DNA of 64,000 nucleotides, taken from a virus. This document shows, in pieces, positions 1-64,000 of the stretch (within the stretch, counting starts at the first letter, position 1; every line of letters starts with the position of its first letter). The position numbers and the translations under genes are program-made. The notes below the pieces were generated by a model, which worked only from the letters and a program-made list of their open reading frames with translations, ran no database searches and was not told the DNA's origin. The DNA lies in IMG/VR virus record IMGVR_UViG_3300045119_000200, positions 1 to 64,000 of that record. One strand, given 5' to 3'.

Positions 1-29
1 GCGTTAAAATATTTGTATTCTTTTTTCAT
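1..29 (-). CDS. 5' end of an early gene running off the window (MKKEYKYFN...)
   Basis: ATG at 27-29 within the AATCACTGTCATG motif shared with other early genes. Confidence 0.6.
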
Positions 30-45
30 GACAGTGATTAATTTA

Positions 46-237
46 TTAAACAATCGTATTTGTTAAAGCCATATAAGCGAAATGACTGATGAAAGTAATC
101 GTCATTATTACAACTGATATAAGCGTGTAAAAAAGGTATTTGTCAGCGGCAAACAGTTCGTCTTTGAAATGTTTATAAAACATGATGATTAACAAAACTG
201 AAATTAGAATCGATTCTATGATATAAACTGTTTCCAT
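46..237 (-). CDS. Small membrane protein (2 TM)
   Basis: 63 aa, two hydrophobic segments, abuts neighbouring ORF. Confidence 0.7.
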   Translation of the reverse strand: METVYIIESILISVLLIIMFYKHFKDELFAADKYLFYTLISVVIMTITFISHFAYMALTNTIV

Positions 238-545
238 TATTCGAGTGATTTAATTATTCTTTCTAAAAATGTAGATCTGGATTCGAAATCAGACGGTGAC
301 CAAAAACCAGATCCAGATAATGAACCAATTTTTGGTTTCACATTTGCTTTAAACGGAATAGATATTTTCCACAAATCTGGATCGGTCTTATCTATATTCG
401 AAAGCCTGTTTTTTAAATCTTGGAAAAGCTTTATGTTTAAATAACATTCTTCGATAGCGATCAAACAAAGAAATAATTGATCGTTATTTGATCGTTTTCT
501 TCTTAATGTTGATAACATTCTTTTATAAAAATCAATTGTTTCCAT
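237..545 (-). CDS. Early protein, paralog family A (LC...W..D..SR..FL)
   Basis: Shared motifs with 874-1233, 2028-2333, 3047-3385. Confidence 0.75.
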   Translation of the reverse strand: METIDFYKRMLSTLRRKRSNNDQLFLCLIAIEECYLNIKLFQDLKNRLSNIDKTDPDLWKISIPFKANVKPKIGSLSGSGFWSPSDFESRSTFLERIIKSLE

Positions 546-893
546 TTATAATAAATTTCTATGTTTATACACAAAATCAATAGCTTCAATTCGGTCAGCT
601 GGTTTATTATGTTCCGCTAACAATCTCATGTAGTCGAACGCTTTGTATTTTACGTCTTTATCAGAGGTAGCATTAACTACTTTTTCCAACGATCTCACCA
701 CAGGGTATATGTATGTATCAAAACGTGGATTATGTAGCGGATTTGCCCATACGTCCAAGTAATCATCCCAGACAGAATCATAAGGTCTGCTAATCGATTT
801 GTCTTGGTAATTTCCAATAACTACACCTCTGACATTATCCGTGACAGTGATTTCTATACAACCACCTAATTGATTAAGAGTTAATTTCTTCAT
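546..893 (-). CDS. Hypothetical early protein
   Basis: 115-aa ORF in a tightly packed operon. Confidence 0.7.
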   Translation of the reverse strand: MKKLTLNQLGGCIEITVTDNVRGVVIGNYQDKSISRPYDSVWDDYLDVWANPLHNPRFDTYIYPVVRSLEKVVNATSDKDVKYKAFDYMRLLAEHNKPADRIEAIDFVYKHRNLL

Positions 894-1233
894 GATTTTC
901 TAATTTTGTTAAGATCGATTGTAAAAACTTTGTTCTGTTATCATAGTCATATGTTGACCATAAGCCCCAACTGTCTTGATAAACTCTGAAAGGATTTCTG
1001 CCTATAGTGTGTTCTGTTGAGGTCTTATAACTTTCCGGATACCAAGCTTTCATATTTCTTACCTGAAGAGAGAAAAACCATCTGAATTCAGGTGAAATAT
1101 ATTCGCTTAAATTAATCCAAGGGCATAAATAAGCTGAAGTTTTATTCAGTTCTGCCATGTTCATTACTTTAATCAGTTTTTTAATGTCTTTAATCAACTG
1201 ATCTTTCGGTGCGGATAATACAAATTTGTTCAT
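874..1233 (-). CDS. Early protein, paralog family A
   Basis: AYLC...GLWSTYDYDNRTKFL. Confidence 0.75.
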   Translation of the reverse strand: MNKFVLSAPKDQLIKDIKKLIKVMNMAELNKTSAYLCPWINLSEYISPEFRWFFSLQVRNMKAWYPESYKTSTEHTIGRNPFRVYQDSWGLWSTYDYDNRTKFLQSILTKLENHEEINS

Positions 1234-1236
1234 GAC

Positions 1237-1392
1237 TTATTGATTATTTGTTAATAAAACAATGCCTGTTATAAAGCAAACGATAGCTATTACAAAGAAA
1301 TAGCACCAATACCATTTACCTCGTCTGATTAATTCTAATGCTATTAGAAAAAATATAATTGCGGATATGATCCAATAGGTTGATAAATTCAT
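1237..1392 (-). CDS. Small membrane protein (51 aa, not in ORF track)
   Basis: Manual translation MNLSTYWIISAIIFFLIALELIRRGKWYWCYFFVIAIVCFITGIVLLTNNQ fills the gap between genes. Confidence 0.65.
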   Translation of the reverse strand: MNLSTYWIISAIIFFLIALELIRRGKWYWCYFFVIAIVCFITGIVLLTNNQ

Positions 1393-1405
1393 GATGATTT
1401 AATTT

Positions 1406-2008
1406 TTATTTCCAAAGATTTTTATTATTTCTATAAAATACCCATGTTGCGGATTGGACCAACAACGGGCTTACATTCAGCTTTTCAGCTGCTTTCTGAT
1501 AACATGACGAAAAGAAATTGTATTGTAACACAGTCATATTGTTGTAATAGTCATCCGTAGAAATCTGGTTTGTAGCGATTGTTAAGGCGTGACGATCAAT
1601 TGTAATATTTCCACCGTTGTTTGGGTGAAGGATGTTTTTACAAAACGAAACAATCTTTTTACCGTTTAATATTTTATAAACGTCGCTTTCATCGTTAGCA
1701 AAATCTAAAATCGTTTGCGCTTTATCACAAAACTGTTTCATATGAGATCTTTCAGCACCTTTGGTCCTGATAAATAATTCAGCAATCCTTTTGTTGTTGT
1801 CCCAACGTTTTAATGGTGATAATGCTGATATTATCCCACAGGCCACGAACAATTGAACGTTATAAGTATTACTTAAATAAATAGCGAAGTTGTGTGCCTC
1901 CTTATACCAGTCGTATTTATCGGATTCGTCACATAGAAGAAACGTTCTGATAATGTTGTTAACGACTTTTGTCTGGGTTAATTGTTCGTGTTTGTAGGTA
2001 ATTTTCAT
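1406..2008 (-). CDS. Conserved phage protein, DUF7178-like (possible HhH glycosylase-like fold)
   Basis: WY..AH, ISALSP..W..N, L.G.K...F..NI, ITIDRHA and C-terminal Q.ATW pattern. Confidence 0.6.
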   Translation of the reverse strand: MKITYKHEQLTQTKVVNNIIRTFLLCDESDKYDWYKEAHNFAIYLSNTYNVQLFVACGIISALSPLKRWDNNKRIAELFIRTKGAERSHMKQFCDKAQTILDFANDESDVYKILNGKKIVSFCKNILHPNNGGNITIDRHALTIATNQISTDDYYNNMTVLQYNFFSSCYQKAAEKLNVSPLLVQSATWVFYRNNKNLWK

Positions 2009-2027
2009 GACAGTGATTGTTTATAAT

Positions 2028-2333
2028 TTATCCGTTTTCAATAACGTCTTCTTTCAGATCGTGTAAAAATTGTTTTCTTGATTGATAATCATAAGCACTC
2101 CAAACAGGTTTTAAATCTGTATTCGTTGTTTCTACGTTCGTGATCGTTGTTTCATATGACTTCGGTGAAATCTTTTTCAGTCTCTTTAAATTCCTTTGTA
2201 AGAAATAGTAAAAGTCACTATTGATATTTTTAGCAGTTGAGCATAAATATAGTGTATAACGTCCATCATATAATTCATCGAGTCTATTTTCAGCAGTTTC
2301 GATATCTTTGATTTGTTGATCTAATGTGTACAT
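2028..2333 (-). CDS. Early protein, paralog family A
   Basis: LYLC...PVWSAYDYQSRKQFL. Confidence 0.75.
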   Translation of the reverse strand: MYTLDQQIKDIETAENRLDELYDGRYTLYLCSTAKNINSDFYYFLQRNLKRLKKISPKSYETTITNVETTNTDLKPVWSAYDYQSRKQFLHDLKEDVIENG

Positions 2334-2380
2334 GACAGTGATTATTTAAAGTTTAATTTTTGATTTTGATTTTGATTGTA

Positions 2381-2411
2381 ATAATCCTGCTGCAATTAAC
2401 AACAGGATTAT
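2381..2411 (-). terminator. Hairpin, possible terminator or processing site
   Basis: ATAATCCTG...CAGGATTAT inverted repeat in an intergenic gap. Confidence 0.4.
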
Positions 2412-2437
2412 ATAAGTTGCGATTAACAGATACATAA

Positions 2438-3034
2438 TTATAATGTTTTATCAATTTGCTCTGTAAATATTGCTTTCTCAGGATCAGTGATGTACATACT
2501 GATAAATTCCCTGTGATCTTTTACATAATCCTTATGGATTTTGTAGTATTGGTTTGTCCCTGCGATTTGAGCAATGATTAATTCTTTTTCGAACAACCAT
2601 TCTTCTGGAAGCTTACTTGATTGTACTGATGCAACAATTGACTCAGATCCAACATCAAAACCACAATTACACATTACGTGTAAATAGTCATGCCATGCAC
2701 GGAACTTATCGTAAACCTCTGAGTCACCGAAGATTGTAGGGAAATTTGTTTTAACAACTTGAATTTTTCCAGTTTCATCAAAACGATTTTTCATGTTGGC
2801 GAACGCTGTTTTATAATCGCTGTCATCGAACTCGTCATGCTCTGTCATGGTAAACATTGCTTTGTTTTCTTCAAACCAAGTTTCAACAAAGATGTTTAAA
2901 CGTTGGCTAAATGGCTCAATCGTATGCAATTTAGATGCGTTTTTCATTTTCTCTTTAGATAACAGGTAGTTATCTACGATTGATAATTTCGCTGCAATAG
3001 CGGTTGCGGATGGTAAAATGTTTTTCGTTTCCAT
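2438..3034 (-). CDS. FRAWHD-motif protein, paralog 1 (putative metal-binding)
   Basis: IFGD..V...FRAWHD..H...GF...E; clearly similar to 3394-4011. Confidence 0.75.
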   Translation of the reverse strand: METKNILPSATAIAAKLSIVDNYLLSKEKMKNASKLHTIEPFSQRLNIFVETWFEENKAMFTMTEHDEFDDSDYKTAFANMKNRFDETGKIQVVKTNFPTIFGDSEVYDKFRAWHDYLHVMCNCGFDVGSESIVASVQSSKLPEEWLFEKELIIAQIAGTNQYYKIHKDYVKDHREFISMYITDPEKAIFTEQIDKTL

Positions 3035-3046
3035 AATGAATAATGT

Positions 3047-3385
3047 TTAAAGGTTTTTATTTTTGTTTAAGGTTTGTTCCAACTGTTCAATCCAAAGTTT
3101 TAAGTATTTTTCTCTGGTTGAAATTATATCTTCCGAAGCACGTCTACGTTGAATTGTATTAATAACTTCAACAGTTAACTCTGGGAATGCTATTTTAGTA
3201 TCATCAAAGTCCCAGTCCAATCCATCCGGCCCATCGTCTAAATAATGTATGTCCCATAATTTTGTAGGAAGTAATAAACAAAGACCATAGCCTTTTTCAA
3301 CATTTGCCAAAGCTTCTTTGTAAACTTCTAAACGAATTGTATCAGGTACTACTGAAAGAAGATTTTTTATATGTGTATTTTTCAT
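3047..3385 (-). CDS. Early protein, divergent member of paralog family A
   Basis: YGLC... and C-terminal R.KYL..WIEQLE. Confidence 0.65.
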   Translation of the reverse strand: MKNTHIKNLLSVVPDTIRLEVYKEALANVEKGYGLCLLLPTKLWDIHYLDDGPDGLDWDFDDTKIAFPELTVEVINTIQRRRASEDIISTREKYLKLWIEQLEQTLNKNKNL

Positions 3386-3393
3386 GACAGTGA

Positions 3394-4011
3394 TTAATTT
3401 TTACGTAAATCAATAAATCCTTTTTGTTGTCTCGTATGAATGGCTGTTACAGGATTCTGTAAATAGTCATAAGCAAACTTCCGCTGATCGATCAAGAACG
3501 CTTTATGCTGTCTGTAATATTGGTTTTGCCCTAATATTTCAGCTGTGATAAGTTGTTGTTCAAAGATCCAGTCTGACGGTAATTGATGGACCTGTGCGGT
3601 CCCGACTACAGACTCACCAGCAAAACCAAAGTCTTGGTTTAATAACACATGAGTTAAGTCATGCCATGCTCTGAAGATGTGATTATACACCGGATCACCG
3701 AAGATTGTACCTTCGCTTTCACCTGTCCAAATAACTATTTTTCCCGTTGCTGCATAATCGTTTTTCATTTTCTCAAAAGCCTGTTTTGGAGTCATTTCTG
3801 TAAAATAATCCACCTCAGAAAAGATAAATTTATCTTTGTGATCTGAATACCAACCTTTTAACCAATCGTTTAAACGCTGACTAAATGGCAGATCTTTTTT
3901 AAATCTGATAAAGTTCACACGCAAGTTTTCTTTTGCGTTTAAATATTGATCTGCAAATCCTAATTTGATTGCTATTTCGGCTAATACTGGGTTTGTTAAT
4001 GTTGTGTTCAT
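3394..4011 (-). CDS. FRAWHD-motif protein, paralog 2
   Basis: PFSQRLN, IFGD, FRAWHD, LP..W.FE, G.NQYY shared with 2438-3034. Confidence 0.75.
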   Translation of the reverse strand: MNTTLTNPVLAEIAIKLGFADQYLNAKENLRVNFIRFKKDLPFSQRLNDWLKGWYSDHKDKFIFSEVDYFTEMTPKQAFEKMKNDYAATGKIVIWTGESEGTIFGDPVYNHIFRAWHDLTHVLLNQDFGFAGESVVGTAQVHQLPSDWIFEQQLITAEILGQNQYYRQHKAFLIDQRKFAYDYLQNPVTAIHTRQQKGFIDLRKN

Positions 4012-4015
4012 GACT

Positions 4016-4228
4016 TTATAGATTTATGGTTTTTACTAATTTGAATGTTTCTTCTCTGTAGAAATTGGTAAATGTAAACACTTTAATTTGTGTTGCACCC
4101 TTTGATGGTTTGAACCAATCTAAACGGTTTTGTACCTTACGGAATGTTTTCGCATCCCTTACTATAGCGGAATCAAGCGATCCCAAAATTTCTTGTTCAC
4201 CTCTGTAGGCTCTGATAAAATAATCCAT
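4016..4228 (-). CDS. Hypothetical early protein
   Basis: Starts at the AATCACTGTC-ATG motif. Confidence 0.7.
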   Translation of the reverse strand: MDYFIRAYRGEQEILGSLDSAIVRDAKTFRKVQNRLDWFKPSKGATQIKVFTFTNFYREETFKLVKTINL

Positions 4229-4239
4229 GACAGTGATTT

Positions 4240-4765
4240 ATATTTGCTACTATTGCTGAGTTCGACTCTAAACGCTATAAACTTTTCTTTATCCTTTCGG
4301 ACGTTCAATCAATTACGATTTCTTCCGTAGTTTATCCGTTGGCAATAGCAATAGGTTTGTTTAAACAGTATATTGCTACGAATACGTTTGGGCACAATCC
4401 CCCTGATATATCCCCTACTTATTGGGTCATTCTCATATTATCGGTGTATTAATCCGGTTCCGTTAAATTCAATGAACTTGCAAGGCGATTATAACAATTG
4501 TTTTATATCTGTTTTCAGCTAAATTTGGCTTACTGTAGGATATTAAACAAAGATTTATAAAACTTAAACCTTTCCTGTTTACGCTTGCTTTAGGGGTTTG
4601 GTACGTGATCGCTGTACTTTAAAAATTGCTTTATCTGTTTTCGATAAATTGTAGTCTCTACTATAGGACAAAGCAATTTACTTTCCATTAAACGGGCTCG
4701 TTTCCCATTCCTAAAGTTTATATTAATGAACTCTTTTCTTACTGGTATTAACCAGTGTTTCAGTT
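4240..4765 (-). ncRNA. Candidate large structured non-coding RNA or 5' leader
   Basis: No credible ORF, many nested inverted repeats, directly downstream of a promoter at 4774-4781. Confidence 0.45.
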
Positions 4766-4773
4766 TGTTAAGG

Positions 4774-5495
4774 CAAAGATATGTAAAAGATTTTACACTC
4801 ACAAACAAAATTTAAAACTTTAACACTTTTTAACATTTGTTGGTTATAATTGTATGCTGTAGCCCTTATATTGCGAGGTCAAGCCAAAAACACTTTATTA
4901 TATTGCTATAATATACACACCTGTATCAAATACAACTCAATTAAGAATTGCGTTTCTCAACTCATACAAACCAGTCAAATTATGACAGTGATTGAAGTTT
5001 AGTTTTTAAATGATCGTCTATTCTTTGTCTACCTGATTAAGCAGTTTAGTACTTAATCAACGCTTTGAGCCTAAAGACCTATTTTTATAGTCGCTCAATC
5101 GACTTGTTTTTGTTGGGACAAATGTAGTAAAACATTTTGTTAAGTTCCAAATCTAAAAGTGTTAAAGTTTTGTTAAAGTTTCTAAAACCCCGTAACTGGT
5201 AGTGTTTCAGCCTTTACTTCTTTTAACTTGTTTTCATAAATCTTTGTTCTTTCATGCCCTTTAACACGTCGTCCTGATACTGTATCAATTAAGTTATATC
5301 TTACTGTTTGGACCTCGGTAACTGTATAGTATTGTTTAGAGGTGCAAGAGGATAAACCAAAAATAATAAGTGCGATTGCTAAAAAGAATCCCGCAAAGAT
5401 TGCTTTGTCTAATGTTTTCATAGTGTATATGTTTAAAGATCGTTTGTTCTGTTTTGTTGCAGCAAAGATATGTAATGAGAGTGATACAAAACAAG
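4774..5495 (-). promoter_or_regulatory. Three tandem leftward Bacteroidota sigmaA-type promoters (-7 boxes 4774-4781, 5119-5126, 5463-5470)
   Basis: Minus-strand TATCTTTG / TACATTTG / TATCTTTG with TTG/TTTG about 20 bp upstream (-33 element). Confidence 0.7.
5182..5421 (-). CDS. Lipoprotein
   Basis: Signal peptide with lipobox LSSC; directly after promoter 5463-5470. Confidence 0.75.
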   Translation of the reverse strand: MKTLDKAIFAGFFLAIALIIFGLSSCTSKQYYTVTEVQTVRYNLIDTVSGRRVKGHERTKIYENKLKEVKAETLPVTGF

Positions 5496-5634
5496 TGACA
5501 ATATGGCACGATATGTGACAACATGGTTCAAAGGTGCATGAATAGGGGAAATTGGTAATGTGTTAAAATTATGTTAAAGTATAATATGTGACAAAATGGC
5601 ACGATATAAATGAACTAATGTGACAGATAGTCAG
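5495..5634. repeat. Cluster of GTGACA-N3-TGGCAC-like quasi-palindromes
   Basis: Copies at 5495-5509, 5515-5529, 5588-5602, 5620-5634. Confidence 0.7.
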
Positions 5635-6197
5635 TTGAGCCCCGACCAAAGACAGACCAAACAAAATAAATAATTGAGCAAAACAATTGATTAATCAGTA
5701 AGCACACTAATAACATTTATATAACGAACGTTTGTTATTTGATTTTCCCACTGTAAAAAGATATGTTTCATTTTACCGGCCGGTCCGGTTGGGCTTATGT
5801 ATAAACGGTTGGGGAAATTTCAAACATCGGTTCTAATCGGCTTACAAAATTGTTAGTTTCATCTAACAAAATGTTTTTCGTCGAAGGGGAGTGGGTCGAA
5901 AAAAGTTGATTTCCTTTTGGCACTGGTGGGGGTCATTGTCTACATATACCCTAATCTCCCTAATTTTCTCAAATCGTATTTTGCTTAACCTTAAAAAATT
6001 TTTATAAAATTTACAACCTACCTCTGAACCAAACATCCATTTCTTGGGGTGACATTTCTCTCAAAAATCAATCTTCTCTATTCTTTAACCCAATCATACC
6101 AGACAACATATTCAAATCGAAAAATCCTACCCACGTCATCTAAATCAATTTGATCAACCAGTCATCCTGTAAAATAATTTACAAAAAGTAAAATATT

Positions 6198-6212
6198 TGG
6201 CACAGTGTTTGC
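6198..6212 (+). promoter_or_regulatory. sigma54-type -24/-12 motif
   Basis: TGGCAC-AGTGT-TTGC upstream of ORF 6372. Confidence 0.6.
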
Positions 6213-6371
6213 TCCATCATAAAACATGAGATGAACCAAAACCTCAAACATTAAATTTAAGGGGTAGCATTTCTCTCATACGTCAACTCAAATACATTTC
6301 TAATATATTCATACCGGAAAATAATTTGAATCGAAAATTTAAAGAAATGTCAACAAAACAATTAAAACAAA

Positions 6372-6656
6372 ATGGAACAATTAGCAAGAACAATTGAATT
6401 ACGTGGTTTGGGTGAACCAATCACAGCAACTGAAGTAAAGAGAACAGGAAAGGTTTGTATGTACTTACGATCAGATAATGTTTACGAAGTCTTCATCGTT
6501 AAAGTTGCCAAAGCAAAGAATTTATTCGGGAAGCAATATGAAGAAAGGGAAGTCTACCCAACCAATGAAGACTTTGGTTCTAATGCTTGGTGCTTTTCGA
6601 AAGAGATCGAACCGGCAGATAGACTTTTTAATAAATTGGTAAACGAAGGAAACTAA
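6372..6656 (+). CDS. Hypothetical phage protein
   Basis: 94 aa with YEVF...E.YP..EDFG..AW pattern; A-rich start context. Confidence 0.75.
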   Translation: MEQLARTIELRGLGEPITATEVKRTGKVCMYLRSDNVYEVFIVKVAKAKNLFGKQYEEREVYPTNEDFGSNAWCFSKEIEPADRLFNKLVNEGN

Positions 6657-6660
6657 TAAA

Positions 6661-6711
6661 TTGTTAGACGACTCTAACAATTAGCTTAAAAAATGTTAGA
6701 CGAGTCTAACA
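6661..6711. repeat. Tandem palindromes TGTTAG-N6-CTAACA (third copy 5850-5869)
   Basis: TTGTTAGACGACTCTAACAA and TGTTAGACGAGTCTAACA. Confidence 0.8.
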
Positions 6712-6774
6712 ATATAGGCAGACCAGCCAAAGAAAGTAAGCAAAGAAAACCCAGAATAGAAAGTATACACTTCG

Positions 6775-7000
6775 TGTAATAGGAATTAAATAGATTAGAT
6801 GATTATAATTTTAAATATTATACGGTAAGATTATAATATTACATATAGATTAATTGTATATACTTCTTCTTTAATTCAATACTTCAGAAGTTATAACATA
6901 CTATTCTTTATTATCGTAGAAGTATTATCTAATAACATCTATATACTATAATATTATATAATATAATAATATAAGATAATTATTCTATACATCAATTTGT
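6775..7000. other. Extremely AT-rich non-coding tract, candidate replication origin/unwinding element
   Basis: TA-rich low-complexity, ORF-free, next to palindromes. Confidence 0.4.
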
Positions 7001-7077
7001 ATTGCTTAATCAACCTCAACCCCTTTATTGATCAAACTTCCGGCCACTTCAGTAATGAAATTCGGAAGTAAAATATT

Positions 7078-7092
7078 TGGCACGGTCTTTGC
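7078..7092 (+). promoter_or_regulatory. sigma54-type -24/-12 motif
   Basis: TGGCAC-GGTCT-TTGC 25 bp upstream of ATG 7118; shares AAGTAAAATATTTGGCAC with the 6198 site. Confidence 0.62.
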
Positions 7093-7117
7093 TAAATTAA
7101 CATTATAAACTTTAAAA

Positions 7118-7306
7118 ATGGAAAACGAGATAAAATATCTTAATAAAGCGATCAAAGAAATCAGAGAAGGTAAGATTCATTATTCTCAAATGACATCTTG
7201 GTCAAAGAATAGAGATGAAGGTTATAATGATGGTTTAGAAGCAGCATCTTTGTATTTAGAAAAGCGAGTAAAGTATTTAAATAAAAGAATTAAAAATGGA
7301 AAATAA
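7118..7306 (+). CDS. Hypothetical protein
   Basis: First ORF of the rightward operon. Confidence 0.65.
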   Translation: MENEIKYLNKAIKEIREGKIHYSQMTSWSKNRDEGYNDGLEAASLYLEKRVKYLNKRIKNGK

Positions 7307-7505
7307 AATATTAAGACTCGGAAATGTAGCTGATGGCTACGGAGCATACGGAATAATACTTGATCAAATATTCTCTGTTGAGAAAGTTGAAGATAATAAA
7401 TTTCGACTACGAGAAGAATGTGACGCTTGGTATTCAAAAGATCTGACCAAAGCAGAATTACTTTTAATGATCGAAGAACTTAAAAACTGGGTAGAAGAAC
7501 AATGA
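7296..7505 (+). CDS. Hypothetical protein
   Basis: Overlap-coupled with both neighbours. Confidence 0.65.
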   Translation: MENKILRLGNVADGYGAYGIILDQIFSVEKVEDNKFRLREECDAWYSKDLTKAELLLMIEELKNWVEEQ

Positions 7506-8200
7506 AAAAATACATAGCATACTACAGAGTTTCCACAAAAGAACAAGGGAACTCCAACCTTGGTTTATCAGCACAACGACAATCTGTTCAACAGTTTACA
7601 TCCGACGGCCAATTAATTAAAGAATTCCAAGAAGTTGAATCCGGTCGTAAATCAAATAGACCAGTTCTTTTAAAAGCCATTGCTGAAGCAAATAAATTAA
7701 AAGCAACTTTAGTCATTGCTAAATTAGATCGTCTGGCAAGGAATGTTGAATTCGTTTATGCTTTAAAGAATTCCGGAGTAGATTTCATTTGCGCTGATAT
7801 GCCTGATGCAAATTCTTTAACTATTGGAATTATGGCGGTCCTTGCTGAGAATGAAGCTAAAACAACTGCTGAACGAACGAAATCTGCTTTGAATGTAATT
7901 CAGGACAAACTGTCACGTGGCGAAACACATATTTCAAAAACCGGACAAATTGTCACAAAGCTTGGTGGTAATCATAGAATTACTTCTGAAGAAAGAAATA
8001 AAGGATCGGAGATTCTAAAGAATAAAGCGAATAATAATCAAGACAATATTAAAGCTTTCGCTTTCATCAATGCTCTGGTAGAAGCCGGAGATAATTTTAA
8101 AATAATAACTGATAAACTTAATAACGCTGGATTTGTAACTTCCAGAGGAGGAAAGTTTTACGCAGCACAAACAAAAAGAGTTTATGAGCGATTTAAATAA
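7502..8200 (+). CDS. Serine recombinase (resolvase/invertase family)
   Basis: YYRVST (catalytic Ser), ESG...RP.L, KLDRLAR, E...ER motifs; C-terminal DNA-binding region. Confidence 0.95.
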   Translation: MKKYIAYYRVSTKEQGNSNLGLSAQRQSVQQFTSDGQLIKEFQEVESGRKSNRPVLLKAIAEANKLKATLVIAKLDRLARNVEFVYALKNSGVDFICADMPDANSLTIGIMAVLAENEAKTTAERTKSALNVIQDKLSRGETHISKTGQIVTKLGGNHRITSEERNKGSEILKNKANNNQDNIKAFAFINALVEAGDNFKIITDKLNNAGFVTSRGGKFYAAQTKRVYERFK

Positions 8201-8525
8201 AGAACCAATAGAGATCAAGGATCAAGAAGGAAAGATAATCGGATGGATTGATTTCGATGAATGGAATCTTGAAAAAGCTTGGTTGCAGAAGAGACAGGAT
8301 GAATGGTTGGAAGGATGTTTGTTCGGTTTCCCTGAAGCAACTGAAGAAGAGAAATATATGCGAGGTATCTCCGGAGTAATCACCAAAGAAAGAGGTTTGG
8401 TATTCTGGCATGACGATGGAAAGTTCTATGAGCCGGAAATCGAATACCCTGCATTGAAAATCCCTTTGACTGAAATAACTGAGAAATTAACAGTAATACG
8501 AGGGGCCACAAGCTTCGATTTTTAA
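8184..8525 (+). CDS. Hypothetical protein
   Basis: 113-aa ORF in operon. Confidence 0.65.
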   Translation: MSDLNKEPIEIKDQEGKIIGWIDFDEWNLEKAWLQKRQDEWLEGCLFGFPEATEEEKYMRGISGVITKERGLVFWHDDGKFYEPEIEYPALKIPLTEITEKLTVIRGATSFDF

Positions 8526-8526
8526 T

Positions 8527-8844
8527 ATGGGAGAAATAGCAGATTACTACAGAACTTGGGAGCAGGATGAAGATAGCTTCGTCGGACAAGAAAATAAAAT
8601 TCCAAGAGAAAAAATGGAGTCTATGTTCAATCCAAATTGGGTGACGTTACATGGACCTATTTGGATTACAGGCACTTTGAAAAGAATTCCGATACATAAC
8701 ATGACAACAAAACATATTCTTCATACAATACGCGCATGGTTAGGTTTAGGTAAAACAACTCCACCAGAAGGATGGTGTGGCGGAAAAGATATATGGCTTG
8801 ATTTATTAACAGAAGAATTATTAAGAAGGGATAAATTACGATGA
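8527..8844 (+). CDS. Hypothetical protein (MGEIAD.. type)
   Basis: I..M...HI...I...L..EL..R pattern seen in small phage proteins. Confidence 0.65.
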   Translation: MGEIADYYRTWEQDEDSFVGQENKIPREKMESMFNPNWVTLHGPIWITGTLKRIPIHNMTTKHILHTIRAWLGLGKTTPPEGWCGGKDIWLDLLTEELLRRDKLR

Positions 8845-9209
8845 TAGGATTAGGAATAACAAGAATAGTTCTAATTGTTGGAAATTATGCTTATAAATTT
8901 CCAACAATAATTTATGGGATGAAGAATTTTTTAAATGGGTGTTATTCAAATTGGGCTGAAAGAAAATTTAATAAAGATTTTAAATCAGCTAATTTTGAAG
9001 AAAATATGATTGATTATGTTGCGCCATCAATATTTTGCAGTTGGTTTGGTTTAATACAAATACAGAAAAGATGTGATGTATTAACAGAAGAACTATCTAA
9101 CGAAGAAAAAATATTTTTTAATCCCGTTAGTGGCGGTGATAATAAGAAAGAAAATTTTGGTTTTTATATGGGTAAAAAAGTATGTTTAGATTATGGACAA
9201 AATGTATAA
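8841..9209 (+). CDS. Minimal protein-kinase-like protein
   Basis: GxGxTR loop, AYK lysine, N..E, DNKKEN catalytic-loop-like, DYG. Confidence 0.55.
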   Translation: MIGLGITRIVLIVGNYAYKFPTIIYGMKNFLNGCYSNWAERKFNKDFKSANFEENMIDYVAPSIFCSWFGLIQIQKRCDVLTEELSNEEKIFFNPVSGGDNKKENFGFYMGKKVCLDYGQNV

Positions 9210-9387
9210 CACAACAGAAAAAGCGAACAACATAATTCATAAGTCCAGAGACTTCGGCACCAAAAGAGAATTGGCTATGGAACTGGGAATTTCTCGTCCT
9301 ACACTTGATACACGACTGGATGAATCAAGTAAGTGGAAGAAACTGGAAATCAAATGGATTGATAAACTATACAACGATTTAAAATGA
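9193..9387 (+). CDS. Helix-turn-helix DNA-binding protein
   Basis: KRELAMELGISRPTL HTH. Confidence 0.8.
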   Translation: MDKMYNTTEKANNIIHKSRDFGTKRELAMELGISRPTLDTRLDESSKWKKLEIKWIDKLYNDLK

Positions 9388-9824
9388 CACAACAGGAAAT
9401 TATACAAAGGATCTACGGAGAATATTATGAACATAATCATACGATGATTGATGAATGGGGAAGAATGAATGTAGAAAATGTTCGAACCAAATATGATGAT
9501 CAAAGCAAGGAATTCGAAATATTCTGTAGAGATCTTAGAATTAGAAAATTTGTTTGGGAAGGAATTACATATCTTCAACCTGAAGCATTATCTAATCTGG
9601 CTCCGGAACCGACTCCGCAGATGACTAAACAGGATTTGGAATTTATCGATCAAATAGCAATTCAAACAATGTTGTTTTATCTTCATCTTCAGCAGCCGGC
9701 ATCATTCAAAGATTCTCTCAAAGCCTCACGAGTTGCTTATCGTCAGGCTTTAGCTATGTGGGATGTCAAAACAAATGGTTTACAGGGCCTTGCAGACGAA
9801 GAAGGAATTAAAGTAATAGTCTAA
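9384..9824 (+). CDS. Hypothetical protein
   Basis: 146-aa coupled ORF. Confidence 0.65.
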   Translation: MTQQEIIQRIYGEYYEHNHTMIDEWGRMNVENVRTKYDDQSKEFEIFCRDLRIRKFVWEGITYLQPEALSNLAPEPTPQMTKQDLEFIDQIAIQTMLFYLHLQQPASFKDSLKASRVAYRQALAMWDVKTNGLQGLADEEGIKVIV

Positions 9825-9861
9825 ATTTTTTTGTATCTTTGCTTCAATAAAAGTTACAGAG

Positions 9862-10095
9862 ATGACTGAATCAAAAATAATCAAGATAAATTTAAAGAAT
9901 TTTGTCGAGGAATTGTTGATAGCGTTTTCATCAAATGATGAAGATTCAACAAAAGAACTTGACGAGAAATTCAAGCACTTTTATGCTTCGGAAACGGATG
10001 ATATGAAAGACAACGTGAAACATTACATCAAAGGCTGTAAGCTGGTTTCAGAGAATAAATGCCTTATAAAATACTTCGAACAATTTTCTATGTAA
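9862..10095 (+). CDS. Hypothetical protein
   Basis: Follows promoter at 9834. Confidence 0.6.
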   Translation: MTESKIIKINLKNFVEELLIAFSSNDEDSTKELDEKFKHFYASETDDMKDNVKHYIKGCKLVSENKCLIKYFEQFSM

Positions 10096-10148
10096 AATAT
10101 TATTCGTATATTTGCAAAAGTAATTTATAATTAAACAAATTTAAAAAT

Positions 10149-10688
10149 ATGAGAAGTTCACTTAAAGCATTGAGACCTGTAAATCTTAGTTTAGTTGGAG
10201 CAATGGACCCAGCAGCGATTGGAGGTGTATATCACAAAGTTAGAGAATTAGAAGACAGATATGAAAACAGTCTTAATGCTGCCGGAGTAAGTGTAGGATT
10301 GACAGATTTGACAGCTGCTAAGTGTGTGATTACAGTTAATCATCCATGGAAGATTTATGTATTCAATTTAACGACAGTTTTTGCAACGGGTACATATACG
10401 TTCTCCTTTGTTGAATCGGCACCTAATACAGAATCGGTTGTGGATGTTACAAGCATTGATGTAACACCTGCTACTGCCACAATAGCTGTCGCTGGTACAA
10501 GACAATTGGTTGTAGCGTTTACTCCAAGTGATGCATCATCTAATGCTGTCACTTATACATCTTCTGATGTAACAAAAGCCACTGTAAGCGCGTCAGGTTT
10601 AGTTACCGGAGTTGCTTCAGGTTCAGCTACAATTACAATTAGATCTGCAAATGGTAAAACAGATACAGTAGCGATTACAGTATCATAA
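10149..10688 (+). CDS. Virion protein with C-terminal bacterial Ig-like (Big_2) domain
   Basis: VTSIDVTP...P.DA....VTYTSSD...ATVSASGLVTGVASG.ATIT. Confidence 0.88.
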   Translation: MRSSLKALRPVNLSLVGAMDPAAIGGVYHKVRELEDRYENSLNAAGVSVGLTDLTAAKCVITVNHPWKIYVFNLTTVFATGTYTFSFVESAPNTESVVDVTSIDVTPATATIAVAGTRQLVVAFTPSDASSNAVTYTSSDVTKATVSASGLVTGVASGSATITIRSANGKTDTVAITVS

Positions 10689-10725
10689 CAAAATAGGTTT
10701 TGCCACCTCGCTTCTTCGGAAGCAT

Positions 10726-10797
10726 GCTCCGTTCATCTATCGGTTAGGATCTCAGGTTTTCGACCTGATCAGGCGAGTTCGATTCTCGCACGGAGTA
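10726..10797 (+). tRNA. tRNA-Glu(UUC)
   Basis: Acceptor GCTCCGT/ACGGAGT, anticodon arm TCAGG-TTTTCGA-CCTGA, T arm GCGAG-TTCGATT-CTCGC. Confidence 0.88.
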
Positions 10798-10840
10798 CAC
10801 ATTTTTTCATAAAATAGGTTTTTAAGATTAATACGGAAGG

Positions 10841-10869
10841 TGCCTCAGATTAAGTTCTGGGGCATTTTT
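10841..10869 (+). terminator. Intrinsic terminator
   Basis: TGCCTCAGA..TCTGGGGCA hairpin followed by T-run. Confidence 0.6.
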
Positions 10870-10895
10870 CGTATCTTTGTATTAAATAAAATAAA

Positions 10896-11447
10896 ATGAC
10901 ATTAGTGAATAATGGTTTACCTTATAATCGCAAAGGTCAGCCACTAAAGAAGATTCGGAAGTATCATAATGTGAGAAATACCAAACCTTTAGCTAAGACT
11001 GAGACAGAAAGGGAATATGATTTTCTAAAGTACATCAGAGTAGTTTTTAGATGGGCCACTGAGCACACTGGTTTATCAAGACCAGAGATTGAAGTAATTT
11101 TATATCTCTATTCCAAAGGAGTTTTTACCAAAGCTGAATTTGCGGACTATTATAAAACAATTGGTTTGACTACGAAAGCCAGATGGCAAAAATACATGGA
11201 TGATGGATGGATCAGAGAATGGAGAACCAGTAAACGGAATATGAAAGGGCTGTTTGATCTCACTAGTAAAGCAAAGATAGTATGCAGCAAAATGCATCAA
11301 ATGTGTGTTGGTGATATGGACATTCCGACATCACGAAGATCTAATCCAATGAATAGAAACAAGGATATTAAGATCAATGCACATTACACGAAATTGTTCA
11401 AGCAAATGAATGCTGAACGTAATAAAACAAAAGAGGAGGATGAATAA
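10896..11447 (+). CDS. Conserved phage protein, possible winged-helix regulator
   Basis: LS..EIEVILYL...FTK.EF...GWI..WR, MarR-like pattern. Confidence 0.55.
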   Translation: MTLVNNGLPYNRKGQPLKKIRKYHNVRNTKPLAKTETEREYDFLKYIRVVFRWATEHTGLSRPEIEVILYLYSKGVFTKAEFADYYKTIGLTTKARWQKYMDDGWIREWRTSKRNMKGLFDLTSKAKIVCSKMHQMCVGDMDIPTSRRSNPMNRNKDIKINAHYTKLFKQMNAERNKTKEEDE

Positions 11448-11462
11448 CACCCTCCTCTTTTT
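11431..11462. terminator. Bidirectional terminator
   Basis: AAGAGGAGG...CCTCCTCTTT between convergent genes. Confidence 0.75.
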
Positions 11463-12051
11463 ATTTTGAACCTTTGCTTAAATTACATTTAGCATGAGCC
11501 CATTGTACATTGTTTATTGAATTTAAACCACCTTTGATTAAAGGTATGATGTGGTCAAGATGTATTTTAGATTTATCTGACCAATCTAAAGGTTTGTTAC
11601 ATATTCCGCAAATTTCTTTTGGTAACAATCTTAAATTCCTTGCTGTGATCGTTCCATCTGATAATTTTTTTGATCTGGATCTTCGCTCACTTTTATAAAT
11701 TCTGTTTTTATCAGGATTTTTATCATGCCATTTTTTGTTTATTTTCGATCGTTTTTCAGGATTGTTTCTATTCCAAGTAGTTGCTCTTTCTAACGCTTTA
11801 CTATTATTTTTCGTTTTGTTTTGACAAATTCTACAATATGGATGATAACCAGATTTACGAGATTTATCTTTTGTAAATTCTCTTTGTGTTTTATGTTCTA
11901 AACATTTTTTACACTGAACTTTATCTTGGTCCTTTTTTCCTTCCGCCTTCACCGGCTCTCCCTCTGTTTGTTGAAGATTTGACAAATCTATTAACCGCAT
12001 GATCATAGTCTTTATTTTTGATATCCTGCCCTTTCTTTTTTGCTTCAGCAC
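11461..12051 (-). CDS. HNH (homing) endonuclease; start uncertain
   Basis: CxxC motifs, HLDHIIPL..GG.N...N....H..CN..K. Confidence 0.88.
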   Translation of the reverse strand: MLKQKRKGRISKIKTMIMRLIDLSNLQQTEGEPVKAEGKKDQDKVQCKKCLEHKTQREFTKDKSRKSGYHPYCRICQNKTKNNSKALERATTWNRNNPEKRSKINKKWHDKNPDKNRIYKSERRSRSKKLSDGTITARNLRLLPKEICGICNKPLDWSDKSKIHLDHIIPLIKGGLNSINNVQWAHAKCNLSKGSK

Positions 12052-12175
12052 GTTTCTGATTGGACTCAGTTCTTTTTTTCACCTGTTCCGGTCTTGCCCC
12101 AAGTTTTTTGTCATATTCTTGTTTTTTCTTTCTGGCTTCCGGATGGGTCTGATAATATTTTGTACTTGCTCCCAT
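11921..12175 (-). CDS. Small basic protein with degenerate HNH-like motif
   Basis: KDYDH....S.NR, Lys/Arg-rich; minus-strand promoter TAACTTTG at 12209-12216. Confidence 0.7.
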   Translation of the reverse strand: MGASTKYYQTHPEARKKKQEYDKKLGARPEQVKKRTESNQKRAEAKKKGQDIKNKDYDHAVNRFVKSSTNRGRAGEGGRKKGPR

Positions 12176-12329
12176 AAAATTTTAACTTAATTATTTTTCG
12201 TATCTTTGCAAAGTTACAAAAAATTTTAACACGATGGTTATATTGCAATAATTAACGTGTTAAAAATAGATAAATAAAAAGCAGATATGAATTTTTCGTA
12301 TCTTTGTAAAATAATAAATTTTTTAAATT

Positions 12330-13085
12330 ATGACAATTATTGAAACTGGTAGCAGTGACAAATTATTCAAAAAAGACGGATATAATTACCGATTGGGTAT
12401 GTATGAAGTGTATTACACTACAGAAGCAGATGGTGTTACGGTGCTAGTTGGTATCAGACATATTTACGGAGTTCATACTCTTGTTTCCCCTATTGAACCG
12501 GAAGATTATCAGGTTAATGGATCAACATATTCTAGTAACGATTTAAATTTGCTTGTTTCAGATTTGAGCGAAGTGTTAGGATATAATTTTGGAAACAGTG
12601 GTGGCGGAGGAACCATTCCTACATTCCAACAAGTATTAGAAGCCCAAGATGACATAAGAGCAACTCTAGCTGTTGATACAACAAGTTATGTAAGAGGATC
12701 TCAATTGATTGGAGATTTATTAGCATTGAATACTCCAAGTAATGGTAGTCAGAGTTCAATAAGCGCGTTAAATGTTACAGCATCAAGATCTTATGATCTT
12801 CTTGATAAGTCTGGAACATTAGCAATGATTGAGAAATACACAACTTATTATGAAACATTAACTTCTGATATTTGGAGTGATAATAATTCCCCTGTTTACA
12901 GATTTACATTTTCTGGATTAACTTCAGATCCTACTGTAATAGAAGGAGAACCTTTACCAGCAGATCTTATTTCAGCTAATATTGGTGACCCTAATAATAT
13001 TATGATAACAAGATTAAACTATGTTAGAAATGGTAATGGTGTATGGAATGGCTATGTTATAATAGAATATTATAAAATATCTTAA
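12330..13085 (+). CDS. Putative virion/tail-fibre-related protein
   Basis: Gly linker + PTFQQVL motif, LLDKSGTLA fibre-like repeat; own promoter and terminator. Confidence 0.5.
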   Translation: MTIIETGSSDKLFKKDGYNYRLGMYEVYYTTEADGVTVLVGIRHIYGVHTLVSPIEPEDYQVNGSTYSSNDLNLLVSDLSEVLGYNFGNSGGGGTIPTFQQVLEAQDDIRATLAVDTTSYVRGSQLIGDLLALNTPSNGSQSSISALNVTASRSYDLLDKSGTLAMIEKYTTYYETLTSDIWSDNNSPVYRFTFSGLTSDPTVIEGEPLPADLISANIGDPNNIMITRLNYVRNGNGVWNGYVIIEYYKIS

Positions 13086-13089
13086 CACT

Positions 13090-13119
13090 AATAGGTAGGT
13101 GTAAAAGCCTACCTATTTT
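13090..13119 (+). terminator. Intrinsic terminator
   Basis: AATAGGTAGG...CCTACCTATTT. Confidence 0.75.
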
Positions 13120-13131
13120 AATTTTATATAA

Positions 13132-13617
13132 ATGGATAATATAACAAAACAAAGAATAGAAAAACTTCATCCTAGTGTTAGGAATGAGATTTTACAAATA
13201 GTATCAGAATGCGATAAAGCATTGACAGGCAGAGCCAAAGTAAGAATCGCACAAGGAATGAGAACCTTTGCTGAACAAGATGCTTTGTATAAACAAAGAC
13301 CAAAAGTAACGAATGCTAAAGGTGGTCAAAGTATTCATAATTATGGATTAGCAGTAGACATCGTTTTAATTATTGATGGTAAAACAGCAAGTTGGGATAC
13401 AGCTAAAGATTGGGATAACGATAAAATATCCGATTGGATGGAAGTCGTAAAGATCTTTAAATCCCATGGTTGGAATTGGGGAGGCGATTGGAAATCATTC
13501 AAAGATCTTCCTCACTTTGAGAAAGCTGTATTTGTAGTAAAAGGAAAACAAATTAAAACCGATTGGAAAAATCTTAAAGATCTTCCAAGAGATAAAGACG
13601 GATACATAATTCAATAG
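13132..13617 (+). CDS. Endolysin, peptidase M15 (L-Ala-D-Glu endopeptidase, CwlK-like)
   Basis: R...EQ..LY, SIHNYGLAVD, WGGDW..F.D.PHFE. Confidence 0.93.
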   Translation: MDNITKQRIEKLHPSVRNEILQIVSECDKALTGRAKVRIAQGMRTFAEQDALYKQRPKVTNAKGGQSIHNYGLAVDIVLIIDGKTASWDTAKDWDNDKISDWMEVVKIFKSHGWNWGGDWKSFKDLPHFEKAVFVVKGKQIKTDWKNLKDLPRDKDGYIIQ

Positions 13618-13922
13618 TGATGATTAACAAAGAAGAGTTTTTAAAATTAATATTCTATTTCGCAGCAGCAGCCACAGCAAGCTTAATCAGATTCCTGAGA
13701 AATGAAAAGAAATCATTTTCAGTATTTATGGTGGAAATGCTTATGGGTGCTTCATTTGCCTTCTTTGTTGTTCCAGCAATTGTAGATTATTATGGATGGT
13801 CACTGTATTATGGTACAGGTATAACATGGTTACTTACAATGCTTTCAGAGAGTGTGTTAAGAAAAATAGAAAGTAGAATCAATAAAAAGATAGATGATGT
13901 CGCTGATAATATTGATAAATAG
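13617..13922 (+). CDS. Putative holin
   Basis: Three hydrophobic segments, charged C-tail, follows endolysin. Confidence 0.7.
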   Translation: MMINKEEFLKLIFYFAAAATASLIRFLRNEKKSFSVFMVEMLMGASFAFFVVPAIVDYYGWSLYYGTGITWLLTMLSESVLRKIESRINKKIDDVADNIDK

Positions 13923-14229
13923 TCTGATCTGTTTGATCACAGGAGTACTGTTCTATTTTTACATTCATGAGTTTAAAGATGAACTTACAAAAGGCAGAAC
14001 AATTACATATTTTATCTTAGGAGCCTACTTTATTTTTAGTGGGTTCTTTGGATTAAAAATGATACTATCAGAACCTTTTTCAATAAAGAGTTTTGATATT
14101 TATAATACTCTTCATATATTTGCGTTAATGCATCTATTGTCGAATATTGGATTTACAATATTTATTACTAATTCAATAAAATACGAGAAAAATGTTATTA
14201 ATGATAACAAAAATAAAAGCAGTGTTTAA
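13894..14229 (+). CDS. Second membrane protein of lysis cassette (holin/antiholin-like)
   Basis: Three TM segments, overlaps both neighbours. Confidence 0.55.
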   Translation: MMSLIILINSLICLITGVLFYFYIHEFKDELTKGRTITYFILGAYFIFSGFFGLKMILSEPFSIKSFDIYNTLHIFALMHLLSNIGFTIFITNSIKYEKNVINDNKNKSSV

Positions 14230-14923
14230 CTGGTGTAAAAGGAACATGAAAGCGATTGTTCCATCAATTCTTTTGATAGGAATGATAATCTTTCATTTCT
14301 TTTGGACTTATAATCCGCCTTTGGAATCTCCAATGGTAATAAGCCCTATAACCAAACCAGTTATTTTTAACAATGGTCAGAAGGGCCAAACTAAAGTTTA
14401 TACGCCACAAACGTCTTCTCCGGAAGCATCTGGTTTTTCAGAACAGTTTGTAAACGATACAATAAATAAGATAATGGGGATCAAGAATAAGGAAATCCTT
14501 GCTATCAATCAAATAAAAGGAAAATACGTTGATTCATTAGATTATGTCAAAGAAGAACGCGATGAACAAAACAGAGTCATCAAATACTACGAATCTAAAA
14601 ATGCAAATGGTCGTGTTATCGGGAGTGGCAAGACTGTGGATGGCAATACAATGGTTATTACGGGTGATCTCGACTTAATAAGCGCAGTTCGAAAAGCACC
14701 TAATAAAAAATCTCGTGACAGTTTGGTGTTTTATGACCCCGATCAGAGATTTACAGTTAACCAGTCGAAGGAGTTTACTTATGCCATTCCTGAGAAAACT
14801 GTCACCAAACGATGGACATTTGGGATCAGTGTTGGTGCCGGTGTAGTAGTTCCAAACTTTGATACAAAGAAAACAACCTTTGGTGGATACATTGGAGGAT
14901 CAGTAAATTATAACTTTAAATAA
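14192..14923 (+). CDS. Putative spanin-like protein
   Basis: N-terminal TM helix, C-terminal amphipathic beta-hairpin ending YNFK, last gene of lysis cassette. Confidence 0.5.
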   Translation: MLLMITKIKAVFNWCKRNMKAIVPSILLIGMIIFHFFWTYNPPLESPMVISPITKPVIFNNGQKGQTKVYTPQTSSPEASGFSEQFVNDTINKIMGIKNKEILAINQIKGKYVDSLDYVKEERDEQNRVIKYYESKNANGRVIGSGKTVDGNTMVITGDLDLISAVRKAPNKKSRDSLVFYDPDQRFTVNQSKEFTYAIPEKTVTKRWTFGISVGAGVVVPNFDTKKTTFGGYIGGSVNYNFK

Positions 14924-14929
14924 TAAAGA

Positions 14930-16033
14930 ATGGGACAAATAAAAAATACGAGCAAGTATCCTAACGATACAGACATAACTGGAAACGAGTCTGTCATTGG
15001 AAGTGATAATGACAACAATGGTAAAACAATGAATTATAAGCTGTCAGATTTAGCAGCTTATTTTACTGAATATTTTAATTCTCAGAATCAAAGTGTTTCT
15101 TTATCTGGAAATATAACTGGTGGAAATGGAGTTGTAGTTATTTCTACCACTGCTCAACCATCATTAATTAATGATAAACCGGTCGCCACAGAAATGTCTG
15201 AAGGAGGTCAGTTTTTATATTTGGATGTTGATGGAACTTTGAAGAAGTTAGATGCCGAAATAATTATAAGTAGTGGTGGATATGTACCACCAACTTATAC
15301 ACCTATTACATTAGTCGGATCAGGTCTTGAATTTGTTGATACATTATCTACGAATAATTTAGGTCATATTATTGCTGCATCAGTAAGAGCGATTCAAGAT
15401 TCAACAATAACACAAAAAGGAGTAATTAGAATAGCCAATCCTTCTGAATACGGAGGAGGTTCAACAACATTAGCTTTACCACCAGCAGCCTTAACAGGGA
15501 TTATTTCAGGGACATTAAATTTTTTACCAAAATTTACAGGAACTAATACCATTGGTAATTCTGTAGTCAGAGAATCTGGTGGAAATATCGGAATAGGAAT
15601 TACTCCGACTTCTGATAAGTTAGCGGTTGCCGGAGTAGTATTAGCAGATGGTTTTAAATCGCCTTTAAATAGCGAATTTTCAGTTCATACTACTGATGGA
15701 GGAAGTGTTGAAATGGGAACCAATCTTATCATAGATTCTGGTGTTATGTCAGTAAAAGCTTTTAATTTGAACACTGACGTAGGTGTTACAATACCTACTA
15801 ATAAAAGTCAATTAAGTTATGTAACATTTACAGGATCTAGTCCAGCTACTATATTCGTTCCTGCATCACCTGTTGTCGGTATGAGAATTGATGTCTATAA
15901 CAGTGGTACAGCAGATCTTACTGTTAATATAAATGGTGCGATTATCGAATTGGTAGTTGGAGACGGATTAAGATTATATTTCAATGGTATTAAATGGGTA
16001 GCGTTCACAGTAGAAAAAATATCATTTTATTAA
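14930..16033 (+). CDS. Tail fibre-like structural protein
   Basis: GTLNFLPKFTG.NTIGNS, GNIGIG...P...L.V.G, TQKGVIRIA fibre motifs. Confidence 0.7.
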   Translation: MGQIKNTSKYPNDTDITGNESVIGSDNDNNGKTMNYKLSDLAAYFTEYFNSQNQSVSLSGNITGGNGVVVISTTAQPSLINDKPVATEMSEGGQFLYLDVDGTLKKLDAEIIISSGGYVPPTYTPITLVGSGLEFVDTLSTNNLGHIIAASVRAIQDSTITQKGVIRIANPSEYGGGSTTLALPPAALTGIISGTLNFLPKFTGTNTIGNSVVRESGGNIGIGITPTSDKLAVAGVVLADGFKSPLNSEFSVHTTDGGSVEMGTNLIIDSGVMSVKAFNLNTDVGVTIPTNKSQLSYVTFTGSSPATIFVPASPVVGMRIDVYNSGTADLTVNINGAIIELVVGDGLRLYFNGIKWVAFTVEKISFY

Positions 16034-16082
16034 AAAATGCATCACTCTAAATTTTTCGTATTTTTGTATAAATTTAAATAAA

Positions 16083-16337
16083 ATGAATAATACTCAAATA
16101 CGAAAAGTTTCTGTGGGTAATGGGCATCCAGATCAAATGATGCATTACCAAGTAGGTAAAGTCTACACGATCAATAATAAACAATTTGAACTTACTGATA
16201 TTCTACTGGTCCAAGAACTTTTGGAAAAAGGAATTCTAGCCTATCATCTATATGTATTTGATGGTGAAGTAAGACTATTGTGGAAAACTCTGATCAACCT
16301 TCCTATGGTGATCGAAAACAATATTTCATTCGAATAA
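16083..16337 (+). CDS. Conserved hypothetical protein
   Basis: IRKVSVG...MHYQVG...LWK....P..IE, first gene of packaging operon. Confidence 0.7.
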   Translation: MNNTQIRKVSVGNGHPDQMMHYQVGKVYTINNKQFELTDILLVQELLEKGILAYHLYVFDGEVRLLWKTLINLPMVIENNISFE

Positions 16338-16338
16338 T

Positions 16339-16920
16339 ATGAAGTCGGTTAATTTTATAATCGTTGAGGTTGAAGAAGCTTATAACAACGAAAAGAAAAT
16401 CGGTGACGTTTCAATTGTAGTAAATTCAACTATTGAAAGCGTAGAACATATTAATCGTATAGCAAAAGTAATTACGTCACCCTCTTTCACCCCGTTGAAG
16501 GAAGGTGACGAAGTTATTATACACCATAACATATGTAGATTGAGAAACGGAACCAAAGGTGGGAAAGTACAAAGTGATTATCATATCGAAGGAAACAAAT
16601 ATTTTGTTCCATTGACTGAAGTATTTATGTACAGACGAGATGGCGATTGGATCGCACTCGCCCCATATTGTTTCGTCGAACCAATCAAGGATGAAACCAA
16701 AATGATTGGATCAATTATCGTGCCAAACTCCGGAGAAACTCATAAAGGTATGATCTCACATGAAGGGATCATGAAATATTCAAATCCTGAATTAAATGAA
16801 TACGGGATAAACAATGACGATCATATCTCGTTTTCTGAAGATTCAGAATATGAATTTATGATTGACGGAAAAATATATTACAAGATGGCTACTAGAGACA
16901 TTCTTGGAAAATTCGATTAA
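16339..16920 (+). CDS. GroES-like tandem-domain protein
   Basis: LKEGDEVIIHHN and second D.I.F....EYEF.IDG..YY.M GroES-like halves. Confidence 0.65.
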   Translation: MKSVNFIIVEVEEAYNNEKKIGDVSIVVNSTIESVEHINRIAKVITSPSFTPLKEGDEVIIHHNICRLRNGTKGGKVQSDYHIEGNKYFVPLTEVFMYRRDGDWIALAPYCFVEPIKDETKMIGSIIVPNSGETHKGMISHEGIMKYSNPELNEYGINNDDHISFSEDSEYEFMIDGKIYYKMATRDILGKFD

Positions 16921-16921
16921 C

Positions 16922-19780
16922 ATGGAACATTTAAGTGAACATATTGAGAGTAGTATAGTTACGCTGCTCGAAGGTCTTGACCTTGATATACAAATTGACT
17001 ACAGAATTCAGAATGATAGTGAGTATAAGAACTTTATCGGTTCTCATATAAATATTGAACTGAAGACCAGAGCCAAGTTGAAAGGTAAGATCAAAAACGT
17101 GGAGGATAAGGAATTCACCATAACATATTTCGTTGTTAACGGGAAGGAAAGAACTCTTACGGAAAAGACAATAAAGTTCACCTCTGTTAAAACAGCCAGA
17201 GTATTCGATGAAGAATCAAGTATCTTGGAACCTGATAAAATGAAACAGATTATCGGTTCCAAGATTTCTTCGTTTAAATCAATCACGACAATCCTTAATC
17301 GTTGGGCCTCTTCTCCGAATGCACCAAGTAAGGATAAAGTGAGATATTATATGGATAAAATAGTTGAGTCCGGTGAAAAAGCTTTACAGTTCTTATACAA
17401 AGCTTTGTCTCACGATATTGACTATGATTCTATTGAAATCCATAAGATTCAAAATGCTGCCGCTGCAAAGCCTCTTATCTTAGATGCTATTTACGATCTG
17501 GATTCAAATATCAAAGAGATCAAAGAAAAGCTGCTGTCGGATGATATGACATTGGTTGAACGAGAATTCAGACTGGGTTATCCAGAACGTTTTGCTAAAG
17601 GTGAATTTTTCCCAATAGGGAATTACTTCAAAGACTGGTATGATGCCCCTACAGATTCCGTAAAAATCTGTCCATTTGGTACAAGTGGGCAATCCATAGT
17701 CTTAGAAGATTTGAGGATCATTTTACCGAAAAAGCCAAGGAATAAAAAAGAGATTCTTTTCTCTGATTTTCCGAAGAAAGAACAGTATTGGAGACGACCA
17801 GAAATCCCCGATACAATCACACCTGATAATCAGGATCAATGGGATGATTTCATTAAAGAAGAATTCAGACGTAGACGAGAAGGAATTTGGTTCATGAATA
17901 ACGGTGAAGCTGTTTATTTAACAGGGAATCATTATTATGCTTTGACCCATTGTAAGATGTTGGATACCGGTGGTTACATGGATTATCGTGAAGCACAGAG
18001 AGATATTTTTTATCATGTTCAGGCGTGTATCGTTGATGATCGTTGTCTTGGACAACTGTTTGTTAAATCAAGACGTACAGGATTTACATACATCATTCTT
18101 TGTTGTTTCGCTAATGACTCAACTGGTATGAGAAATAAAAACTTTGGAATCACTTCTAAATCTGACGATGATGCTAAAAAAGCGTTTATCAAATTCAGAT
18201 ATATGTTGTTGAACCTTCCTTTCTATTTCATTCCGTTGATTAAAGGTAAAGTCGATTCTCCGAAAGAGTTTGAGTTTGGGGCTCCAATGAGCAACTCTCG
18301 TGCTACAAAGAAAAGTAAAACTTTCGTATTAGATGATTATCTGAATAATCTTATTGACTATGAGCCAACTAAAAATGACTCTTATGATGGTCAAGCGTTA
18401 TTCCGTTATCTTGGAGATGAAGCAGGGAAGTGGAAAAAACCAATGGATTATATTCAGCATTTTGGTCAGATCTCTCCGACCATGAACCAAGGTGGTAGAA
18501 TCGTTGGTAAATCATTTATCGGATCAACTGTAGGTGCAATGAACCAAGGTGGATCTCAGTTTAAAGAAATGTGGAATTCTTCTGATGTTAAGCAGAGAGA
18601 TCCGGTTACAAGAATGACAGGTTCAGGATTGTACAGATTCTTTTTGGCAGCACAGAAAAACATGGAGGAGTTCACAGACAAATATGGAAAATGTCATGAA
18701 ATTGTTCCAGATGTTCCTACTTATAATGTAGCCGGCAAACTTATCAGAGTTGGTGCTATTCATTATTTGGAATCTCAGGAAGGTATGAAAAAGAAGATCT
18801 CAGATAAATCTCTTAACGAACAGTACAGAGCGTATCCAAGAACAATCGATCATGCTTTCCGTGATGAAGCAAATGAGTGTGTTTACAACATCACCAAGCT
18901 TTATGAACAAATGGAACACAATGATTTGATGGAAGAAAACCAGAAATATATCATTGGTAATTTCGAATGGGTCAATGAAATTGATGGAGATGTGTTCTTC
19001 GCTCCGAATCCAAATGGTAGATTTAAGGTAGCGTGGTTACCTTCAGCTATTGATGGAACAGAAGGATTGGCAAACAGAGTTGAGCAAAGAGGAGATAAAT
19101 TCTATCCTTTGAACTTAGAATGCGTGAGATTTGGTTGTGACCCTTTCTCATTGAAATCCACACATGGAGAAGGATCTAAAGGTGCTATTCATGGAAAAAC
19201 AATTCTGATTCCGGAAGGAGGGGCACCAAGTAATGAATTCGTTATTGAATATATTGCTCGTCCACAGGATGAAACGATTTTCTTCGAAGACGTTATTAAA
19301 GTGATCAGATATTACGGGGCACCAATCCTTGTTGAATCAAACAGAATCGATTTACTTCGTCATATGAGAAACAGAGGTTATAGACCGTTTGCGATGAATA
19401 GATTAGATAAACCACTTAATAAATTGAATCCAAACGAATTGGAATATGGTGGTCAAACAATGTCTGGAAAAGATATTCTTGATTCACATATGAACGGTAT
19501 TGGAGTTTGGATTGAAAAATATGTTGGATTATCTGTGACTGAGGAATTTAGATTAGAAGGAGAAATGGGAAATATGCCTTTCAACGAAACGTTAAAAGAC
19601 TGGTTGAAATTCGATCCGGATAATAGAACTAAGTACGATGCTACTATTTCAAGCGGTTTGGCAATAATGGCCTGTTCCACTGAAAAGTACAAAGGTGTCA
19701 AAAAAGAACGTAAGCCAAAAATCGTTAACTTTGTAAAAAAATTCAACAATAACGGAAACGTCGGACAAAGAATAAATTAA
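16922..19780 (+). CDS. terL: Terminase large subunit with long N-terminal extension (probable start 16922)
   Basis: Walker A KSRRTGFT, GDEAGK, GST, nuclease GCDP, LVESN, D.TISSGLA; upstream of portal. Confidence 0.92.
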   Translation: MEHLSEHIESSIVTLLEGLDLDIQIDYRIQNDSEYKNFIGSHINIELKTRAKLKGKIKNVEDKEFTITYFVVNGKERTLTEKTIKFTSVKTARVFDEESSILEPDKMKQIIGSKISSFKSITTILNRWASSPNAPSKDKVRYYMDKIVESGEKALQFLYKALSHDIDYDSIEIHKIQNAAAAKPLILDAIYDLDSNIKEIKEKLLSDDMTLVEREFRLGYPERFAKGEFFPIGNYFKDWYDAPTDSVKICPFGTSGQSIVLEDLRIILPKKPRNKKEILFSDFPKKEQYWRRPEIPDTITPDNQDQWDDFIKEEFRRRREGIWFMNNGEAVYLTGNHYYALTHCKMLDTGGYMDYREAQRDIFYHVQACIVDDRCLGQLFVKSRRTGFTYIILCCFANDSTGMRNKNFGITSKSDDDAKKAFIKFRYMLLNLPFYFIPLIKGKVDSPKEFEFGAPMSNSRATKKSKTFVLDDYLNNLIDYEPTKNDSYDGQALFRYLGDEAGKWKKPMDYIQHFGQISPTMNQGGRIVGKSFIGSTVGAMNQGGSQFKEMWNSSDVKQRDPVTRMTGSGLYRFFLAAQKNMEEFTDKYGKCHEIVPDVPTYNVAGKLIRVGAIHYLESQEGMKKKISDKSLNEQYRAYPRTIDHAFRDEANECVYNITKLYEQMEHNDLMEENQKYIIGNFEWVNEIDGDVFFAPNPNGRFKVAWLPSAIDGTEGLANRVEQRGDKFYPLNLECVRFGCDPFSLKSTHGEGSKGAIHGKTILIPEGGAPSNEFVIEYIARPQDETIFFEDVIKVIRYYGAPILVESNRIDLLRHMRNRGYRPFAMNRLDKPLNKLNPNELEYGGQTMSGKDILDSHMNGIGVWIEKYVGLSVTEEFRLEGEMGNMPFNETLKDWLKFDPDNRTKYDATISSGLAIMACSTEKYKGVKKERKPKIVNFVKKFNNNGNVGQRIN

Positions 19781-19782
19781 AA

Positions 19783-22299
19783 ATGAAAATAGATAAAAAA
19801 CAAGTTATACCAAACATAGGATTTCCTGATCATCTTGCTTCGGATGAAACAAAGAATACTGAAGAGTTTGGTTTACAAATGGCTCAGGCCATACAGTACG
19901 AATGGTTCCGTCGCCCCAATGGTGGCGGATCTTGTCCGTTCTATGATCAAAGAGACGAATATCATAAACTAAGATTGTACGCAAGAGGTGAACAATCAAC
20001 CAAGATATATAAGGATTTACTTAACGGTGGTGATGATGATTCGTACTCAAACTATGACTGGCGACCGTTACAAATTATTCCTAAATTTGTCAAGCTGATT
20101 GTTAACCAAATGAGCGAAAGACTGTTTGATATTAAAGCTGAAGCAACTGATAAATTTTCGACAGATTTAAAAGACGGTTATAGAAACGCTTTGCAAAGTA
20201 TGATGATCGCTCGTCCTATTATGGAGGAAGCTAAGAATCAATTGGGAATCGATATGTTCCCTGAAGGATTCGAAACATATCCTCATACTCAGGAAGAAAT
20301 TGATCTTCATATGCAACTTGAATATAAGCCGGCTATTGAAATCGCCTGTGAAGAAGCGTTGAAGTTCACATTAGATTTGAATGATTATGCTGAAACTCAA
20401 AGTAAAATAATTGAAGATATTGTTGTCCTTGGTAAAGGTGGATTGAAACATTCTACAGACCTTGGTAAAGGAATCGCTGTTAAATATTGTGATCCAGCAA
20501 TGATGATCAATTCTTTTGCTAGAAAAAGAAATTTTGAAGACGTTTATTATTACGGGGAAGTTGAAAGAATTTCAATCAATGAGTTGAAAAGAATTTCTAA
20601 CAATCGTTATACAGATGACGAGTTGAGAGAAATGGTCGCTCAATCTTCTGAGTTCTACAGATATGAGAACAATACGAATGAAGGAAGTAATATCAATTCT
20701 GATGACTTCGCTGGAATGATGGTAGACGTAATGAATTTCACATTCAAATCAACCAACACTCTTTCTTTCAAAAAGAAGTACATGAGCAATGGTGGATTCA
20801 AAATGACAAAGAAAGAAAGTACTTTCAACAAAGGGAAATATGCCGAAGGGTTTGATGCTGTAAAGAAAACGATTGATGTTTGGTATGAAGGAACGATTGT
20901 TCTGGGTACTGAATTTATATTCAATTATGGATTATGTAAGAACATGATCAGGCCTGAAGGATTGCTTAATATCACAATTCCTAATTTTATTTTCTTTGCT
21001 CCGGAACTTTATCAAAACAGAACCAGATCAACAGTTCAGAGAATTATTCCTTATGTTGATCAGATGCAACAGATTCATATTAAGATTCAACAATTGGTTG
21101 CTAAAGCAAGGCCGAATGGTATATTTATCGATATTGATGGATTAAGTGAAATTGATTTAGGTGATGGTAATATTCTTACACCGCTTCAATTGATCAAAAT
21201 TTATGATCAGACTGGTAATATTATTGGTACATCTGTGACAGCTGAAGGCGATTATAATTACGGAAGATCTCCGATTCAAGAACTTAAAAACGGTATTGTT
21301 TCAGGACTTCCAGAATTGATTAATCTTTACAATCATTATATGAACTTAGTTCGTGATGCAATAGGAATTCCTGTGGGAGCCGATGCTTCTACGCCTCACC
21401 CTGATATGCTTGTTGGAGTTCAACAACAATTGGCTCTTAACTCAAATACAGCGTTGAGACATATTCTTGATGCATCATTGAGTATTAGTCAGAAATTAGG
21501 GAAAGGACTCGCATTGAGATTGAAAGATATTTTCAAATATCCAAATTTGAAAAATGTTTATATCAATGCGATTGGTAAATTAAACGTCGATGTGTTGAAA
21601 GCATTGGAAAATTATCATATTCATGATCTTGGTATTAATATTGAATTAAAACCAGATTTCCAAGAAGAACAACAATTGGAAATAAATATAAACAACGCTA
21701 TAGCTAAGGGGCTTATTGGTGTAGAAGATGCGATCGATATTAAAAGTATCAAGAACATCAAACTTGCGAATCAGTTGTTAAAAGTGAGAAAAGCTAAGAA
21801 AGAAGCAACCGAAAGAGCGCATCAAGAAAAGATGATTCAGGTACAAGGTCAAAGTCAAGCACAAGCTGCTCAGGCCGCTGGTCAAGCAAAACAACAAGAA
21901 ATTCAAATTGGAGCCCAAGCTGAGATCGCTGTTGTTGATGCTAAGAAACAGGCTAAGTTAGCAGAGATTGATGCTGAGACACAAGCTAAAGCGATGTTAA
22001 TGGAAAAAGAATTCCATTATAACATGGTGTTAAAAGGAATAACTGATTCACAAGCGCAACAATTACAAGAGCAAGCGGAGAACAGAAAAGATGCGAGACA
22101 AGATAAGCAGAACACCCAGATGTCTGCTATTCAAGAACAAAAAATGAAAGGACTACCTGCTCAGGATTTTAGCAAAGGTGAAAACCCTGCGATGCCGACA
22201 GAGCCGATACAGAATGCTCAACAAGATCTTGGGACATTCGAAAGTAGTAACGATCATGTAAACGGTGATATGGGACTTGGGGATTTAGAACCACAGTAA
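19783..22299 (+). CDS. Portal protein
   Basis: Follows terminase; LRLYARGEQS..YK, DW.P..IIPKFV, Q/A-rich coiled C-terminus. Confidence 0.88.
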   Translation: MKIDKKQVIPNIGFPDHLASDETKNTEEFGLQMAQAIQYEWFRRPNGGGSCPFYDQRDEYHKLRLYARGEQSTKIYKDLLNGGDDDSYSNYDWRPLQIIPKFVKLIVNQMSERLFDIKAEATDKFSTDLKDGYRNALQSMMIARPIMEEAKNQLGIDMFPEGFETYPHTQEEIDLHMQLEYKPAIEIACEEALKFTLDLNDYAETQSKIIEDIVVLGKGGLKHSTDLGKGIAVKYCDPAMMINSFARKRNFEDVYYYGEVERISINELKRISNNRYTDDELREMVAQSSEFYRYENNTNEGSNINSDDFAGMMVDVMNFTFKSTNTLSFKKKYMSNGGFKMTKKESTFNKGKYAEGFDAVKKTIDVWYEGTIVLGTEFIFNYGLCKNMIRPEGLLNITIPNFIFFAPELYQNRTRSTVQRIIPYVDQMQQIHIKIQQLVAKARPNGIFIDIDGLSEIDLGDGNILTPLQLIKIYDQTGNIIGTSVTAEGDYNYGRSPIQELKNGIVSGLPELINLYNHYMNLVRDAIGIPVGADASTPHPDMLVGVQQQLALNSNTALRHILDASLSISQKLGKGLALRLKDIFKYPNLKNVYINAIGKLNVDVLKALENYHIHDLGINIELKPDFQEEQQLEININNAIAKGLIGVEDAIDIKSIKNIKLANQLLKVRKAKKEATERAHQEKMIQVQGQSQAQAAQAAGQAKQQEIQIGAQAEIAVVDAKKQAKLAEIDAETQAKAMLMEKEFHYNMVLKGITDSQAQQLQEQAENRKDARQDKQNTQMSAIQEQKMKGLPAQDFSKGENPAMPTEPIQNAQQDLGTFESSNDHVNGDMGLGDLEPQ

Positions 22300-22340
22300 A
22301 ATTACCCATAGAAAAAATTTAGTATATTTGCATAATCAAA

Positions 22341-23507
22341 TTGAATAAAATGTCAGACCAACAAAACAAAATCAATTTCGGAGACGATGTTGATATTACT
22401 GGAATCGAACAAAGAGGTCCAGAAAAACAGGCGAATGAATTACCTGATGAAGTAATTGTCGGAGGAGAATCAAATGATAATCCTGATAACAATCAACCAC
22501 CAGCTGATCAAGGTCAACCGCCAGTAGAAACAAACACAGGAGGTGACGAGCCACCAGTAGATAATCAACCACCGGTTGAAAACCAAATCGAACTTAATGA
22601 TGATTTAGTTTTTGAATACCTTAGCAAGTCGCAAGGTAAAGAGATCAAAAGCTTAGATGATCTAATTGTTAGAGAAGAAGTCAATCCACTTGATAATGAT
22701 CCTTATATGAAAGGCTTATTTGAATGGAGACAAAAAACCGGAAGAAATGTTGAAGAATATTTCGAATTTCAAAAAGATTGGAGCAAAGAAAATGATCTTA
22801 CAGTTGCAAGAAAGTATCTGCAAATTAAGTATCCAAATTTCGATGATTCAGAGATCGATTATGAAATGAGAAAAATCACTCCTACTGAAGAAGACTATGA
22901 AGATGACGCTATTGCGAAAAAGATTGAACTAAAGAAACTTGCTACTGAAGGCAGAGCAAAATTTACAGAGTTCCAAGCTGATTTGGGAAATCCTACGGAA
23001 GTAAGATATTCACCGGAAGTTCAGCAGGATCTTGAATTAGCCAAATTGGTTAAACAAGATTATCAATCTAATCAGCAAAGGCTTGCAGAATATGGTCAAG
23101 GTATCGTTCAAGCCTCACAAAATATGCAGACGATTCCGTTGAAGATCACGGAAGATTTATCTATCGACTTTGCTGTATCAGAAGACAGAAGAAAATCTCT
23201 TCCTGAAATGATCGGCACCATGCCAAATTGGCATAATGAAGATGGAAGCTGGAATCATGCGAAAGTAGTTGAAGACGGTTTGAAAGCCTTATACTTCGAT
23301 GAAATTTTAAAAGTGGCCGTTGATCAAGCATTCAATGCAGGTCAAGAGGCTGTGTTAAAACAGGGAAACAATACAGTTACCACTAATCCAACTCCTATGA
23401 GTTCTGAAAACAATAATCGTGCCAAAGACATTGTTGTTGAAGGACAAGATGATTTATTTAATAAAAGAGGTCATCAAATTAGATTTGGGAAAGGATTTGG
23501 TAAATAA
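22341..23507 (+). CDS. Putative capsid scaffolding protein (likely start 22350)
   Basis: Acidic, P/N/Q-rich N-terminus, between portal and capsid. Confidence 0.65.
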   Translation: MNKMSDQQNKINFGDDVDITGIEQRGPEKQANELPDEVIVGGESNDNPDNNQPPADQGQPPVETNTGGDEPPVDNQPPVENQIELNDDLVFEYLSKSQGKEIKSLDDLIVREEVNPLDNDPYMKGLFEWRQKTGRNVEEYFEFQKDWSKENDLTVARKYLQIKYPNFDDSEIDYEMRKITPTEEDYEDDAIAKKIELKKLATEGRAKFTEFQADLGNPTEVRYSPEVQQDLELAKLVKQDYQSNQQRLAEYGQGIVQASQNMQTIPLKITEDLSIDFAVSEDRRKSLPEMIGTMPNWHNEDGSWNHAKVVEDGLKALYFDEILKVAVDQAFNAGQEAVLKQGNNTVTTNPTPMSSENNNRAKDIVVEGQDDLFNKRGHQIRFGKGFGK

Positions 23508-23534
23508 TAAAAATTTTAAATTTAAAATAACAAC

Positions 23535-24881
23535 ATGGCACTAAACGATGTACCAAGCGTAAAGCTTACACCATCAGCTGAAAAGGTTCAATTACCTACA
23601 AATTACGTTTCATATTATGATTTTTCAAGTCAGTTTATTCCTGATACTCATGAAGAAATGGCATGCACATACGGTAACCAGTCAATCGCTGGTATGCTTT
23701 ATATGTTTGGTAATGAAAGCGGAATGTCAGCCGATAAAACAATTTGGACTGAAGAAGGGAGATTACACACAGTTTACAAAGATGTTTCCAGAACAGGAAA
23801 TGTTTTTTCTAAAGCTAATCACAATTTCAGAAACAATGAGATCTTGATGATCAGTGATGGATCAACTACAAGAAAAGTTCTTGTTACAGCGAACGACGAT
23901 AATACTTTTACAGTAGCTGCTTATAAAAACGCAGGTTTGTCAGGATTCGCTACAACAAATATTACAGCTTTCAGTATTGGTTCCGAGTTCAGAAAAGGAA
24001 CTTCTGGTATGAAAGGTTCACTAGAATCTGATTTCACAGTATTGGAAAATAAACCAATTATCCTTAAAGATGTATTTGAAGTATCAGGTTCTGATGCAAC
24101 AAACATCGGATGGATCAAGACTCCACAAGGGTACTACTGGTACATGAAGTCTGAGATGGATACAAGACGTAGATGGGAGGACAGATTAGAATTAGCTATG
24201 ATTTTCGGTGAGAAAGCCGATGTAGGATCTGAAGCTGACGCTAAAGGATTCACTGGTACCGAAGGTCTTATTGAAGCCGTTGAAACAAGAGGAAACGTAT
24301 TTCAAGGTATTCCTGACGAATTGACTGATTGGGATACAATCTTAAAAAGATTCGATGCTCAGGGTAAAATTCAAGATTACATGGGATATGTTGACAGAGA
24401 TTTCTCTCTTGGTGTAGATAACATGTTAGGAACTCTTAACGCTGGTTACAACGGTGGTGTTTCTTACGGTATCTTCCAAAACAGTGAGCAAATGGCTGTG
24501 AACTTAGGGTTCAGAGGATTCAAAAGAGGAACTTATAACTTCTTCAAAACTGACTGGAAATTACTTAATGATCCAACCTTAATTGGGGCTATTCCGGCAG
24601 CAGCTGGTAAAGTAAGAGGACTTTTAATTCCTGTAGGAACTAAAGAAGTTTACGACGGTGTTTACAATGGAGTTTCTGGTGGTCAAAAAATCACTACTCC
24701 GTTCTTAGAACAAAAATATAAAGTTGGACCAAACGAAAACAGAAAATACAAAACTTGGGTACTTGGTACTGTAGGTGGAGTTCATACTAACGATAATGAT
24801 AACATGGAAGTCCATCACTTATCAGAACGTTTGTTAAAAACTGTTGGAGCAAACAACTTCATGGTATTCAAAGGAAACTAA
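23535..24881 (+). CDS. Major capsid protein
   Basis: 448 aa, W.EEGRLH, GSEF.KG, NLGF.GF.RG.Y.F.KTDWK, SER...GANNF; followed by a terminator. Confidence 0.88.
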   Translation: MALNDVPSVKLTPSAEKVQLPTNYVSYYDFSSQFIPDTHEEMACTYGNQSIAGMLYMFGNESGMSADKTIWTEEGRLHTVYKDVSRTGNVFSKANHNFRNNEILMISDGSTTRKVLVTANDDNTFTVAAYKNAGLSGFATTNITAFSIGSEFRKGTSGMKGSLESDFTVLENKPIILKDVFEVSGSDATNIGWIKTPQGYYWYMKSEMDTRRRWEDRLELAMIFGEKADVGSEADAKGFTGTEGLIEAVETRGNVFQGIPDELTDWDTILKRFDAQGKIQDYMGYVDRDFSLGVDNMLGTLNAGYNGGVSYGIFQNSEQMAVNLGFRGFKRGTYNFFKTDWKLLNDPTLIGAIPAAAGKVRGLLIPVGTKEVYDGVYNGVSGGQKITTPFLEQKYKVGPNENRKYKTWVLGTVGGVHTNDNDNMEVHHLSERLLKTVGANNFMVFKGN

Positions 24882-24899
24882 GAATATCTAAAATAAATA

Positions 24900-24931
24900 A
24901 GAAGAGGGTTTTTATTAATCCTCTTCTTTTT
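24900..24931 (+). terminator. Intrinsic terminator
   Basis: AGAAGAGG...CCTCTTCTTTT. Confidence 0.75.
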
Positions 24932-24954
24932 CAATAAAATTAAATATTAATACG

Positions 24955-25749
24955 ATGGCAACAGCTGCAAAAACAAAAAAACTTAAAGACAAATCTTATA
25001 GACTACTTGGAGAAATCGCTCCTTTAACTTTTTTATTACAAGTAGGAAAAAATAAAAAATTACTCGTTTTTGATAAAACGAAACAAAGAAATAGATCGGT
25101 GAGACATTGCCCTAATGAACAATCTATATTTATTGATGAACAATCTGACAACGCTGTATGTGAACCAATTATGTTTCTAACAGGTATCTTAGATGTTGAT
25201 CAATACAATGTTCATACGCAAGAATTCATGGATAATCATCCGGATAATAGAGCAAATGGAGGCATTTGGTTTGAAGAAATAGATGAAGCTGCGGAAGCAA
25301 CAGAAGATGTTGAAACTGAAGAATTGATCCAAGATATTAAGAACATGATTCGTAATAAATACAAAGAAAAAGATGGAGTTGCCAAATTAGAAATGGTTGT
25401 TTCAATTTTATTCGGATCACTCGATCAAGCGGCTAAGCTAACACCAGATGAATTGAAACGAGTTTTATATACTGAAGCCGAAGATAATCCGAAATTCTTT
25501 ATCAATGAAACAACCAAAGAAGTTGATGTATTTGATAATGAATTAAACACTAGAAAATATATTACTTTAAGAGGTCTTAAAAATGGTATTATTTCAAAAA
25601 GTTTAAACGGAAGATCAATGGTTTGGGGAAGTGATAAAAAAAATATTATTTACACTGCACCAGTCGGAAAAGACTTGACAGAATCTTTTGCTAACTATCT
25701 TGAAACAGATGAAGGTATATTGGTTATGTCAGAACTAATAAAAAACTAA
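24955..25749 (+). CDS. Conserved protein downstream of capsid gene
   Basis: R..R...N..SIF.DEQ, HPDN, YL.TDEG pattern; synteny. Confidence 0.65.
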   Translation: MATAAKTKKLKDKSYRLLGEIAPLTFLLQVGKNKKLLVFDKTKQRNRSVRHCPNEQSIFIDEQSDNAVCEPIMFLTGILDVDQYNVHTQEFMDNHPDNRANGGIWFEEIDEAAEATEDVETEELIQDIKNMIRNKYKEKDGVAKLEMVVSILFGSLDQAAKLTPDELKRVLYTEAEDNPKFFINETTKEVDVFDNELNTRKYITLRGLKNGIISKSLNGRSMVWGSDKKNIIYTAPVGKDLTESFANYLETDEGILVMSELIKN

Positions 25750-25766
25750 AATAAACTTGATATATA

Positions 25767-25797
25767 AACCTCCTATTTTGCGATAGGAGGTTTTTTC
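25767..25797 (+). terminator. Intrinsic terminator abutting next promoter
   Basis: AAACCTCCTAT...ATAGGAGGTTTTTT. Confidence 0.8.
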
Positions 25798-25832
25798 GTA
25801 TCTTTGTGTTATTAAAAAATTAAAGCAAGAAA

Positions 25833-26528
25833 ATGATAGACTTGATTTTTAGAGTGGTCCAAGCGATCATTAATAAAGAAAACAACGGCTACGTTTCTCC
25901 ATCTGAATTCAATCGAATCGCTAAATTAGTACAAGACGAAATATTCGAAATGTATTTTGATAATGAAAATCGAGACAAGAATAGAAAGAACCGAGGACTG
26001 ACAAATAAAGGTTATGGGAACCTTGATTCTAATCAACGACAAAAAATCACACAATTAGCCGAAATGGCTTTGTTAACTAAAGTCGCTGGTAAATTCAATC
26101 TCCCTACAGACTGGTACTTCATTGAAGATAAAGGGATCTTTTCTGACCCTGCTGGAAAAGTTGTTGAAGAATGTGAGAAAAGCAATTTAGGTTATCTTAG
26201 AAATTCTAAAGGGAAACCTTCGGAGACATTTCCGATTTACGAGCAGTTTAAAAATTATCTGGTAGTTTATCCTTCCACAATTGAGAACATCGAAATTCGG
26301 TACATACGTACCCCTAAAAATCCAAACTGGACATATGTGGTTGTAGCTGGAAAAGAACAATTCGATGCATCAAACGGAGATTATCAAGATTTTGAACTTC
26401 ATGTATCAGAATTTAACAATTTGGTAATTCGAATATTATCTTATTTCTCAATCAATTTAAGAGAAGAAGAAGTAACAAGAATTGCTGAATCATTGAAAGA
26501 TAAAAAAACATCAAACGAAAATAATTAA
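25833..26528 (+). CDS. Tail ring/adaptor structural protein
   Basis: NKE..GY..P.EFN, YIR.P..P.W.Y, DFELH.SE. Confidence 0.7.
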   Translation: MIDLIFRVVQAIINKENNGYVSPSEFNRIAKLVQDEIFEMYFDNENRDKNRKNRGLTNKGYGNLDSNQRQKITQLAEMALLTKVAGKFNLPTDWYFIEDKGIFSDPAGKVVEECEKSNLGYLRNSKGKPSETFPIYEQFKNYLVVYPSTIENIEIRYIRTPKNPNWTYVVVAGKEQFDASNGDYQDFELHVSEFNNLVIRILSYFSINLREEEVTRIAESLKDKKTSNENN

Positions 26529-26530
26529 TA

Positions 26531-27397
26531 ATGTCAGCATACGATTATTACGAAAATCCTGAAGAATGGGGTAATTATCAGAACGTCACCTTAGAAGAAA
26601 TCATCAACGATTTCATGGCTGGTGGAGATCCAGATGATTACACTTCGACAGTAACAAGAGCCCAAGTGCTGATTAAAGCACGAAGAGCATTACAAGAACT
26701 GTACTTCGATGTATCAAATGATATACGAGCGATCAGTTTAACAATTGATAAACGCCTAACAATGGTGTTACCACCAGATTATGTTGATTATGTTAGAATT
26801 TCATGGGTAGACCAAAATGGAATATTACACCCAATTGCAGCGAATAGAAACAAGGCTGCCGCTCAGACTTATTTGCAGGATCATGAATATAACATCCTAT
26901 TTGACGGGGAGGGATGTGTACTTACTGATTCGAGTTATGTCGCTTCTGCTGGCGACAGCTTAGTAGACGGAGATAAAGCAAGAAGTAAAAGATCAGATGG
27001 TTGTGAGTGTTATGGTTTTGCTCCAAACGTCAACTTTGCAAATGTTTATAACCATGGAAGCTTTGTAGTAAACAAATCGATGGGTGTGATTCAGTTCAGT
27101 TCTGACATTGAGTCAAAGAGCATTGTTCTGGAATATGTTTCAGATGGTTTGTTTAGAGGATGCTCAGGAAAAGATGATGGTCAAATATCGATCCATAAAT
27201 TCTGTGAATCAGCTGTACAAAATTATATTTATTTTGAACTGATTAAAAACAGACGAAATGTTCCGTATAATGAAAAGGCCAGAGCAAGGAAAGAATATTA
27301 TAATTCTCGACGAATAGCTAAAAGAAGATTAGGTGGTATGAAACTTGCTGATATTCTCCAAGCTTTCAAAGGGGGAAGTCGATGGATTAAAGCATAA
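26531..27397 (+). CDS. Tail ring structural protein
   Basis: A.RALQEL..D, LP.DYV.YVRIS, LEYVSDG, HKF.E.A. Confidence 0.7.
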   Translation: MSAYDYYENPEEWGNYQNVTLEEIINDFMAGGDPDDYTSTVTRAQVLIKARRALQELYFDVSNDIRAISLTIDKRLTMVLPPDYVDYVRISWVDQNGILHPIAANRNKAAAQTYLQDHEYNILFDGEGCVLTDSSYVASAGDSLVDGDKARSKRSDGCECYGFAPNVNFANVYNHGSFVVNKSMGVIQFSSDIESKSIVLEYVSDGLFRGCSGKDDGQISIHKFCESAVQNYIYFELIKNRRNVPYNEKARARKEYYNSRRIAKRRLGGMKLADILQAFKGGSRWIKA

Positions 27398-27414
27398 CAA
27401 TTAAATTAAACAGA

Positions 27415-27681
27415 ATGGAAATTAAACGATTACTGAACGGAAACGTTCTTGTAAGACCAGTTAAAAAAGAAGAAAATAAAACAGCGGGAGGATTGATCAT
27501 AATTCCAACAGCAAATACAAAAAGTGTTAATGAGGTTGAAATACTTCAGCTTCCGGAAAACGCAGGAAGTTACGAAGTTGGAGATATTGCTCTGGTTTCA
27601 CTATATGCTGGAATACCGTATAATATTGATGGTGAAGATGTATTGATCGTCAACCTGCAAGAAATCATTTTAGTTTTATAA
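27415..27681 (+). CDS. groES: Co-chaperonin GroES
   Basis: VLVRP..EE.KTAGGLII, VGD, YAG.....DGE..LIV...EI. Confidence 0.85.
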   Translation: MEIKRLLNGNVLVRPVKKEENKTAGGLIIIPTANTKSVNEVEILQLPENAGSYEVGDIALVSLYAGIPYNIDGEDVLIVNLQEIILVL

Positions 27682-30600
27682 TGGAAATAAAGAAAACATT
27701 TGTCCAAGGGAAGATGAATTTTGATATTGATGAAAGATTACTTCCCGATGGTCAATACCCATATGCAGAAAATATTAGAGTTGCTACGACCGATGGATCA
27801 AACCTAGGCTCTGTTCAAAATATAGAAGGTAACACTCAAATGACAAGTTATTCATTAACTAACGCTTCTACTATAGGAGCGTTTGCTGATGGAGCAAGGT
27901 ACAAAATTTATTGGTTGGTAACATCGGATGAAAAAGATATGGTTATCGAATTTGATACGCAAACCGAAATACCGACGGTTCTTTTAGAATCGAACAAACC
28001 AAACAGTGTTCTTAATTTTGATCCTAACTATTTAGTTACAGGAATGGTTAAGATTGTGAACGATGTTTATAATAAAAATTTGTTAGCTTGGACCGATGAC
28101 AGAAATAATCCGAGATGTATTAACATCGAAAGAGCAAAAACTTATGGGCCGGATGGATTTGAAGAAGAAGACATTTGTTTAATCAAAATGCCACCGAAAT
28201 ATGCTTTGAAAACTCAGCTTACTTATACGGCATCTTCTTTGGAAAATAATATGGAAGATAAGTTTCTTTCATTTTGTTACAGATATAAATATCTTGATGG
28301 AGAATATTCTGCTTTATCAACGTATACAAATTATCAATTTTCTCCAAAAGAGTTTGATTTAGATTATCAAACAATGGAGAACGAAGGAATGGTGAATTCA
28401 TTTAATGCGGTTAAATTATTATTTGATACAGGAAGTAAAAGAGTTACTGATATCGAATTGATTTATAAAGAATCTAATTCGAATACTTTATATGTGATTC
28501 AAAGATTTAATAAAGCTGAAGAAGGATGGAATGATGACAGTGAACAATTTTTCGTTTTCGCTAATGATAAAAAGTATAAAGCACTTCCACCAGATGAATT
28601 ATTTAGATCTTACGATAACGTTCCCAGAGTTGCTAAAGCTTTAGATCTTATCGGGAACAGATTGGTGTTTGGTAATTATGTAGAAGGATACGATTTGGTT
28701 AATATCTATGGTGAGAATATTAGTTTGGATTACGATTTAGAAATAATATCTAATAAAATTGAAGGAAAAACTGTACCAATTACTTTGTTATCCAGTAGAG
28801 AAAATTTATCTTTTGATTTATCTGGTATTCAATTATTAAAAAACACGAGATTGAATTTTGTGTTAGAATTAGAAAACAGTGTTATAGATGGTGAATCGAC
28901 AGCTGATGCAGATTTTATATTAAACAGAGATTATGTTGACGCGAATGATTTAGCGAGTGATGCAGATTTTATATTGTTTGTCAATACTATTTTAACAAAC
29001 AGATTTATTCAAAATTATACAGCAACACCGCCAGCTAATTCACAACCGCCTTCTGTAACAGGTATTTCAATAGTAAGTTCAACAGCGACAACAATTGTTT
29101 TCGATTCACCGACGTTGACTTATACGATAGATGATACACCTAATGATCCTAATGATAATACTACTCATGACGAATCATTTAAATGGCAGTTTAAAAGTTC
29201 TTCTGTAATAACTTTTGATAATATCGCTACAGCATCATCTCTTAAAACAAATAGGAGTTATGAAGTTGGAATGTTATATAGAGATAATTTTACCAGATGT
29301 ACATCAGTATTAACTTGTCCTGAGAATACAATATATGTTCCACAAGAACATTCTGTTGATCAAAACAAAATTAAAGTTACTGTAAATCATTTACCACCTA
29401 GCTGGGCAGATACATATAAGTTTGTAGTTAAGCAGAATAAAGCCGAGTATCAAACAATTTATACCAATTTCTTTTATCAAGATGGTATTTACAGATGGAT
29501 ATTGCTAGAAGGTGCTAATAAAGATAAAGTTCATGAAGGAGATACGTTGATTGTTAAATCGGACATTAGTGGACCATTGAGCAAAATAATTAAAGTAAGA
29601 GTATTAGAAATCACAACAAAAGAAGCTGATTTTATTCAAGATAATTTTGATGTAGATGGAAATCCTATTATTGAAGAAGCAGGGGTTTATATGAAAATAA
29701 AACCAGTTGGTTTTGATATGACTTTTGATGCAGCTACCTTTAGATTATTTCAAGGAAACAGAGCAGGGTTTTATCCGAATAGAGCATTCACAAGTCCTAT
29801 TTTTGGTCAAATTATAAACGGATCATTCGTTCCATATAAATTGAAATCCGGAAGTAGAGTAAGAATATACATATTGGTTATGAATACTTCTCTTAATGCT
29901 CAGGAGCAACAAATTTATGATAAACGATTTAGAGTTCAGTCCGATTACAATAGTGTTAAGGAATGGTTTGATGCAGAAGTAGAAAACTTAGGAGATTTCG
30001 GAATTGATTATCTTTGGGATGGTATTGAAGACATAGGACCAAACACCACAACGAACGCTGGTTACGGTCAAGGAGATGCATTTAACAGAGGATCAGGATG
30101 GGACTTCACTTCGGATGGATCTCAATTTTGGGCAATGTATCATAAAAGAGCCGGTAACTTAGGTCAAGTATACGTTCTTCCAGTTAAGTTTGAAATATTC
30201 TTTTCAGAAGGAAATGTGATATTTGAAACAGAACCGGATGAAAGTGAATCGGATATTTATTATGAAACAGAACAGACTTTTGATATTGTTGATGGTAAGC
30301 ATACAGGAAATTTAGTAAATCAGACCAACAGTCTTCCAGCGGAAGTAGAAATGGATTTCTTTAATTGCTATGTTCAGGGTAATGGTGCGGAAAGTTACAG
30401 ATATAAAGATCAGTTCAACGGTAAGTATTTGAATATTGATTTACGTCCATCAACGACAACGATTGAAAAATATAGAGAAATCAGAAGATATGCAGATATG
30501 ACTTATAGCGAACCTTATTCTGCGAATACAAATATCAATGGTTTAAATGAATTTAATTTAGCGAAAGCGAATTACAAAGATGATTTAGACAAAAGATATG

Positions 30601-31391
30601 GATCAATTCAAAAACTTTTTGCTAGAGAATCAAACGTTCTCGTAATGCAAGAGGATAAAATTGGTCAGGTGTTCTACGGAAAAGATTTGTTATATAACGC
30701 AGATGGAAGTAGTAATTTAGCATCTATAGATCAAGTATTAGGAGAATGGAAACCATACCTTGGTGAATATGGAATTAGTAGAAATCCTGAAAGTTTTGTA
30801 TTTGATGGATTTAATATTTATTTCACAGACGTTAAAAGAGGAGCGGTTATGAGATTGGCTGGAGATGGCATAAATGAAATTCCTTTTGGAATGAAGCAAT
30901 TCTTTAAAACTCAATTTAGTAACGATGATGACACTGTTAAAAAAGGTGGTTATGATGCAAATTATGATGAATATTATCTTTATGATTCAGATGACGCTCT
31001 TATAAGACCTGAACAAATTGATTGTGGTCAATCAATTACTAAAATTAATTTCAGAGAAGCTTTTGATTTAATGGTTAATTTTACACCGAATGAAGGACTG
31101 GCAGGTTTTTCTTTTGTAACGAATGGTAAGCCGGTTAAGTTTAAAATTAAATTTTCAAATTTTGAATTAGAAACAGGGTTTTATGGAGATCCATCTTACA
31201 ATGATGAATTGATAAATTTAGGTTATGAACCGGTTGTAGGAAATAGTTCAGATAATATAACATTTAATAAATCAAGATCGTTACCTGAAACAATAAATTC
31301 GAAAACGATGCCTTTGAGTATTGGGAAAATAACAGTTTTTTCTCCTTTCGAAAATGTAAATATAACACTAATAACAACTTGTCCTATATAG
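27681..31391 (+). CDS. Tail stabilisation/muzzle protein (N-terminal part)
   Basis: F..GKMN.D.DERL.P.G.Y..A.N, WTD..N.PR.IN, GNRL.FGNY.EG, YGSIQKL, GEYGIS.NPESF. Confidence 0.78.
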   Translation: MEIKKTFVQGKMNFDIDERLLPDGQYPYAENIRVATTDGSNLGSVQNIEGNTQMTSYSLTNASTIGAFADGARYKIYWLVTSDEKDMVIEFDTQTEIPTVLLESNKPNSVLNFDPNYLVTGMVKIVNDVYNKNLLAWTDDRNNPRCINIERAKTYGPDGFEEEDICLIKMPPKYALKTQLTYTASSLENNMEDKFLSFCYRYKYLDGEYSALSTYTNYQFSPKEFDLDYQTMENEGMVNSFNAVKLLFDTGSKRVTDIELIYKESNSNTLYVIQRFNKAEEGWNDDSEQFFVFANDKKYKALPPDELFRSYDNVPRVAKALDLIGNRLVFGNYVEGYDLVNIYGENISLDYDLEIISNKIEGKTVPITLLSSRENLSFDLSGIQLLKNTRLNFVLELENSVIDGESTADADFILNRDYVDANDLASDADFILFVNTILTNRFIQNYTATPPANSQPPSVTGISIVSSTATTIVFDSPTLTYTIDDTPNDPNDNTTHDESFKWQFKSSSVITFDNIATASSLKTNRSYEVGMLYRDNFTRCTSVLTCPENTIYVPQEHSVDQNKIKVTVNHLPPSWADTYKFVVKQNKAEYQTIYTNFFYQDGIYRWILLEGANKDKVHEGDTLIVKSDISGPLSKIIKVRVLEITTKEADFIQDNFDVDGNPIIEEAGVYMKIKPVGFDMTFDAATFRLFQGNRAGFYPNRAFTSPIFGQIINGSFVPYKLKSGSRVRIYILVMNTSLNAQEQQIYDKRFRVQSDYNSVKEWFDAEVENLGDFGIDYLWDGIEDIGPNTTTNAGYGQGDAFNRGSGWDFTSDGSQFWAMYHKRAGNLGQVYVLPVKFEIFFSEGNVIFETEPDESESDIYYETEQTFDIVDGKHTGNLVNQTNSLPAEVEMDFFNCYVQGNGAESYRYKDQFNGKYLNIDLRPSTTTIEKYREIRRYADMTYSEPYSANTNINGLNEFNLAKANYKDDLDKRYGSIQKLFARESNVLVMQEDKIGQVFYGKDLLYNADGSSNLASIDQVLGEWKPYLGEYGISRNPESFVFDGFNIYFTDVKRGAVMRLAGDGINEIPFGMKQFFKTQFSNDDDTVKKGGYDANYDEYYLYDSDDALIRPEQIDCGQSITKINFREAFDLMVNFTPNEGLAGFSFVTNGKPVKFKIKFSNFELETGFYGDPSYNDELINLGYEPVVGNSSDNITFNKSRSLPETINSKTMPLSIGKITVFSPFENVNITLITTCPI

Positions 31392-31400
31392 GATTTAAAT

Positions 31401-32153
31401 ATGGAAAATAATAGATATGTAATATCTTTCAATGAGGATATAAAAGGATGGACATCGTTTCATCCTTTTGTTCCTGATTGGATGATTAGCATGAATAGTC
31501 AATTTTATAGTTTTAAGAACGGAAACTTATATAAACATTTTGACCCTGCTGCACCAAGAAATACTTTTTATGGAATAGAATATCCATCGAAAATATCTGT
31601 GATGGTTAATGCAAGTCCTTCTGTAATTAAAGAATTGCAAGTAGTTGGATTAGAAGGAAATTTACCATGGGATATGATTATCACAGCTTATGTATCAGAC
31701 GTTGAGGATTTCATTTCATCAACAATTGATGCCTCAGAATTTGAAAAAGATGAAGGTTTGTGGTCAACTTACGCAAGACGTAATGAAGATGCGAATCAAA
31801 CAGATTCATCTGCTGTCTATGGAATCGGAAGAGTAAATAATATTTCTGGCACGACTATTGTAGTAAATGGCTTTAGTGATGTTATTACGATCGGAGATAA
31901 ATTGTTTAATGTTAATTTAGATTTGATCGGAACAATTCAAAGTCATTCAAGAGTTGGAAATGAAACTACAATTGTTTTAAATACTGTGAATAACTTATCT
32001 ACAACAGATTTTGTTTTAGGAGGTAAAGATGTAAGAATTGAAGGTGGGAATTTACGTGGTTATACAATAAGATTTGACCTAGAAATCAATTCTACTCAAC
32101 GTGCTGAACTCTTCGCTTTAAACGCAGAAGTGATAAAAAGTTTCCAATCATAA
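31401..32153 (+). CDS. Tail protein resembling the muzzle C-terminal part
   Basis: ISF.E..KGW.SF..F.P......N..FYSFK.G.L..H; RGY...ELFA. Confidence 0.65.
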   Translation: MENNRYVISFNEDIKGWTSFHPFVPDWMISMNSQFYSFKNGNLYKHFDPAAPRNTFYGIEYPSKISVMVNASPSVIKELQVVGLEGNLPWDMIITAYVSDVEDFISSTIDASEFEKDEGLWSTYARRNEDANQTDSSAVYGIGRVNNISGTTIVVNGFSDVITIGDKLFNVNLDLIGTIQSHSRVGNETTIVLNTVNNLSTTDFVLGGKDVRIEGGNLRGYTIRFDLEINSTQRAELFALNAEVIKSFQS

Positions 32154-32193
32154 GGAAATTTTCAGTATCTTTGTATAATTAAAATTTATTAAA

Positions 32194-32586
32194 ATGAAAA
32201 CAGTAAGATATAGAACTGTAGATATTTATCAAAAGGTTTGCAACTGGTGGAAAGCACATGGTTTTCCAGTTTTACCAGTTGATTTCCTTCCATTTGAAGG
32301 ATATATAATCTCTGATAACGATGTAGAACTTTATGCAGTTTTCTTATATGTCACAGATTCAGCATTGTGTTGGTTAACTTTTCCGGTTTCAAATCCGAAA
32401 GCGACATATGAACAGAAGCAAGGAGCAATGGAACAATTGTTCAAAGACGTAGCAGAGGATGCTAAGTCAGAAGGATTTAAATTTATGTTCACAACATCAC
32501 CTTTACCGAGAGTACAAGAAGCATTGATTAATTCAGGTTTTGAATTAGGTGATCAGAACGTTAATCATTATATGAAATTAATATGA
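32194..32586 (+). CDS. GNAT-like protein preceding ejection genes
   Basis: WW..H.F, A...GFK..F, GF motifs; position like T7 gp13/P22 gp14. Confidence 0.6.
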   Translation: MKTVRYRTVDIYQKVCNWWKAHGFPVLPVDFLPFEGYIISDNDVELYAVFLYVTDSALCWLTFPVSNPKATYEQKQGAMEQLFKDVAEDAKSEGFKFMFTTSPLPRVQEALINSGFELGDQNVNHYMKLI

Positions 32587-33338
32587 TAGCAACAGCAGTA
32601 TTAGCGGCAGGATCACTGGCTATGGGAGTAGCAGGAGGAATCTCCAAACAGAAAGAAGGTCGTAGAATGCAACAAGAAGCACAAAGACAAATTGATGCTT
32701 TTAAATGGCAAGAGTTACAAAACCCTTATAAAAATATGCAGGTTAGTACTCTTGCAGCAGATCTTCAAAGAGAAGAAGCAGATGTAACAGAAGCAGGAAT
32801 GATAGATTCGCTTCAAACAGCTGGTAACAGAGCGATGGTCGGATCAGTTGGTAAAGTTCAAGCTAATGCAAATACTCTTAATAGAGAAATTGCAACAAAC
32901 TTAGATGAACAACAAAAAGCAATTGATAGAGCAGCGGCTCAACAAGACATTAATAATCAATCTGTAATCGAAGGAAGACAACAACAAGAATTAGCCGGAT
33001 ACGGACAACAATTAAATGTCGGTATGGGAATGAAATATCAAGGTCAAGCAGATGTCGTTAATGGTATTGCATCGGCCGGTCAAGCGATAGGTGCTTATAG
33101 TAAAGCTGGAACAGGCGCGGCAGCAACAGATACTTCTCAAATGGGAGGAGGGAATTTTCAACAATTCGATTTCAGTAAATATACTGATCCGAATTATTCT
33201 GGGGCGATGGCTTATGGAGTAGGACAAAAAGTAAATGAACTTGTTGGATCAATATCAAATAGTCCAGATTATGCCAAAGTCTACGGAACAAGTTCTTTCG
33301 GAATGGGACAAGGTATGGGATTTGGTTTAAGTTATTAA
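32583..33338 (+). CDS. Internal virion/ejection protein
   Basis: Hydrophobic G/A N-terminus, Q/A-rich coiled coil. Confidence 0.7.
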   Translation: MIATAVLAAGSLAMGVAGGISKQKEGRRMQQEAQRQIDAFKWQELQNPYKNMQVSTLAADLQREEADVTEAGMIDSLQTAGNRAMVGSVGKVQANANTLNREIATNLDEQQKAIDRAAAQQDINNQSVIEGRQQQELAGYGQQLNVGMGMKYQGQADVVNGIASAGQAIGAYSKAGTGAAATDTSQMGGGNFQQFDFSKYTDPNYSGAMAYGVGQKVNELVGSISNSPDYAKVYGTSSFGMGQGMGFGLSY

Positions 33339-33350
33339 TAAAATATAAAT

Positions 33351-34919
33351 ATGGCAGGACAAGGAGGAGGGGCCGCTTATCAGAGATTAACAACACCTGA
33401 TGACGGTCTTTCTCGTTCTCTACAATATTGGGGAGGTTTGTATAATCAACAGGCTCAACAAAACAGAGAAAGAGAAGATAAAGAAAAAATTCGTAAACAG
33501 AAAGAAGTTTCTGACTGGGAAGAAAAGAACCAAGTTAACTACGATGATTTTAAACAAACGATTACCGGTTACAACACTTATGATGACGTAGGACGTTCAT
33601 ATGCTCAAAAAGCTATGGATGCATATGTTGAGCAATACAATAAAGCTGAAGAAGCAATGAAAAACGGAAAGACTAAAGAGATGCAGTCATACCGAAATAA
33701 TATGCTTAAGATCAAAGGAACTTTTGGTCAAATCAAAGATATGAACGTTGCTCTTTCAAAACGTAATGCTGAATATGAAGATCTTGTTGCTAAAGGAAAA
33801 ATGTCCGGAGTTGATAAAGATACTTGGGAAGCACAGAATTACGCGCTACTTGGTAAGAACATGGATATTGGTTTAGATCAAAACTTTAATCCGGTTGTAA
33901 AAGGTATCACGAATTTAGATGATCCTAACGGTCAAGAATCTCCGTTTGAAATTCCATATAACCAAATGGTTAACGGAAATTGGAGAGCGTATCAACGTCA
34001 AGAACTTGTAGGTAAGGATGGGTTAATACCAACCGTACTTGGAACAATCGGAACATATGAAGAAGTGAAACGTAAAAATGGAAATATTATTACTTCTAAT
34101 CTTTGGACTGATAATATGACTCAAGCCACTAAATCATTGATTAATCCGATGGTTAAGTCAGATGAAGTAATGGCAGACTTAACAAATCAATTTGATCCAT
34201 CAAGTAAGAAAAGAACAGGATTTACTGACGAAGAAAGAAATGCTATGACTGATAAACTTTCAGGAATGGTTCAAGATAGTTTTAAAGAAAAATATAAAGA
34301 AGAGTGGGATAAAGATTACGCTGCACTTCAGGAAACCAAACGTCATAATAAATCGAATGAAGATATCGGTAGATCAAATGCAGCATCAAACAAACAACGT
34401 GCTGATAACGATTCGAAACGTACAGCAGTATATGGTTATCGTGCTAAGACCGATCGTATTAAAGCTGAGAATGAAAGAGAAAGAAATACTCCGGATCTTA
34501 AAATCGGTACAGCTTGGGTTGACAAAGTTAAGATAGACGGTAAATATCAAAATGTTCCGATGAAAAATTATCAAGTGTTCACAAAAGATAATGTGGTACA
34601 ACCGATTATCCTTGGTGCAACAAAAGATAAAGACGGAAACACCATTGTAACAAAAGCTTCTTCAGTTGACGTATCATCTGATGGAACTTTAATGAGATTA
34701 CAAATTGAAGGTCGTAAAGAACCGATGTATATTTCCAGAAAAGGAAACACACAGTCAAAAGCATTATTTGAGAAAATCGAAACTCAATTAGGTGACAGAG
34801 ACGTAAAAGAAGTTAATTTATTCGGAGCGGAGAATACAAGTCCGATCCAATCAAGTAAGCCGACTAAAAATAAAAAAATGACTGTACAAGAAATACAGAA
34901 TAAATATAATATAAATTAA
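33351..34919 (+). CDS. Internal virion/ejection protein
   Basis: 522 aa, helical, between small and giant ejection genes. Confidence 0.65.
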   Translation: MAGQGGGAAYQRLTTPDDGLSRSLQYWGGLYNQQAQQNREREDKEKIRKQKEVSDWEEKNQVNYDDFKQTITGYNTYDDVGRSYAQKAMDAYVEQYNKAEEAMKNGKTKEMQSYRNNMLKIKGTFGQIKDMNVALSKRNAEYEDLVAKGKMSGVDKDTWEAQNYALLGKNMDIGLDQNFNPVVKGITNLDDPNGQESPFEIPYNQMVNGNWRAYQRQELVGKDGLIPTVLGTIGTYEEVKRKNGNIITSNLWTDNMTQATKSLINPMVKSDEVMADLTNQFDPSSKKRTGFTDEERNAMTDKLSGMVQDSFKEKYKEEWDKDYAALQETKRHNKSNEDIGRSNAASNKQRADNDSKRTAVYGYRAKTDRIKAENERERNTPDLKIGTAWVDKVKIDGKYQNVPMKNYQVFTKDNVVQPIILGATKDKDGNTIVTKASSVDVSSDGTLMRLQIEGRKEPMYISRKGNTQSKALFEKIETQLGDRDVKEVNLFGAENTSPIQSSKPTKNKKMTVQEIQNKYNIN

Positions 34920-34923
34920 AATA

Positions 34924-37900
34924 ATGGACGAATTTAATGAACAAGTAAATCCAACAGATAATGCTACTCCTAATCAGAGTGGCATTTCTGGTAATGGAGA
35001 AGATCCTAAATTAAATCCGAAGGATAAAGAAAGGTTAACAAAGGCTGTTATGCAAATGACAAATGATGGTATCGATGATGAAACTATTAAAAAGGCCGTA
35101 TCTAATTTTAAAAATAAATATGGAATCAAACCAGCTGCTACACCAAAACCTGTTGAAACAAAACCAGTAGGTGCAACAGCTGTTTCCGAACCTATTCAAA
35201 AACCAACCACACAACCTAATCCAGAACAGCCTGAAATTGGGGGTACAGTTTCACCAAAAACCGACTCAAATCCTAAAGAGGTAGGTAAACCTACACTTGA
35301 AGTTGGAGAGGTCAAAAGCGAAGGAATTGTGCCAGAACGTCCAACGACTTATCAAGGGCTTCCGATTACTTATGGAGAAACTGATGATAGTGGTGTTGTA
35401 GATTTTGGAAACGGAATTAATTTACCAGCTTCAGTTCTTCCTAAAGAAGAAAAAGCACAACCTGTTATTCGTGTTGCTGAATATATTTCTTCCCTTGGTC
35501 CAGATGGTAAACAACCGGTTGACATAACTGGTCAAACAATTACCAAAGATGCTGAGAACAAGATGTATGAAGATTGGCAGACGAAAGGTTGGGGTAAGAT
35601 TGTTAAGACTGATGAAAACACAGGTCGTTTCATTTTTGCTCCAAATGAAGAAGGTAGAGATAAGATCAAAAAAGTTTATGAGGAACAGCTTGGTTACAAC
35701 AAACCGATGAAAGAAGAGGAAGGCGATTTCCTTGGTGAATATGCTGCTGACATCCATAAAAAATACGGAGTCCTTCTTACCAATGAAGATCGTGCGAAGC
35801 TTGGAACAAAAGAAGGGAGAGATTCCCTTGAAATTGATCTTCAGGCTAAACAACTGGTTAAAAACAATCCGAACCTTTCTTATGATCAAGCATGGGATCA
35901 AGTTGCCAACGAATATTCTATTAATTCAAATGAAACAAGTCGTGATCTTGCTTCCAATTTCTTTTATGAAAGATTAACTCAAATGAGATGGGGGAAGGAT
36001 GAAGATACTAAAGATGAAGCTGAATGGATTAAAAGTACGATGGGTAATCAGGATATGATGCAACAGTTCGGTCAATTCTTGCAATCCGATGAAGGAAAAG
36101 CATATTCAACTTCTACGAATAAGTTCTTATCCACTATGAATCAGAAGGATATGAAGGATGTTGTGAATGCTTTCTTCCAATATGAGAACAAACAGAATAT
36201 GATCAATACTCAGGCCAACATCGAACAATATAAAGATACTCAGGCTAAATTGGTAAATTCTGCTAAATCTGGAAATGTTGATGAAGCAAGACAAGTTCTT
36301 CAGTCTCTTAATGAATCTGGTGAAAAAATTCGTAGTAATGATACTCAGGCCCAAAACCTTTTCTTACAACAACAAGCTATCAACGGAGTTTTCACCGAAG
36401 CGAATTATTGGGAAGATAAAGCTGGTGAATATTATGGAGACGTTGAAAATGGAAAACGTACTGTAGAAAATGTGATCAACGGATCTTCTCTTATGGCGAC
36501 CAACGCTGTTAAAAGAACTGCCGGAGGAATTCTTTCTGTGTTCTTGTCACCAATGACAATGATGGGAGATGAAAATAAACAGGATTATTACGACCTTGTT
36601 CGAGCAATGGGTAAACCGTTGGAAATGAAAGGTGTGAAACTTCATGATGCTTTTTATTCTCAGGAAGTCGGTAAGGACAAAAATGGAATTGAATACGTTC
36701 GTCTTGACGATGGTAAAGTTTATCAACGTACTGAAGATGGACAAATGCAATATCTTACTAAAGAAGAATATGATCTTAATGATATTAAGTTTGATAAAAC
36801 AGAACATGAATGGAGTACTACAGGTATAGCCAACGCTGTTCAATCATTTGGATGGGATGTTTACATGGCCGGTGGAATCGGAAACGTTGTGACTAAACCA
36901 ATCGCAGCATTATCTGAGTATGCAGCTGTAGCAAATGCAACTAAGAACTTAGCCAGAGCCGGTGTAGCCATCGGTGAAGAATCTGCTGTAACAAGAGGTT
37001 TAGCTAATTTCACAAGAGCAATGAGATCTCCTCATACAGCTACGAATGCAGGTTTCTTCACTCAGATGTATCAGGATAATTTGATCAAAGCAAAAGATGC
37101 TGGAATTGAATCTGACCTTGGTGCATCAATGTATGCAACTTTAAATTCAGCTTTTGATTCATTCTTGATTTCAAAAGTTGTTCCGGAGTTTAAAATGGGA
37201 CAATTGAATAACCAAGTAAGAGCGATCACAAGAAATCTTGCTGAGAACAAAATGGCTTCAGCTTCCCAAGGAATGTATAACTTCCTGAAAGAAACCGCTC
37301 CGAACATGGCTCATACTTATTTGACCATGTTGGCAATTGAAACCAAAACAAAGTTGACAGATACTAATTTGAATACTTTGACAGATGCTCATTTTAACGT
37401 AGATAATTCAGAAAGTATTTTTGCTTCATCTGCTAAAGGAGCGTTACCATTGGTGCTTTTCTCTATGATCAGCAAATCTCCAATGATGATGCGAAACAAA
37501 GCTGTGTTGAATGAACAACTTGTCGATTTATCGAAAATGGATAAAGATCAGATCATGGTGAGTTTAGCAAGACAAGGAGATCATATCTTCCCGTTATTGA
37601 AGAACGAAGCACAAAATGCATATTTTAAATCTTATGGTGATGAAGTAAATAACATCGCTGATAGAATTAAAGAAAAACAGGTATTGATTCAGAAAATTCC
37701 GAACTATGAAAAATATAGTGATAAGGATCTTACTGATATGACCGATTTAATGGAACTTAAACAGAAAAAGCAAACTGAGATTGATAATGCTGATGGTGCT
37801 TTTAAAAGTTCTTTAAACAAAGATATTAAAAATATTGATTTACAAATTGAAGAAATAGCAAATGGAAAAACAGGCACCAGTACCAAGACCGGATCTGAAA

Positions 37901-40900
37901 AAGGTCCTGCGGGAGCAGAAGGCAAAGCCGGCAGCGGGGAAACCGAGAACAAGAAGACAGAAACGTTAATAAAAGATCCAGCTGTAGTAGAACGTCTTAA
38001 AAAGGCAGGAGTTACAGATGAAATATTAGCAGCACTTCCGGAGAATTTCCATATCAATGATAGATTGTTGATGGGAGATAAAGACGAACCATTAATGCAA
38101 AGACTTGCTGAATCGACTTATGTAGGAGGACGAAGCTATAACACTGTTACAACTTCTGAAGGAAGAGTAACTAAATATGATAACGCTCGTGTAGATCTTA
38201 ATAGAATATTAGGATTTATTTACGGAACAAAAGATCGTAATACTGTTCATGAAGCGGCTCACGCTGCTACGATTGTAGCGATGAATGATATCAAAGTTTA
38301 TAATGAACTTCCGGATAATAAAAAGGATGGTCGTTATACACCAGAACAGGCGGATGCAGTTGATAGCTTGGAATTCTTTGCTAAATACATGAAAGAGAAG
38401 TTAGATACAGGTAAGATCAAAGCTGATGGAGTAAGTACTTATGGATTGACAAACGGGTTTGAATTTGTTGCTGAATTCATGTCTAATAAAAAATTCAGAA
38501 ATTGGATATTGACTTCAGAATATGAAGCAGGTATTAAACAAAATAAAGAACAAAATATTGTTAGATCGATCTATGACAAAATTATGACAGTGATTGGTCT
38601 TAAATCTAAAGACAAAGAGGTTCTTGTAAAAGACATGGGATTCCAGAAAGATATTGAAAGAGACATCAATACTCTTCTTGAACACCAAAGAAGAATTTAC
38701 GGAGAAGCTGAGTTTTTAACCCCTGCTGAACGTGATAGATTAATAAACGAACAAAAAGCTAAAGATGAATCGACCAAAACAGAAAATTCCGGAACAGAGT
38801 CAACGCCAAAAGAAACAGAAAGAACTCCTGTATCAGAAGAAAAGAAAGCAAAAATAAATGATATTGATCAACGTCGAGATTTAGAACTCAACAAACTTGA
38901 TGAACCGTTACATCCGGTTGAAGGAGTTACAGAGAACTACGAACAGGCGATGAAAGATTATAAGGAGAAACTTGATAAGTACAATAACGAATTCGAAGCG
39001 ATTGATGCAAAATATGATGCTGAGATTGATGCGATTGATACTACTCCTAAATCTGAACCATATGAAGGTGCTGCTGAAATTCACAAGAACTCAAAGGAAC
39101 TTACTGAAATAGGAACCGATCAAGAATACAAGGAGTATTTAAAAACAGTTTTTCCAGAAAGTTCAATGACAGATGTGGTTCATCATTTGACTAAACATGA
39201 CTTCGAAGCTTTTGAAAGAAAACCTGAAGGTGAAACAAATAAAACAGAAACTGAAGGTATTCATTTTGTGGAAGAGCAAGCCGTAGAAGAATATAAAAAT
39301 GTTTTCGGTAAGAATAAAAAATCTGTAATATTAGATTTTAAAAATCCTATATACACAGAAGCTAATGTTAAGACTGCTGAAAAATTAGAATTTTTAACTA
39401 AGGATGGAATCAAAGAATTTGAAGAAAAAGGATATGATTCAGGAATTATAGTAAGGAAAAAAGATACTGAATATGTCGCTTTTCATCCTGAACAAATTCA
39501 CATTCTTGGAAGTAAAAAAGATGCTGAGGATTTCAGAAAATGGAAAGAAGGGAAAACTCCACCGGATGATTTCAGTCGAATTGATTTATCAGAGCAACTC
39601 GGAATCAATAAGGTGAACGATTTCTTAGATGGATTGAATAAAAAGCTTGATGACTTTGGTAAAGACAACTTGGGGATGAATATCCCTGTAGTTGTTCTTA
39701 AAGGAGCGTTGACTGCAATGAGAGGTGCTGTTAAAACCGCTAAAGTAGGGGCAGATGTAATTTCTGCTGGTTTGAATCACGTTCGTGAAACAAGTTGGTA
39801 TAAAAAATTATCTGATGAACAGAAGAAAGAATTTGAAGACAAAGGAATATTGGCTCACTTTGACGATTTACAAAACAAAAAGGCTGCTGAAGCTGTTGTA
39901 AAAAATCAAACTGAAGGTAAATCAAAACCTGTTAAAACTCAGGTGAGAGAATCTTCAGGACAAGCGGATACTTCTAAGAAAGTAAATATTTCTGAAAAAG
40001 GAATGCTTCGTGAGAAATTCAAAAACTTACAGAGAGGTTTTAAAACCGGTGCTAAAGAAGTTCAAGAATTGAAAAAAGGATTCATTGATCAATTGAAAGA
40101 AGACATCAAAGGTCTTGGAAAAGATATGAACCAAGGGGAAATCAATTCGTTACTTAATCAGGTTGGAAAAATCAATGATAAAAACATTGCTGAGGTAGAA
40201 GCTGTTGTGAACAGAGTGATCGATAAGATCGAAGCCCGTCAGGATCGTAAAGAATTATCTTCTTTGAAAAACTCTTTGAAGAAGTTCGGTAAATCTAAAG
40301 GAAAAGCAGTCCCAAGAAATATCAGAGATCTTGCTCAAAATGCTACGATTATTGACGAAAGATATTTATCTGAGAAAAGTAGAGAGGAATATAAGGACGT
40401 ACTGGCTGAAATTAGGGATACATTTCGACCAAGCAGGGACGATAATTATAGAATGGTAGATTATGATCGGGCGATGGATAAACTGGCAAAATTGAACGAA
40501 GAGTCGGAAGCTGCTAAAGTGGAAGAATTGGTGGAAAAAATGGGAATTGATGTAACTGGATTGACAACTAAGGAAATCAAAGATCTTTGGAGAGAAGAAA
40601 ATGCAGACTTATACGCTGAGAATTTATCTGAAAAAAAACAAAAAGAAGCACATGATGCTTTTATAAATCAAGCTGAGTATTCTCAAATTGGTTTAGAATA
40701 TGCTGAAACAGATGGGATGACCGGTAAAGAGAAAGCAGCTTTGAAAGTTTTGAAAGAAATGAAGTTCAAAGATCTTCCTTTGGAAACGATCAAACAATAT
40801 ATCAAGATTGCTGACAACATTATAACCAATAAAGATTTCTCTAATGCAGGAGCGATCGTTGCTAAAGTAAAAGCTGACAGAAATGTTGCTTCATTCATCA

Positions 40901-43440
40901 ACTACATCAATTCCAAAGGGATTAAACCTAAAAGAATTGACAGAGATCAAAATGCAGATTCAATTCTTGGTGTTCCAGTTTCATCTGTGATCAATCCTTT
41001 AGAATGGGTTAAACATGGTGTTGATTATATGACAACTCTTAATGTGTTCATGGAAGGTGTGATGGGCGGATCTGAAGCCGGTGCGAAGTTGTATAACGAT
41101 GCAGGATTCTTTGATATGTCGAATGCGAGAGTAAGAGCCACTGTAAGAAAAACGAATTTCGATAATTATTACAATGGTTTGGTTCATAAGCTTTCTAAGA
41201 AAAATCCAGCAATCACCGAAGGGAAAGAAGTTGTAAAACGATCTATCTTCGGAACATTGTTACAAGCCGATAGAGAATCTTCGGAAAATATGGAGTTTTA
41301 TAAAAAGTCATATATTGAGAAATCAATCAAATCATTGGAAGCATATTCCAGTAACAAACAGGCTCAGGCCAAGATTGAGATCTTGAAAGAAACTTTGAAC
41401 CAATTGAAAGACGTAAATACGAAAGAAGAGTTAATCGACTATCTGAAAACAAATGAACCAGATAACTTCCGTTTATTAAAAGCAGCAAGTGATTATTTCC
41501 TAAGACATTCTCAGGAATTCTCTGATAACTCTTATTTCAACCATGGTGAAAGATTTGATCCACGTACAGCAGATGATTTCTATTTACCACTTACACGTCA
41601 ATCGTTGGTAAATAAATCAATGAGAACTAAAGTTGATGAAGTGAAGGGAACTGTAGCAAGTAGTTTCAATCGTCCTTCTCAGGCGATGTCTGGATCAGTA
41701 TTTTCAAGAGAAAGACAGGCCAGACTTCAGGAGAGCGAAACGATTAATTTCGACTTCGATTCAATGGTAAGTAATAAAATGGGAGAGCAACTTTATGACA
41801 TGGAGTCAGCACAAGAGATTTTAAAAATGAAAGCTATCCTTACACATCCGGAAATGAAGAAAGCATTCGGTTCAACAATAGCCAGTTTAACTGACAAAGC
41901 GTTGGATAAGATTGCGATTGATTCTGGTGTAGCGATGAACTCTTCAACAAACATTGAAAAGAACATCATTAAGATCGAAAGAGTTACCAGAAAGATTGCT
42001 TCAGTGAATGCTCTTGGTGGTGTAGATCAGTATTTAAAACAGTATCCTTCCGTTATTATCGGAGCCGGTATTCGTTTGGGAAGAGATATGCATCTTTTAC
42101 CAAAATATATGTTCACCAACAAAGCTGATATCGAACTTTTGAAAATGAGTTCAATCAGAATGAGAAAAGAAGCAGATGCCGGAACGAAAAGAGTTTCTGA
42201 TGATGTGAAGTTCACTGAGTTGTCTGTAGCGGAAAGAAACGCTGTGCAACGTGTAGCAGTTGATCTATCAAAAGGTCTGGGGATTGGAATAGACAAAGCG
42301 AGAGAGATCTCAATGTTGTCATTAAGAATGGGTGACGTTAATGCAGCGGGTACAACGTTCTTGGCTTATTACCATTCATTCCTTTTAAAACATGGAGTGA
42401 AGGAAGCAGACATTGACATGAGAACTGAACACGCTAAAGTTGAAACAGATCCTGTGAGAAAAGATGCGTTAGCTTATGCACAACATATGATCAACACGAC
42501 TCAGACTTCTTCTGACTTATCTGAAGGATCAAAAATGGCAACATCTCCTCACGTTATGGCGAAGATCATGAGTGGAATTTTGATTCCGTTCTCTACGTTC
42601 TCAAATAACGCTATGATCCGTTTGGCGAAAGCTGTGGGAAATGTGAGTAGAAGTCCTAAAGAAAATTCGAAAGAAATTGCTGCATCTCTAACCGAGATTG
42701 TTGCATTCCAATCGATTAAAGCTTTAGCGATTGCTCCGGCCGCTGCGATTATAGGAAGTTTGATTTTCGGAGGTGATGATGAAGAACAGGAAAATGTTGT
42801 TGACTGGGCTTTCCAAGTAAATAAAATGGCTTCAGGTGTTATCGGTGACGTTAACCCTGCTCCGGATTCATTTGATATCGATGCGATCAACTACATGGTT
42901 TATTTGAAAAACCGTGATAAGATCAAAGAACAGATTGGATGGGAAGGAGATTTTTCATATCGTGATTATGATATATGGAGAAAGAAATCAGCTGCGAATG
43001 CTAAGAAGAAAGGATTGGCTACACCAGAAGTTCCTTACCATTTCTACAGATTTGGTGATCAGGACGGATGGGATGTCATGAATGGAGCAAAATCAGATCT
43101 TGGGATGTATGACATTCCTAAGAAACAGGTTGAGCGAACAGTTGAAGCTTGGGATGTATTACTTGACGGTAAGAAAGAAGGTTATAATGATTTTGGTGGA
43201 AAAGAAACATACAACTTTGGTGATGAACATAGAAATTTATTAATGTTCTACACATTGTATGAAACTGCTGCATCAATTGGTTTATCAGATGCTACAAGCC
43301 GAAGAATGATTGAGAAGCAATTTGATAAAATCAAACGTGAATCTAAAGAGGATAAAGACAAGAAATCTAATCCTAAGAAAGATAATTACAAAAGTTTTGG
43401 AAAAGATTCTTATGGTGCCAGTGGGTACGGAAAGTTATAA
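34924..43440 (+). CDS. Giant virion ejection / polyvalent protein with zincin-like and ADP-ribosyltransferase-like domains
   Basis: 2838 aa; HEAAH...EFVAE (38248-38475); HH.T..DFEAF..GIHF..NP..GYD..EYVAF.P.QI (~39160-39520). Confidence 0.75.
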   Translation: MDEFNEQVNPTDNATPNQSGISGNGEDPKLNPKDKERLTKAVMQMTNDGIDDETIKKAVSNFKNKYGIKPAATPKPVETKPVGATAVSEPIQKPTTQPNPEQPEIGGTVSPKTDSNPKEVGKPTLEVGEVKSEGIVPERPTTYQGLPITYGETDDSGVVDFGNGINLPASVLPKEEKAQPVIRVAEYISSLGPDGKQPVDITGQTITKDAENKMYEDWQTKGWGKIVKTDENTGRFIFAPNEEGRDKIKKVYEEQLGYNKPMKEEEGDFLGEYAADIHKKYGVLLTNEDRAKLGTKEGRDSLEIDLQAKQLVKNNPNLSYDQAWDQVANEYSINSNETSRDLASNFFYERLTQMRWGKDEDTKDEAEWIKSTMGNQDMMQQFGQFLQSDEGKAYSTSTNKFLSTMNQKDMKDVVNAFFQYENKQNMINTQANIEQYKDTQAKLVNSAKSGNVDEARQVLQSLNESGEKIRSNDTQAQNLFLQQQAINGVFTEANYWEDKAGEYYGDVENGKRTVENVINGSSLMATNAVKRTAGGILSVFLSPMTMMGDENKQDYYDLVRAMGKPLEMKGVKLHDAFYSQEVGKDKNGIEYVRLDDGKVYQRTEDGQMQYLTKEEYDLNDIKFDKTEHEWSTTGIANAVQSFGWDVYMAGGIGNVVTKPIAALSEYAAVANATKNLARAGVAIGEESAVTRGLANFTRAMRSPHTATNAGFFTQMYQDNLIKAKDAGIESDLGASMYATLNSAFDSFLISKVVPEFKMGQLNNQVRAITRNLAENKMASASQGMYNFLKETAPNMAHTYLTMLAIETKTKLTDTNLNTLTDAHFNVDNSESIFASSAKGALPLVLFSMISKSPMMMRNKAVLNEQLVDLSKMDKDQIMVSLARQGDHIFPLLKNEAQNAYFKSYGDEVNNIADRIKEKQVLIQKIPNYEKYSDKDLTDMTDLMELKQKKQTEIDNADGAFKSSLNKDIKNIDLQIEEIANGKTGTSTKTGSEKGPAGAEGKAGSGETENKKTETLIKDPAVVERLKKAGVTDEILAALPENFHINDRLLMGDKDEPLMQRLAESTYVGGRSYNTVTTSEGRVTKYDNARVDLNRILGFIYGTKDRNTVHEAAHAATIVAMNDIKVYNELPDNKKDGRYTPEQADAVDSLEFFAKYMKEKLDTGKIKADGVSTYGLTNGFEFVAEFMSNKKFRNWILTSEYEAGIKQNKEQNIVRSIYDKIMTVIGLKSKDKEVLVKDMGFQKDIERDINTLLEHQRRIYGEAEFLTPAERDRLINEQKAKDESTKTENSGTESTPKETERTPVSEEKKAKINDIDQRRDLELNKLDEPLHPVEGVTENYEQAMKDYKEKLDKYNNEFEAIDAKYDAEIDAIDTTPKSEPYEGAAEIHKNSKELTEIGTDQEYKEYLKTVFPESSMTDVVHHLTKHDFEAFERKPEGETNKTETEGIHFVEEQAVEEYKNVFGKNKKSVILDFKNPIYTEANVKTAEKLEFLTKDGIKEFEEKGYDSGIIVRKKDTEYVAFHPEQIHILGSKKDAEDFRKWKEGKTPPDDFSRIDLSEQLGINKVNDFLDGLNKKLDDFGKDNLGMNIPVVVLKGALTAMRGAVKTAKVGADVISAGLNHVRETSWYKKLSDEQKKEFEDKGILAHFDDLQNKKAAEAVVKNQTEGKSKPVKTQVRESSGQADTSKKVNISEKGMLREKFKNLQRGFKTGAKEVQELKKGFIDQLKEDIKGLGKDMNQGEINSLLNQVGKINDKNIAEVEAVVNRVIDKIEARQDRKELSSLKNSLKKFGKSKGKAVPRNIRDLAQNATIIDERYLSEKSREEYKDVLAEIRDTFRPSRDDNYRMVDYDRAMDKLAKLNEESEAAKVEELVEKMGIDVTGLTTKEIKDLWREENADLYAENLSEKKQKEAHDAFINQAEYSQIGLEYAETDGMTGKEKAALKVLKEMKFKDLPLETIKQYIKIADNIITNKDFSNAGAIVAKVKADRNVASFINYINSKGIKPKRIDRDQNADSILGVPVSSVINPLEWVKHGVDYMTTLNVFMEGVMGGSEAGAKLYNDAGFFDMSNARVRATVRKTNFDNYYNGLVHKLSKKNPAITEGKEVVKRSIFGTLLQADRESSENMEFYKKSYIEKSIKSLEAYSSNKQAQAKIEILKETLNQLKDVNTKEELIDYLKTNEPDNFRLLKAASDYFLRHSQEFSDNSYFNHGERFDPRTADDFYLPLTRQSLVNKSMRTKVDEVKGTVASSFNRPSQAMSGSVFSRERQARLQESETINFDFDSMVSNKMGEQLYDMESAQEILKMKAILTHPEMKKAFGSTIASLTDKALDKIAIDSGVAMNSSTNIEKNIIKIERVTRKIASVNALGGVDQYLKQYPSVIIGAGIRLGRDMHLLPKYMFTNKADIELLKMSSIRMRKEADAGTKRVSDDVKFTELSVAERNAVQRVAVDLSKGLGIGIDKAREISMLSLRMGDVNAAGTTFLAYYHSFLLKHGVKEADIDMRTEHAKVETDPVRKDALAYAQHMINTTQTSSDLSEGSKMATSPHVMAKIMSGILIPFSTFSNNAMIRLAKAVGNVSRSPKENSKEIAASLTEIVAFQSIKALAIAPAAAIIGSLIFGGDDEEQENVVDWAFQVNKMASGVIGDVNPAPDSFDIDAINYMVYLKNRDKIKEQIGWEGDFSYRDYDIWRKKSAANAKKKGLATPEVPYHFYRFGDQDGWDVMNGAKSDLGMYDIPKKQVERTVEAWDVLLDGKKEGYNDFGGKETYNFGDEHRNLLMFYTLYETAASIGLSDATSRRMIEKQFDKIKRESKEDKDKKSNPKKDNYKSFGKDSYGASGYGKL

Positions 43441-43447
43441 ACAAAGA

Positions 43448-43478
43448 AAAGGGAGATCAGAAATGACCTCCCTTTTTT
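43448..43478. terminator. Bidirectional terminator at junction of virion and replication modules
   Basis: AAAGGGAG.TC...GACCTCCCTTTTTT. Confidence 0.8.
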
Positions 43479-43479
43479 A

Positions 43480-43599
43480 TTACTTCTTTTTATATGCTTC
43501 CTTCTTCTCTACAGAAGCACGTTTTGATTTAGACATCGAAGCTTCACGCTTCTCTTCTTTTTTCGGTTCGGATTTCTCCGATAAAACTTTCTTTTTCAT
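43480..43599 (-). CDS. 39-aa Lys/Ser/Glu-rich peptide (not in ORF track)
   Basis: MKKKVLSEKSEPKKEEKREASMSKSKRASVEKKEAYKKK; own promoter TATATTTG at 43604-43611. Confidence 0.6.
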   Translation of the reverse strand: MKKKVLSEKSEPKKEEKREASMSKSKRASVEKKEAYKKK

Positions 43600-43630
43600 T
43601 TTACAAATATACGAATTTATTTTTAATTTA

Positions 43631-43756
43631 TTATAAATATCCTCCTTCAGTTAATCTAATGAATGCTTCACAGTCTGCCAAGCTTCCTTGGAAAAGTGAT
43701 TCTCCTTCAGAGTTAATCACTTCGTATGTCTGATCTTGATAAAATTGTACTTTCAT
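43631..43756 (-). CDS. 41-aa hypothetical protein (not in ORF track)
   Basis: MKVQFYQDQTYEVINSEGESLFQGSLADCEAFIRLTEGGYL. Confidence 0.6.
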   Translation of the reverse strand: MKVQFYQDQTYEVINSEGESLFQGSLADCEAFIRLTEGGYL

Positions 43757-43867
43757 ATTAATAAACAAATTATTAATGTTAATAATGCTGGAATAACTAC
43801 TATACCAATGACTGCATTAAAAGTATTTCCGAATGGCCAATTTGGTTCAGTAAATATCCAATGGTCT

Positions 43868-44089
43868 TTAAATTTCTTCTTCATCTTGTAAGTCCCCTGT
43901 TTTAATAATTAAACTTTTCTCAAATTCCTCCATACAGTTTACCGAACAAACGTTTACTTCGTAAAATTCTCCGTCGTAACATTGAACAGCTATTGATGGT
44001 TTTCCGGCTTTGATGTGTTTGTTACAATTTTCACACCATTTGTTTGAAGCCGTTTTCTTTATGTCTTTGGTTTCTATGATGTAACCCAT
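43868..44089 (-). CDS. Small zinc-finger protein
   Basis: CENC...CSVNC. Confidence 0.65.
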   Translation of the reverse strand: MGYIIETKDIKKTASNKWCENCNKHIKAGKPSIAVQCYDGEFYEVNVCSVNCMEEFEKSLIIKTGDLQDEEEI

Positions 44090-44694
44090 TTTTGATCGTT
44101 ATTTAGAATTCTTTTCAACTGTTCAATGTCGTGAGCATCTAAATAAAAGTTTGAGAACTGCATGACTGGTTCAGGAGTCGGTTCATCAACAGGCTGTTCT
44201 CTAACTTCAGTTTCGTAAACTGGTTCGAACCAAAGATCTAATACACCGGCTTTTCTAAGAATTTGTTCAATTGCGCCTTCTCCTACAGATGTTTTAAAAT
44301 TGCAACCTAATTGCCTTAAATTCGAATCGAAACAGGCGTTGAACCACATTTCAGCATCTTCGGCATTTAATATTTCTTTAACAGCACTATGATATTGAGG
44401 TTTGATCAATTTATACCCGTAAATTTTTTCTGTAATAATTTCCGGCTCTGATTGTTCCATCGGTTCATCCTCTGGAAGACGTTGCCATTCACCAAATGAT
44501 ATTCTCGTTAGATCGTCAAACATCATTAAACGGTGATCACCGTTGTCAAATTTATCTATCGACTCACCTCTTTTAGTAACGAAATCCCAATTTTTAAAAG
44601 TATGAGGATGATTAAAATAACTCATTATTTCACCAGCTTTCCCCGTTATGTCTCTAGGATTAAGGACAACTACATAATCTGATTGTTTTGTCAT
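44074..44694 (-). CDS. Hypothetical protein (start likely MTKQ at 44694)
   Basis: GYKLIKP.Y, AGVLDLWFEPVYE motif; the upstream in-frame extension overlaps a tRNA-like element. Confidence 0.7.
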   Translation of the reverse strand: MTKQSDYVVVLNPRDITGKAGEIMSYFNHPHTFKNWDFVTKRGESIDKFDNGDHRLMMFDDLTRISFGEWQRLPEDEPMEQSEPEIITEKIYGYKLIKPQYHSAVKEILNAEDAEMWFNACFDSNLRQLGCNFKTSVGEGAIEQILRKAGVLDLWFEPVYETEVREQPVDEPTPEPVMQFSNFYLDAHDIEQLKRILNNDQKWVTS

Positions 44695-44719
44695 AATAAA
44701 AATTTTTAAAATTAAAATT

Positions 44720-44803
44720 TGGGACGACTGTTGGATTCGAACCAACGATCTAGGCACTTGTTTTGTGTGGCCACCCTTGCTTTATCCACTAAGCTAAGTC
44801 GTC
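44720..44803 (-). tRNA. tRNA-like element with aberrant, expanded anticodon arm
   Basis: Perfect acceptor GACGACT/AGTCGTC, D arm GCTT..AAGC, T arm GTTGG-TTCGAAT-CCAAC, CCA end. Confidence 0.65.
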
Positions 44804-44805
44804 TT

Positions 44806-44874
44806 TGTAACCGATGAGGAATCGAACCTCCCTTGCTATTAGTTCACCGTGCTAACCAAATACACTTTACGGCC
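44806..44874 (-). pseudogene. Degenerate tRNA-like element
   Basis: T arm GAGG-TTCGATT-CCTC, D-like arm GTGT..GCAC, weak acceptor, collapsed anticodon arm. Confidence 0.5.
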
Positions 44875-44941
44875 GTGTGGACTTATGTATTTTAAGAACA
44901 ATGTTTATTGATCTAATGTGTTGGCTACATAAGCCCTGTTT

Positions 44942-45115
44942 TTATTGTTGTGATAATATTGATATTATCAAACAAATTATATACCAAACAATCATAACTA
45001 TGATCATATGTTTCTCTTTCTTTAATTTAATTCCTCCCATATCTGGTGAAAATAACATTATTATTAACCAGCTGGTGAAAAGGAATAATATAATTGATAA
45101 AATGAATGTAAGCAT
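44942..45115 (-). CDS. Small 2-TM membrane protein (not in ORF track)
   Basis: MLTFILSIILFLFTSWLIIMLFSPDMGG...; preceded by sigma54-like motif. Confidence 0.6.
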   Translation of the reverse strand: MLTFILSIILFLFTSWLIIMLFSPDMGGIKLKKEKHMIIVMIVWYIICLIISILSQQ

Positions 45116-45151
45116 TATTCTAATTATGGGTTATTTATATATACATTTCCT

Positions 45152-45166
45152 TCAAATTCCGTGCCA
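45152..45166 (-). promoter_or_regulatory. sigma54-like motif
   Basis: TGGCAC-GGAAT-TTGA on the minus strand, intergenic. Confidence 0.5.
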
Positions 45167-45228
45167 AAATAAATTCTGAGTAGATAATACTTAAAAATAT
45201 TTTAAATCGATAAATGAAAGAAATGTCG

Positions 45229-45867
45229 TTAAATCTTATTAAGTCTATCTCTTATAGCAGATTCATAAACGTAATAAGTTTTATCAAACAATTTCTCCGG
45301 ACTCAAAAAATCTTTATGAATAAACTTTCCGTCCTTTATCTTTTTCACCTTAAGATCTTCAGTGATATACAACAATCCGGCATAATCCGGAACTTCTTCA
45401 GGTTTAATCATTCCTTCAGGAACAGCGTAGAAAAATTTATTTGGTAGTTTTAAATTCTTTATTTCCCTGAATTCTATTGGTGAATAAGGAGTATAAGAAA
45501 GTCGTATGTCTGTATCTCCTCTTCTACTTCCATAACGATTATATTCCATTGCAATAACCAGTTCTGGAAAATTCCGGCAAAAATCCCAATCAGGGTCTGA
45601 TATAACTTTTGCTGAATCAGATCTTCTTTCAATGTAATGGGTATTACCGGAACCTTGCTTAGTTCGAACTTCATGACGAGGTTTCTTAAAATCTGCCTTA
45701 AAGTCAGATCGACTGATCTTCACTTCTATTTCGTAACAATAACCTGTCGGAAGAAAACTCAACCAGTCGCTTTCGTTATCGAAATAATAAACGTTGATGA
45801 ATTTATATTTATGTGATTCAAATTTATTCATCAACGCCTTCTGTATCTTTTTCTCTGTTAAAGCCAT
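45229..45867 (-). CDS. PD-(D/E)XK nuclease, MmcB-like
   Basis: ESD...YEIEVKISRSDF.ADF.K, NKFFYAVP, PDYAGL. Confidence 0.8.
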   Translation of the reverse strand: MALTEKKIQKALMNKFESHKYKFINVYYFDNESDWLSFLPTGYCYEIEVKISRSDFKADFKKPRHEVRTKQGSGNTHYIERRSDSAKVISDPDWDFCRNFPELVIAMEYNRYGSRRGDTDIRLSYTPYSPIEFREIKNLKLPNKFFYAVPEGMIKPEEVPDYAGLLYITEDLKVKKIKDGKFIHKDFLSPEKLFDKTYYVYESAIRDRLNKI

Positions 45868-46502
45868 TATTTTGTAACCTGTGGCATATTACGTTCAACA
45901 TTTCTCGGTCTCATTCTCCAATCATAATCTAATTCGTAATTGTGAGAATTTCCTTCGAGATCATATTTGTTTTTACTGAAGGAGATTTTAGCAAATGTTC
46001 TCATTCCTGCATAGTCCGATACATCATTTACTTTGTGAACGACATACTGATCAATCCTTGTCAGCATATTATCTCCGACAATAATATTGTTTTTAGGATC
46101 AGCCTGTTCTTTCATTTCACCTAATGATAGTGAATCATCCAGAGTCAGATTAAAATCACCTATGTTAAATATCGTTGGTTGATGATCGCTCCAAACATAA
46201 ACAATGTCATCTGTTAGAAATCCGTCACAATGCCATCCTTGACGATTCATTCTGAAAGCAGGTGAAACAAATTGTTTCTTCGCTGTAATGTACATGAAAT
46301 GATCTACAAATGTTGCATGACCATATTCATTTTTAAAATCGGCTATTGCTCTATCAATCAGTTCTTCGAAAGGTTTCAATCTTTCTTCAAGAACGTAGTG
46401 TTCTTCTCTTGGAAATTTGATGGGCATATCTTGATACAACATCATTTCCTTTACGTCCAATTGAATATAATCTATTGGCTCTGGGTGTTTTCCGTATTTC
46501 AT
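45867..46502 (-). CDS. 2OG-Fe(II) dioxygenase-like protein
   Basis: GWHCDG (HxD), distal H (VVH), R.F. Confidence 0.65.
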   Translation of the reverse strand: MKYGKHPEPIDYIQLDVKEMMLYQDMPIKFPREEHYVLEERLKPFEELIDRAIADFKNEYGHATFVDHFMYITAKKQFVSPAFRMNRQGWHCDGFLTDDIVYVWSDHQPTIFNIGDFNLTLDDSLSLGEMKEQADPKNNIIVGDNMLTRIDQYVVHKVNDVSDYAGMRTFAKISFSKNKYDLEGNSHNYELDYDWRMRPRNVERNMPQVTK

Positions 46503-46507
46503 AGGTT

Positions 46508-47563
46508 TTATTTATCAAGCCTAATTCCAACACAAACGGGGAATCTTGGAATTCCGTCTTCAGAATATTCAAAGAATCTGATCTCCCCTGTTTTACCGAT
46601 ATAGTCCTGTTTATTAATTAAAATGTTTGCTCTTTCTTCGTGTGAAAATCTCATTCCACAACCGAACGTTCTTCCGTCTTCAAGCTTACAAATAAAACTG
46701 CCGTGTTCCGGACGTTTCTCTGAAGGTTTTACATCAACGATCTCACAAGCAATATCTTGAAAATCTTTGAACTTCAGGAGTGAACCCGAACGTTTGTTAG
46801 GTTCGTAGCCAGTGTCACCCCATCGAATGATTGTTCCTTCATATCCCTGTTCTAAAAACTCATTGTGCTTCTGTAACAATTCTTCTTTATTCTTTACAAG
46901 AAATGTAGGGACCAATTCGATGTTTTTAGGTTTTTCTTTATCGATAAGATAATTTAAAGCTGCATACCTTTTATCAAAAGGTAAATCCATAATAATATCA
47001 TATACGTGATACTTCACCTGTTCTGATTCTCCTTCGCGATATTTCTTGATCAATTCCATATTTCGTTCGAAGGATTCTCCATGAGCATATAGTTCTCCGT
47101 CAAGAATGTTAGAGAACTTTGGAATATCTTCAGCGATATGATTCATTGTTGTGATTACCTTACCGGTTCTGGATACAAGTTCATCTCTTTTCTTTAAAGA
47201 TCTCATTCCATCCAATTTCGGTTGAACATAGAAAGGATATTTTACTTTCTTTTCTTCTTTCTTAAAATCCTTTGCCAACATCGGGAGAATTAAATCTCCT
47301 GTCATTGCTTCAGCTTCAGTTTCGTAATATCCTTCTTCTAATTTCTTCTTCACCTTAGCATTGAATTCTAAAACGGCCTGTTCTTCAGCAGTTGTCTCAT
47401 TCGATCTACCAATGTTCTTCCCAACACATTCGCTACGATTAATAACTGATTTATCGCTTCCGACTAAACCACTGGTTTGAACAATTGTACTTCCTTCAAC
47501 GGATAAACCGATGAATCTCATTTTCCCTTTGGAATCTACTTTAAATACTTGTTTGTATGTCAT
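46508..47563 (-). CDS. ATP-dependent DNA ligase
   Basis: PMLA, QPKLDGMR, LDGELY, GYEG.I.R, KRS..LLK.K, PRFP. Confidence 0.95.
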   Translation of the reverse strand: MTYKQVFKVDSKGKMRFIGLSVEGSTIVQTSGLVGSDKSVINRSECVGKNIGRSNETTAEEQAVLEFNAKVKKKLEEGYYETEAEAMTGDLILPMLAKDFKKEEKKVKYPFYVQPKLDGMRSLKKRDELVSRTGKVITTMNHIAEDIPKFSNILDGELYAHGESFERNMELIKKYREGESEQVKYHVYDIIMDLPFDKRYAALNYLIDKEKPKNIELVPTFLVKNKEELLQKHNEFLEQGYEGTIIRWGDTGYEPNKRSGSLLKFKDFQDIACEIVDVKPSEKRPEHGSFICKLEDGRTFGCGMRFSHEERANILINKQDYIGKTGEIRFFEYSEDGIPRFPVCVGIRLDK

Positions 47564-47813
47564 TGTAATTTATTTTTTCTTCATAAACATATCCTTCGAA
47601 TAAAATCTTCCCTTTATTTCCATAACGTCTGATCTTTCTCCGGAATCTAAATCTCTTTCCTTTCACTTCACAGAAGAAACTGATTCCTCCTGATGGCGAA
47701 TTGTGATCCCATCCAATTTTTCCATAAGGGAAGTACAGGATGAAATGTAGTATTGCATTAATTAAGCAATTACTTACAAATGTGTTTCTCTTTAAGTTTG
47801 TATGGTTCTTCAT
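47541..47813 (-). CDS. Hypothetical protein
   Basis: 90-aa ORF overlapping ligase start. Confidence 0.55.
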   Translation of the reverse strand: MKNHTNLKRNTFVSNCLINAILHFILYFPYGKIGWDHNSPSGGISFFCEVKGKRFRFRRKIRRYGNKGKILFEGYVYEEKINYNDIQTSI

Positions 47814-47842
47814 TGTTAAATTTTTTACATTTGATTACAAAC

Positions 47843-47872
47843 AAAAAGGATGCCAAAATCAATTGACATCCT
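47843..47872 (-). terminator. Intrinsic terminator after rlpA-like gene
   Basis: Minus strand AGGATGTCAA...TTGGCATCCT TTTT. Confidence 0.65.
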
Positions 47873-47876
47873 AAAA

Positions 47877-48209
47877 TTATAATTTTTTAATATAAACTTT
47901 CCCAACTCCTTGCTTCAGCGGAAACAATTCCCTGAATGCTTTGGGAGATAAATCAAGGCTCACTCCATGTTTTTCAAAGTCTCCTCTATCTGTGACCTTA
48001 ACCTTGATTTTTCGATGATCTTTTATCGACTGGACTTCTAATACCTCTCCGAGTTTATAAGCGGAGGAAGCCGCACACGTCATACCATTTCGGTCAAATA
48101 TCTGACCATTTGCCATTCGCCTTCCATGCAGATCATACCATTTTACTTTGTGGACTGGTTGGAACGTCAGAAATAACATTGTAACCAGACTCATTATAAA
48201 ATTTGTCAT
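47877..48209 (-). CDS. RlpA-like double-psi beta-barrel (lytic transglycosylase-like)
   Basis: HGR.MANG..F....TCA, V.VTDRG, DLS..AF..L..L..G; N-terminal signal. Confidence 0.88.
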   Translation of the reverse strand: MTNFIMSLVTMLFLTFQPVHKVKWYDLHGRRMANGQIFDRNGMTCAASSAYKLGEVLEVQSIKDHRKIKVKVTDRGDFEKHGVSLDLSPKAFRELFPLKQGVGKVYIKKL

Positions 48210-48263
48210 AACTGTTGTTTAATGAAAAAGGCCCTGACGAGCAGAGCCTTTTAAAATGATTTG

Positions 48264-48271
48264 CAAAGATA
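48264..48271 (-). promoter_or_regulatory. -7 promoter CGTATCTTTG for the rlpA-like gene
   Basis: Same extended motif as promoters of the virion module. Confidence 0.6.
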
Positions 48272-48281
48272 CGGATTATAT

Positions 48282-48509
48282 TTAGAAGTCAAGTTCTTCG
48301 AATAATCTGGAAATTGCATTTTTTCTATTCTCAAATCTGAATAGAAATTCTTCATCGTTTTTAATACTGTCTTTCGTTGATTGATCAAATTGGTCATGCA
48401 AAGCACTTAATTCTTCGAAAGACTCTTTCAACTTTTTAAACTTGTACAGATGTTGAACCATTTCTGAAGAAACATCAACAATCTGTTTCTTAAATTCTGC
48501 TTCTGTCAT
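48282..48509 (-). CDS. Small helical protein
   Basis: Similar to 48511-48732. Confidence 0.65.
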   Translation of the reverse strand: MTEAEFKKQIVDVSSEMVQHLYKFKKLKESFEELSALHDQFDQSTKDSIKNDEEFLFRFENRKNAISRLFEELDF

Positions 48510-48510
48510 A

Positions 48511-48732
48511 TTACATATCGTTTTCTTCGATCAGATCTTCATATCTTTTTCCAAGAGCTTTTACATCTTCATCGTTTTCAATAAGATCGTTAAAATAATC
48601 ATCGAATTCATCTTCATCGAATTCGTCGAACTTATCTTCAAATTCTTCTTTTATCACTTTGATAGCTTCTAAGTGTTCAATTACTTCTTTGGCTAATTTA
48701 ATGACCGCCTGTTTTACTTCTGCTTTGTTCAT
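48511..48732 (-). CDS. Small highly acidic helical protein
   Basis: FEDKFDEFDEDEFDDYF. Confidence 0.7.
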   Translation of the reverse strand: MNKAEVKQAVIKLAKEVIEHLEAIKVIKEEFEDKFDEFDEDEFDDYFNDLIENDEDVKALGKRYEDLIEENDM

Positions 48733-48899
48733 TTCTTCTTAATTTGTTTAGTATAATATTCGATCAGCTTCTCCATACGATCTTCATAAAATAAATCGAA
48801 CTCCTCGAAGCCGTCGTCATCTTTTTCCCACATATGGAACAAAACTGTTCTGAACCTTTTAGCAGGAGATTCTTTTGGTGCTTTTCTACTTCTTGACAT
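48729..48899 (-). CDS. 56-aa hypothetical protein (not in ORF track)
   Basis: MSRSRKAPKESPAKRFRTVLFHMWE...FY...MEKLI; coupled at both ends. Confidence 0.6.
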   Translation of the reverse strand: MSRSRKAPKESPAKRFRTVLFHMWEKDDDGFEEFDLFYEDRMEKLIEYYTKQIKKK

Positions 48900-49534
48900 T
48901 ATAGTAGTTTTAAAAATACTTGATAATATTCAGAGATCTGTTTAACGATTTTCTCAATCTTTTCTTTGACCTCGATCACTCGTTCCGGAGTAACTTTCTT
49001 TTCAACTTTCTCCCAACGATCACCGATCTTCAGTTCTTCACGTTTGAAGCCATTACCAGTTCTCTCAATAATAAACACATCTACTTCATCCGGTAAATAT
49101 CCCAATTCCTGTTCAATGGCTGCTGCATAGATGTCCAACTGAATGTACTTGTCACTATCATATTTTGGTCTGACGCTTTCAATAATACCAGTTTTATAAT
49201 CCGCAATAGCTTTACAGTTTTTTGTTGATGTATCAATATATCCGACAACATAATACTCGTCACCAAACCAAAGCTTGATCTTTCTTTCAAAATCATCATA
49301 TCTCGGAACTGTCATCAAAGTCTTCTGTTCGTCTTCATCGAATTTAGAAAAATCATTATGTTCCAATGCTTCACCAACATCATTCCCTTTTTCAGTATAG
49401 GAGTTACCAAGAAACTTTTCTTTGAAGAAATATCTACGGATATAATTCCGTAGACTTTCCTCAAAAGTAGATAACTGACTATATGATACGAACGGTTCCC
49501 CTGTTTCTTTATCTTTCGTCGGTAGTATCATCAT
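48899..49534 (-). CDS. PD-(D/E)XK (Cas4/RecB-like) exonuclease
   Basis: SYSQL, GYID, IADYKTG, QL.IY. Confidence 0.88.
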   Translation of the reverse strand: MMILPTKDKETGEPFVSYSQLSTFEESLRNYIRRYFFKEKFLGNSYTEKGNDVGEALEHNDFSKFDEDEQKTLMTVPRYDDFERKIKLWFGDEYYVVGYIDTSTKNCKAIADYKTGIIESVRPKYDSDKYIQLDIYAAAIEQELGYLPDEVDVFIIERTGNGFKREELKIGDRWEKVEKKVTPERVIEVKEKIEKIVKQISEYYQVFLKLL

Positions 49535-50469
49535 TTACAAAGTTCTTTTAATTCTTTTAAATTTTCTGCTGTGAACTTGGTTACTTTTCCTTTCGCTTTA
49601 CTTACCATAGCTTTAAGAATATCAAAAGCTTTCACTTTTTCATCTTCGTCCATAGCTTTGATTTTTTCAACCAATTCTTTTTTATGAGCAACTGTATATC
49701 TTGCTCCTGCGAATAATTGCTTGATAACTGGAATCTGTTCTTCATCTTCTGCCGGTAAAGAACTTACAGGTTCAAACGGTTCTTCGAATCTGCATTTTCT
49801 AATTACATTAGCAACAGTTAAAACATCTTTCTCACAATATCTGGAAATCCTTTCGATACCTCCTTCAATTGCTCCATAATAAACATCTCCTACTTGCGCT
49901 CCGGAAATATCATCTTTCGGAGAAGGAAGACCTAATGCTACAGCAATGTTGATTAACGAAGCAGGTGTTGGTGAAGATCCTTTCCAAATATCTTTCGTAT
50001 CCACAGCTGTTACTTCCCATGGTTTCAATGTCGATGTATCCAGTAACTCATGAGGTTCAACCTGATTAACCATACATCTTCGTGTAATAAACGGGATGTC
50101 GAAATAAATAATGTAATGACCTGCCAGACGAGTTTTTGAGTTCTTGTCTGTGAACTTATGAAGATCTTCAATGAACTCTGTTAAAAGTTCTTTCTCGTCT
50201 TCGTTGTTATAAGTCTTCAGCACCAAATTATCTCCTTTGGCATAACCCATTGTAATAACAGCAATTCGAGCGAATTCCGGATGTAAAGCGGCTTTGTCTT
50301 TGTAAGCGGCAATGAGTTCCTCACTGGTTGCTCCTTTCATCTCGTAGGTCATTTTATAGGCCCAGCTATCAAATAAAGGAGTATCGATTTGTAACTCGTC
50401 TTCTACTCTTACTGTTTCAATATCCAGAAACAGTAGATCTTTTATTAATAAATCAGTTAGTGCTTTCAT
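49531..50469 (-). CDS. Stand-alone PolB-type 3'-5' exonuclease
   Basis: FLDIET, FDIPFI, KPWE...DT..W, YCEKDV. Confidence 0.88.
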   Translation of the reverse strand: MKALTDLLIKDLLFLDIETVRVEDELQIDTPLFDSWAYKMTYEMKGATSEELIAAYKDKAALHPEFARIAVITMGYAKGDNLVLKTYNNEDEKELLTEFIEDLHKFTDKNSKTRLAGHYIIYFDIPFITRRCMVNQVEPHELLDTSTLKPWEVTAVDTKDIWKGSSPTPASLINIAVALGLPSPKDDISGAQVGDVYYGAIEGGIERISRYCEKDVLTVANVIRKCRFEEPFEPVSSLPAEDEEQIPVIKQLFAGARYTVAHKKELVEKIKAMDEDEKVKAFDILKAMVSKAKGKVTKFTAENLKELKELCK

Positions 50470-51403
50470 TGTTTTCTAAGTATTGTAAATACAATTTGTT
50501 TGTTAATTTAAATAACGTTTGATCATTCTCACACTGCATAACTCTCTGAACTGTTCCAGCCGGTGTTACCTGAGTCTGATACAATTTAATATGATTTCCT
50601 CCACAATTAGGACAAGTGTATTTTGCTTTATCATCAAACACACCTAAATGCATTTTATGTCCCATGTACTGACGTAAAGAAAGATAAAGATCTTCAGTTG
50701 TTAAAATATCCTGAATATTATAATCAACCATTTTCTTTAAATATTCTTTTTGTTGATCAGGAGTTCCATCTTCAATCATATCCCACATGATAATTCCTTC
50801 ATGTTGCTGTTTCTGTTGATCTAAACCGAAGAACTTCGCTGCATACTTCATTGAATAACTTGGAATTCTGAAAAGTCTTTTGAACTCTTTCTGAATATCA
50901 AATGATCTAATCATTGTGTTCACCTGCAATCTATATTTAGCAGCACGTGCATTGATCCATCTGTTATCGAAATTGTCGTTATTAACTCCGATTACCATAT
51001 CAGCTTTATTATATTCCGGAAGGAAATCCACCAACATTTGCTTATCGCTATGATCTTTATCCCAAGTCAAATAATGAACTTTATCTTCTCCAAGCCATTT
51101 CCAGCTAATTGAAATGATTTTTGGTTCAGTCTTCAACTTATCAAAACCAACGTATTGCTTTCCAGTCCAGAAAACTTTAGCAACGATCTGAGATGTTTCA
51201 ATATCGTAGATCATTACATTTGCTGAACTCACACGATTCTTCGGAAGAACATTCAGTTCTAATTTATTTGCCCATCCTCTAATTGTTCTTTCGGATACAC
51301 CAAAGAAACCGGCCAGAAAACCCTGAGCATATTCTTTAGTACTGTTTTCGTAATGGAATCGAATTAAATCCTTATTCTCTTCTGTAAGATTCTTAAACTT
51401 CAT
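50453..51403 (-). CDS. DEDD/RNase H-like exonuclease with N-terminal HTH and C-terminal Zn ribbon
   Basis: GVSERTIR.W, YDIET, N..NFD, YN.QD, CPNCG. Confidence 0.85.
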   Translation of the reverse strand: MKFKNLTEENKDLIRFHYENSTKEYAQGFLAGFFGVSERTIRGWANKLELNVLPKNRVSSANVMIYDIETSQIVAKVFWTGKQYVGFDKLKTEPKIISISWKWLGEDKVHYLTWDKDHSDKQMLVDFLPEYNKADMVIGVNNDNFDNRWINARAAKYRLQVNTMIRSFDIQKEFKRLFRIPSYSMKYAAKFFGLDQQKQQHEGIIMWDMIEDGTPDQQKEYLKKMVDYNIQDILTTEDLYLSLRQYMGHKMHLGVFDDKAKYTCPNCGGNHIKLYQTQVTPAGTVQRVMQCENDQTLFKLTNKLYLQYLENNESTN

Positions 51404-51572
51404 CTTTTATTGTTAAATTATTTTTTAGATCCTTTAGATGTTGAATTGCTAAATCAATATTCTTGATCGCTTCCTCAACATCGTCATCTGAAGCAGATTC
51501 ATAAACATTATCAATGTCAGTATGAATCTCTTCTGTGATGAAATACAAAGCTTTGCTTTTATTTTCGTCCAT
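51393..51572 (-). CDS. 59-aa acidic hypothetical protein (not in ORF track)
   Basis: MDENKSKALYFITEEIHTDIDNVYES... fills the gap between genes. Confidence 0.55.
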   Translation of the reverse strand: MDENKSKALYFITEEIHTDIDNVYESASDDDVEEAIKNIDLAIQHLKDLKNNLTIKDEV

Positions 51573-52053
51573 ATCCTTTTGCTTTTAAAATTTCTACAAC
51601 TTGTCTACAGTCTGCAACCGACATTGGTTTGAACAACATTGGTGCATTTCCTGAATTGTTTACCATGTGCTTGAACATTTTCCATCGTAATGGAAATGAT
51701 TCGTTTGCAAAACCTTTTGTTTCGATAACAAATTCCGGATTCTCAGGATCAGGTCCAACAAAGTCAGGAGTGTACTTCATAGCAAGTATTCTTCTCTTGT
51801 CTTTTAGTTCTGCATCCCTTTTCGGAGTTCTTTCGTAACACTCGATTGGATATGAAATGGGTTCAAGGATCACATATTCTTTCCCCTCGTATTTATTGGG
51901 GATTCCGGCTTCTTTAAGAAGTTCATGCATTCTACCTTCAAGATTGGATTTGAATTCAATTCCATCCATTAAATATTTTGCTGAATTTATCTTACGTCTG
52001 CTCTTTGGTTTTGAAGCCTCTGCTTTAGAGGCTTTCTTAACTATTTTTCTCAT
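51559..52053 (-). CDS. Endonuclease I-like / DUF1064-like nuclease (candidate Holliday junction resolvase)
   Basis: DGI.FKS.LE, YTPDF, IETKG. Confidence 0.82.
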   Translation of the reverse strand: MRKIVKKASKAEASKPKSRRKINSAKYLMDGIEFKSNLEGRMHELLKEAGIPNKYEGKEYVILEPISYPIECYERTPKRDAELKDKRRILAMKYTPDFVGPDPENPEFVIETKGFANESFPLRWKMFKHMVNNSGNAPMLFKPMSVADCRQVVEILKAKGYGRK

Positions 52054-53181
52054 TTATTTAACACCGAAGCCTATTGCTCTTCGTTCTTTTTGAGACGTGC
52101 TGGCTCCATCGTTCATATTGAAGATTTCAGCAACTGTCATTGGCTTATTAATTTCCCCTTCGATATTGTTTTCTTCAGCGATTCTTTTTGCTTTTTCAAT
52201 ATCCAGAGGACCAAAATCATATTCAGCGATCAATCTACCTTTTCTTAATAAAGCTGAGTCGATATTTTCGATGTCAGCATTAAATGTAGCGATGATCTGA
52301 AGTTCTAAAACATCGGAGAGAATACCATCGGAGAGATTCAAAAGTGATGAAATCACATTGTTTCCTTCTTTCCTGTCTTTCAAATATGTCTCACAATCTT
52401 CTAAAACTAAAACTGATCCTTTGTTCTCAATAAGCCCACTGATAAAGGAAGGATCGTCTAAATGAGCAATCATGCTCTGAGTGATGTAGATGAATTTTTT
52501 ATCCGGAACATCAATAGTAAGATTTTTGATCAAATTGGTTTTCCCTGTTCCGGCTGCTCCATGAAATAAAATAATTCCTTTCCCTTCTTCACCTGTTTTT
52601 CTCAATGTTTCAACAACATGATCATAAACTGGTCTGAAATCATCATTGTACATTTTATCAATGTCAATCGCTAAAGGTTTGATTTTCTTTCTTTTGAATT
52701 CAAATCCACTCATTGTTTTAAGAACAACGAAAATCACAGCTTCATCTCCTTTCTGCTGAAGAAAACAGTCATTCAGTTCTTTGGTCATTTTGTTACAAAG
52801 AGCCATGTCTTCTCCATCGAAATACACGTAATCAAGTCTGAAATCACCAGATTTAAAATCATATTTTGTCGTTGCATCATCTTCACTGATGTTCGGACTG
52901 ATCAGAATATAATAATCGTGTTTCTTACTTTTGTAACATTGTTGATAAGCAAAGAATTCTTTTTCTTGTCTGTAATGTTCGAAATAAACAATGTTATCGA
53001 CAACTTCAAAATGTTTGAAAAACTTTTCTTTAATTGATAACACTCTTTCATTTACCGGAAGCTGTCTCAGCCCCAAGCTACTAAAAATATTATAAGGACC
53101 AGCTGGAACGCCTGATACAATAACTGTATCTCGATTACCATCTAAAAGATGTTTTGCTCCTCTATCATATTCTATTTTCAT
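52054..53181 (-). CDS. AAA+ ATPase
   Basis: GAAGTGKT, VLEDCE, LLN.SDG, ID.ALLRKGR, terminal IGF. Confidence 0.9.
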   Translation of the reverse strand: MKIEYDRGAKHLLDGNRDTVIVSGVPAGPYNIFSSLGLRQLPVNERVLSIKEKFFKHFEVVDNIVYFEHYRQEKEFFAYQQCYKSKKHDYYILISPNISEDDATTKYDFKSGDFRLDYVYFDGEDMALCNKMTKELNDCFLQQKGDEAVIFVVLKTMSGFEFKRKKIKPLAIDIDKMYNDDFRPVYDHVVETLRKTGEEGKGIILFHGAAGTGKTNLIKNLTIDVPDKKFIYITQSMIAHLDDPSFISGLIENKGSVLVLEDCETYLKDRKEGNNVISSLLNLSDGILSDVLELQIIATFNADIENIDSALLRKGRLIAEYDFGPLDIEKAKRIAEENNIEGEINKPMTVAEIFNMNDGASTSQKERRAIGFGVK

Positions 53182-55244
53182 AATTCTATTTTTGGTTTAC
53201 GAACCGGACTAGGTTTAATAACAGCTGGCCTACCATATTTTTCAATAAGCCAATCCTGTTTACAATCATCAAATTGTCTTTGAGTCGGGATCTTGTTAAT
53301 ACAAAATTTTAAATATTTTTCTTCTGCTTTAGCAGCTTTTTCAGCTTCTCTTGCTGCTCTTCTTTCATTCTCAATACGTTCAGCCGTTCCATCGATAACA
53401 TGGATAATTTTATAACATTCTGCGATATAATAATCGTAATCAATATTATATTCATCAAATGGTTTTTCAACGAATTTATTAAAAACTGTCACCTTTCTTC
53501 CACCTGCTTCAATCAATTCTGATTTCTCAGGGGTTGATTTGGTGAATAATTGTCCATCTGTAGAAACAAAATATCTATTGTTTTTCTGCTGCAACACTCT
53601 GTTTCCTCCGTCTTCATCATGGGTTTCGGCAATCCATCCTTTTGAGATATTCGCCTGTTTACCAAAATCATACAAATTCGTACACGATGTTACTGTTTCT
53701 TCTACAGGAACATTTTCAAAATAAAACTTCTCCAACGCATAAGCAACAATCGGTTGATTCAATGCTTTATGATAAGTTTCTTCTTCTAACATTTGAGCGT
53801 AAGTAACGAACGCTCCTTTTCTCTTGATCTTTCCTTTAGCGGATTTCGAAGCGTAGTTGTTGACATCACGAATAATCATTTTGTCATATGCAACATACTC
53901 CAATCCAAGGTGAGTGTGTTCTTCCCATGCTTGACATGTGTTGTAGAACAATCTTTTTTTGCTTTCCGGAATCATGACAGTGATACCATCGGTATTGATC
54001 TGTAACATTTTTAGTTCCGGAATCGCAAGCTTAACTCTTTCAGAAAGCATACAAAGACCAAGTTGACCAGCGATCGTTGTTTTGATCGTATATAACGGAT
54101 CATACAACCAGCTGAATTCTGAGTTCGATTTCCCATACACTGAGTTAGCGGATAATTTAAATCCGTTTGTCATCACCTTATCACCTTCAGCTTTCGCTTT
54201 CAGTCTTGGTTTAACAATTCCATCTTCGTAGACAGTTACAAACTCTTTTCCTAAGTGGGCAGGGAAAATACCTAATGCTATTGCTAAAGATGGATACAGA
54301 GAGTTAACATCAATGTCAACAATGATCCATCCGTCTTTTGATTCATAAACACCGGCTCTGGTACATCCATGTATTCCACCGGTCCCTAAATCAAATGTAA
54401 ATCCTTCATGTTCAAATGAATACTTGAAAGATCCTTTTAATTCCGTCACCACAATTCCTTCCAGATATTTCTGAAGTTCAAGGAATTCAGGTGTTTTAAA
54501 GTCTAAGAACCAAGGTAGGATTTCTTTAAATTTAAAAACCTTTCTTGGAGTTCTCAGCTTTCTTACTTCAGATTCTTTTCTACCAGTTGCCTCGCAGTAA
54601 AGTTTCAGAGTAAGTTCTTCCCCGATCTTCGAATCGGAAAAGTTCATGCATCGTAGTCCGTATTTATTATAAAGACCTTTGCGAAGTTCTATCTTTTCAA
54701 GAGTCTTGGTATAAAAATCATATGTAGACAAAACATCATTTAAGTTATAATCAAGAATTTCCTGTACCTGTTCATATGTTTCAATCGTATCTGTATGTTG
54801 ATACGGCATATCCTGTACATTTGGATAACGCAAAGCAATCTGAAGTTTTTTCAAACTGGTCATCCTTGCTTTATTATCATAATGCCAGATCTTAAACAGA
54901 TCTAATTGAGGAACTTTGATAAACTTATCTTTGACATTAGGCCATTGATCTTTAATTGTTTCCTGAGCGCACTTGTAGATCAACTTAGCAATTTGATCTC
55001 CTGAGAGATGATCCCAGTTATATCCTTCATTCATAATAAAGTGAATAACTGGGTAGTCAAATCCAAGATTGTTGAAGCCTATTCCGCCTCCACAACTTTC
55101 TAAATGTTCTAATAATTCTGGGAGTTGATTCACATCACCCCAGATAACGAACTGAACTACTTCCTTCGTTTCCCTATTCTGCGCAGTGTAAGTGAACAGA
55201 TTGGAAATCGTTTCGATGTCATAAGTCCAGACTCCGTTTGTCAT
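53178..55244 (-). CDS. polB: DNA polymerase, family B
   Basis: Exo YDIET, GFN...FD, YN.NDV; pol DVNSLYP, K...NS.YG, NTDG, DVNNY, KRKG. Confidence 0.92.
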   Translation of the reverse strand: MTNGVWTYDIETISNLFTYTAQNRETKEVVQFVIWGDVNQLPELLEHLESCGGGIGFNNLGFDYPVIHFIMNEGYNWDHLSGDQIAKLIYKCAQETIKDQWPNVKDKFIKVPQLDLFKIWHYDNKARMTSLKKLQIALRYPNVQDMPYQHTDTIETYEQVQEILDYNLNDVLSTYDFYTKTLEKIELRKGLYNKYGLRCMNFSDSKIGEELTLKLYCEATGRKESEVRKLRTPRKVFKFKEILPWFLDFKTPEFLELQKYLEGIVVTELKGSFKYSFEHEGFTFDLGTGGIHGCTRAGVYESKDGWIIVDIDVNSLYPSLAIALGIFPAHLGKEFVTVYEDGIVKPRLKAKAEGDKVMTNGFKLSANSVYGKSNSEFSWLYDPLYTIKTTIAGQLGLCMLSERVKLAIPELKMLQINTDGITVMIPESKKRLFYNTCQAWEEHTHLGLEYVAYDKMIIRDVNNYASKSAKGKIKRKGAFVTYAQMLEEETYHKALNQPIVAYALEKFYFENVPVEETVTSCTNLYDFGKQANISKGWIAETHDEDGGNRVLQQKNNRYFVSTDGQLFTKSTPEKSELIEAGGRKVTVFNKFVEKPFDEYNIDYDYYIAECYKIIHVIDGTAERIENERRAAREAEKAAKAEEKYLKFCINKIPTQRQFDDCKQDWLIEKYGRPAVIKPSPVRKPKIEL

Positions 55245-55888
55245 TAGAATTTTTTACCTCCGTTTTTTAATCTGTTCTCTTGCTTATGATCTGCTCTTTG
55301 AGCGTTGTAAGCCAATTTCTCAACTATTGCTCCACCAAGATCATAACCCCAACGACCACAATAATCAGCGATTCTGATCACAGCGTCTGCCAATTCTACT
55401 TCTGGCATTGGTCTGTTTGGTAAATGGTCATCCATCAATCCTTTTCTTTCACCTTCCATTGCTTCAGAAATCTCTGAATGGATTAAGCAAAGCATCTCCG
55501 CTCTATTTCTGTCAAGAAGCTGACCTGTTCCGACTGCTGTATGCCAACCACCTGCGTACGAAGCTTTATAACAAACATCAACTAATGTGTTGACAGATGT
55601 AGCCAAAGCAGCGTCTTTTTGGGTATGCATTTCGTCCAAATTTCCATTATCTTCAATTTCTGGTAGGATTATATCAGAAGTGTCAATCGAATCGATTTTT
55701 TCACGATTTGTATCTTTTTTCCATTCTCTGATCCATAAAGCAGATAAAATGAAATTTGCAATACCATATGTGATGTCAATCCAAATCAATGAACCATTAA
55801 GATAACTTCCCGTTACAGAAACGATACTGAGGATTATAAGTGCGATCGGAAGCCAAAGCCCGAATAGGCTATCAAAAAATTTTCTCAT
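55244..55888 (-). CDS. MazG-like NTP pyrophosphohydrolase with N-terminal TM segments
   Basis: LIHSEISEAMEG.RK, ELADAVIRI.D, K..YN..R. Confidence 0.85.
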   Translation of the reverse strand: MRKFFDSLFGLWLPIALIILSIVSVTGSYLNGSLIWIDITYGIANFILSALWIREWKKDTNREKIDSIDTSDIILPEIEDNGNLDEMHTQKDAALATSVNTLVDVCYKASYAGGWHTAVGTGQLLDRNRAEMLCLIHSEISEAMEGERKGLMDDHLPNRPMPEVELADAVIRIADYCGRWGYDLGGAIVEKLAYNAQRADHKQENRLKNGGKKF

Positions 55889-55891
55889 TGT

Positions 55892-56128
55892 TTAATTTAT
55901 TTGTTGTACTGTTAATATCTGTTTAAACACTAAATTTATTTCATTAAGAGTATATGGATAATTTGTCCCATTAATAATAAGATCTAAATTAACTCTTTTA
56001 CTCCAAGCTTTACCTACAGGCATCTCAATCTTGAACACATCGTGTTCTTTTAGTTGGGAGAAACCCTTTCGAGTTGTTGACTTTTTAATATCAACGACTG
56101 AAAAGGTTCCGGATAATTTGTTAATCAT
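55892..56128 (-). CDS. Hypothetical protein
   Basis: Coupled ORF. Confidence 0.6.
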   Translation of the reverse strand: MINKLSGTFSVVDIKKSTTRKGFSQLKEHDVFKIEMPVGKAWSKRVNLDLIINGTNYPYTLNEINLVFKQILTVQQIN

Positions 56129-56364
56129 TAATTTTGTAATTCGATTACACCATTAAATTTTTTGAATTCAGCTTTATTAAAAGAATCTGTTAAATAACCG
56201 ATTCCGTATCCTGATTCAAAATCAAAAATTATAACTCCTGTGAATTGAGTTTCGTATTCACCTTTTCCTGTAACTAATACAATATAATTACAATCATCAT
56301 TTTCATATTCGACCATCTCTCCTTTTTCAAAATCTGGAAGTTTTTCAATCTTAGAACTTTTCAT
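56128..56364 (-). CDS. Hypothetical protein
   Basis: F.KG..V...IVLVTG...F.G pattern. Confidence 0.6.
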   Translation of the reverse strand: MKSSKIEKLPDFEKGEMVEYENDDCNYIVLVTGKGEYETQFTGVIIFDFESGYGIGYLTDSFNKAEFKKFNGVIELQN

Positions 56365-56382
56365 TTTATTTAATTTAAATTG

Positions 56383-58287
56383 TTACTTAACTGGACAAGC
56401 CCCTGAAGCGCAATCGTCTGAGTCTTCCATATCATCTTCATCAAACCCTACTTCCAAAGAAGTGATTGGTCTAACATTTTTGATCATCTCCTCATATAAT
56501 TCCTCAGTTATTCCCTCAAATGGCATTTGTTTAAATCCACTTGCGTCTGATTTTAATAAGAAACTCAGGGTCTTGAAATTATCTTTAAAGTTTTCTTCCA
56601 GATATTTTCTAATCTCTGGTAACTCTTCTTTCGTATAATATGCTGTGACTGAGACAGAATTATCAGACCAGTTCTTTTGTAAGAACTTCACGTCTTCTAA
56701 CTGCTCAAACACAGTCATATCTTTAGCAAGTTTCGTACCGTCTGGATATTTACAAGGGAAAGACGCAACCATTGTCGATCTGTCTAAAGTCCCATCGAAA
56801 TTCTCCTGCGGTTCGATATGATAACCGTGTGCTTTAATGACATCGATAAGTGGTGATTCAGCAGCGATTCTGATTCTTCTGATATAGAATTGATCAGCTG
56901 TTGCTGGGTGAACCCCTGAAGTCATACCTGCCAATAACGATAATGTTCCGGAAGGTTTAACGGTTGTCAGCTTGATTGAAGTAGGCCATCCCATTTTTGC
57001 TGAATAAACTTTATCAATTTCTCTTAAATATTCATAACAACTCCATAACCATCCTTTTTGTTCATCGGAAGCCATTTGAAAACCAGTGATTCCGATCCCC
57101 ATTCTCATGTTCTTATGAACAATTGCTTCAGTCTCAGGCTGATGTGACTTCAATGCTAATGAATGTTTGTTTACTTTATAAAGCATTGCTGCAACTTTAA
57201 TTAATTCAGCTTCACTTTCAATGTTCGGAAGATAAATCTCCGCTAAACAGCACGTCTCATGATTGGCTAATGATTGTTCAGCACACGGATTATATCCTTC
57301 AACATCCGGATCTGGATATTGGGTCTCACCAAGTCTCCCCTCACGTCTGGATAACTCCAGATTGATCAGCCCATATGGCTCACCTTGTTCATAAGTTTCC
57401 CAGAATTCTGCCGGAAGTGCTTTTGCATCAAAACAATCTACTGAGTTATTTGACATATTTCTCCATCTTGGAACGTTTCCTAAATCCCATCTTTTGGCCT
57501 TAAGGAATTCCAAATCATCATAATCACCTATTGCTATTTGCGCTGATCGTCTTACGTTTCCTGCAACAACAATCATCCCGATAATGTTCATGATGTCCAA
57601 ACAGTCTATCGGACGTAACTGCTGACCTCGCCTGTTGTTCAAAACAACGCTGATCAATTCCATTCCTTCTACAAGGATTGATGCTCCGGAAGCCACACCT
57701 CCGAAACCTTTGATTGCTTCACCTCTTCCACGAATAAGCTGTGTAGAATAACTAAATCCTTCACCTCCGTAGAAATGTGCTTTCAATACTTTTCCAAGAA
57801 GCTTCACCCAGCCTTCTCTTGTATCAGGCACGATATAATCTGCATCTTTTGTATCAAGTCTTTCAATCTTAATCTTTTTCTTTTGAACTTTTGGTAGTTT
57901 GTAAACGTGTTCTTTTTTGATTGAATAACCAACACCACTACCAAGCATCAACATATCCATCGCCCAAGTGAAGGGTGTAATAGGATTGTCAATAACTACG
58001 AAGGCACAGTTCTGAAGACTTGCTAATCCTAATTGATCAACCGTCTTTGTTCCAAGCTGCCACATAAAACGTCCGGCTACTGAGCCTTTCATATCATGTC
58101 TCATTTGTCTGTAGAACTCTTGCTCTTCCTCTGATAGTGATAACTTCAGTTGCTTATCAATTCCATTGAGTTCTCTCTCAACAGTTTCTGAAAACGTTTC
58201 TAATTTACCACCGAACTTTTTTCTTGCGTATGTACGGGAAAAAGTTATAAACCCTAACGGTCCCCATTTAACTGGTCTGTTCTCCAT
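56383..58287 (-). CDS. nrdJ: Class II (B12-dependent) ribonucleotide reductase
   Basis: RTYAR, LQNC, GNVRRSA, NPCAE, CCL, VKPSGT, C-terminal CASGACP. Confidence 0.95.
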   Translation of the reverse strand: MENRPVKWGPLGFITFSRTYARKKFGGKLETFSETVERELNGIDKQLKLSLSEEEQEFYRQMRHDMKGSVAGRFMWQLGTKTVDQLGLASLQNCAFVVIDNPITPFTWAMDMLMLGSGVGYSIKKEHVYKLPKVQKKKIKIERLDTKDADYIVPDTREGWVKLLGKVLKAHFYGGEGFSYSTQLIRGRGEAIKGFGGVASGASILVEGMELISVVLNNRRGQQLRPIDCLDIMNIIGMIVVAGNVRRSAQIAIGDYDDLEFLKAKRWDLGNVPRWRNMSNNSVDCFDAKALPAEFWETYEQGEPYGLINLELSRREGRLGETQYPDPDVEGYNPCAEQSLANHETCCLAEIYLPNIESEAELIKVAAMLYKVNKHSLALKSHQPETEAIVHKNMRMGIGITGFQMASDEQKGWLWSCYEYLREIDKVYSAKMGWPTSIKLTTVKPSGTLSLLAGMTSGVHPATADQFYIRRIRIAAESPLIDVIKAHGYHIEPQENFDGTLDRSTMVASFPCKYPDGTKLAKDMTVFEQLEDVKFLQKNWSDNSVSVTAYYTKEELPEIRKYLEENFKDNFKTLSFLLKSDASGFKQMPFEGITEELYEEMIKNVRPITSLEVGFDEDDMEDSDDCASGACPVK

Positions 58288-58468
58288 CTTCTTTTCCTTT
58301 TTCGAAATATTCTAAATAAATGCTGGTCATGATCAAAATCACACCAAAGATTAATAAGTATCTACTGTCTGCATCAAATGATAACCCGACAAAAATACCA
58401 CCAATTGTATCTCCTATGTCAATTAAGAATTCTTTCCAGCGTGATTTCTGTTTTCTGTTTTTTCTCAT
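58268..58468 (-). CDS. Small membrane protein
   Basis: Two hydrophobic segments. Confidence 0.55.
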   Translation of the reverse strand: MRKNRKQKSRWKEFLIDIGDTIGGIFVGLSFDADSRYLLIFGVILIMTSIYLEYFEKGKEDGEQTS

Positions 58469-58470
58469 TA

Positions 58471-58836
58471 TTAAAAGTTTGATAATTTACCACAAGGTGT
58501 TCCGTCAATAAATTCATAATTATTAAACAAATATTCAAAAGTTCGTGTTACTCCACCTCCTGTTGTAATTACATCACCTGTTGGAATATAGGAAATAATT
58601 GTTACAACCCTACCATCTTTAGATTTAATTGCTCTACCAATCAACCGCTCCGCATCTGAATAATCGAATGGAATATACTCTAACTGAGGTTTAATACGAT
58701 ATTGAGGAGTGAGTTGCCATTGTGGTTCATCTATATCTTCCCATACACCTTTGCGAAGTACTTGTATTTGTTCACCGGATGTCCATTTTTCTATAAGATA
58801 CCAGTGTTTTTTAAATTGTTCTTTTGTCATAATCAA
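58471..58836 (-). CDS. Hypothetical protein
   Basis: GE.IQ...W.D...P.W....YRIKP, F.DGTPCG. Confidence 0.7.
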   Translation of the reverse strand: MIMTKEQFKKHWYLIEKWTSGEQIQVLRKGVWEDIDEPQWQLTPQYRIKPQLEYIPFDYSDAERLIGRAIKSKDGRVVTIISYIPTGDVITTGGGVTRTFEYLFNNYEFIDGTPCGKLSNF

Positions 58837-60062
58837 AATGGTTTTAAATTATTATCAATAAAATATCGAAGTTGAATGAATCCTTGGAAGTTGTTACACC
58901 ATCCTTCTGTTCCATGTGTTGCTAAAAGAAGCCCTGTATCAGAGTCTTCAAAAAGTTTACCTCTTCTAAATTCATAATGCTCATCATCGGACATTACTTT
59001 CGCACAATGCTCAAACGGTGATGAATGAGGCGGCTCCTGACCAATCAATTTCGTTTCATAAACGTCAATCAACGATTGATAAGAAATTTCTTTCTCTTCA
59101 TCAACAACCGTGTAAGAAGTTCTTGCCGCCATCGCTGTAGAAATTTTTATTTTTATTGAATCAAAATTTTCATGTGCTTGAAATAACCTACCGTTCATAG
59201 TATTTTCAATCTTATCTCTGAAAGGAATATGCCATTCACCCGCTTCCAAATCCCTCGGAGTTGACTCATTGATCGTATCCCAAAGATTCTCCGCTAAATC
59301 TTGAATATGAATTTCTGCTAGACTGTAATCAGCTTCCAACCATTGTTCCTCAGTTAAATTCGAAAGAAAAACATTTGGATGATTTTCATATTCGACTTCT
59401 TCATTCGGACCAAACTGTTTCAACATATCTTTTCTGGATCTGAAATGGAATTCTTCAACGTCATGGAAAACATAATCTGGACATCTTAATTTAAAGAATC
59501 CTTCAAAGCTTTGTTTGTTACCGGTGATAATGTCGGTGACCCACATAAAAGGTTCTAACAATCTGTTCGCAATCTGCTTTGTAACTCCCATAGCATAAAC
59601 CATGATAGCACAACCAATAACGATGTTTCTCACCTGAATCCACCATTCTGCCGGAGTTCTTCCCTGTTCATCTTGTCTAAACAATGGCCACACATATTCG
59701 TTCATAGCGAATTCAACTTCAGCCCAATCACCGTCTTCTAAAGAAAAGTTCTTTGTGATCATCGAATGAATAACCGGTTGAACCTCTTCCCAAGAAACTT
59801 TCTTGTTCGGATCTAAATATTTATGTCCTTGCATTCCAGAATGATGTCCTTGGAAAGCATAAGGAATGAACGTGTTATCTGTCACCGATTTAACAGCTTT
59901 CCAAAAAGGAATTGCTCTACTGCTTGAAGTATTCTTACTGAGCATACGATGTGTATTTACTTCAGCTAACACTATTCTTGGAAACGTACAGAGAACGCTG
60001 ATTAATTCGTCTCCGTTGGGCCCACGACTGTGAGCCACTACTTCTACTTTTGATTTTTTCAT
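58833..60062 (-). CDS. thyX: FAD-dependent thymidylate synthase
   Basis: AEVNTHR..S.N..SSRAIP, KQ.ANRLLEPF, AR.SY, H.SPFEH.A. Confidence 0.88.
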   Translation of the reverse strand: MKKSKVEVVAHSRGPNGDELISVLCTFPRIVLAEVNTHRMLSKNTSSSRAIPFWKAVKSVTDNTFIPYAFQGHHSGMQGHKYLDPNKKVSWEEVQPVIHSMITKNFSLEDGDWAEVEFAMNEYVWPLFRQDEQGRTPAEWWIQVRNIVIGCAIMVYAMGVTKQIANRLLEPFMWVTDIITGNKQSFEGFFKLRCPDYVFHDVEEFHFRSRKDMLKQFGPNEEVEYENHPNVFLSNLTEEQWLEADYSLAEIHIQDLAENLWDTINESTPRDLEAGEWHIPFRDKIENTMNGRLFQAHENFDSIKIKISTAMAARTSYTVVDEEKEISYQSLIDVYETKLIGQEPPHSSPFEHCAKVMSDDEHYEFRRGKLFEDSDTGLLLATHGTEGWCNNFQGFIQLRYFIDNNLKPF

Positions 60063-60335
60063 TTAAAAATAATTTGGTCCTTTATACGGAATTCCCGATT
60101 GTTTAGAATCATTCAAAGCTTTTTCAATACAACTTCTATCCCATTCGTCATCCCAATTAATAAATTCTATTTTTTCTCCATGAATTCCTAGAATTCCACG
60201 TATTTCAAATACAACGATGAAACGATCTTCCATTAATTCTTCTCTGTAAGTAATAACATATTTCTTTACCGGAAGAACTTTAACAATTCCAATTATTAAA
60301 ATTAGAATTAAAACTACTAATATGAATGTTGTCAT
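60063..60335 (-). CDS. Membrane-anchored hypothetical protein
   Basis: N-terminal TM helix. Confidence 0.6.
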   Translation of the reverse strand: MTTFILVVLILILIIGIVKVLPVKKYVITYREELMEDRFIVVFEIRGILGIHGEKIEFINWDDEWDRSCIEKALNDSKQSGIPYKGPNYF

Positions 60336-60727
60336 GAGTTATAATATTCGTCTACTTGAATTAATATTTGATTTACTTCTGCTTTAGAATACTCTGTGGT
60401 ATTAATGAATTCCAAATAATCGAAATAAATATTATCGATATTATGTTCCTCGTTATACTCTTCTTGGTAGAATTCTTTAAAGCTTTGAATTTCAGAATAT
60501 TCTTCATTTAAAATATCCCAAATTTCCTTTGCTCGATCAATGTATTTATGGGCCATAAACCCAGCAAACACATCTGTTCGACCAACCGCACAAGTGTCCA
60601 GAAAATCTTCTCCAGCATCGTGATGGAAATTACACATTCTTTCGATTGTAATTTCCCTTTCTTTTTCTTCTTGGGTCAACTCTCTTTTCTCAATATCAAA
60701 CCCGTAAATGTATTCTACTTCTTCCAT
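60332..60727 (-). CDS. Acidic hypothetical protein
   Basis: Coupled ORF. Confidence 0.6.
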   Translation of the reverse strand: MEEVEYIYGFDIEKRELTQEEKEREITIERMCNFHHDAGEDFLDTCAVGRTDVFAGFMAHKYIDRAKEIWDILNEEYSEIQSFKEFYQEEYNEEHNIDNIYFDYLEFINTTEYSKAEVNQILIQVDEYYNS

Positions 60728-61002
60728 TATTTCCTAATATCTATTGTTTGTAAAGCTGTTAAAATAATATCAAACGCATCATCTCTGTCTGAAGGAGTAT
60801 TGAATTTCAATCTCATATTAGATTTCTGATTATCATCAAGACTTTCATAAAATCCAATATAATAACCTATTCCTCCACCAGAATCCTGAGTTGCATTCAA
60901 AGGTCTGTTCTCTTTTAAAACTCGAACAACTTTCTGATCGATATTAATTATCTCACCTTCTTTGATTTGCACCCATGTTGTTGTAACTGTTCCTGTTGCC
61001 AT
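60727..61002 (-). CDS. Hypothetical protein
   Basis: Coupled ORF. Confidence 0.6.
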   Translation of the reverse strand: MATGTVTTTWVQIKEGEIINIDQKVVRVLKENRPLNATQDSGGGIGYYIGFYESLDDNQKSNMRLKFNTPSDRDDAFDIILTALQTIDIRK

Positions 61003-61208
61003 TACATTTCAAGTTTATCTGTTAATTCTTCCATTTGTTCAAACAGTTCTTTGATAACCGGATCGAATTCCACCATTACTTTGAAAGCTTCTCGACGTTT
61101 GTCATCTTCACCAAGAAATAAATCCATTGATGTTTTCGCATCATTGATCTTTTGTAAACTTTCGTTTATTTCTGTACAGTATTTCACTATCATCTCTTTT
61201 AATGTCAT
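61002..61208 (-). CDS. Small helical protein
   Basis: Coupled ORF. Confidence 0.6.
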   Translation of the reverse strand: MTLKEMIVKYCTEINESLQKINDAKTSMDLFLGEDDKRREAFKVMVEFDPVIKELFEQMEELTDKLEM

Positions 61209-61429
61209 AGGTCTTTGGAGATTTGTTTAATCATTATTACAACCTTCTCGCCTAATTCGTTCAATTCTGTATTTTCCGTCATTGACATAAGTTCAGCAAC
61301 AGTAAAACCTTGAAAAGCTTTCTCACCTTGTTCTTGTAGATCAATGAATTGTTGTAAAATTGCTTCCATCTTTTTAAGATGTTCAAAATAGAATTCTGAA
61401 GCAGTTTGTTTTTGTTTTGTATTTGCCAT
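61205..61429 (-). CDS. Small helical protein
   Basis: Coupled ORF. Confidence 0.6.
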   Translation of the reverse strand: MANTKQKQTASEFYFEHLKKMEAILQQFIDLQEQGEKAFQGFTVAELMSMTENTELNELGEKVVIMIKQISKDL

Positions 61430-61430
61430 T

Positions 61431-61703
61431 TTATTTATTTATAAGTTCTAAAATTTTTGATCTCCAATAATCTTTATCGAAATAGTATTCAATAATTAAA
61501 AATTGAGTGCCCTTTCTATAAAGCTTTGTTTCATTCATTATCTCGTCAACTCTTTGTCTCGCATCTTCTACAGATTCGAAAAAGTGACGTTGATACTTCT
61601 TTCTGTCAGTTTTATATTCACCAACTTTTCTAAGATTGCCGTCTCCATCAAATGAATAGAGACGGATGTCCTTTTTGTTCATATTAATCTTTTTTGATAA
61701 CAT
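61431..61703 (-). CDS. Hypothetical protein
   Basis: 90-aa ORF in operon. Confidence 0.55.
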   Translation of the reverse strand: MLSKKINMNKKDIRLYSFDGDGNLRKVGEYKTDRKKYQRHFFESVEDARQRVDEIMNETKLYRKGTQFLIIEYYFDKDYWRSKILELINK

Positions 61704-61749
61704 TACCTATGATTGCACATAAGCAGCAAACTACTATAAACACTAATCA

Positions 61750-63192
61750 TTACATAAGATCTTTTAAAGAATGAATTCTCTTAAATCCTACATCATAGCG
61801 TTGATTATGCTTCGCATCCATTAAGAATGTAGCAATACCAGCGTTATTTAATTCAACAAAGTTTTCATAACGATCATCAACAAAGATCTCAATCCCTGAT
61901 TCTTTTGCTACGTCCACCTTTGATTCATTAAATCCAATCGTATGAACCGGAACAGCTGGAAAACCATTAAGTTGTAACCATTCTTCAGTCCAATCATTCG
62001 GAATCATTCTGCTTGTAATATAACAGGTTGGTTCGAAAGGAAGATCTTCAGGTTTGATCTTTGGCTTCATTGTCATCCAGAATTCTTTGTCCTGTGCAAC
62101 CTCAGCAAATTTCTCCTTCATATCTTTATCGAAGTTCCAGAAATTTACCTCATTGTTGGGGTATCTTTCTCGCCATTTACCCACGAAGTCTGCCAAAACA
62201 TCGTCTATATCCAGACCGATTTTTAAAGGGCTTAAATAGCGGTGAGGTCTGTCATCTCCTTGCGGATAAATTTTGTAATAAGCGGTTAAGAAATGTGCAT
62301 TACAAGCAATATGTGCTGCATGAAGTAATCCTGTTTCCGGATCAAAGTCTTCCCCTTTCTTAATAGCTTGCAAATGTCGTTCCAAAGATGCTAAGACATT
62401 GCTCCAAGCCATTCCTCTTTCCCAGTTACGTTCAGCATATTTCTCTGCCCCTTTGGTTAATACTTTAGCCATTTGCTCATGTGCCCATGGATGAACCAGA
62501 TCATAACGAGTTTTACCGGTATTAAAACGAAGACCTTTATGTTTTTGACTATTTTCAATTTTCTCCATTGATTCAATAATAGCAATACCGACCTCTTTCA
62601 TTTGGGCTTTTGCTAATTGTTCCTCCGGTTTTTCAATTTCGTTTTCCCAAATATCTTTTAACGCTGACCATTCATCAGTAATTGGTTGAATTTCTTCGTA
62701 AAGATTAATAGCTTCACTAATAATCCGCTCATTGACTAATTTTGGTATTTCTCCATTAACATCTTCTTTTAACATTTGTTCAACTTCAGATAAATACTGT
62801 TCTTCATTAATTTCACAATGTCCCTCAGGACACGAATTCGCTGCATTTGTTTGAGCAATAGCTGAAGCTATTTCTTCGTCAGTCCAAGTCGGAACTGGAA
62901 TTGATGGAACTGGAATTGATGGAATATCCGACGCAAAAAAATTCCTTGCTTTTGCAGCTAATGTTCCACCAGCCGGTGCCACAATCTTACTAAGTTCTGC
63001 TTCTTCTTCTAGTAACCATTTACTTATAAATGAGTCACCTAAATTTCCTTCAAATGTTTCTTCAGGCCATTCATCGACCCACATCGCATATTCATCTGGT
63101 GAAACATCATTCGATAACAAATAATGAAATAGAACATTTCTATTTCTACCAGATTTTTCCCAGACTTCTTTTACTTTATCTTCTAAATTCAT
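61750..63192 (-). CDS. Fusion: acidic N-domain + dATP/dGTP diphosphohydrolase-like (DUF5664) + HAD 5'-nucleotidase
   Basis: GK.RYDL, GA.KY..RNW.RG, RHL, D.ETGL.H.AH..CN..FL; then DIDDVLADF...FVDDR.EN. Confidence 0.88.
   Translation of the reverse strand: MNLEDKVKEVWEKSGRNRNVLFHYLLSNDVSPDEYAMWVDEWPEETFEGNLGDSFISKWLLEEEAELSKIVAPAGGTLAAKARNFFASDIPSIPVPSIPVPTWTDEEIASAIAQTNAANSCPEGHCEINEEQYLSEVEQMLKEDVNGEIPKLVNERIISEAINLYEEIQPITDEWSALKDIWENEIEKPEEQLAKAQMKEVGIAIIESMEKIENSQKHKGLRFNTGKTRYDLVHPWAHEQMAKVLTKGAEKYAERNWERGMAWSNVLASLERHLQAIKKGEDFDPETGLLHAAHIACNAHFLTAYYKIYPQGDDRPHRYLSPLKIGLDIDDVLADFVGKWRERYPNNEVNFWNFDKDMKEKFAEVAQDKEFWMTMKPKIKPEDLPFEPTCYITSRMIPNDWTEEWLQLNGFPAVPVHTIGFNESKVDVAKESGIEIFVDDRYENFVELNNAGIATFLMDAKHNQRYDVGFKRIHSLKDLM
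62891..62924. repeat. 15-bp tandem repeat (PSIPV x2)
   Basis: GGAACTGGAATTGAT twice plus partial. Confidence 0.8.
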
Positions 63193-63203
63193 TGTATTTA
63201 ATT

Positions 63204-64000
63204 TTAAAAGGCATCTTCCGGATTCATCCGTTTAACTTGTGCCTGTACTTCTTTTTTCGAATTTAATTTAGCAAAGAATGGATTGTTCCCATCCTTATCC
63301 CAATAACCTGTGAAACCATGTCTTGTTTCATAGATTAAACCGGTGTAATCTCCATTATCATGAACTTTTCCACCTGTTTCAACTTCTTTGATTTTCTCAA
63401 CGCTTACCTGCATTTCTTTTCGAACGTCAGGATCTTCATGATTTACAATTCTATGAACTGTAAAGAAGTCATCAACTCTGTACGGGAAATCCGCACCACC
63501 TTGAATATCATACTTACTTGGTTTACCAATATATCCAGCAGAATCTTTGTTCGCCCTTGGAGAATTTGTCGAAGGGTGTGCAAGAATATATACAGAACAA
63601 TACTTTTCAGCAAACACTCTCATTTTAGAAAGCATTTCGTTGTTAAATCTATATCCGTCACCTGTTACTTTAAAAAAGTTATACGGATCAATCAAAAGAG
63701 CGTCGATTCCAAACTTCTCATACATTCGTTTCCCCATTTCTAATACATCATCGATTGAATAATGCTTTTTGTTAGAAATGATTTTGAAATTCTCTCTGGA
63801 ATAATTCACATAAAATTTCTTCTCTTCAGGTTTGTATTTGAAATACGTAATTGGTTTACCAGATAATATCTCAATCAATCTGATTCTGGACCTCGGTGTT
63901 TTGTTCTCCGGCATTACCATTCCCCACTTCCAACCATGGAGAGTTGCAGATGCAGCAGCTATGTTCAACATATAAACAGATTTACCAACGTTATCCAATC
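63204..64000 (-). CDS. SF4 (Twinkle/T7 gp4-like) helicase, C-terminal part; truncated by window end
   Basis: NVGKS Walker A, LLIDPYN, LAHP, YDIQGGADF...D. Confidence 0.88.
   Translation of the reverse strand, partial: LDNVGKSVYMLNIAAASATLHGWKWGMVMPENKTPRSRIRLIEILSGKPITYFKYKPEEKKFYVNYSRENFKIISNKKHYSIDDVLEMGKRMYEKFGIDALLIDPYNFFKVTGDGYRFNNEMLSKMRVFAEKYCSVYILAHPSTNSPRANKDSAGYIGKPSKYDIQGGADFPYRVDDFFTVHRIVNHEDPDVRKEMQVSVEKIKEVETGGKVHDNGDYTGLIYETRHGFTGYWDKDGNNPFFAKLNSKKEVQAQVKRMNPEDAF

Follow-up and report, generated by a model that had tools for sequence, protein, structure and literature searches.

Several early genes at the start of the window (the whole 64,000-nucleotide stretch analyzed, from a record of 72,812 bases whose ends overlap by 32 bases) begin with one identical sequence, which raises the question of whether this repeat acts in translation, on transcripts, in the exchange of genes, or on the DNA itself. 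An earlier note had described five minus-strand 13-mers that open genes and a sixth copy, ending in ATA, in the noncoding leader, and it had offered three readings: a recombination joint bounding single-gene cassettes, an RNA operator or private translation signal, and an mRNA processing site. The 13-mer proves to be a local version of CACTRTCA, an 8-base word confined almost entirely to one strand in this flavophage and its relatives. The word is a putative nick-site motif at which, as has been described for a few other phages, that strand is probably cut.

Distribution of the motif in the genome

The minus strand of the window holds five exact copies of AATCACTGTCATG (Table 1), each opening an ORF that has an in-frame stop codon 12 to 36 nt upstream, and the ATA copy in the leader is likewise real and noncoding. 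With at most two mismatches, AATCACTGTCATG has 11 matches against 2.31 expected, a number reached in 0 of 100 shuffles, and the minus strand has 13 occurrences of the 10-mer ATCACTGTCA and the plus strand none (0.07 expected). Two further start-flush copies, in the form TATCACTGTCATG, lie past the window end in the 72.8-kb circular genome. The genome has a total of 20 CACTRTCA sites, 18 on the motif strand, which is the strand coding for the early genes, and 2 on the other strand; 9 sites lie within about 6.3 kb. Seven of the 18 motif-strand copies adjoin a start codon, all 7 gene-proximal copies are flush with the ATG, and 7 of the 10 gaps of at least 8 nt in the earliest gene block carry the motif in this position. 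[AG]TCATG is found at five other early starts, in three cases as AATCATG or AATCATCATG, and the ACG variant AATCACTGTCACG may be a former start. An 18-nt sequence (CAATCACTGTCATAATTT) is common to the copies at 4981-4993 and 38583-38595. The genes of the virion and replication modules had been said to start otherwise, and this was borne out at 24 late starts and the 20 replication starts listed, none of which carries the motif; TC at positions -2 and -1 was found at 0 of these late starts and 1 of these replication starts.

Table 1. Motif copies and the neighboring ribozyme (window coordinates unless marked as genome coordinates)
Feature	Position	Strand	Context
AATCACTGTCATG	27..39	-	ATG at 29-27 opens 68-aa ORF
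AATCACTGTCACG	840..852	-	ACG variant, 14 codons inside 115-aa ORF, reads I-T-V-T
AATCACTGTCATG	2006..2018	-	Opens 200-aa DUF7178 gene
AATCACTGTCATG	2331..2343	-	Opens 101-aa ORF; paralogues of 119 and 102 aa
AATCACTGTCATG	3383..3395	-	Opens 112-aa ORF; stop codon of upstream gene overlaps first motif bases
AATCACTGTCATG	4226..4238	-	Opens 70-aa ORF, first gene past 953-nt noncoding leader
AATCACTGTCATA	4981..4993	-	ATA copy, noncoding, 34 nt past Pistol ribozyme
Pistol ribozyme	5027-5104	-	57.4 bits; ends 34 nt before ATA copy
CACTATCA	17014..17021	-	Antisense, terminase region
CACTGTCA	28535..28542	-	Antisense inside 1236-aa crAss-muzzle-like virion gene
CACTATCA	35385..35392	-	Antisense inside 2838-aa gene
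AATCACTGTCATA	38583..38595	-	Antisense inside 2838-aa gene
CACTATCA	46125..46132	-	Inside minus-strand ORF, replication block
CACTATCA	49153..49160	+	Other strand, one of only two such copies
TATCACTGTCATG	53973..53985	-	Inside DNA polymerase gene, in frame (G-I-T-V-M)
CACTATCA	58132..58139	-	Inside ribonucleotide reductase gene
CACTATCA	61185..61192	+	Second other-strand copy
Motif copy	genome about 64832-64842		Inside primase gene
TATCACTGTCATG	genome 71957-71969 and 70773-70785		Start-flush; ORFs of 69 and 151 aa

A one-strand word shared by related phages

In an unbiased scan of all 8-mers, CACTGTCA or CACTATCA was the top over-represented 8-mer in five genomes, namely, this one and four relatives: the uncultured phage G001, Cellulophaga phages phi38:1 and Calle_1, and Maribacter phage Panino. 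CACTGTCA occurs 14:0 by strand in this genome (0.53 expected), and the strand counts of the top 8-mer are 15:3 in G001, 15:1 in phi38:1, 18:1 in Calle_1, and 24:2 in Panino; the expected counts in the five genomes are 0.5 to 1.2, and the enrichment of the word on one strand is about 10- to 30-fold. As in phage nick-site motifs, the word is short, asymmetric, over-represented, and (almost) confined to one strand genome-wide; its sites are concentrated toward one genome half, with the early and replication blocks holding 70 of the 93 motif-strand sites of the five genomes; and it is kept across phages that share little DNA identity. In these blocks, the ratio of motif-strand to other-strand sites is 70:11. 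In the late regions, where the genes lie on the opposite strand, the motif strand has 23 sites and the other strand has 0, a split that becomes 21:0 over four lineages when phi38:1 and Calle_1 are taken as close kin. The major capsid proteins of the motif-bearing relatives are 46 to 67% identical to that of this phage, for which no close relative was found. The motif is absent from the relative G002, an Elemovirus phage, three Pachyviridae phages, and MW202828; G002, the Elemovirus phage, and the fragments G012 to G014 are relatives at a similar capsid-protein distance that lack it.

In the relatives, copies are found within ORFs, at 0 to 60 nt ahead of start codons, upstream of a tRNA gene, or on the antisense strand of late genes. 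Most of those in G001 and Panino are inside ORFs, and about 10 of the 13 early-strand sites of phi38:1 are intergenic, directly past a stop codon. In both phi38:1 and Calle_1, sites occupy the gap that separates a stop codon from the following start, and one site lies ahead of the tRNA gene. In the long minus-strand ORFs of G001, 7 of the 12 Ser-Leu-Ser tripeptides are spelled TCACTATCA, against 0.06 expected, which indicates selection on the nucleotides and not on the protein. Between Calle_1 and phi38:1, sites turn over via single substitutions, and the number of sites is maintained despite this turnover. The whole-genome spacing was no more regular than random in any of four genomes; the 8 sites of the Panino late block, the limits of which were set by eye, are more even than chance (coefficient of variation [CV], 0.39; P = 0.004).

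Contig ends at motif sites

In the source run, which contains the window, the three Logan contigs adjoin one another at motif sites and nowhere else. The observed contig ends at 32 and 17017 fall exactly on CACT/G and CACT/A: at the first site of Table 1, one Logan contig and the database record both end exactly at the bond between 33 and 32 (CACT/GTCA), and the terminase-region site has a Logan contig ending precisely between 17018 and 17017 (CACT/ATCA). The third junction was placed by arithmetic from the lengths of the contigs between 49156 and 49157 (CACT/ATCA). In motif orientation, the downstream contig always begins at R, and the upstream contig runs 25 to 29 nt beyond the bond; there are no exact repeats of more than 23 nt at the junctions. 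Contigs are broken at 3 of the 20 sites, one of which is a rare other-strand site, and bridged at the other 17. These ends come from contigs, not reads, of one run, probably the sample from which the genome itself was assembled. The chance of a contig end on a motif bond is estimated at about 3e-4 per end (20 sites in 72,780 bases), and chance is very unlikely to account for three junctions that share one bond of one 8-mer.

Putative nick sites and alternative explanations

We infer that the contig ends reflect a nick in the phage DNA. CACT/RTCA would be recognized by a phage-specified nicking activity with specificity for both site and strand, of the kind that gives rise to localized single-strand interruptions. 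Cleavage of the bond between T and R would yield a 5' end at R, on the strand that encodes the early genes. The longer form ATCACTGTCAT occupies short gaps ahead of the earliest genes, into which it has apparently been fitted, and it ends with the first two bases of the start codon, so that the presumed nick would lie 3 nt before the A of the ATG. The enzyme that makes the nick would be encoded by the phage. Pfam and PHROG scans of about 70 proteins gave no nickase candidate, and only one gene of this genome is shared with all four relatives that bear the motif while missing from the two motif-free relatives compared; it encodes a dNTP diphosphohydrolase/NT5C protein, not a nuclease. To our knowledge, the nicking enzyme of the group of phages around Pseudomonas phage tf has not been identified either.

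An early-strand signal at the level of the transcript, such as a phage-specific promoter or start from which early mRNAs with little or no leader are made, or an operator or cleavage site in the RNA on which a phage protein acts, is unlikely, although the ATG-flush copies here, which fill most of the longer gaps in the earliest block, and the post-stop copies in phi38:1 are unpredicted by a pure DNA-nick model and would suit an expression signal, as do the sites before the next start, or before the tRNA gene, in phi38:1 and Calle_1. The motif core also resembles CACTATA, presumably that of T7/SP6-type promoters. A bioRxiv preprint on crAss-like phage phi14:2, in the part considered here, describes early transcripts of the virion RNA polymerase without a detectable common upstream motif, which leaves room for such signals in Bacteroidota phages. 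Against a transcript signal, the late regions have 23 copies antisense to genes and none sense, most copies in G001 and Panino are inside ORFs, and the contig ends at the T/R bond are a property of DNA. No RNA polymerase was recognized; the 2838-aa protein has no sequence match in Pfam, PHROG, or the PDB, and no DFDxD was seen in it. A start-codon signal was rejected, as the core also lies inside ORFs and antisense, only 7 of 18 motif-strand copies abut a start, and the distance to start codons is not fixed in the relatives. In 13 Flavobacteriaceae rRNA loci, the 16S portion contains neither UGAYAGUG nor the 7-nt GAYAGUG, and the matches in these loci are in 23S and 5S. The best same-strand duplex with a possible antisense partner in the genome (-14.6 kcal/mol) is inside the shuffle range, and the 7 start-flush copies share no RNA fold (z-scores, -0.5 to +1.7). 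A self-cleaving ribozyme or structured processing site was also rejected: the only Rfam match in positions 1 to 7000, at an E-value cutoff of 1, is the Pistol ribozyme in the leader, and nothing ribozyme-like lies at the motif copies, so that the proposal of an mRNA processing site was not supported. That of an RNA operator or private translation signal fared no better, as the conserved unit is the 8-mer, with copies in ORFs and antisense and without 16S complement, antisense partner, or fold. The T4 RegA translational operator and the RegB cleavage of early mRNAs act on RNA and only in mRNA leaders; they are similar in being phage-private short sequences at or beside the start codons of many early genes, whereas the word here also lies in ORFs, antisense to late genes, and on one DNA strand genome-wide.

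A strand-polar DNA signal without a standing nick, for example, for lagging-strand priming on the strand displaced in rolling-circle replication or for the orientation of packaging or ejection, would account for the strand exclusivity regardless of gene direction, the evenly spaced sites of the Panino late block, and the upkeep of site number through turnover. We consider it distinctly unlikely: the whole-genome spacing is random-like, the primase/helicase is also present in the motif-free G002 (52% identity), and contig ends exactly at the T/R bond are left unexplained. Chi and the T7 EcoP15I sites are also strand-polar short words in phage genomes. Chi is strongly enriched in the host chromosome, and the EcoP15I sites of T7, all in one orientation, show bias without over-representation. 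Unlike the latter, the word here is highly enriched on one strand, and unlike Chi, it is not enriched in host-type chromosomes: in five Flavobacteriaceae genomes of 3.2 to 4.1 Mb, none a known host, the core has 34 to 92 copies per strand, 1 to 2.3 times the reversed control. At about one copy per 50 kb per strand, a Chi-like host recombination signal was rejected, and so was a common start context of host genes, which the earlier note had named as one part of a refutation.

That the copies are crossover points for the duplication, swap, or loss of single-gene cassettes is very improbable. The paralogue families (a 205/198-aa pair and a 119/101/102-aa group) do lie in consecutive motif-bounded segments, a motif-carrying spacer separates two tandem paralogues in Calle_1 where phi38:1 has one gene, and the [AG]TCATG starts could be decayed copies. 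However, both early-region indels between Calle_1 and phi38:1, a small sample (n = 2), have their breakpoints within homologous coding sequence or elsewhere than at the motif, where the proposal had predicted them. DUF7178 homologues in L126 and Panino and a homologue of the 205-aa protein in the record of L317 have no motif at their heads, and the L126 and L317 records show no motif enrichment. The distribution of the serine recombinase does not follow that of the motif, as the gene is absent from Panino and present in the motif-free G002; no joints were found in the source-run contigs over 1 to 20000, although contigs drop rare variants; and the ORF-internal and late antisense copies remain unexplained. 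Like the motif, which lies at the 5' edge of small early genes within a variable region, T4-type PeSL repeats and integron attC sites are repeated boundary sequences. They are longer, however, and fold into stem-loops, whereas the motif has no fold, and the two indels break away from it. Of the earlier note's reading, a phage-private feature that is not a host start context and that acts at the DNA level, as its first option had allowed, has been retained, and the cassette joint and the other two options have not. Least credible of all is that the breaks have a cause other than nicks, for example, a physical end of the genome bearing a short terminal repeat at 29-36 or an artifact of sequencing or assembly, and that the motif is a frozen accident of shared descent. 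The IMG/VR class of the record (direct terminal repeats) and the breakage at so few sites fit this, but the coincidence of three junctions on one bond does not, nor does the rank of the word as the top 8-mer in genomes with such divergent capsid proteins.

Comparison with known phage nick systems

The layout of the putative nick sites matches that of the nick motif of Pseudomonas phage tf as we analyzed it. In the portion of the tf study drawn on here, 14 nicks are given, all on the top strand and within TACT/RTGMC, with 11 in the left half, and tf relatives use an A variant where tf uses G (PMC3517423). The same 8-mer scan applied to tf returned its mapped nick word, ACTGTGAC, as the top match (12:0). 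In the tf record, 12 of the 14 nicks are in the early block and two are antisense in late genes; the positions of sci1, sci4, and sci11 coincide exactly with the initial base of the tf_04, tf_15, and tf_41 start codons. The motif here is similar to that of tf, the LUZ24-like phages, and Rembedalsseter (TACT/RTGMC; WACTRTGAC) in being a short asymmetric one-strand word, with 9 to 14 copies per genome there, in lying mostly in the early half on the early-gene coding strand with few antisense sites in late genes, in overlapping several start codons, and in varying at the same R position between related phages. The core ACT/RT is shared, and the contigs here end on the same bond. The flanks differ (CACTRTCA here and TACTRTGMC there), as do the host phylum and the phage family, which is unrelated; BLAST found no protein common to this phage and tf. 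The start codon in tf is the RTG inside the motif, whereas here the ATG begins 3 nt past the bond. In Rembedalsseter's group, 12% of sites are outside coding sequence, and its authors report no enrichment for or against coding, unlike the many sites in gene gaps here and in phi38:1. Nicks of the tf type were measured by primer extension, ligase-sensitive bands, and nanopore depth, whereas those here are deduced from sequence and contig ends.

Coliphage T5 and the phiKMV-like phages also have site-specific interruptions of one strand only, which are putative here, and in T5, major sites are cut in most molecules and minor sites rarely, as cited in the portion of the tf study drawn on (PMC3517423). 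The major and minor sites of T5 could correspond to the 3 broken and 17 bridged sites here. The consensus sequences of the T5 and phiKMV-like nicks differ from the motif (R/GCGCRGG; CGACxxxxxCCTA/CTCCGG), and the phiKMV-like phages have far fewer sites. Nicks are recombinogenic, and recombination at the sites is possible as a side effect. The nick itself may have a role in packaging, entry, early expression, or recombination.

Genome and relatives

The IMG/VR record that contains the window has 72,812 bases, the first and last 32 of which are identical, so the genome (G000) is a 72,780-bp circle. G000 is one of the marine flavobacterial podophages. Its major capsid protein shows 53% identity to those of the Cellulophaga phages phi38:1 and Calle_1 (Pervagoviridae), 46% to that of the Maribacter phage Panino, and 60-67% to those of uncultured IMG/VR contigs. 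The plus strand (~6.4-43.6 kb) carries the virion genes, including terminase, portal, capsid, a crAss-muzzle-like protein, and a 2838-aa protein, and the minus strand, from ~5.4 kb across the origin to ~44 kb, carries genes for small proteins of unknown identity and then those for replication and nucleotide metabolism. The 2838-aa protein includes a HEAAH string and has no sequence match in Pfam, PHROG, or PDB; a role as a virion RNA polymerase was rejected on that basis and because no DFDxD motif was seen. Searched by blastn against phages, the early region gave one chance-level match and no close relative. In protein searches, the DUF7178 protein matched only L126, a 160-kb phage without the motif, the SSB-like protein had no match, and the 205/198-aa alignment matched only the phage record L317.

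A motif at the starts of early genes

Five exact copies of AATCACTGTCATG are present in the window, all on the minus strand, and the terminal ATG of each starts an ORF, as the earlier note had described. Beyond the window, TATCACTGTCATG opens two more ORFs (69 and 151 aa). The note's further statement that no virion or replication gene begins this way also held, the motif being found at 0 of 24 late and 0 of 20 replication starts listed. In the earliest block, it lies flush with the ATG in 7 of 10 inter-gene gaps of at least 8 nt. The 8-mer CACTRTCA has 18 minus-strand copies in the whole genome versus 2 on the plus strand, and some lie away from gene starts (see the table). The dinucleotide TC at -2/-1 precedes 12 of the 19 first early genes (motif-headed genes included), compared with none of the 24 late genes and one of the 20 replication genes, and [AG]TCATG opens five further early genes without the full motif. 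Three of these five starts (AATCATG, AATCATCATG) could be decayed motif copies, and slippage between the paired TCA triplets of AATCACTGTCATG could have produced AATCATG. One motif-headed early gene beyond the window (L169) encodes a Cys-based dual-specificity/tyrosine phosphatase-like protein.

Motif copies and other features of G000 (window positions unless marked as genome positions; the slash marks the T/R bond)
Feature	Position	Strand	Remark
Motif site CACT/GTCA	29-36	minus	contig end at 32
ACG variant	840-852		inside a 115-aa ORF
[AG]TCATG starts	893, 1233, 1392, 4011; genome 72559	minus	early genes without full motif
Non-coding stretch	4239-4980	minus	~740 nt, bounded by the ATA copy and the first gene with a motif at its start
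Promoter-like TATCTTTG	near 4775-4782		within the non-coding stretch
ATA variant	4981-4993		non-coding leader, 34 nt after the Pistol ribozyme
Pistol ribozyme (RF02679)	5027-5104	minus	full length; 57.4 bits versus gathering score 34.5
Motif site CACT/ATCA	17014-17021	minus	contig end at 17017
crAss-muzzle-like protein (PF25731)	27681-31391	plus	
2838-aa protein	34924-43440	plus	
PD-(D/E)XK match	48899-49534		21.4 bits, below the cut-off of 22
Motif site, other-strand copy	49153-49160	plus	inferred third junction
409-aa protein	58833-60062	minus	thymidylate-synthase-like
480-aa protein	61750-63192	minus	dATP/dGTP diphosphohydrolase N-domain and NT5C-like part
Phosphatase-like protein	genome 70320-70775	minus	HCQHGQGRTS; several PTP Pfam families
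Motif copies in DNA polymerase and primase genes			inside the genes
Motif copies in two virion genes			antisense

Enrichment of the motif word in related phages

All 10-mers and 8-mers of each genome were ranked by over-representation without a prior pattern. The same 8-mer scan applied to the Pseudomonas phage tf, whose nicks have been mapped, returned the nick word as the top match (12:0 by strand) and thus served as a positive control. The top word of G000 was ATCACTGTCA (13:0 versus 0.07 expected) or CACTGTCA (14:0). The complete 76.6-kb uncultured relative G001 and phi38:1 both gave CACTATCA (15:3 and 15:1, respectively), with the 10-mer AACACTATCA occurring 10 times in phi38:1, and the top-word counts were 18:1 in Calle_1 and 24:2 in Panino. 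Only tRNA T-arm words were comparable competitors. The enrichment was absent from the relative G002 (0:0 in 63 kb), an Elemovirus phage (1:1), three Pachyviridae phages and MW202828 (1-4 per strand), and two unrelated phages with homologs of G000 early genes. The relative G003 (8:4) is ambiguous; separately, G003 (L170-L172) carries AGGAGGATAT six times on one strand, a Shine-Dalgarno-like sequence unexpected for a phage of this group. The word occurred in 2 versus 2 copies at 34 short loci around the capsid gene and in 0-3 copies in each of 13 fragment records. A 14-mer scan of viral_contigs gave single matches only, among the matches listed, and the 14 loci found in metagenome_contigs with a two-copy pattern all proved to be tandem or palindromic repeats unrelated to the motif; four of the metagenome contigs (L319, L321, L322, and L331) carry unrelated palindromic tandem units CACTGTCAT-N-ATGACAGTG.

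Placement of the word differs among the motif-bearing phages. Most early-strand copies of phi38:1 and Calle_1 read TAA-A(0-3)-CACTATCAAA, directly after a stop codon and 0 to ~60 nt ahead of the next start, once ahead of a tRNA-Glu gene. In Panino, two copies overlap the start as in G000 (CACTATCATG), three lie 2-4 nt before a start, and the remainder lie inside ORFs; the linear Panino record (L305) starts with the complement of ...CTCACT, a CACT half-site at the record end that may be due to chance. Nearly all G001 copies lie within ORFs, and in its long minus-strand ORFs TCACTATCA spells 7 of 12 Ser-Leu-Ser tripeptides versus 0.06 expected from codon use, which indicates that the constraint acts on nucleotides. 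In the late regions of five genomes pooled, where genes lie on the opposite strand, 23 copies are on the motif strand versus 0 on the gene-sense strand. Calle_1 and phi38:1 (~95% identical) differ at two late sites by one substitution within the 8-mer, so point mutation creates and removes sites, and their total stays much the same. Genome-wide regularity of site spacing was not supported. The 13-mer at G000 early genes is the way in which one lineage has placed a strand-polar DNA motif that the whole family shares.

Contig ends at the T/R bond

Among the public sequencing runs listed, one DNA run and no RNA run contain the window, and this run is probably the source sample and hence non-independent. 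It is kept as contigs, which were placed on window positions 1-20000: record 2 covers 4-17017, record 3 starts at 16992, and record 1 ends at 32. At 32 and 17017, the contig ends coincide exactly with the T/R bond of minus-strand motif copies. The three contigs (23,656, 17,014, and 32,190 nt for the set) cover the circle and overlap by 29, 26, and 25 nt, and the offset of record 1 follows from two internal repeats, so its first base would lie at 49157, placing the inferred third junction directly after the CACT of a plus-strand copy. In motif orientation, the downstream contig always starts at R and the upstream contig extends 25-29 nt beyond the bond. The IMG/VR record itself ends at the bond between 33 and 32, its reverse complement starting GTCATGAAAA. 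No exact repeat of >23 nt was found at the junction places; 17 motif sites are bridged by contigs, and one of the three broken sites is an other-strand copy. From these contigs of one non-independent run, we infer DNA 5' ends fixed at R: a nick that became a break during shearing and then underwent end repair would leave the 5' side fixed and the other side ragged.

Probable nick sites and alternative explanations

Nicks at specific sites were first recognized in T5, in the 1960s. They were later found in phiKMV-like and LUZ24-like Pseudomonas phages, and their function is described as still unsettled (PMC3517423, PMC11780129). Phage tf has 14 experimentally mapped nicks on one strand only, in TACT/RTGMC, 11 of them in the left half, and its relatives LUZ24 and PaP3 have mainly the A variant where tf has G (PMC3517423). 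In Rembedalsseter, one-strand nanopore depth reportedly drops to zero at 13 WACTRTGAC sites, a word enriched in 61 related genomes. The annotation of the tf record places 12 of the 14 in the early block; sci1, sci4, and sci11 immediately precede the first start-codon base of tf_04, tf_15, and tf_41, and sci13 and sci14 are antisense in late genes. The flavophage motif and that of tf share an ACT/RT core, strand exclusivity, a G/A difference between relatives, early-block crowding, start-codon copies, and a small number of copies antisense to late genes. BLAST detected no protein in common with tf. In the literature searched, no mention was found of nicks or of this word in Pervagoviridae-type flavobacterial phages, and a search for the word gave only unrelated papers among the matches listed. 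The term "nick" is absent from PMC8776804, "promoter" from PMC5335546, and both "nick" and "motif" from PMC11590407. Panino is reported to have been sequenced with the rapid kit of the MinION platform. A nick-site motif is the best explanation of the flavophage 8-mer and a moderately probable one, with the tf motif as its nearest precedent.

The start-codon junction had suggested to the earlier note a private translation signal. This proposal is not supported: copies persist antisense inside late genes on one strand only, which is not expected of a signal that acts on early mRNA or is recognized by ribosomes, and the 16S part of 13 Flavobacteriaceae rRNA operons has no 7-nt complement. Pairing with a phage antisense RNA was likewise rejected, as no stretch of the phage strands pairs with the motif better than shuffles, and no RNA fold is common to the copies. 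In five Flavobacteriaceae genomes, none a known host, the word has a frequency of roughly one copy per 50 kb on each strand and does not exceed ~2 times the reversed control, which excludes both a host start context and a Chi-like host signal. In a Christiangramia genome (G009:C12), where CACTATCA averages about one per 50 kb per strand, it clusters as four same-strand copies in 777970-781835 (3.9 kb) and three in 738430-740225 (1.8 kb), which may be a related element. A recombination joint for swapping single-gene cassettes, also proposed in the note with reference to the nearby serine recombinase, did not stand up in a small test (n=2): where Calle_1 and phi38:1 differ by an indel in the early region, the breakpoints lie within paralogous coding sequence or 78-198 nt away from the motif. 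At Calle_1 39050-39800 (L303/L302), two tandem paralogs with TAAAAACACTATCAAAACTATG between them correspond to a single hybrid gene in phi38:1, a difference produced by unequal crossover within coding homology. The motif is not at the head of the DUF7178 gene homologs in L126 and Panino, the record holding the homolog of the 205-aa gene has no word enrichment, no recombinant joints were reported in the source-run contigs over 1-20000, and Panino lacks the serine recombinase, whereas motif-free G002 has it.

Candidate enzymes and the early leader

No nickase was recognized in Pfam or PHROG scans of about 70 proteins; a weak PD-(D/E)XK match is also present in motif-free G002. The gene of the 480-aa protein is the only G000 gene found in all four motif-bearing relatives and absent from G002 and the Elemovirus phage. 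Together with the 409-aa protein, its product may hint at modified DNA bases.

The early-operon leader contains a Pistol self-cleaving ribozyme after a TAnnTTTG-type promoter-like sequence near 5125. Pistol was not found in G001, G002, phi38:1 (1-40000), Calle_1 (20001-40000), and Panino (1-20000). No Rfam family matched the non-coding stretch downstream at E values of 1 or below. The phi38:1 early region carries a tmRNA gene (L175, 26803-27164), and very abundant long non-coding early RNAs are reported in the phi14:2 study.

Possible roles and implications

The flush placement at the ATG in G000 possibly saves space in gaps of 8-19 nt, serves early expression through the nick, or results from gene duplication driven by nicks. 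That nicks are working parts of early gene expression, with breaks also seeding single-gene duplication or exchange, seems improbable at present. Under such a mechanism, a standing break in the non-template strand of each earliest gene, 3 nt before the AUG, would give entering DNA ready-opened loading points for an RNA polymerase, yielding near-leaderless messages without promoters in a host phylum without Shine-Dalgarno initiation, and the same breaks would seed duplication and exchange of single genes. If true, it would assign a function to phage nicks, which have been a puzzle for 50 years.

If the nick inference itself holds, the phenomenon extends to marine Bacteroidota phages, including the laboratory model phi38:1, and the shared ACT/RT core hints at a common enzyme type. 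The unusually tight link to start codons of the earliest genes would then make a role of nicks in expression or gene shuffling testable, and the short "terminal repeat" in database records of this kind can result from a nick site rather than mark a genome end.

Follow-up and report, generated by a model that had tools for sequence, protein, structure and literature searches.

A phage large terminase with a tandem helical-hairpin module and an inserted RimP-C-like barrel at its N-terminus

What stands ahead of the family core in a phage large terminase whose first two hundred and more residues lie outside the family profile? The question is raised by the TerL gene of the window, by which we mean the whole stretch of 64,000 nucleotides analysed here, taken from a complete phage genome of 72.8 kb with direct terminal repeats. 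The coordinates of the gene, of its upstream neighbour and of the parts of its product are collected in Table 1.

The gene and its relatives

The open reading frame at 16922-19780 encodes a large terminase (TerL). PHROG 6681 (terminase large subunit) matched the product with an E value of 6.1e-149 over profile positions 13-751 of 758; since the match starts at aa 240, about 235 aa lie ahead of the TerL family core, in agreement with the sequence-only reading of this DNA, which had placed some 230 aa before the ATPase region. The ATG sits directly 3' of the stop of the GroES-like gene, the N-terminus lines up with the start positions of the relatives in the alignment, and a portal gene (PHROG 6547, E 4e-165) begins at 19783, 3 nt past the TerL stop. 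Annotated TerLs in 87 phage records were matched by tblastn. A Pfam scan of the window TerL returned no terminase match at E<=1, and the TerL family profile found no match among the PDB sequences at E<=0.01. In the set of 36 proteins formed by the window TerL and 35 metagenomic relatives (hereafter A2), three matched PF03237 (Terminase_6N, the T4-type family) at E<=0.01.

Table 1. Features of the TerL locus in the window
Feature	Position	Strand	Basis and remarks
GroES-like co-chaperonin gene	16339..16920	+	Pfam Cpn10, PHROG 13932; conserved upstream neighbour, fixes synteny
TerL ORF	16922..19780	+	952 aa, stop included; ORF list and translation; PHROG 6681
Unit 1, first helix, aa 1-26	16922..16999	+	AF2 helix 5-20; conserved start in all relatives
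RimP-C / Sm-like beta-barrel insert, aa 27-100	17000..17221	+	gap in relatives; PF17384; AF2; Foldseek
Unit 1, second helix and conserved W..S.NAP linker, aa 101-134	17222..17323	+	AF2 helix 104-129
Unit 2, acidic linker and GYPERFAKG junction motif, aa 135-230	17324..17611	+	AF2 helices 137-163, 173-205
TerL core (family ATPase and nuclease region), aa 240-946	17639..19759	+	PHROG 6681

The order GroES-like gene, TerL, portal is the same in cultured phages, namely Elemovirus (Flavobacterium phage vB_FspP_elemoA), Maribacter phage Panino and Cellulophaga phage phi38:1 (Callevirus). Their TerLs, of 876-879 aa, show 44-48% identity to the window protein from its aa 95-102 on and are also homologous over the first 26 aa; in the records they are annotated just as 'terminase large subunit' or 'hypothetical protein'. 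The GroES-like gene is the upstream neighbour in these cultured relatives and also in the loci, described below, in which the terminase is split into two genes. With the Pachyviridae TerLs of phages phi46:3 and Gundel_1, the alignment to the window TerL begins only at aa 234 and 253.

Two tandem helical-hairpin units fused to the TerL core

Once the insert is taken out, aa 1-230 make up a helical domain of about 155 aa that consists of two hairpin units. In the AF2 model of the window N-domain (pLDDT 80.3), the barrel separates the first of four long helices from the second. W128, S131 and P135 are invariant across A2, and in the fused form the GYPERFAKG motif (aa 219-227) makes the hinge to the TerL core.

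The second unit is the clearer of the two. The sequence-only reading had likened 17351-17602 to the separate small gene found upstream of terL in related phages, and by hhalign with the fused N-domain profile, aa 141-227 indeed align end to end with a stand-alone family of about 100 aa (Prob 98.5%, E 2.5e-15); across the comparisons, unit 2 matches that family with Prob 98.4-98.6% over 87 columns. The same reading had taken the residues before it for an earlier, degenerate and interrupted copy. This was borne out as well: aa 1-26 align to the first helix of the stand-alone protein and aa 101-134 to its second helix, and with the insert removed the two segments together match the family with Prob 94.8% and E 5e-8 over 43 columns. 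The direct comparison of unit 1 with unit 2 gave a weaker score (Prob 74.6%, E 2.7e-5). The N-terminus of this TerL is a covalently attached module of two tandem helical-hairpin units of about 70-100 aa each.

The N-domain was found in 80 IMG/VR loci and in every one of them shares an ORF with TerL, and the cultured Elemovirus, Panino and phi38:1 TerLs carry the same two-unit domain fused to the core. Other relatives encode the unit separately and lack the insert, a comparison that had been proposed together with the first reading. In each of the 60 split-form IMG/VR loci (L087-L146), an ORF of 94-107 aa ends right behind the junction motif; like phi46:3, these loci have a single unit, no barrel and two polypeptides, and their TerLs start where the core of the window TerL starts. 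The usual order is GroES-like gene, small gene, TerL core (starting near window aa 255) and portal. The TerL core lies downstream of the small gene in 57 of the 60, and none was found within 4 kb downstream in the remaining three (L095, L097 and L099). In L101, a 96-aa ORF between the GroES-like gene and the small gene is unrelated to the N-domain. In its model (pLDDT 81.5), the stand-alone protein forms a hairpin followed by a C-terminal helix, and it ends in a short G(F/Y)xE(K/R)(F/Y)AKK helix; a two-copy complex prediction returned no answer (score 0.00), which counts neither for nor against oligomerisation.

Among cultured phages, the stand-alone family links to gp093 of Cellulophaga phage phi46:3 (hhalign Prob 89.9% and 86.8%), a 99-aa gene between GroES and TerL (gp094) that PHROGs places in family 20415, 'unknown function'. 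In Gundel_1 the gene upstream of TerL, gp075, is only weakly similar to the family (Prob 19%). The link from the N-domain to gp093 depended on the stand-alone family as an intermediate: when the fused N-domain profiles were compared by hhalign directly with gp093 of phi46:3 and gp075 of Gundel as single sequences, no significant match resulted (Prob 0.3-4.6%), and tblastn of the window N-terminus against the 60 split-gene loci gave no match at 1e-5.

A further form came to light when the whole library was searched with an HMM of the N-domain: complete proteins of 156-177 aa, each spanning both units, also exist. They are recorded in Logan, ENA and NCBI, on contigs that reach 63.6 kb (P0103; 33 kb for P0106). 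For three of them (P0082, P0091 and P0098) no relatives were found in viral contigs, and for P0098 none in metagenome contigs either. A word-based search for shorter relatives found two, and many of the short proteins there are cut at a contig end.

The insert in the first hairpin

Opposite aa 27-100 of the window protein, the Elemovirus, Panino and phi38:1 TerLs show a single clean gap of 74 aa with homology on both flanks, and the position of the insert is the loop of the first hairpin.

The sequence-only reading had recognised the pattern of the RimP C-terminal Sm-like barrel at 17024-17206, which falls within the boundaries given in Table 1, and Pfam, AF2 and Foldseek agree on this assignment. 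PF17384 (RimP C-terminal SH3) matches aa 30-95 with 28.1, 30.9 and 33.1 bits in three scans, above its gathering cut-off of 26.3 bits; at E<=0.01 it matches 7 of the 36 A2 proteins, so that 6 of the 13 insert-bearing proteins fall short of it. Matches also came from seven NCBIfam RimP models, limited to the last 70 or so positions of each (best E 3.2e-4), with scores on the window protein far under those models' cut-offs. In the AF2 model the insert has a helix at 32-38 and five strands between 42 and 95, the core blocks having a pLDDT of 83-92; the short helix and five-strand barrel are common to the insert and the RimP C-domain. The best PDB match found by Foldseek was Mycobacterium smegmatis RimP (5gl6_A), and the insert superposes on four solved RimPs (5gl6, 7afi_X, 8bh7_A and 1ib8) over 69-73 residues with an rmsd of 2.1-3.0 A and 12-19% identity, which excludes that the insert lacks an Sm/SH3-like fold.

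How closely the insert should be tied to RimP is a different matter. LSm and Hfq barrels match it nearly as well, although the Sm-fold matches to Hfq, LSm, the Edc3 LSm domain and Gemin6/7 span 54-59 residues, fewer than those to RimP. Because the insert profile found Edc3 LSm domains and not RimP among the PDB sequences, only the designation RimP-C-like Sm-fold barrel is secure. A search of the ESM Atlas with the insert gave scores of at most 0.84, under the tool's own trust level, and Foldseek against the BFVD viral models gave no match at E<=0.001. The insert further differs from RimP in its placement in the hairpin loop of a phage terminase and in having no N-terminal domain: in a Pfam scan of aa 1-240 at E<=10 the RimP C-domain alone was listed and the RimP N-terminal domain was absent. 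All 13 copies of the barrel are basic, with a net charge of +1 to +8 and a pI of 8.2-10.1. The helical domain that hosts it is acidic, and for the stand-alone units the median pI is 5.1.

Could the barrel have kept a RimP-like activity, binding the host 30S subunit or rRNA, with TerL or an N-terminal fragment of it perturbing or exploiting ribosome assembly independently of packaging? Its basic charge, the RimP models as its closest sequence families and the presence, among its closest structures, of RimP bound to 30S assembly intermediates (7afi_X and 8bh7_A) are what this idea would predict. We nevertheless consider it most improbable, given that the C-terminal domain occurs alone, that identity to the solved RimPs is so low, that LSm and Hfq barrels match nearly equally, and that the barrel lies inside a packaging enzyme and is repeatedly missing from sister lineages.

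The fusion and the insert are not artefacts of assembly, an explanation that is excluded by two observations. First, all the loci with the N-domain have it in one ORF with TerL. Second, Logan contigs from three other runs between them span both insert junctions with no indels (X2, 16849-17210; X3, 16929-17451; X4, 17057-17258; parts of the examined stretch are uncovered in X2 and X4). In a further run, X1, possibly that of the source sample, two contigs meet at 16992-17017 and no single contig bridges the 5' junction. Between 16951 and 17404, 23 differences are listed, 20 of them at the third position of a codon in the TerL frame.

The barrel is carried by 12 of the 35 metagenomic relatives (13 of 36 A2 proteins with the window). 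In the same loop, 13 of the 35 have nothing, nine have an acidic stretch of about 20 aa, and one has an unrelated stretch of about 40 aa. No barrel was found in cultured phages among 50,697 records at BLAST sensitivity. On the TerL-core tree its distribution is patchy, requiring 7 changes, and none of the 200 bootstrap trees unites the carriers as one clade. From this patchiness it follows that packaging as such does not require the barrel. The variable loop and the patchy tree would also suit a neutral passenger, a barrel without selected function that sits in a permissive loop tolerating variable filler. This we regard as highly improbable: the copies stay in frame down to about 31-35% mutual identity, every one of them is basic, the core blocks are predicted with the confidence given above, and, inside the barrel, 5 of the 8 differences listed between near relatives are at third codon positions.

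A proposed small-terminase equivalent in cis

Is the helical unit a small terminase subunit (TerS)? The TerS families in Pfam, PHROGs and NCBIfam gave no match to the N-domain or to the 7-9 stand-alone proteins searched, and the PDB sequences gave no terminase-small-subunit match to the unit or the N-domain. Fold searches with the unit returned generic helical hairpins, with no TerS chain among the 50 matches listed in each, and the models of the N-domain and of the stand-alone protein consist of long helices alone, with no helix-turn-helix (HTH). Since no TerS family matches the small protein, calling it TerS rests on its position, the fusion and the hairpin fold. The first reading had proposed a single TerS-TerS-TerL chain with a host-derived nucleic-acid- or ribosome-binding module, of which the architecture stands (two tandem units, the barrel in the first, fused to TerL), the TerS identity is left without a family match, and the host origin of the barrel is a hypothesis.

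In phages, TerS is classically encoded by a small gene that directly precedes terL. The stand-alone homologues are found there, in the 57 split-form loci with a TerL core downstream and in phi46:3; the window has the unit joined to TerL instead. No other TerS candidate was detected among the two flanking small genes and ten further neighbouring ORFs that were scanned. As for the fold, the helical hairpin is described as the core of TerS in a review (PMC9611059), which also describes the TerS of the T4-like phage 44RR, the small partner (gp16) of a T4-type TerL, as a simple hairpin without HTH. The window unit matched T4-family gp16 neither in sequence nor in the listed fold-search results, and it differs from it in being duplicated and fused to TerL.

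The same data bear on a reading without TerS, in which the helical module serves TerL as a regulatory or docking domain peculiar to this lineage and was split off in some phages, and the barrel is a protein-protein adaptor. Such a module could, for instance, attach TerL to the portal or procapsid, auto-inhibit the nuclease, or fold together with the GroES-like protein encoded next to it. The missing TerS family matches, the acidic unit without HTH, the conserved synteny with the GroES-like gene and the fact that SH3-like barrels often bind peptides would all fit such a domain. The position of the small gene just upstream of terL, the hairpin as TerS core fold in the account cited above and the lack of an alternative candidate among the 12 ORFs speak against it, and we think it unlikely.

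Our preferred explanation, to which we give a probability of roughly 60%, is a TerL with a fused, two-unit TerS-equivalent module and an optional nucleic-acid-binding barrel head. The hairpin unit would be the small-terminase equivalent of this lineage, minimal and T4-gp16-like, without HTH. Fusion would set the stoichiometry at two units per TerL and so ten per pentameric motor. The basic Sm-fold barrel of 74 aa is predicted to stand at the tip of the first hairpin, projecting from the acidic helical bundle, and may help the motor to engage genome ends at the initiation of packaging; because sister lineages lack it, it is dispensable. We counted against this explanation the missing TerS family match, the acidic character of the unit and its lack of HTH, unlike the usual DNA-recognising TerS, the weak similarity of gp075, the modest similarity between units 1 and 2, the insert profile that matches Edc3 LSm, the 6 of 13 barrel copies that fall short of PF17384, and the patchy distribution of the barrel.

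One can carry the preferred explanation further, to a natural single-chain terminase holoenzyme, which we regard as quite unlikely in this full form. The units of five TerLs would then form a ten-unit TerS-like ring in cis above the motor, and five basic barrels would replace the HTH in recognising genome ends or an RNA cofactor; the split, double-unit, fused and fused-plus-barrel forms would be successive evolutionary steps.

The literature searched, outside of which lie most subscription journals, contained no report of a RimP domain in a terminase or of TerS and TerL fused in nature. The barrel is a domain otherwise matched only by models of ribosome maturation factors, here grafted into a packaging enzyme. 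How TerS engages TerL is still debated, as regards stoichiometry, the symmetry mismatch with the motor and the hand-over of the DNA. In this lineage the presumed small subunit exists in several forms, encoded by its own gene, doubled within one free protein, or fused to TerL in tandem, and together these make a series for comparison and experiment. Cultured phages cover the split form (phi46:3) and the fused form (phi38:1 and the Elemovirus phages). The TerS-like reading would explain the missing TerS annotation in these Bacteroidota phages, and the analysis assigns a function that can be tested to a widespread 'hypothetical protein' (PHROG 20415 with its relatives).

Position of the TerL ORF in the head module

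The window corresponds to the initial 64 kb of an IMG/VR virus record that has 72,812 bp and direct terminal repeats and is rated complete. The region studied here is occupied by a phage head module consisting of a GroES-like gene, the TerL ORF and a portal gene. Only one base separates the GroES stop from the ATG of the TerL ORF, and the N-terminus read from that ATG lines up in our alignment with the starts of all relatives. The PHROG 6681 match covers aa 240-946 (E 6e-149); therefore, about 235 residues lie ahead of the family core, in agreement with the sequence-only reading, which had counted about 230 before the ATPase region.

Features of the window and of two related IMG/VR loci (L101, L087)
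Feature	Sequence	Position	Product	Family match
Ig-like domain protein	window	10149-10688	179 aa	PHROG 215 and many 'major tail protein' families (Ig-like domain)
Small ORF upstream of GroES-like gene	window	16083-16337		
GroES-like co-chaperonin gene	window	16339-16920	193 aa	Pfam Cpn10 (aa 110-191 only), PHROG 13932 (full length)
TerL ORF	window	16922-19780 (+)	952 aa	PHROG 6681 'terminase large subunit'
Portal gene	window	19783-22299		PHROG 6547
Very long ORF, structural region	window	34924-43440	2838 aa	
Small ORF upstream of GroES-like gene	L101	2902-3177		
Small ORF upstream of GroES-like gene	L087	3138-3419		
Gene between small gene and terL	L087	4306-5391 (-)	361 aa	

The GroES-like gene adjoins the terminase genes in every relative examined. 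Its two family matches differ in extent, so that the phage co-chaperonin is extended at the N-terminus by about 100 aa. The small ORF just upstream of it (84-93 aa) recurs in distant relatives and has no Pfam or PHROG match. The Ig-like domain encoded elsewhere in the window is of a type known from phage structural proteins.

Two hairpin units and their stand-alone relatives

The N-domain was analyzed using an alignment built from IMG/VR loci (A3; 36 sequences, 155 profile positions). This profile had no significant match among PDB sequences, and the N-domain model retrieved only generic helical bundles, below the bar for helical folds, in the structure search. A HMMER search of 1.84 billion representatives with A3 gave 71 matches, including full-length and contig-truncated TerLs, complete small proteins of ~94-123 aa that cover profile positions ~64-153 and have a G(F/Y)AE.(F/Y)A motif at the C-terminus, and proteins of 156-177 aa that cover positions ~9-152, in which the alignment shows the unit twice. 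Profile-profile comparisons with two alignments of the ~100-aa stand-alone family (A4 and A5) bore out the proposed resemblance of the second copy to a separate small gene upstream of terL, and also the existence of an earlier, degenerate copy. When unit 1 (aa 1-26 plus 101-134) was aligned with A4, the join left after removal of the insert coincided with the loop of the stand-alone hairpin.

Profile-profile comparisons of the N-domain units and the stand-alone family
Comparison	Prob	E	Columns
A3 vs A4	98.5%	2.5e-15	87 (window aa 141-227)
A3 vs A5	98.4%	6.4e-15	87
Unit 1 vs A4	94.8%	5e-8	43
Unit 1 vs unit 2	74.6%	2.7e-5	41
A4 vs phi46:3 gp093	89.9%	1.7e-6	72
A5 vs phi46:3 gp093	86.8%	4.3e-6	73
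A4 vs Gundel gp075	19%	0.0012	55

With tblastn, 87 of 50,697 phage records matched. The alignment starts at window aa 95-102 for the TerLs of Elemovirus, Maribacter phage Panino and the Cellulophaga phi38:1 type, whereas it starts only at aa 234 and 253 for those of the Cellulophaga phi46:3 type and Tenacibaculum Gundel_1. The phi46:3 gene gp093 (99 aa) is flanked by the GroES-like gene and that of a 775-aa TerL, and Gundel_1 has a 103-aa gene at the equivalent position. One stand-alone protein used as a query in IMG/VR identified 60 loci, all of them with a 94-107-aa ORF that stops right after the motif, and 57 with a TerL core downstream (tblastn); thus, as the sequence-only reading had asked, relatives do encode the unit separately. 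The usual order is GroES-like gene, small gene, TerL core (alignment starting at about window aa 255) and portal. The small gene and TerL are 1.2-1.9 kb apart in L087, L089, L091 and L105, the L087 gap being filled by a reverse-strand gene that interrupts an otherwise closely spaced pair. L095, L097 and L099 carry the GroES-like and small genes, but in the 4 kb that follow no TerL core was recognised.

Could the fusion be an assembly error that removed a stop codon? In 80/80 IMG/VR loci found by the N-domain, this domain and TerL share one ORF (at least 544 aa), as they do in cultured phages, which rules out an error; the fusion is therefore a lineage character that this phage shares with cultured ones. 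Inteins (Pfam Hom_end_hint, Hom_end, LAGLIDADG_3) were seen in the TerL core of 6 of 36 aligned TerL proteins (P0004, P0005, P0008, P0009, P0017 and P0034; TerLs of 1223-1301 aa) and also in L047, L064 and L070; the window TerL has none.

A basic Sm-fold barrel in the first hairpin loop

The first copy had been described as interrupted by a RimP-C/Sm-like domain, and several analyses agree. The RimP C-terminal SH3 family PF17384 matches aa 30-95 with 28.1, 30.9 and 33.1 bits in three separate Pfam scans, all above the curated cut-off of 26.3. Opposite window aa 27-100 the fused relatives Elemovirus, Panino and phi38:1 have a single clean 74-residue gap with homology on both flanks; therefore, this is a true insertion with sharp borders. 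In an AlphaFold2 model of aa 1-250 (36-row alignment, mean pLDDT 80.3), a helix at 5-20 precedes the insert, which has a helix at 32-38 and five strands in the stretch from 42 to 95; helices at 104-129, 137-163 and 173-205 follow. Structure searches concur on the fold: the best Foldseek PDB match for the insert was M. smegmatis RimP (5gl6_A; E 1.2e-3, 71 columns, rmsd 2.3), followed by Gemin6/7, Edc3, Hfq and LSm chains. The only NCBIfam families matched by the insert were seven RimP models, each through its C-terminal part (best E 3.2e-4). Against this, a profile of 13 insert sequences retrieved Edc3 LSm domains from the PDB sequences (E 0.002-0.02) but no RimP. Since the sequence evidence is mostly, not wholly, in line, the secure claim is that of an Sm-fold barrel with the RimP C-domain as its closest match; the Pfam scan found this C-domain-like part only, not the whole RimP architecture. 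The insert is present in 13/36 TerL proteins, but only 7 of the 36 reach E<=0.01 with PF17384. All 13 barrels are basic (net +1 to +8, pI 8.2-10.1), while the flanking helices and stand-alone units are acidic (median pI 5.1).

The junctions were also inspected in Logan contigs. In X1, the possible source run, two contigs overlap by 26 bases (16992-17017) right at the insert's 5' border, so X1 alone leaves this junction unbridged; the break may reflect a strain variant branching there. Contigs from three other runs (two other studies) cross the junctions without indels: one run covers the 5' junction, one covers both and one covers the 3' junction. Of the 23 listed differences in 16951-17404, 20 fall at third codon positions.

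We scored the hairpin-1 loop in 35 relatives from a 5.8-billion-protein collection. It holds a barrel in 12 (31-66% identical to that of the window), an unrelated ~40-aa stretch in 1, a ~20-aa acidic stretch in 9 and nothing in 13. The acidic and unrelated stretches may be what is left after loss of a barrel, or may have been inserted independently. This loop between helices 1 and 2 (window aa 26/27) is a length hot-spot (P0014-P0022, P0027, P0017). In IMG/VR, 4/80 kept N-domain loci match through the insert, and the insert alone retrieved no GenBank phage record at E<=1. A maximum-likelihood tree was built from the TerL cores (38 rows, careful search, 200 bootstrap trees). To explain the barrel's presence, 7 changes are required on this tree (6-7 on the bootstrap trees), and its carriers form one clade in 0/200 bootstrap trees; all of them fall within one well-supported 31-row clade. 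This distribution fits either a single gain followed by repeated loss or recombination that exchanged the N-terminal modules.

Proposed role of the units and the barrel

Two hairpin units homologous to the stand-alone upstream gene are thus fused to TerL, and the loop of the first hairpin holds a basic RimP-C-like barrel. Fused relatives are labelled in their records only as TerL or 'hypothetical protein', and the small gene belongs to a PHROG of unknown function. A search of a literature collection with few subscription journals found nothing relevant on a terminase with RimP or on such a fusion.

From the proposed single-chain TerS-TerS-TerL motor, the architecture of two units fused to TerL stands; the units matched no TerS family, and identifying them as TerS is plausible but unproven. 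In fold searches, moreover, the hairpin is generic. One review (PMC9611059) describes the TerS core as a helical hairpin, and the T4-like 44RR TerS as a bare hairpin without HTH. Because of this description, together with its position, its fusion to TerL and its hairpin fold, the unit would be the small-terminase equivalent of this lineage, with two units per TerL in the fused form. As weak negative evidence, 10 neighbouring ORFs and the two small flanking genes yielded no TerS match. The protein is then a large terminase to which a putative small-subunit module is fused in duplicate, with an Sm/RimP-C barrel grafted in. This barrel is dispensable, as sister lineages lack it; it is predicted to project from the hairpin tip, where it would give a module that is otherwise acidic some affinity for nucleic acids.
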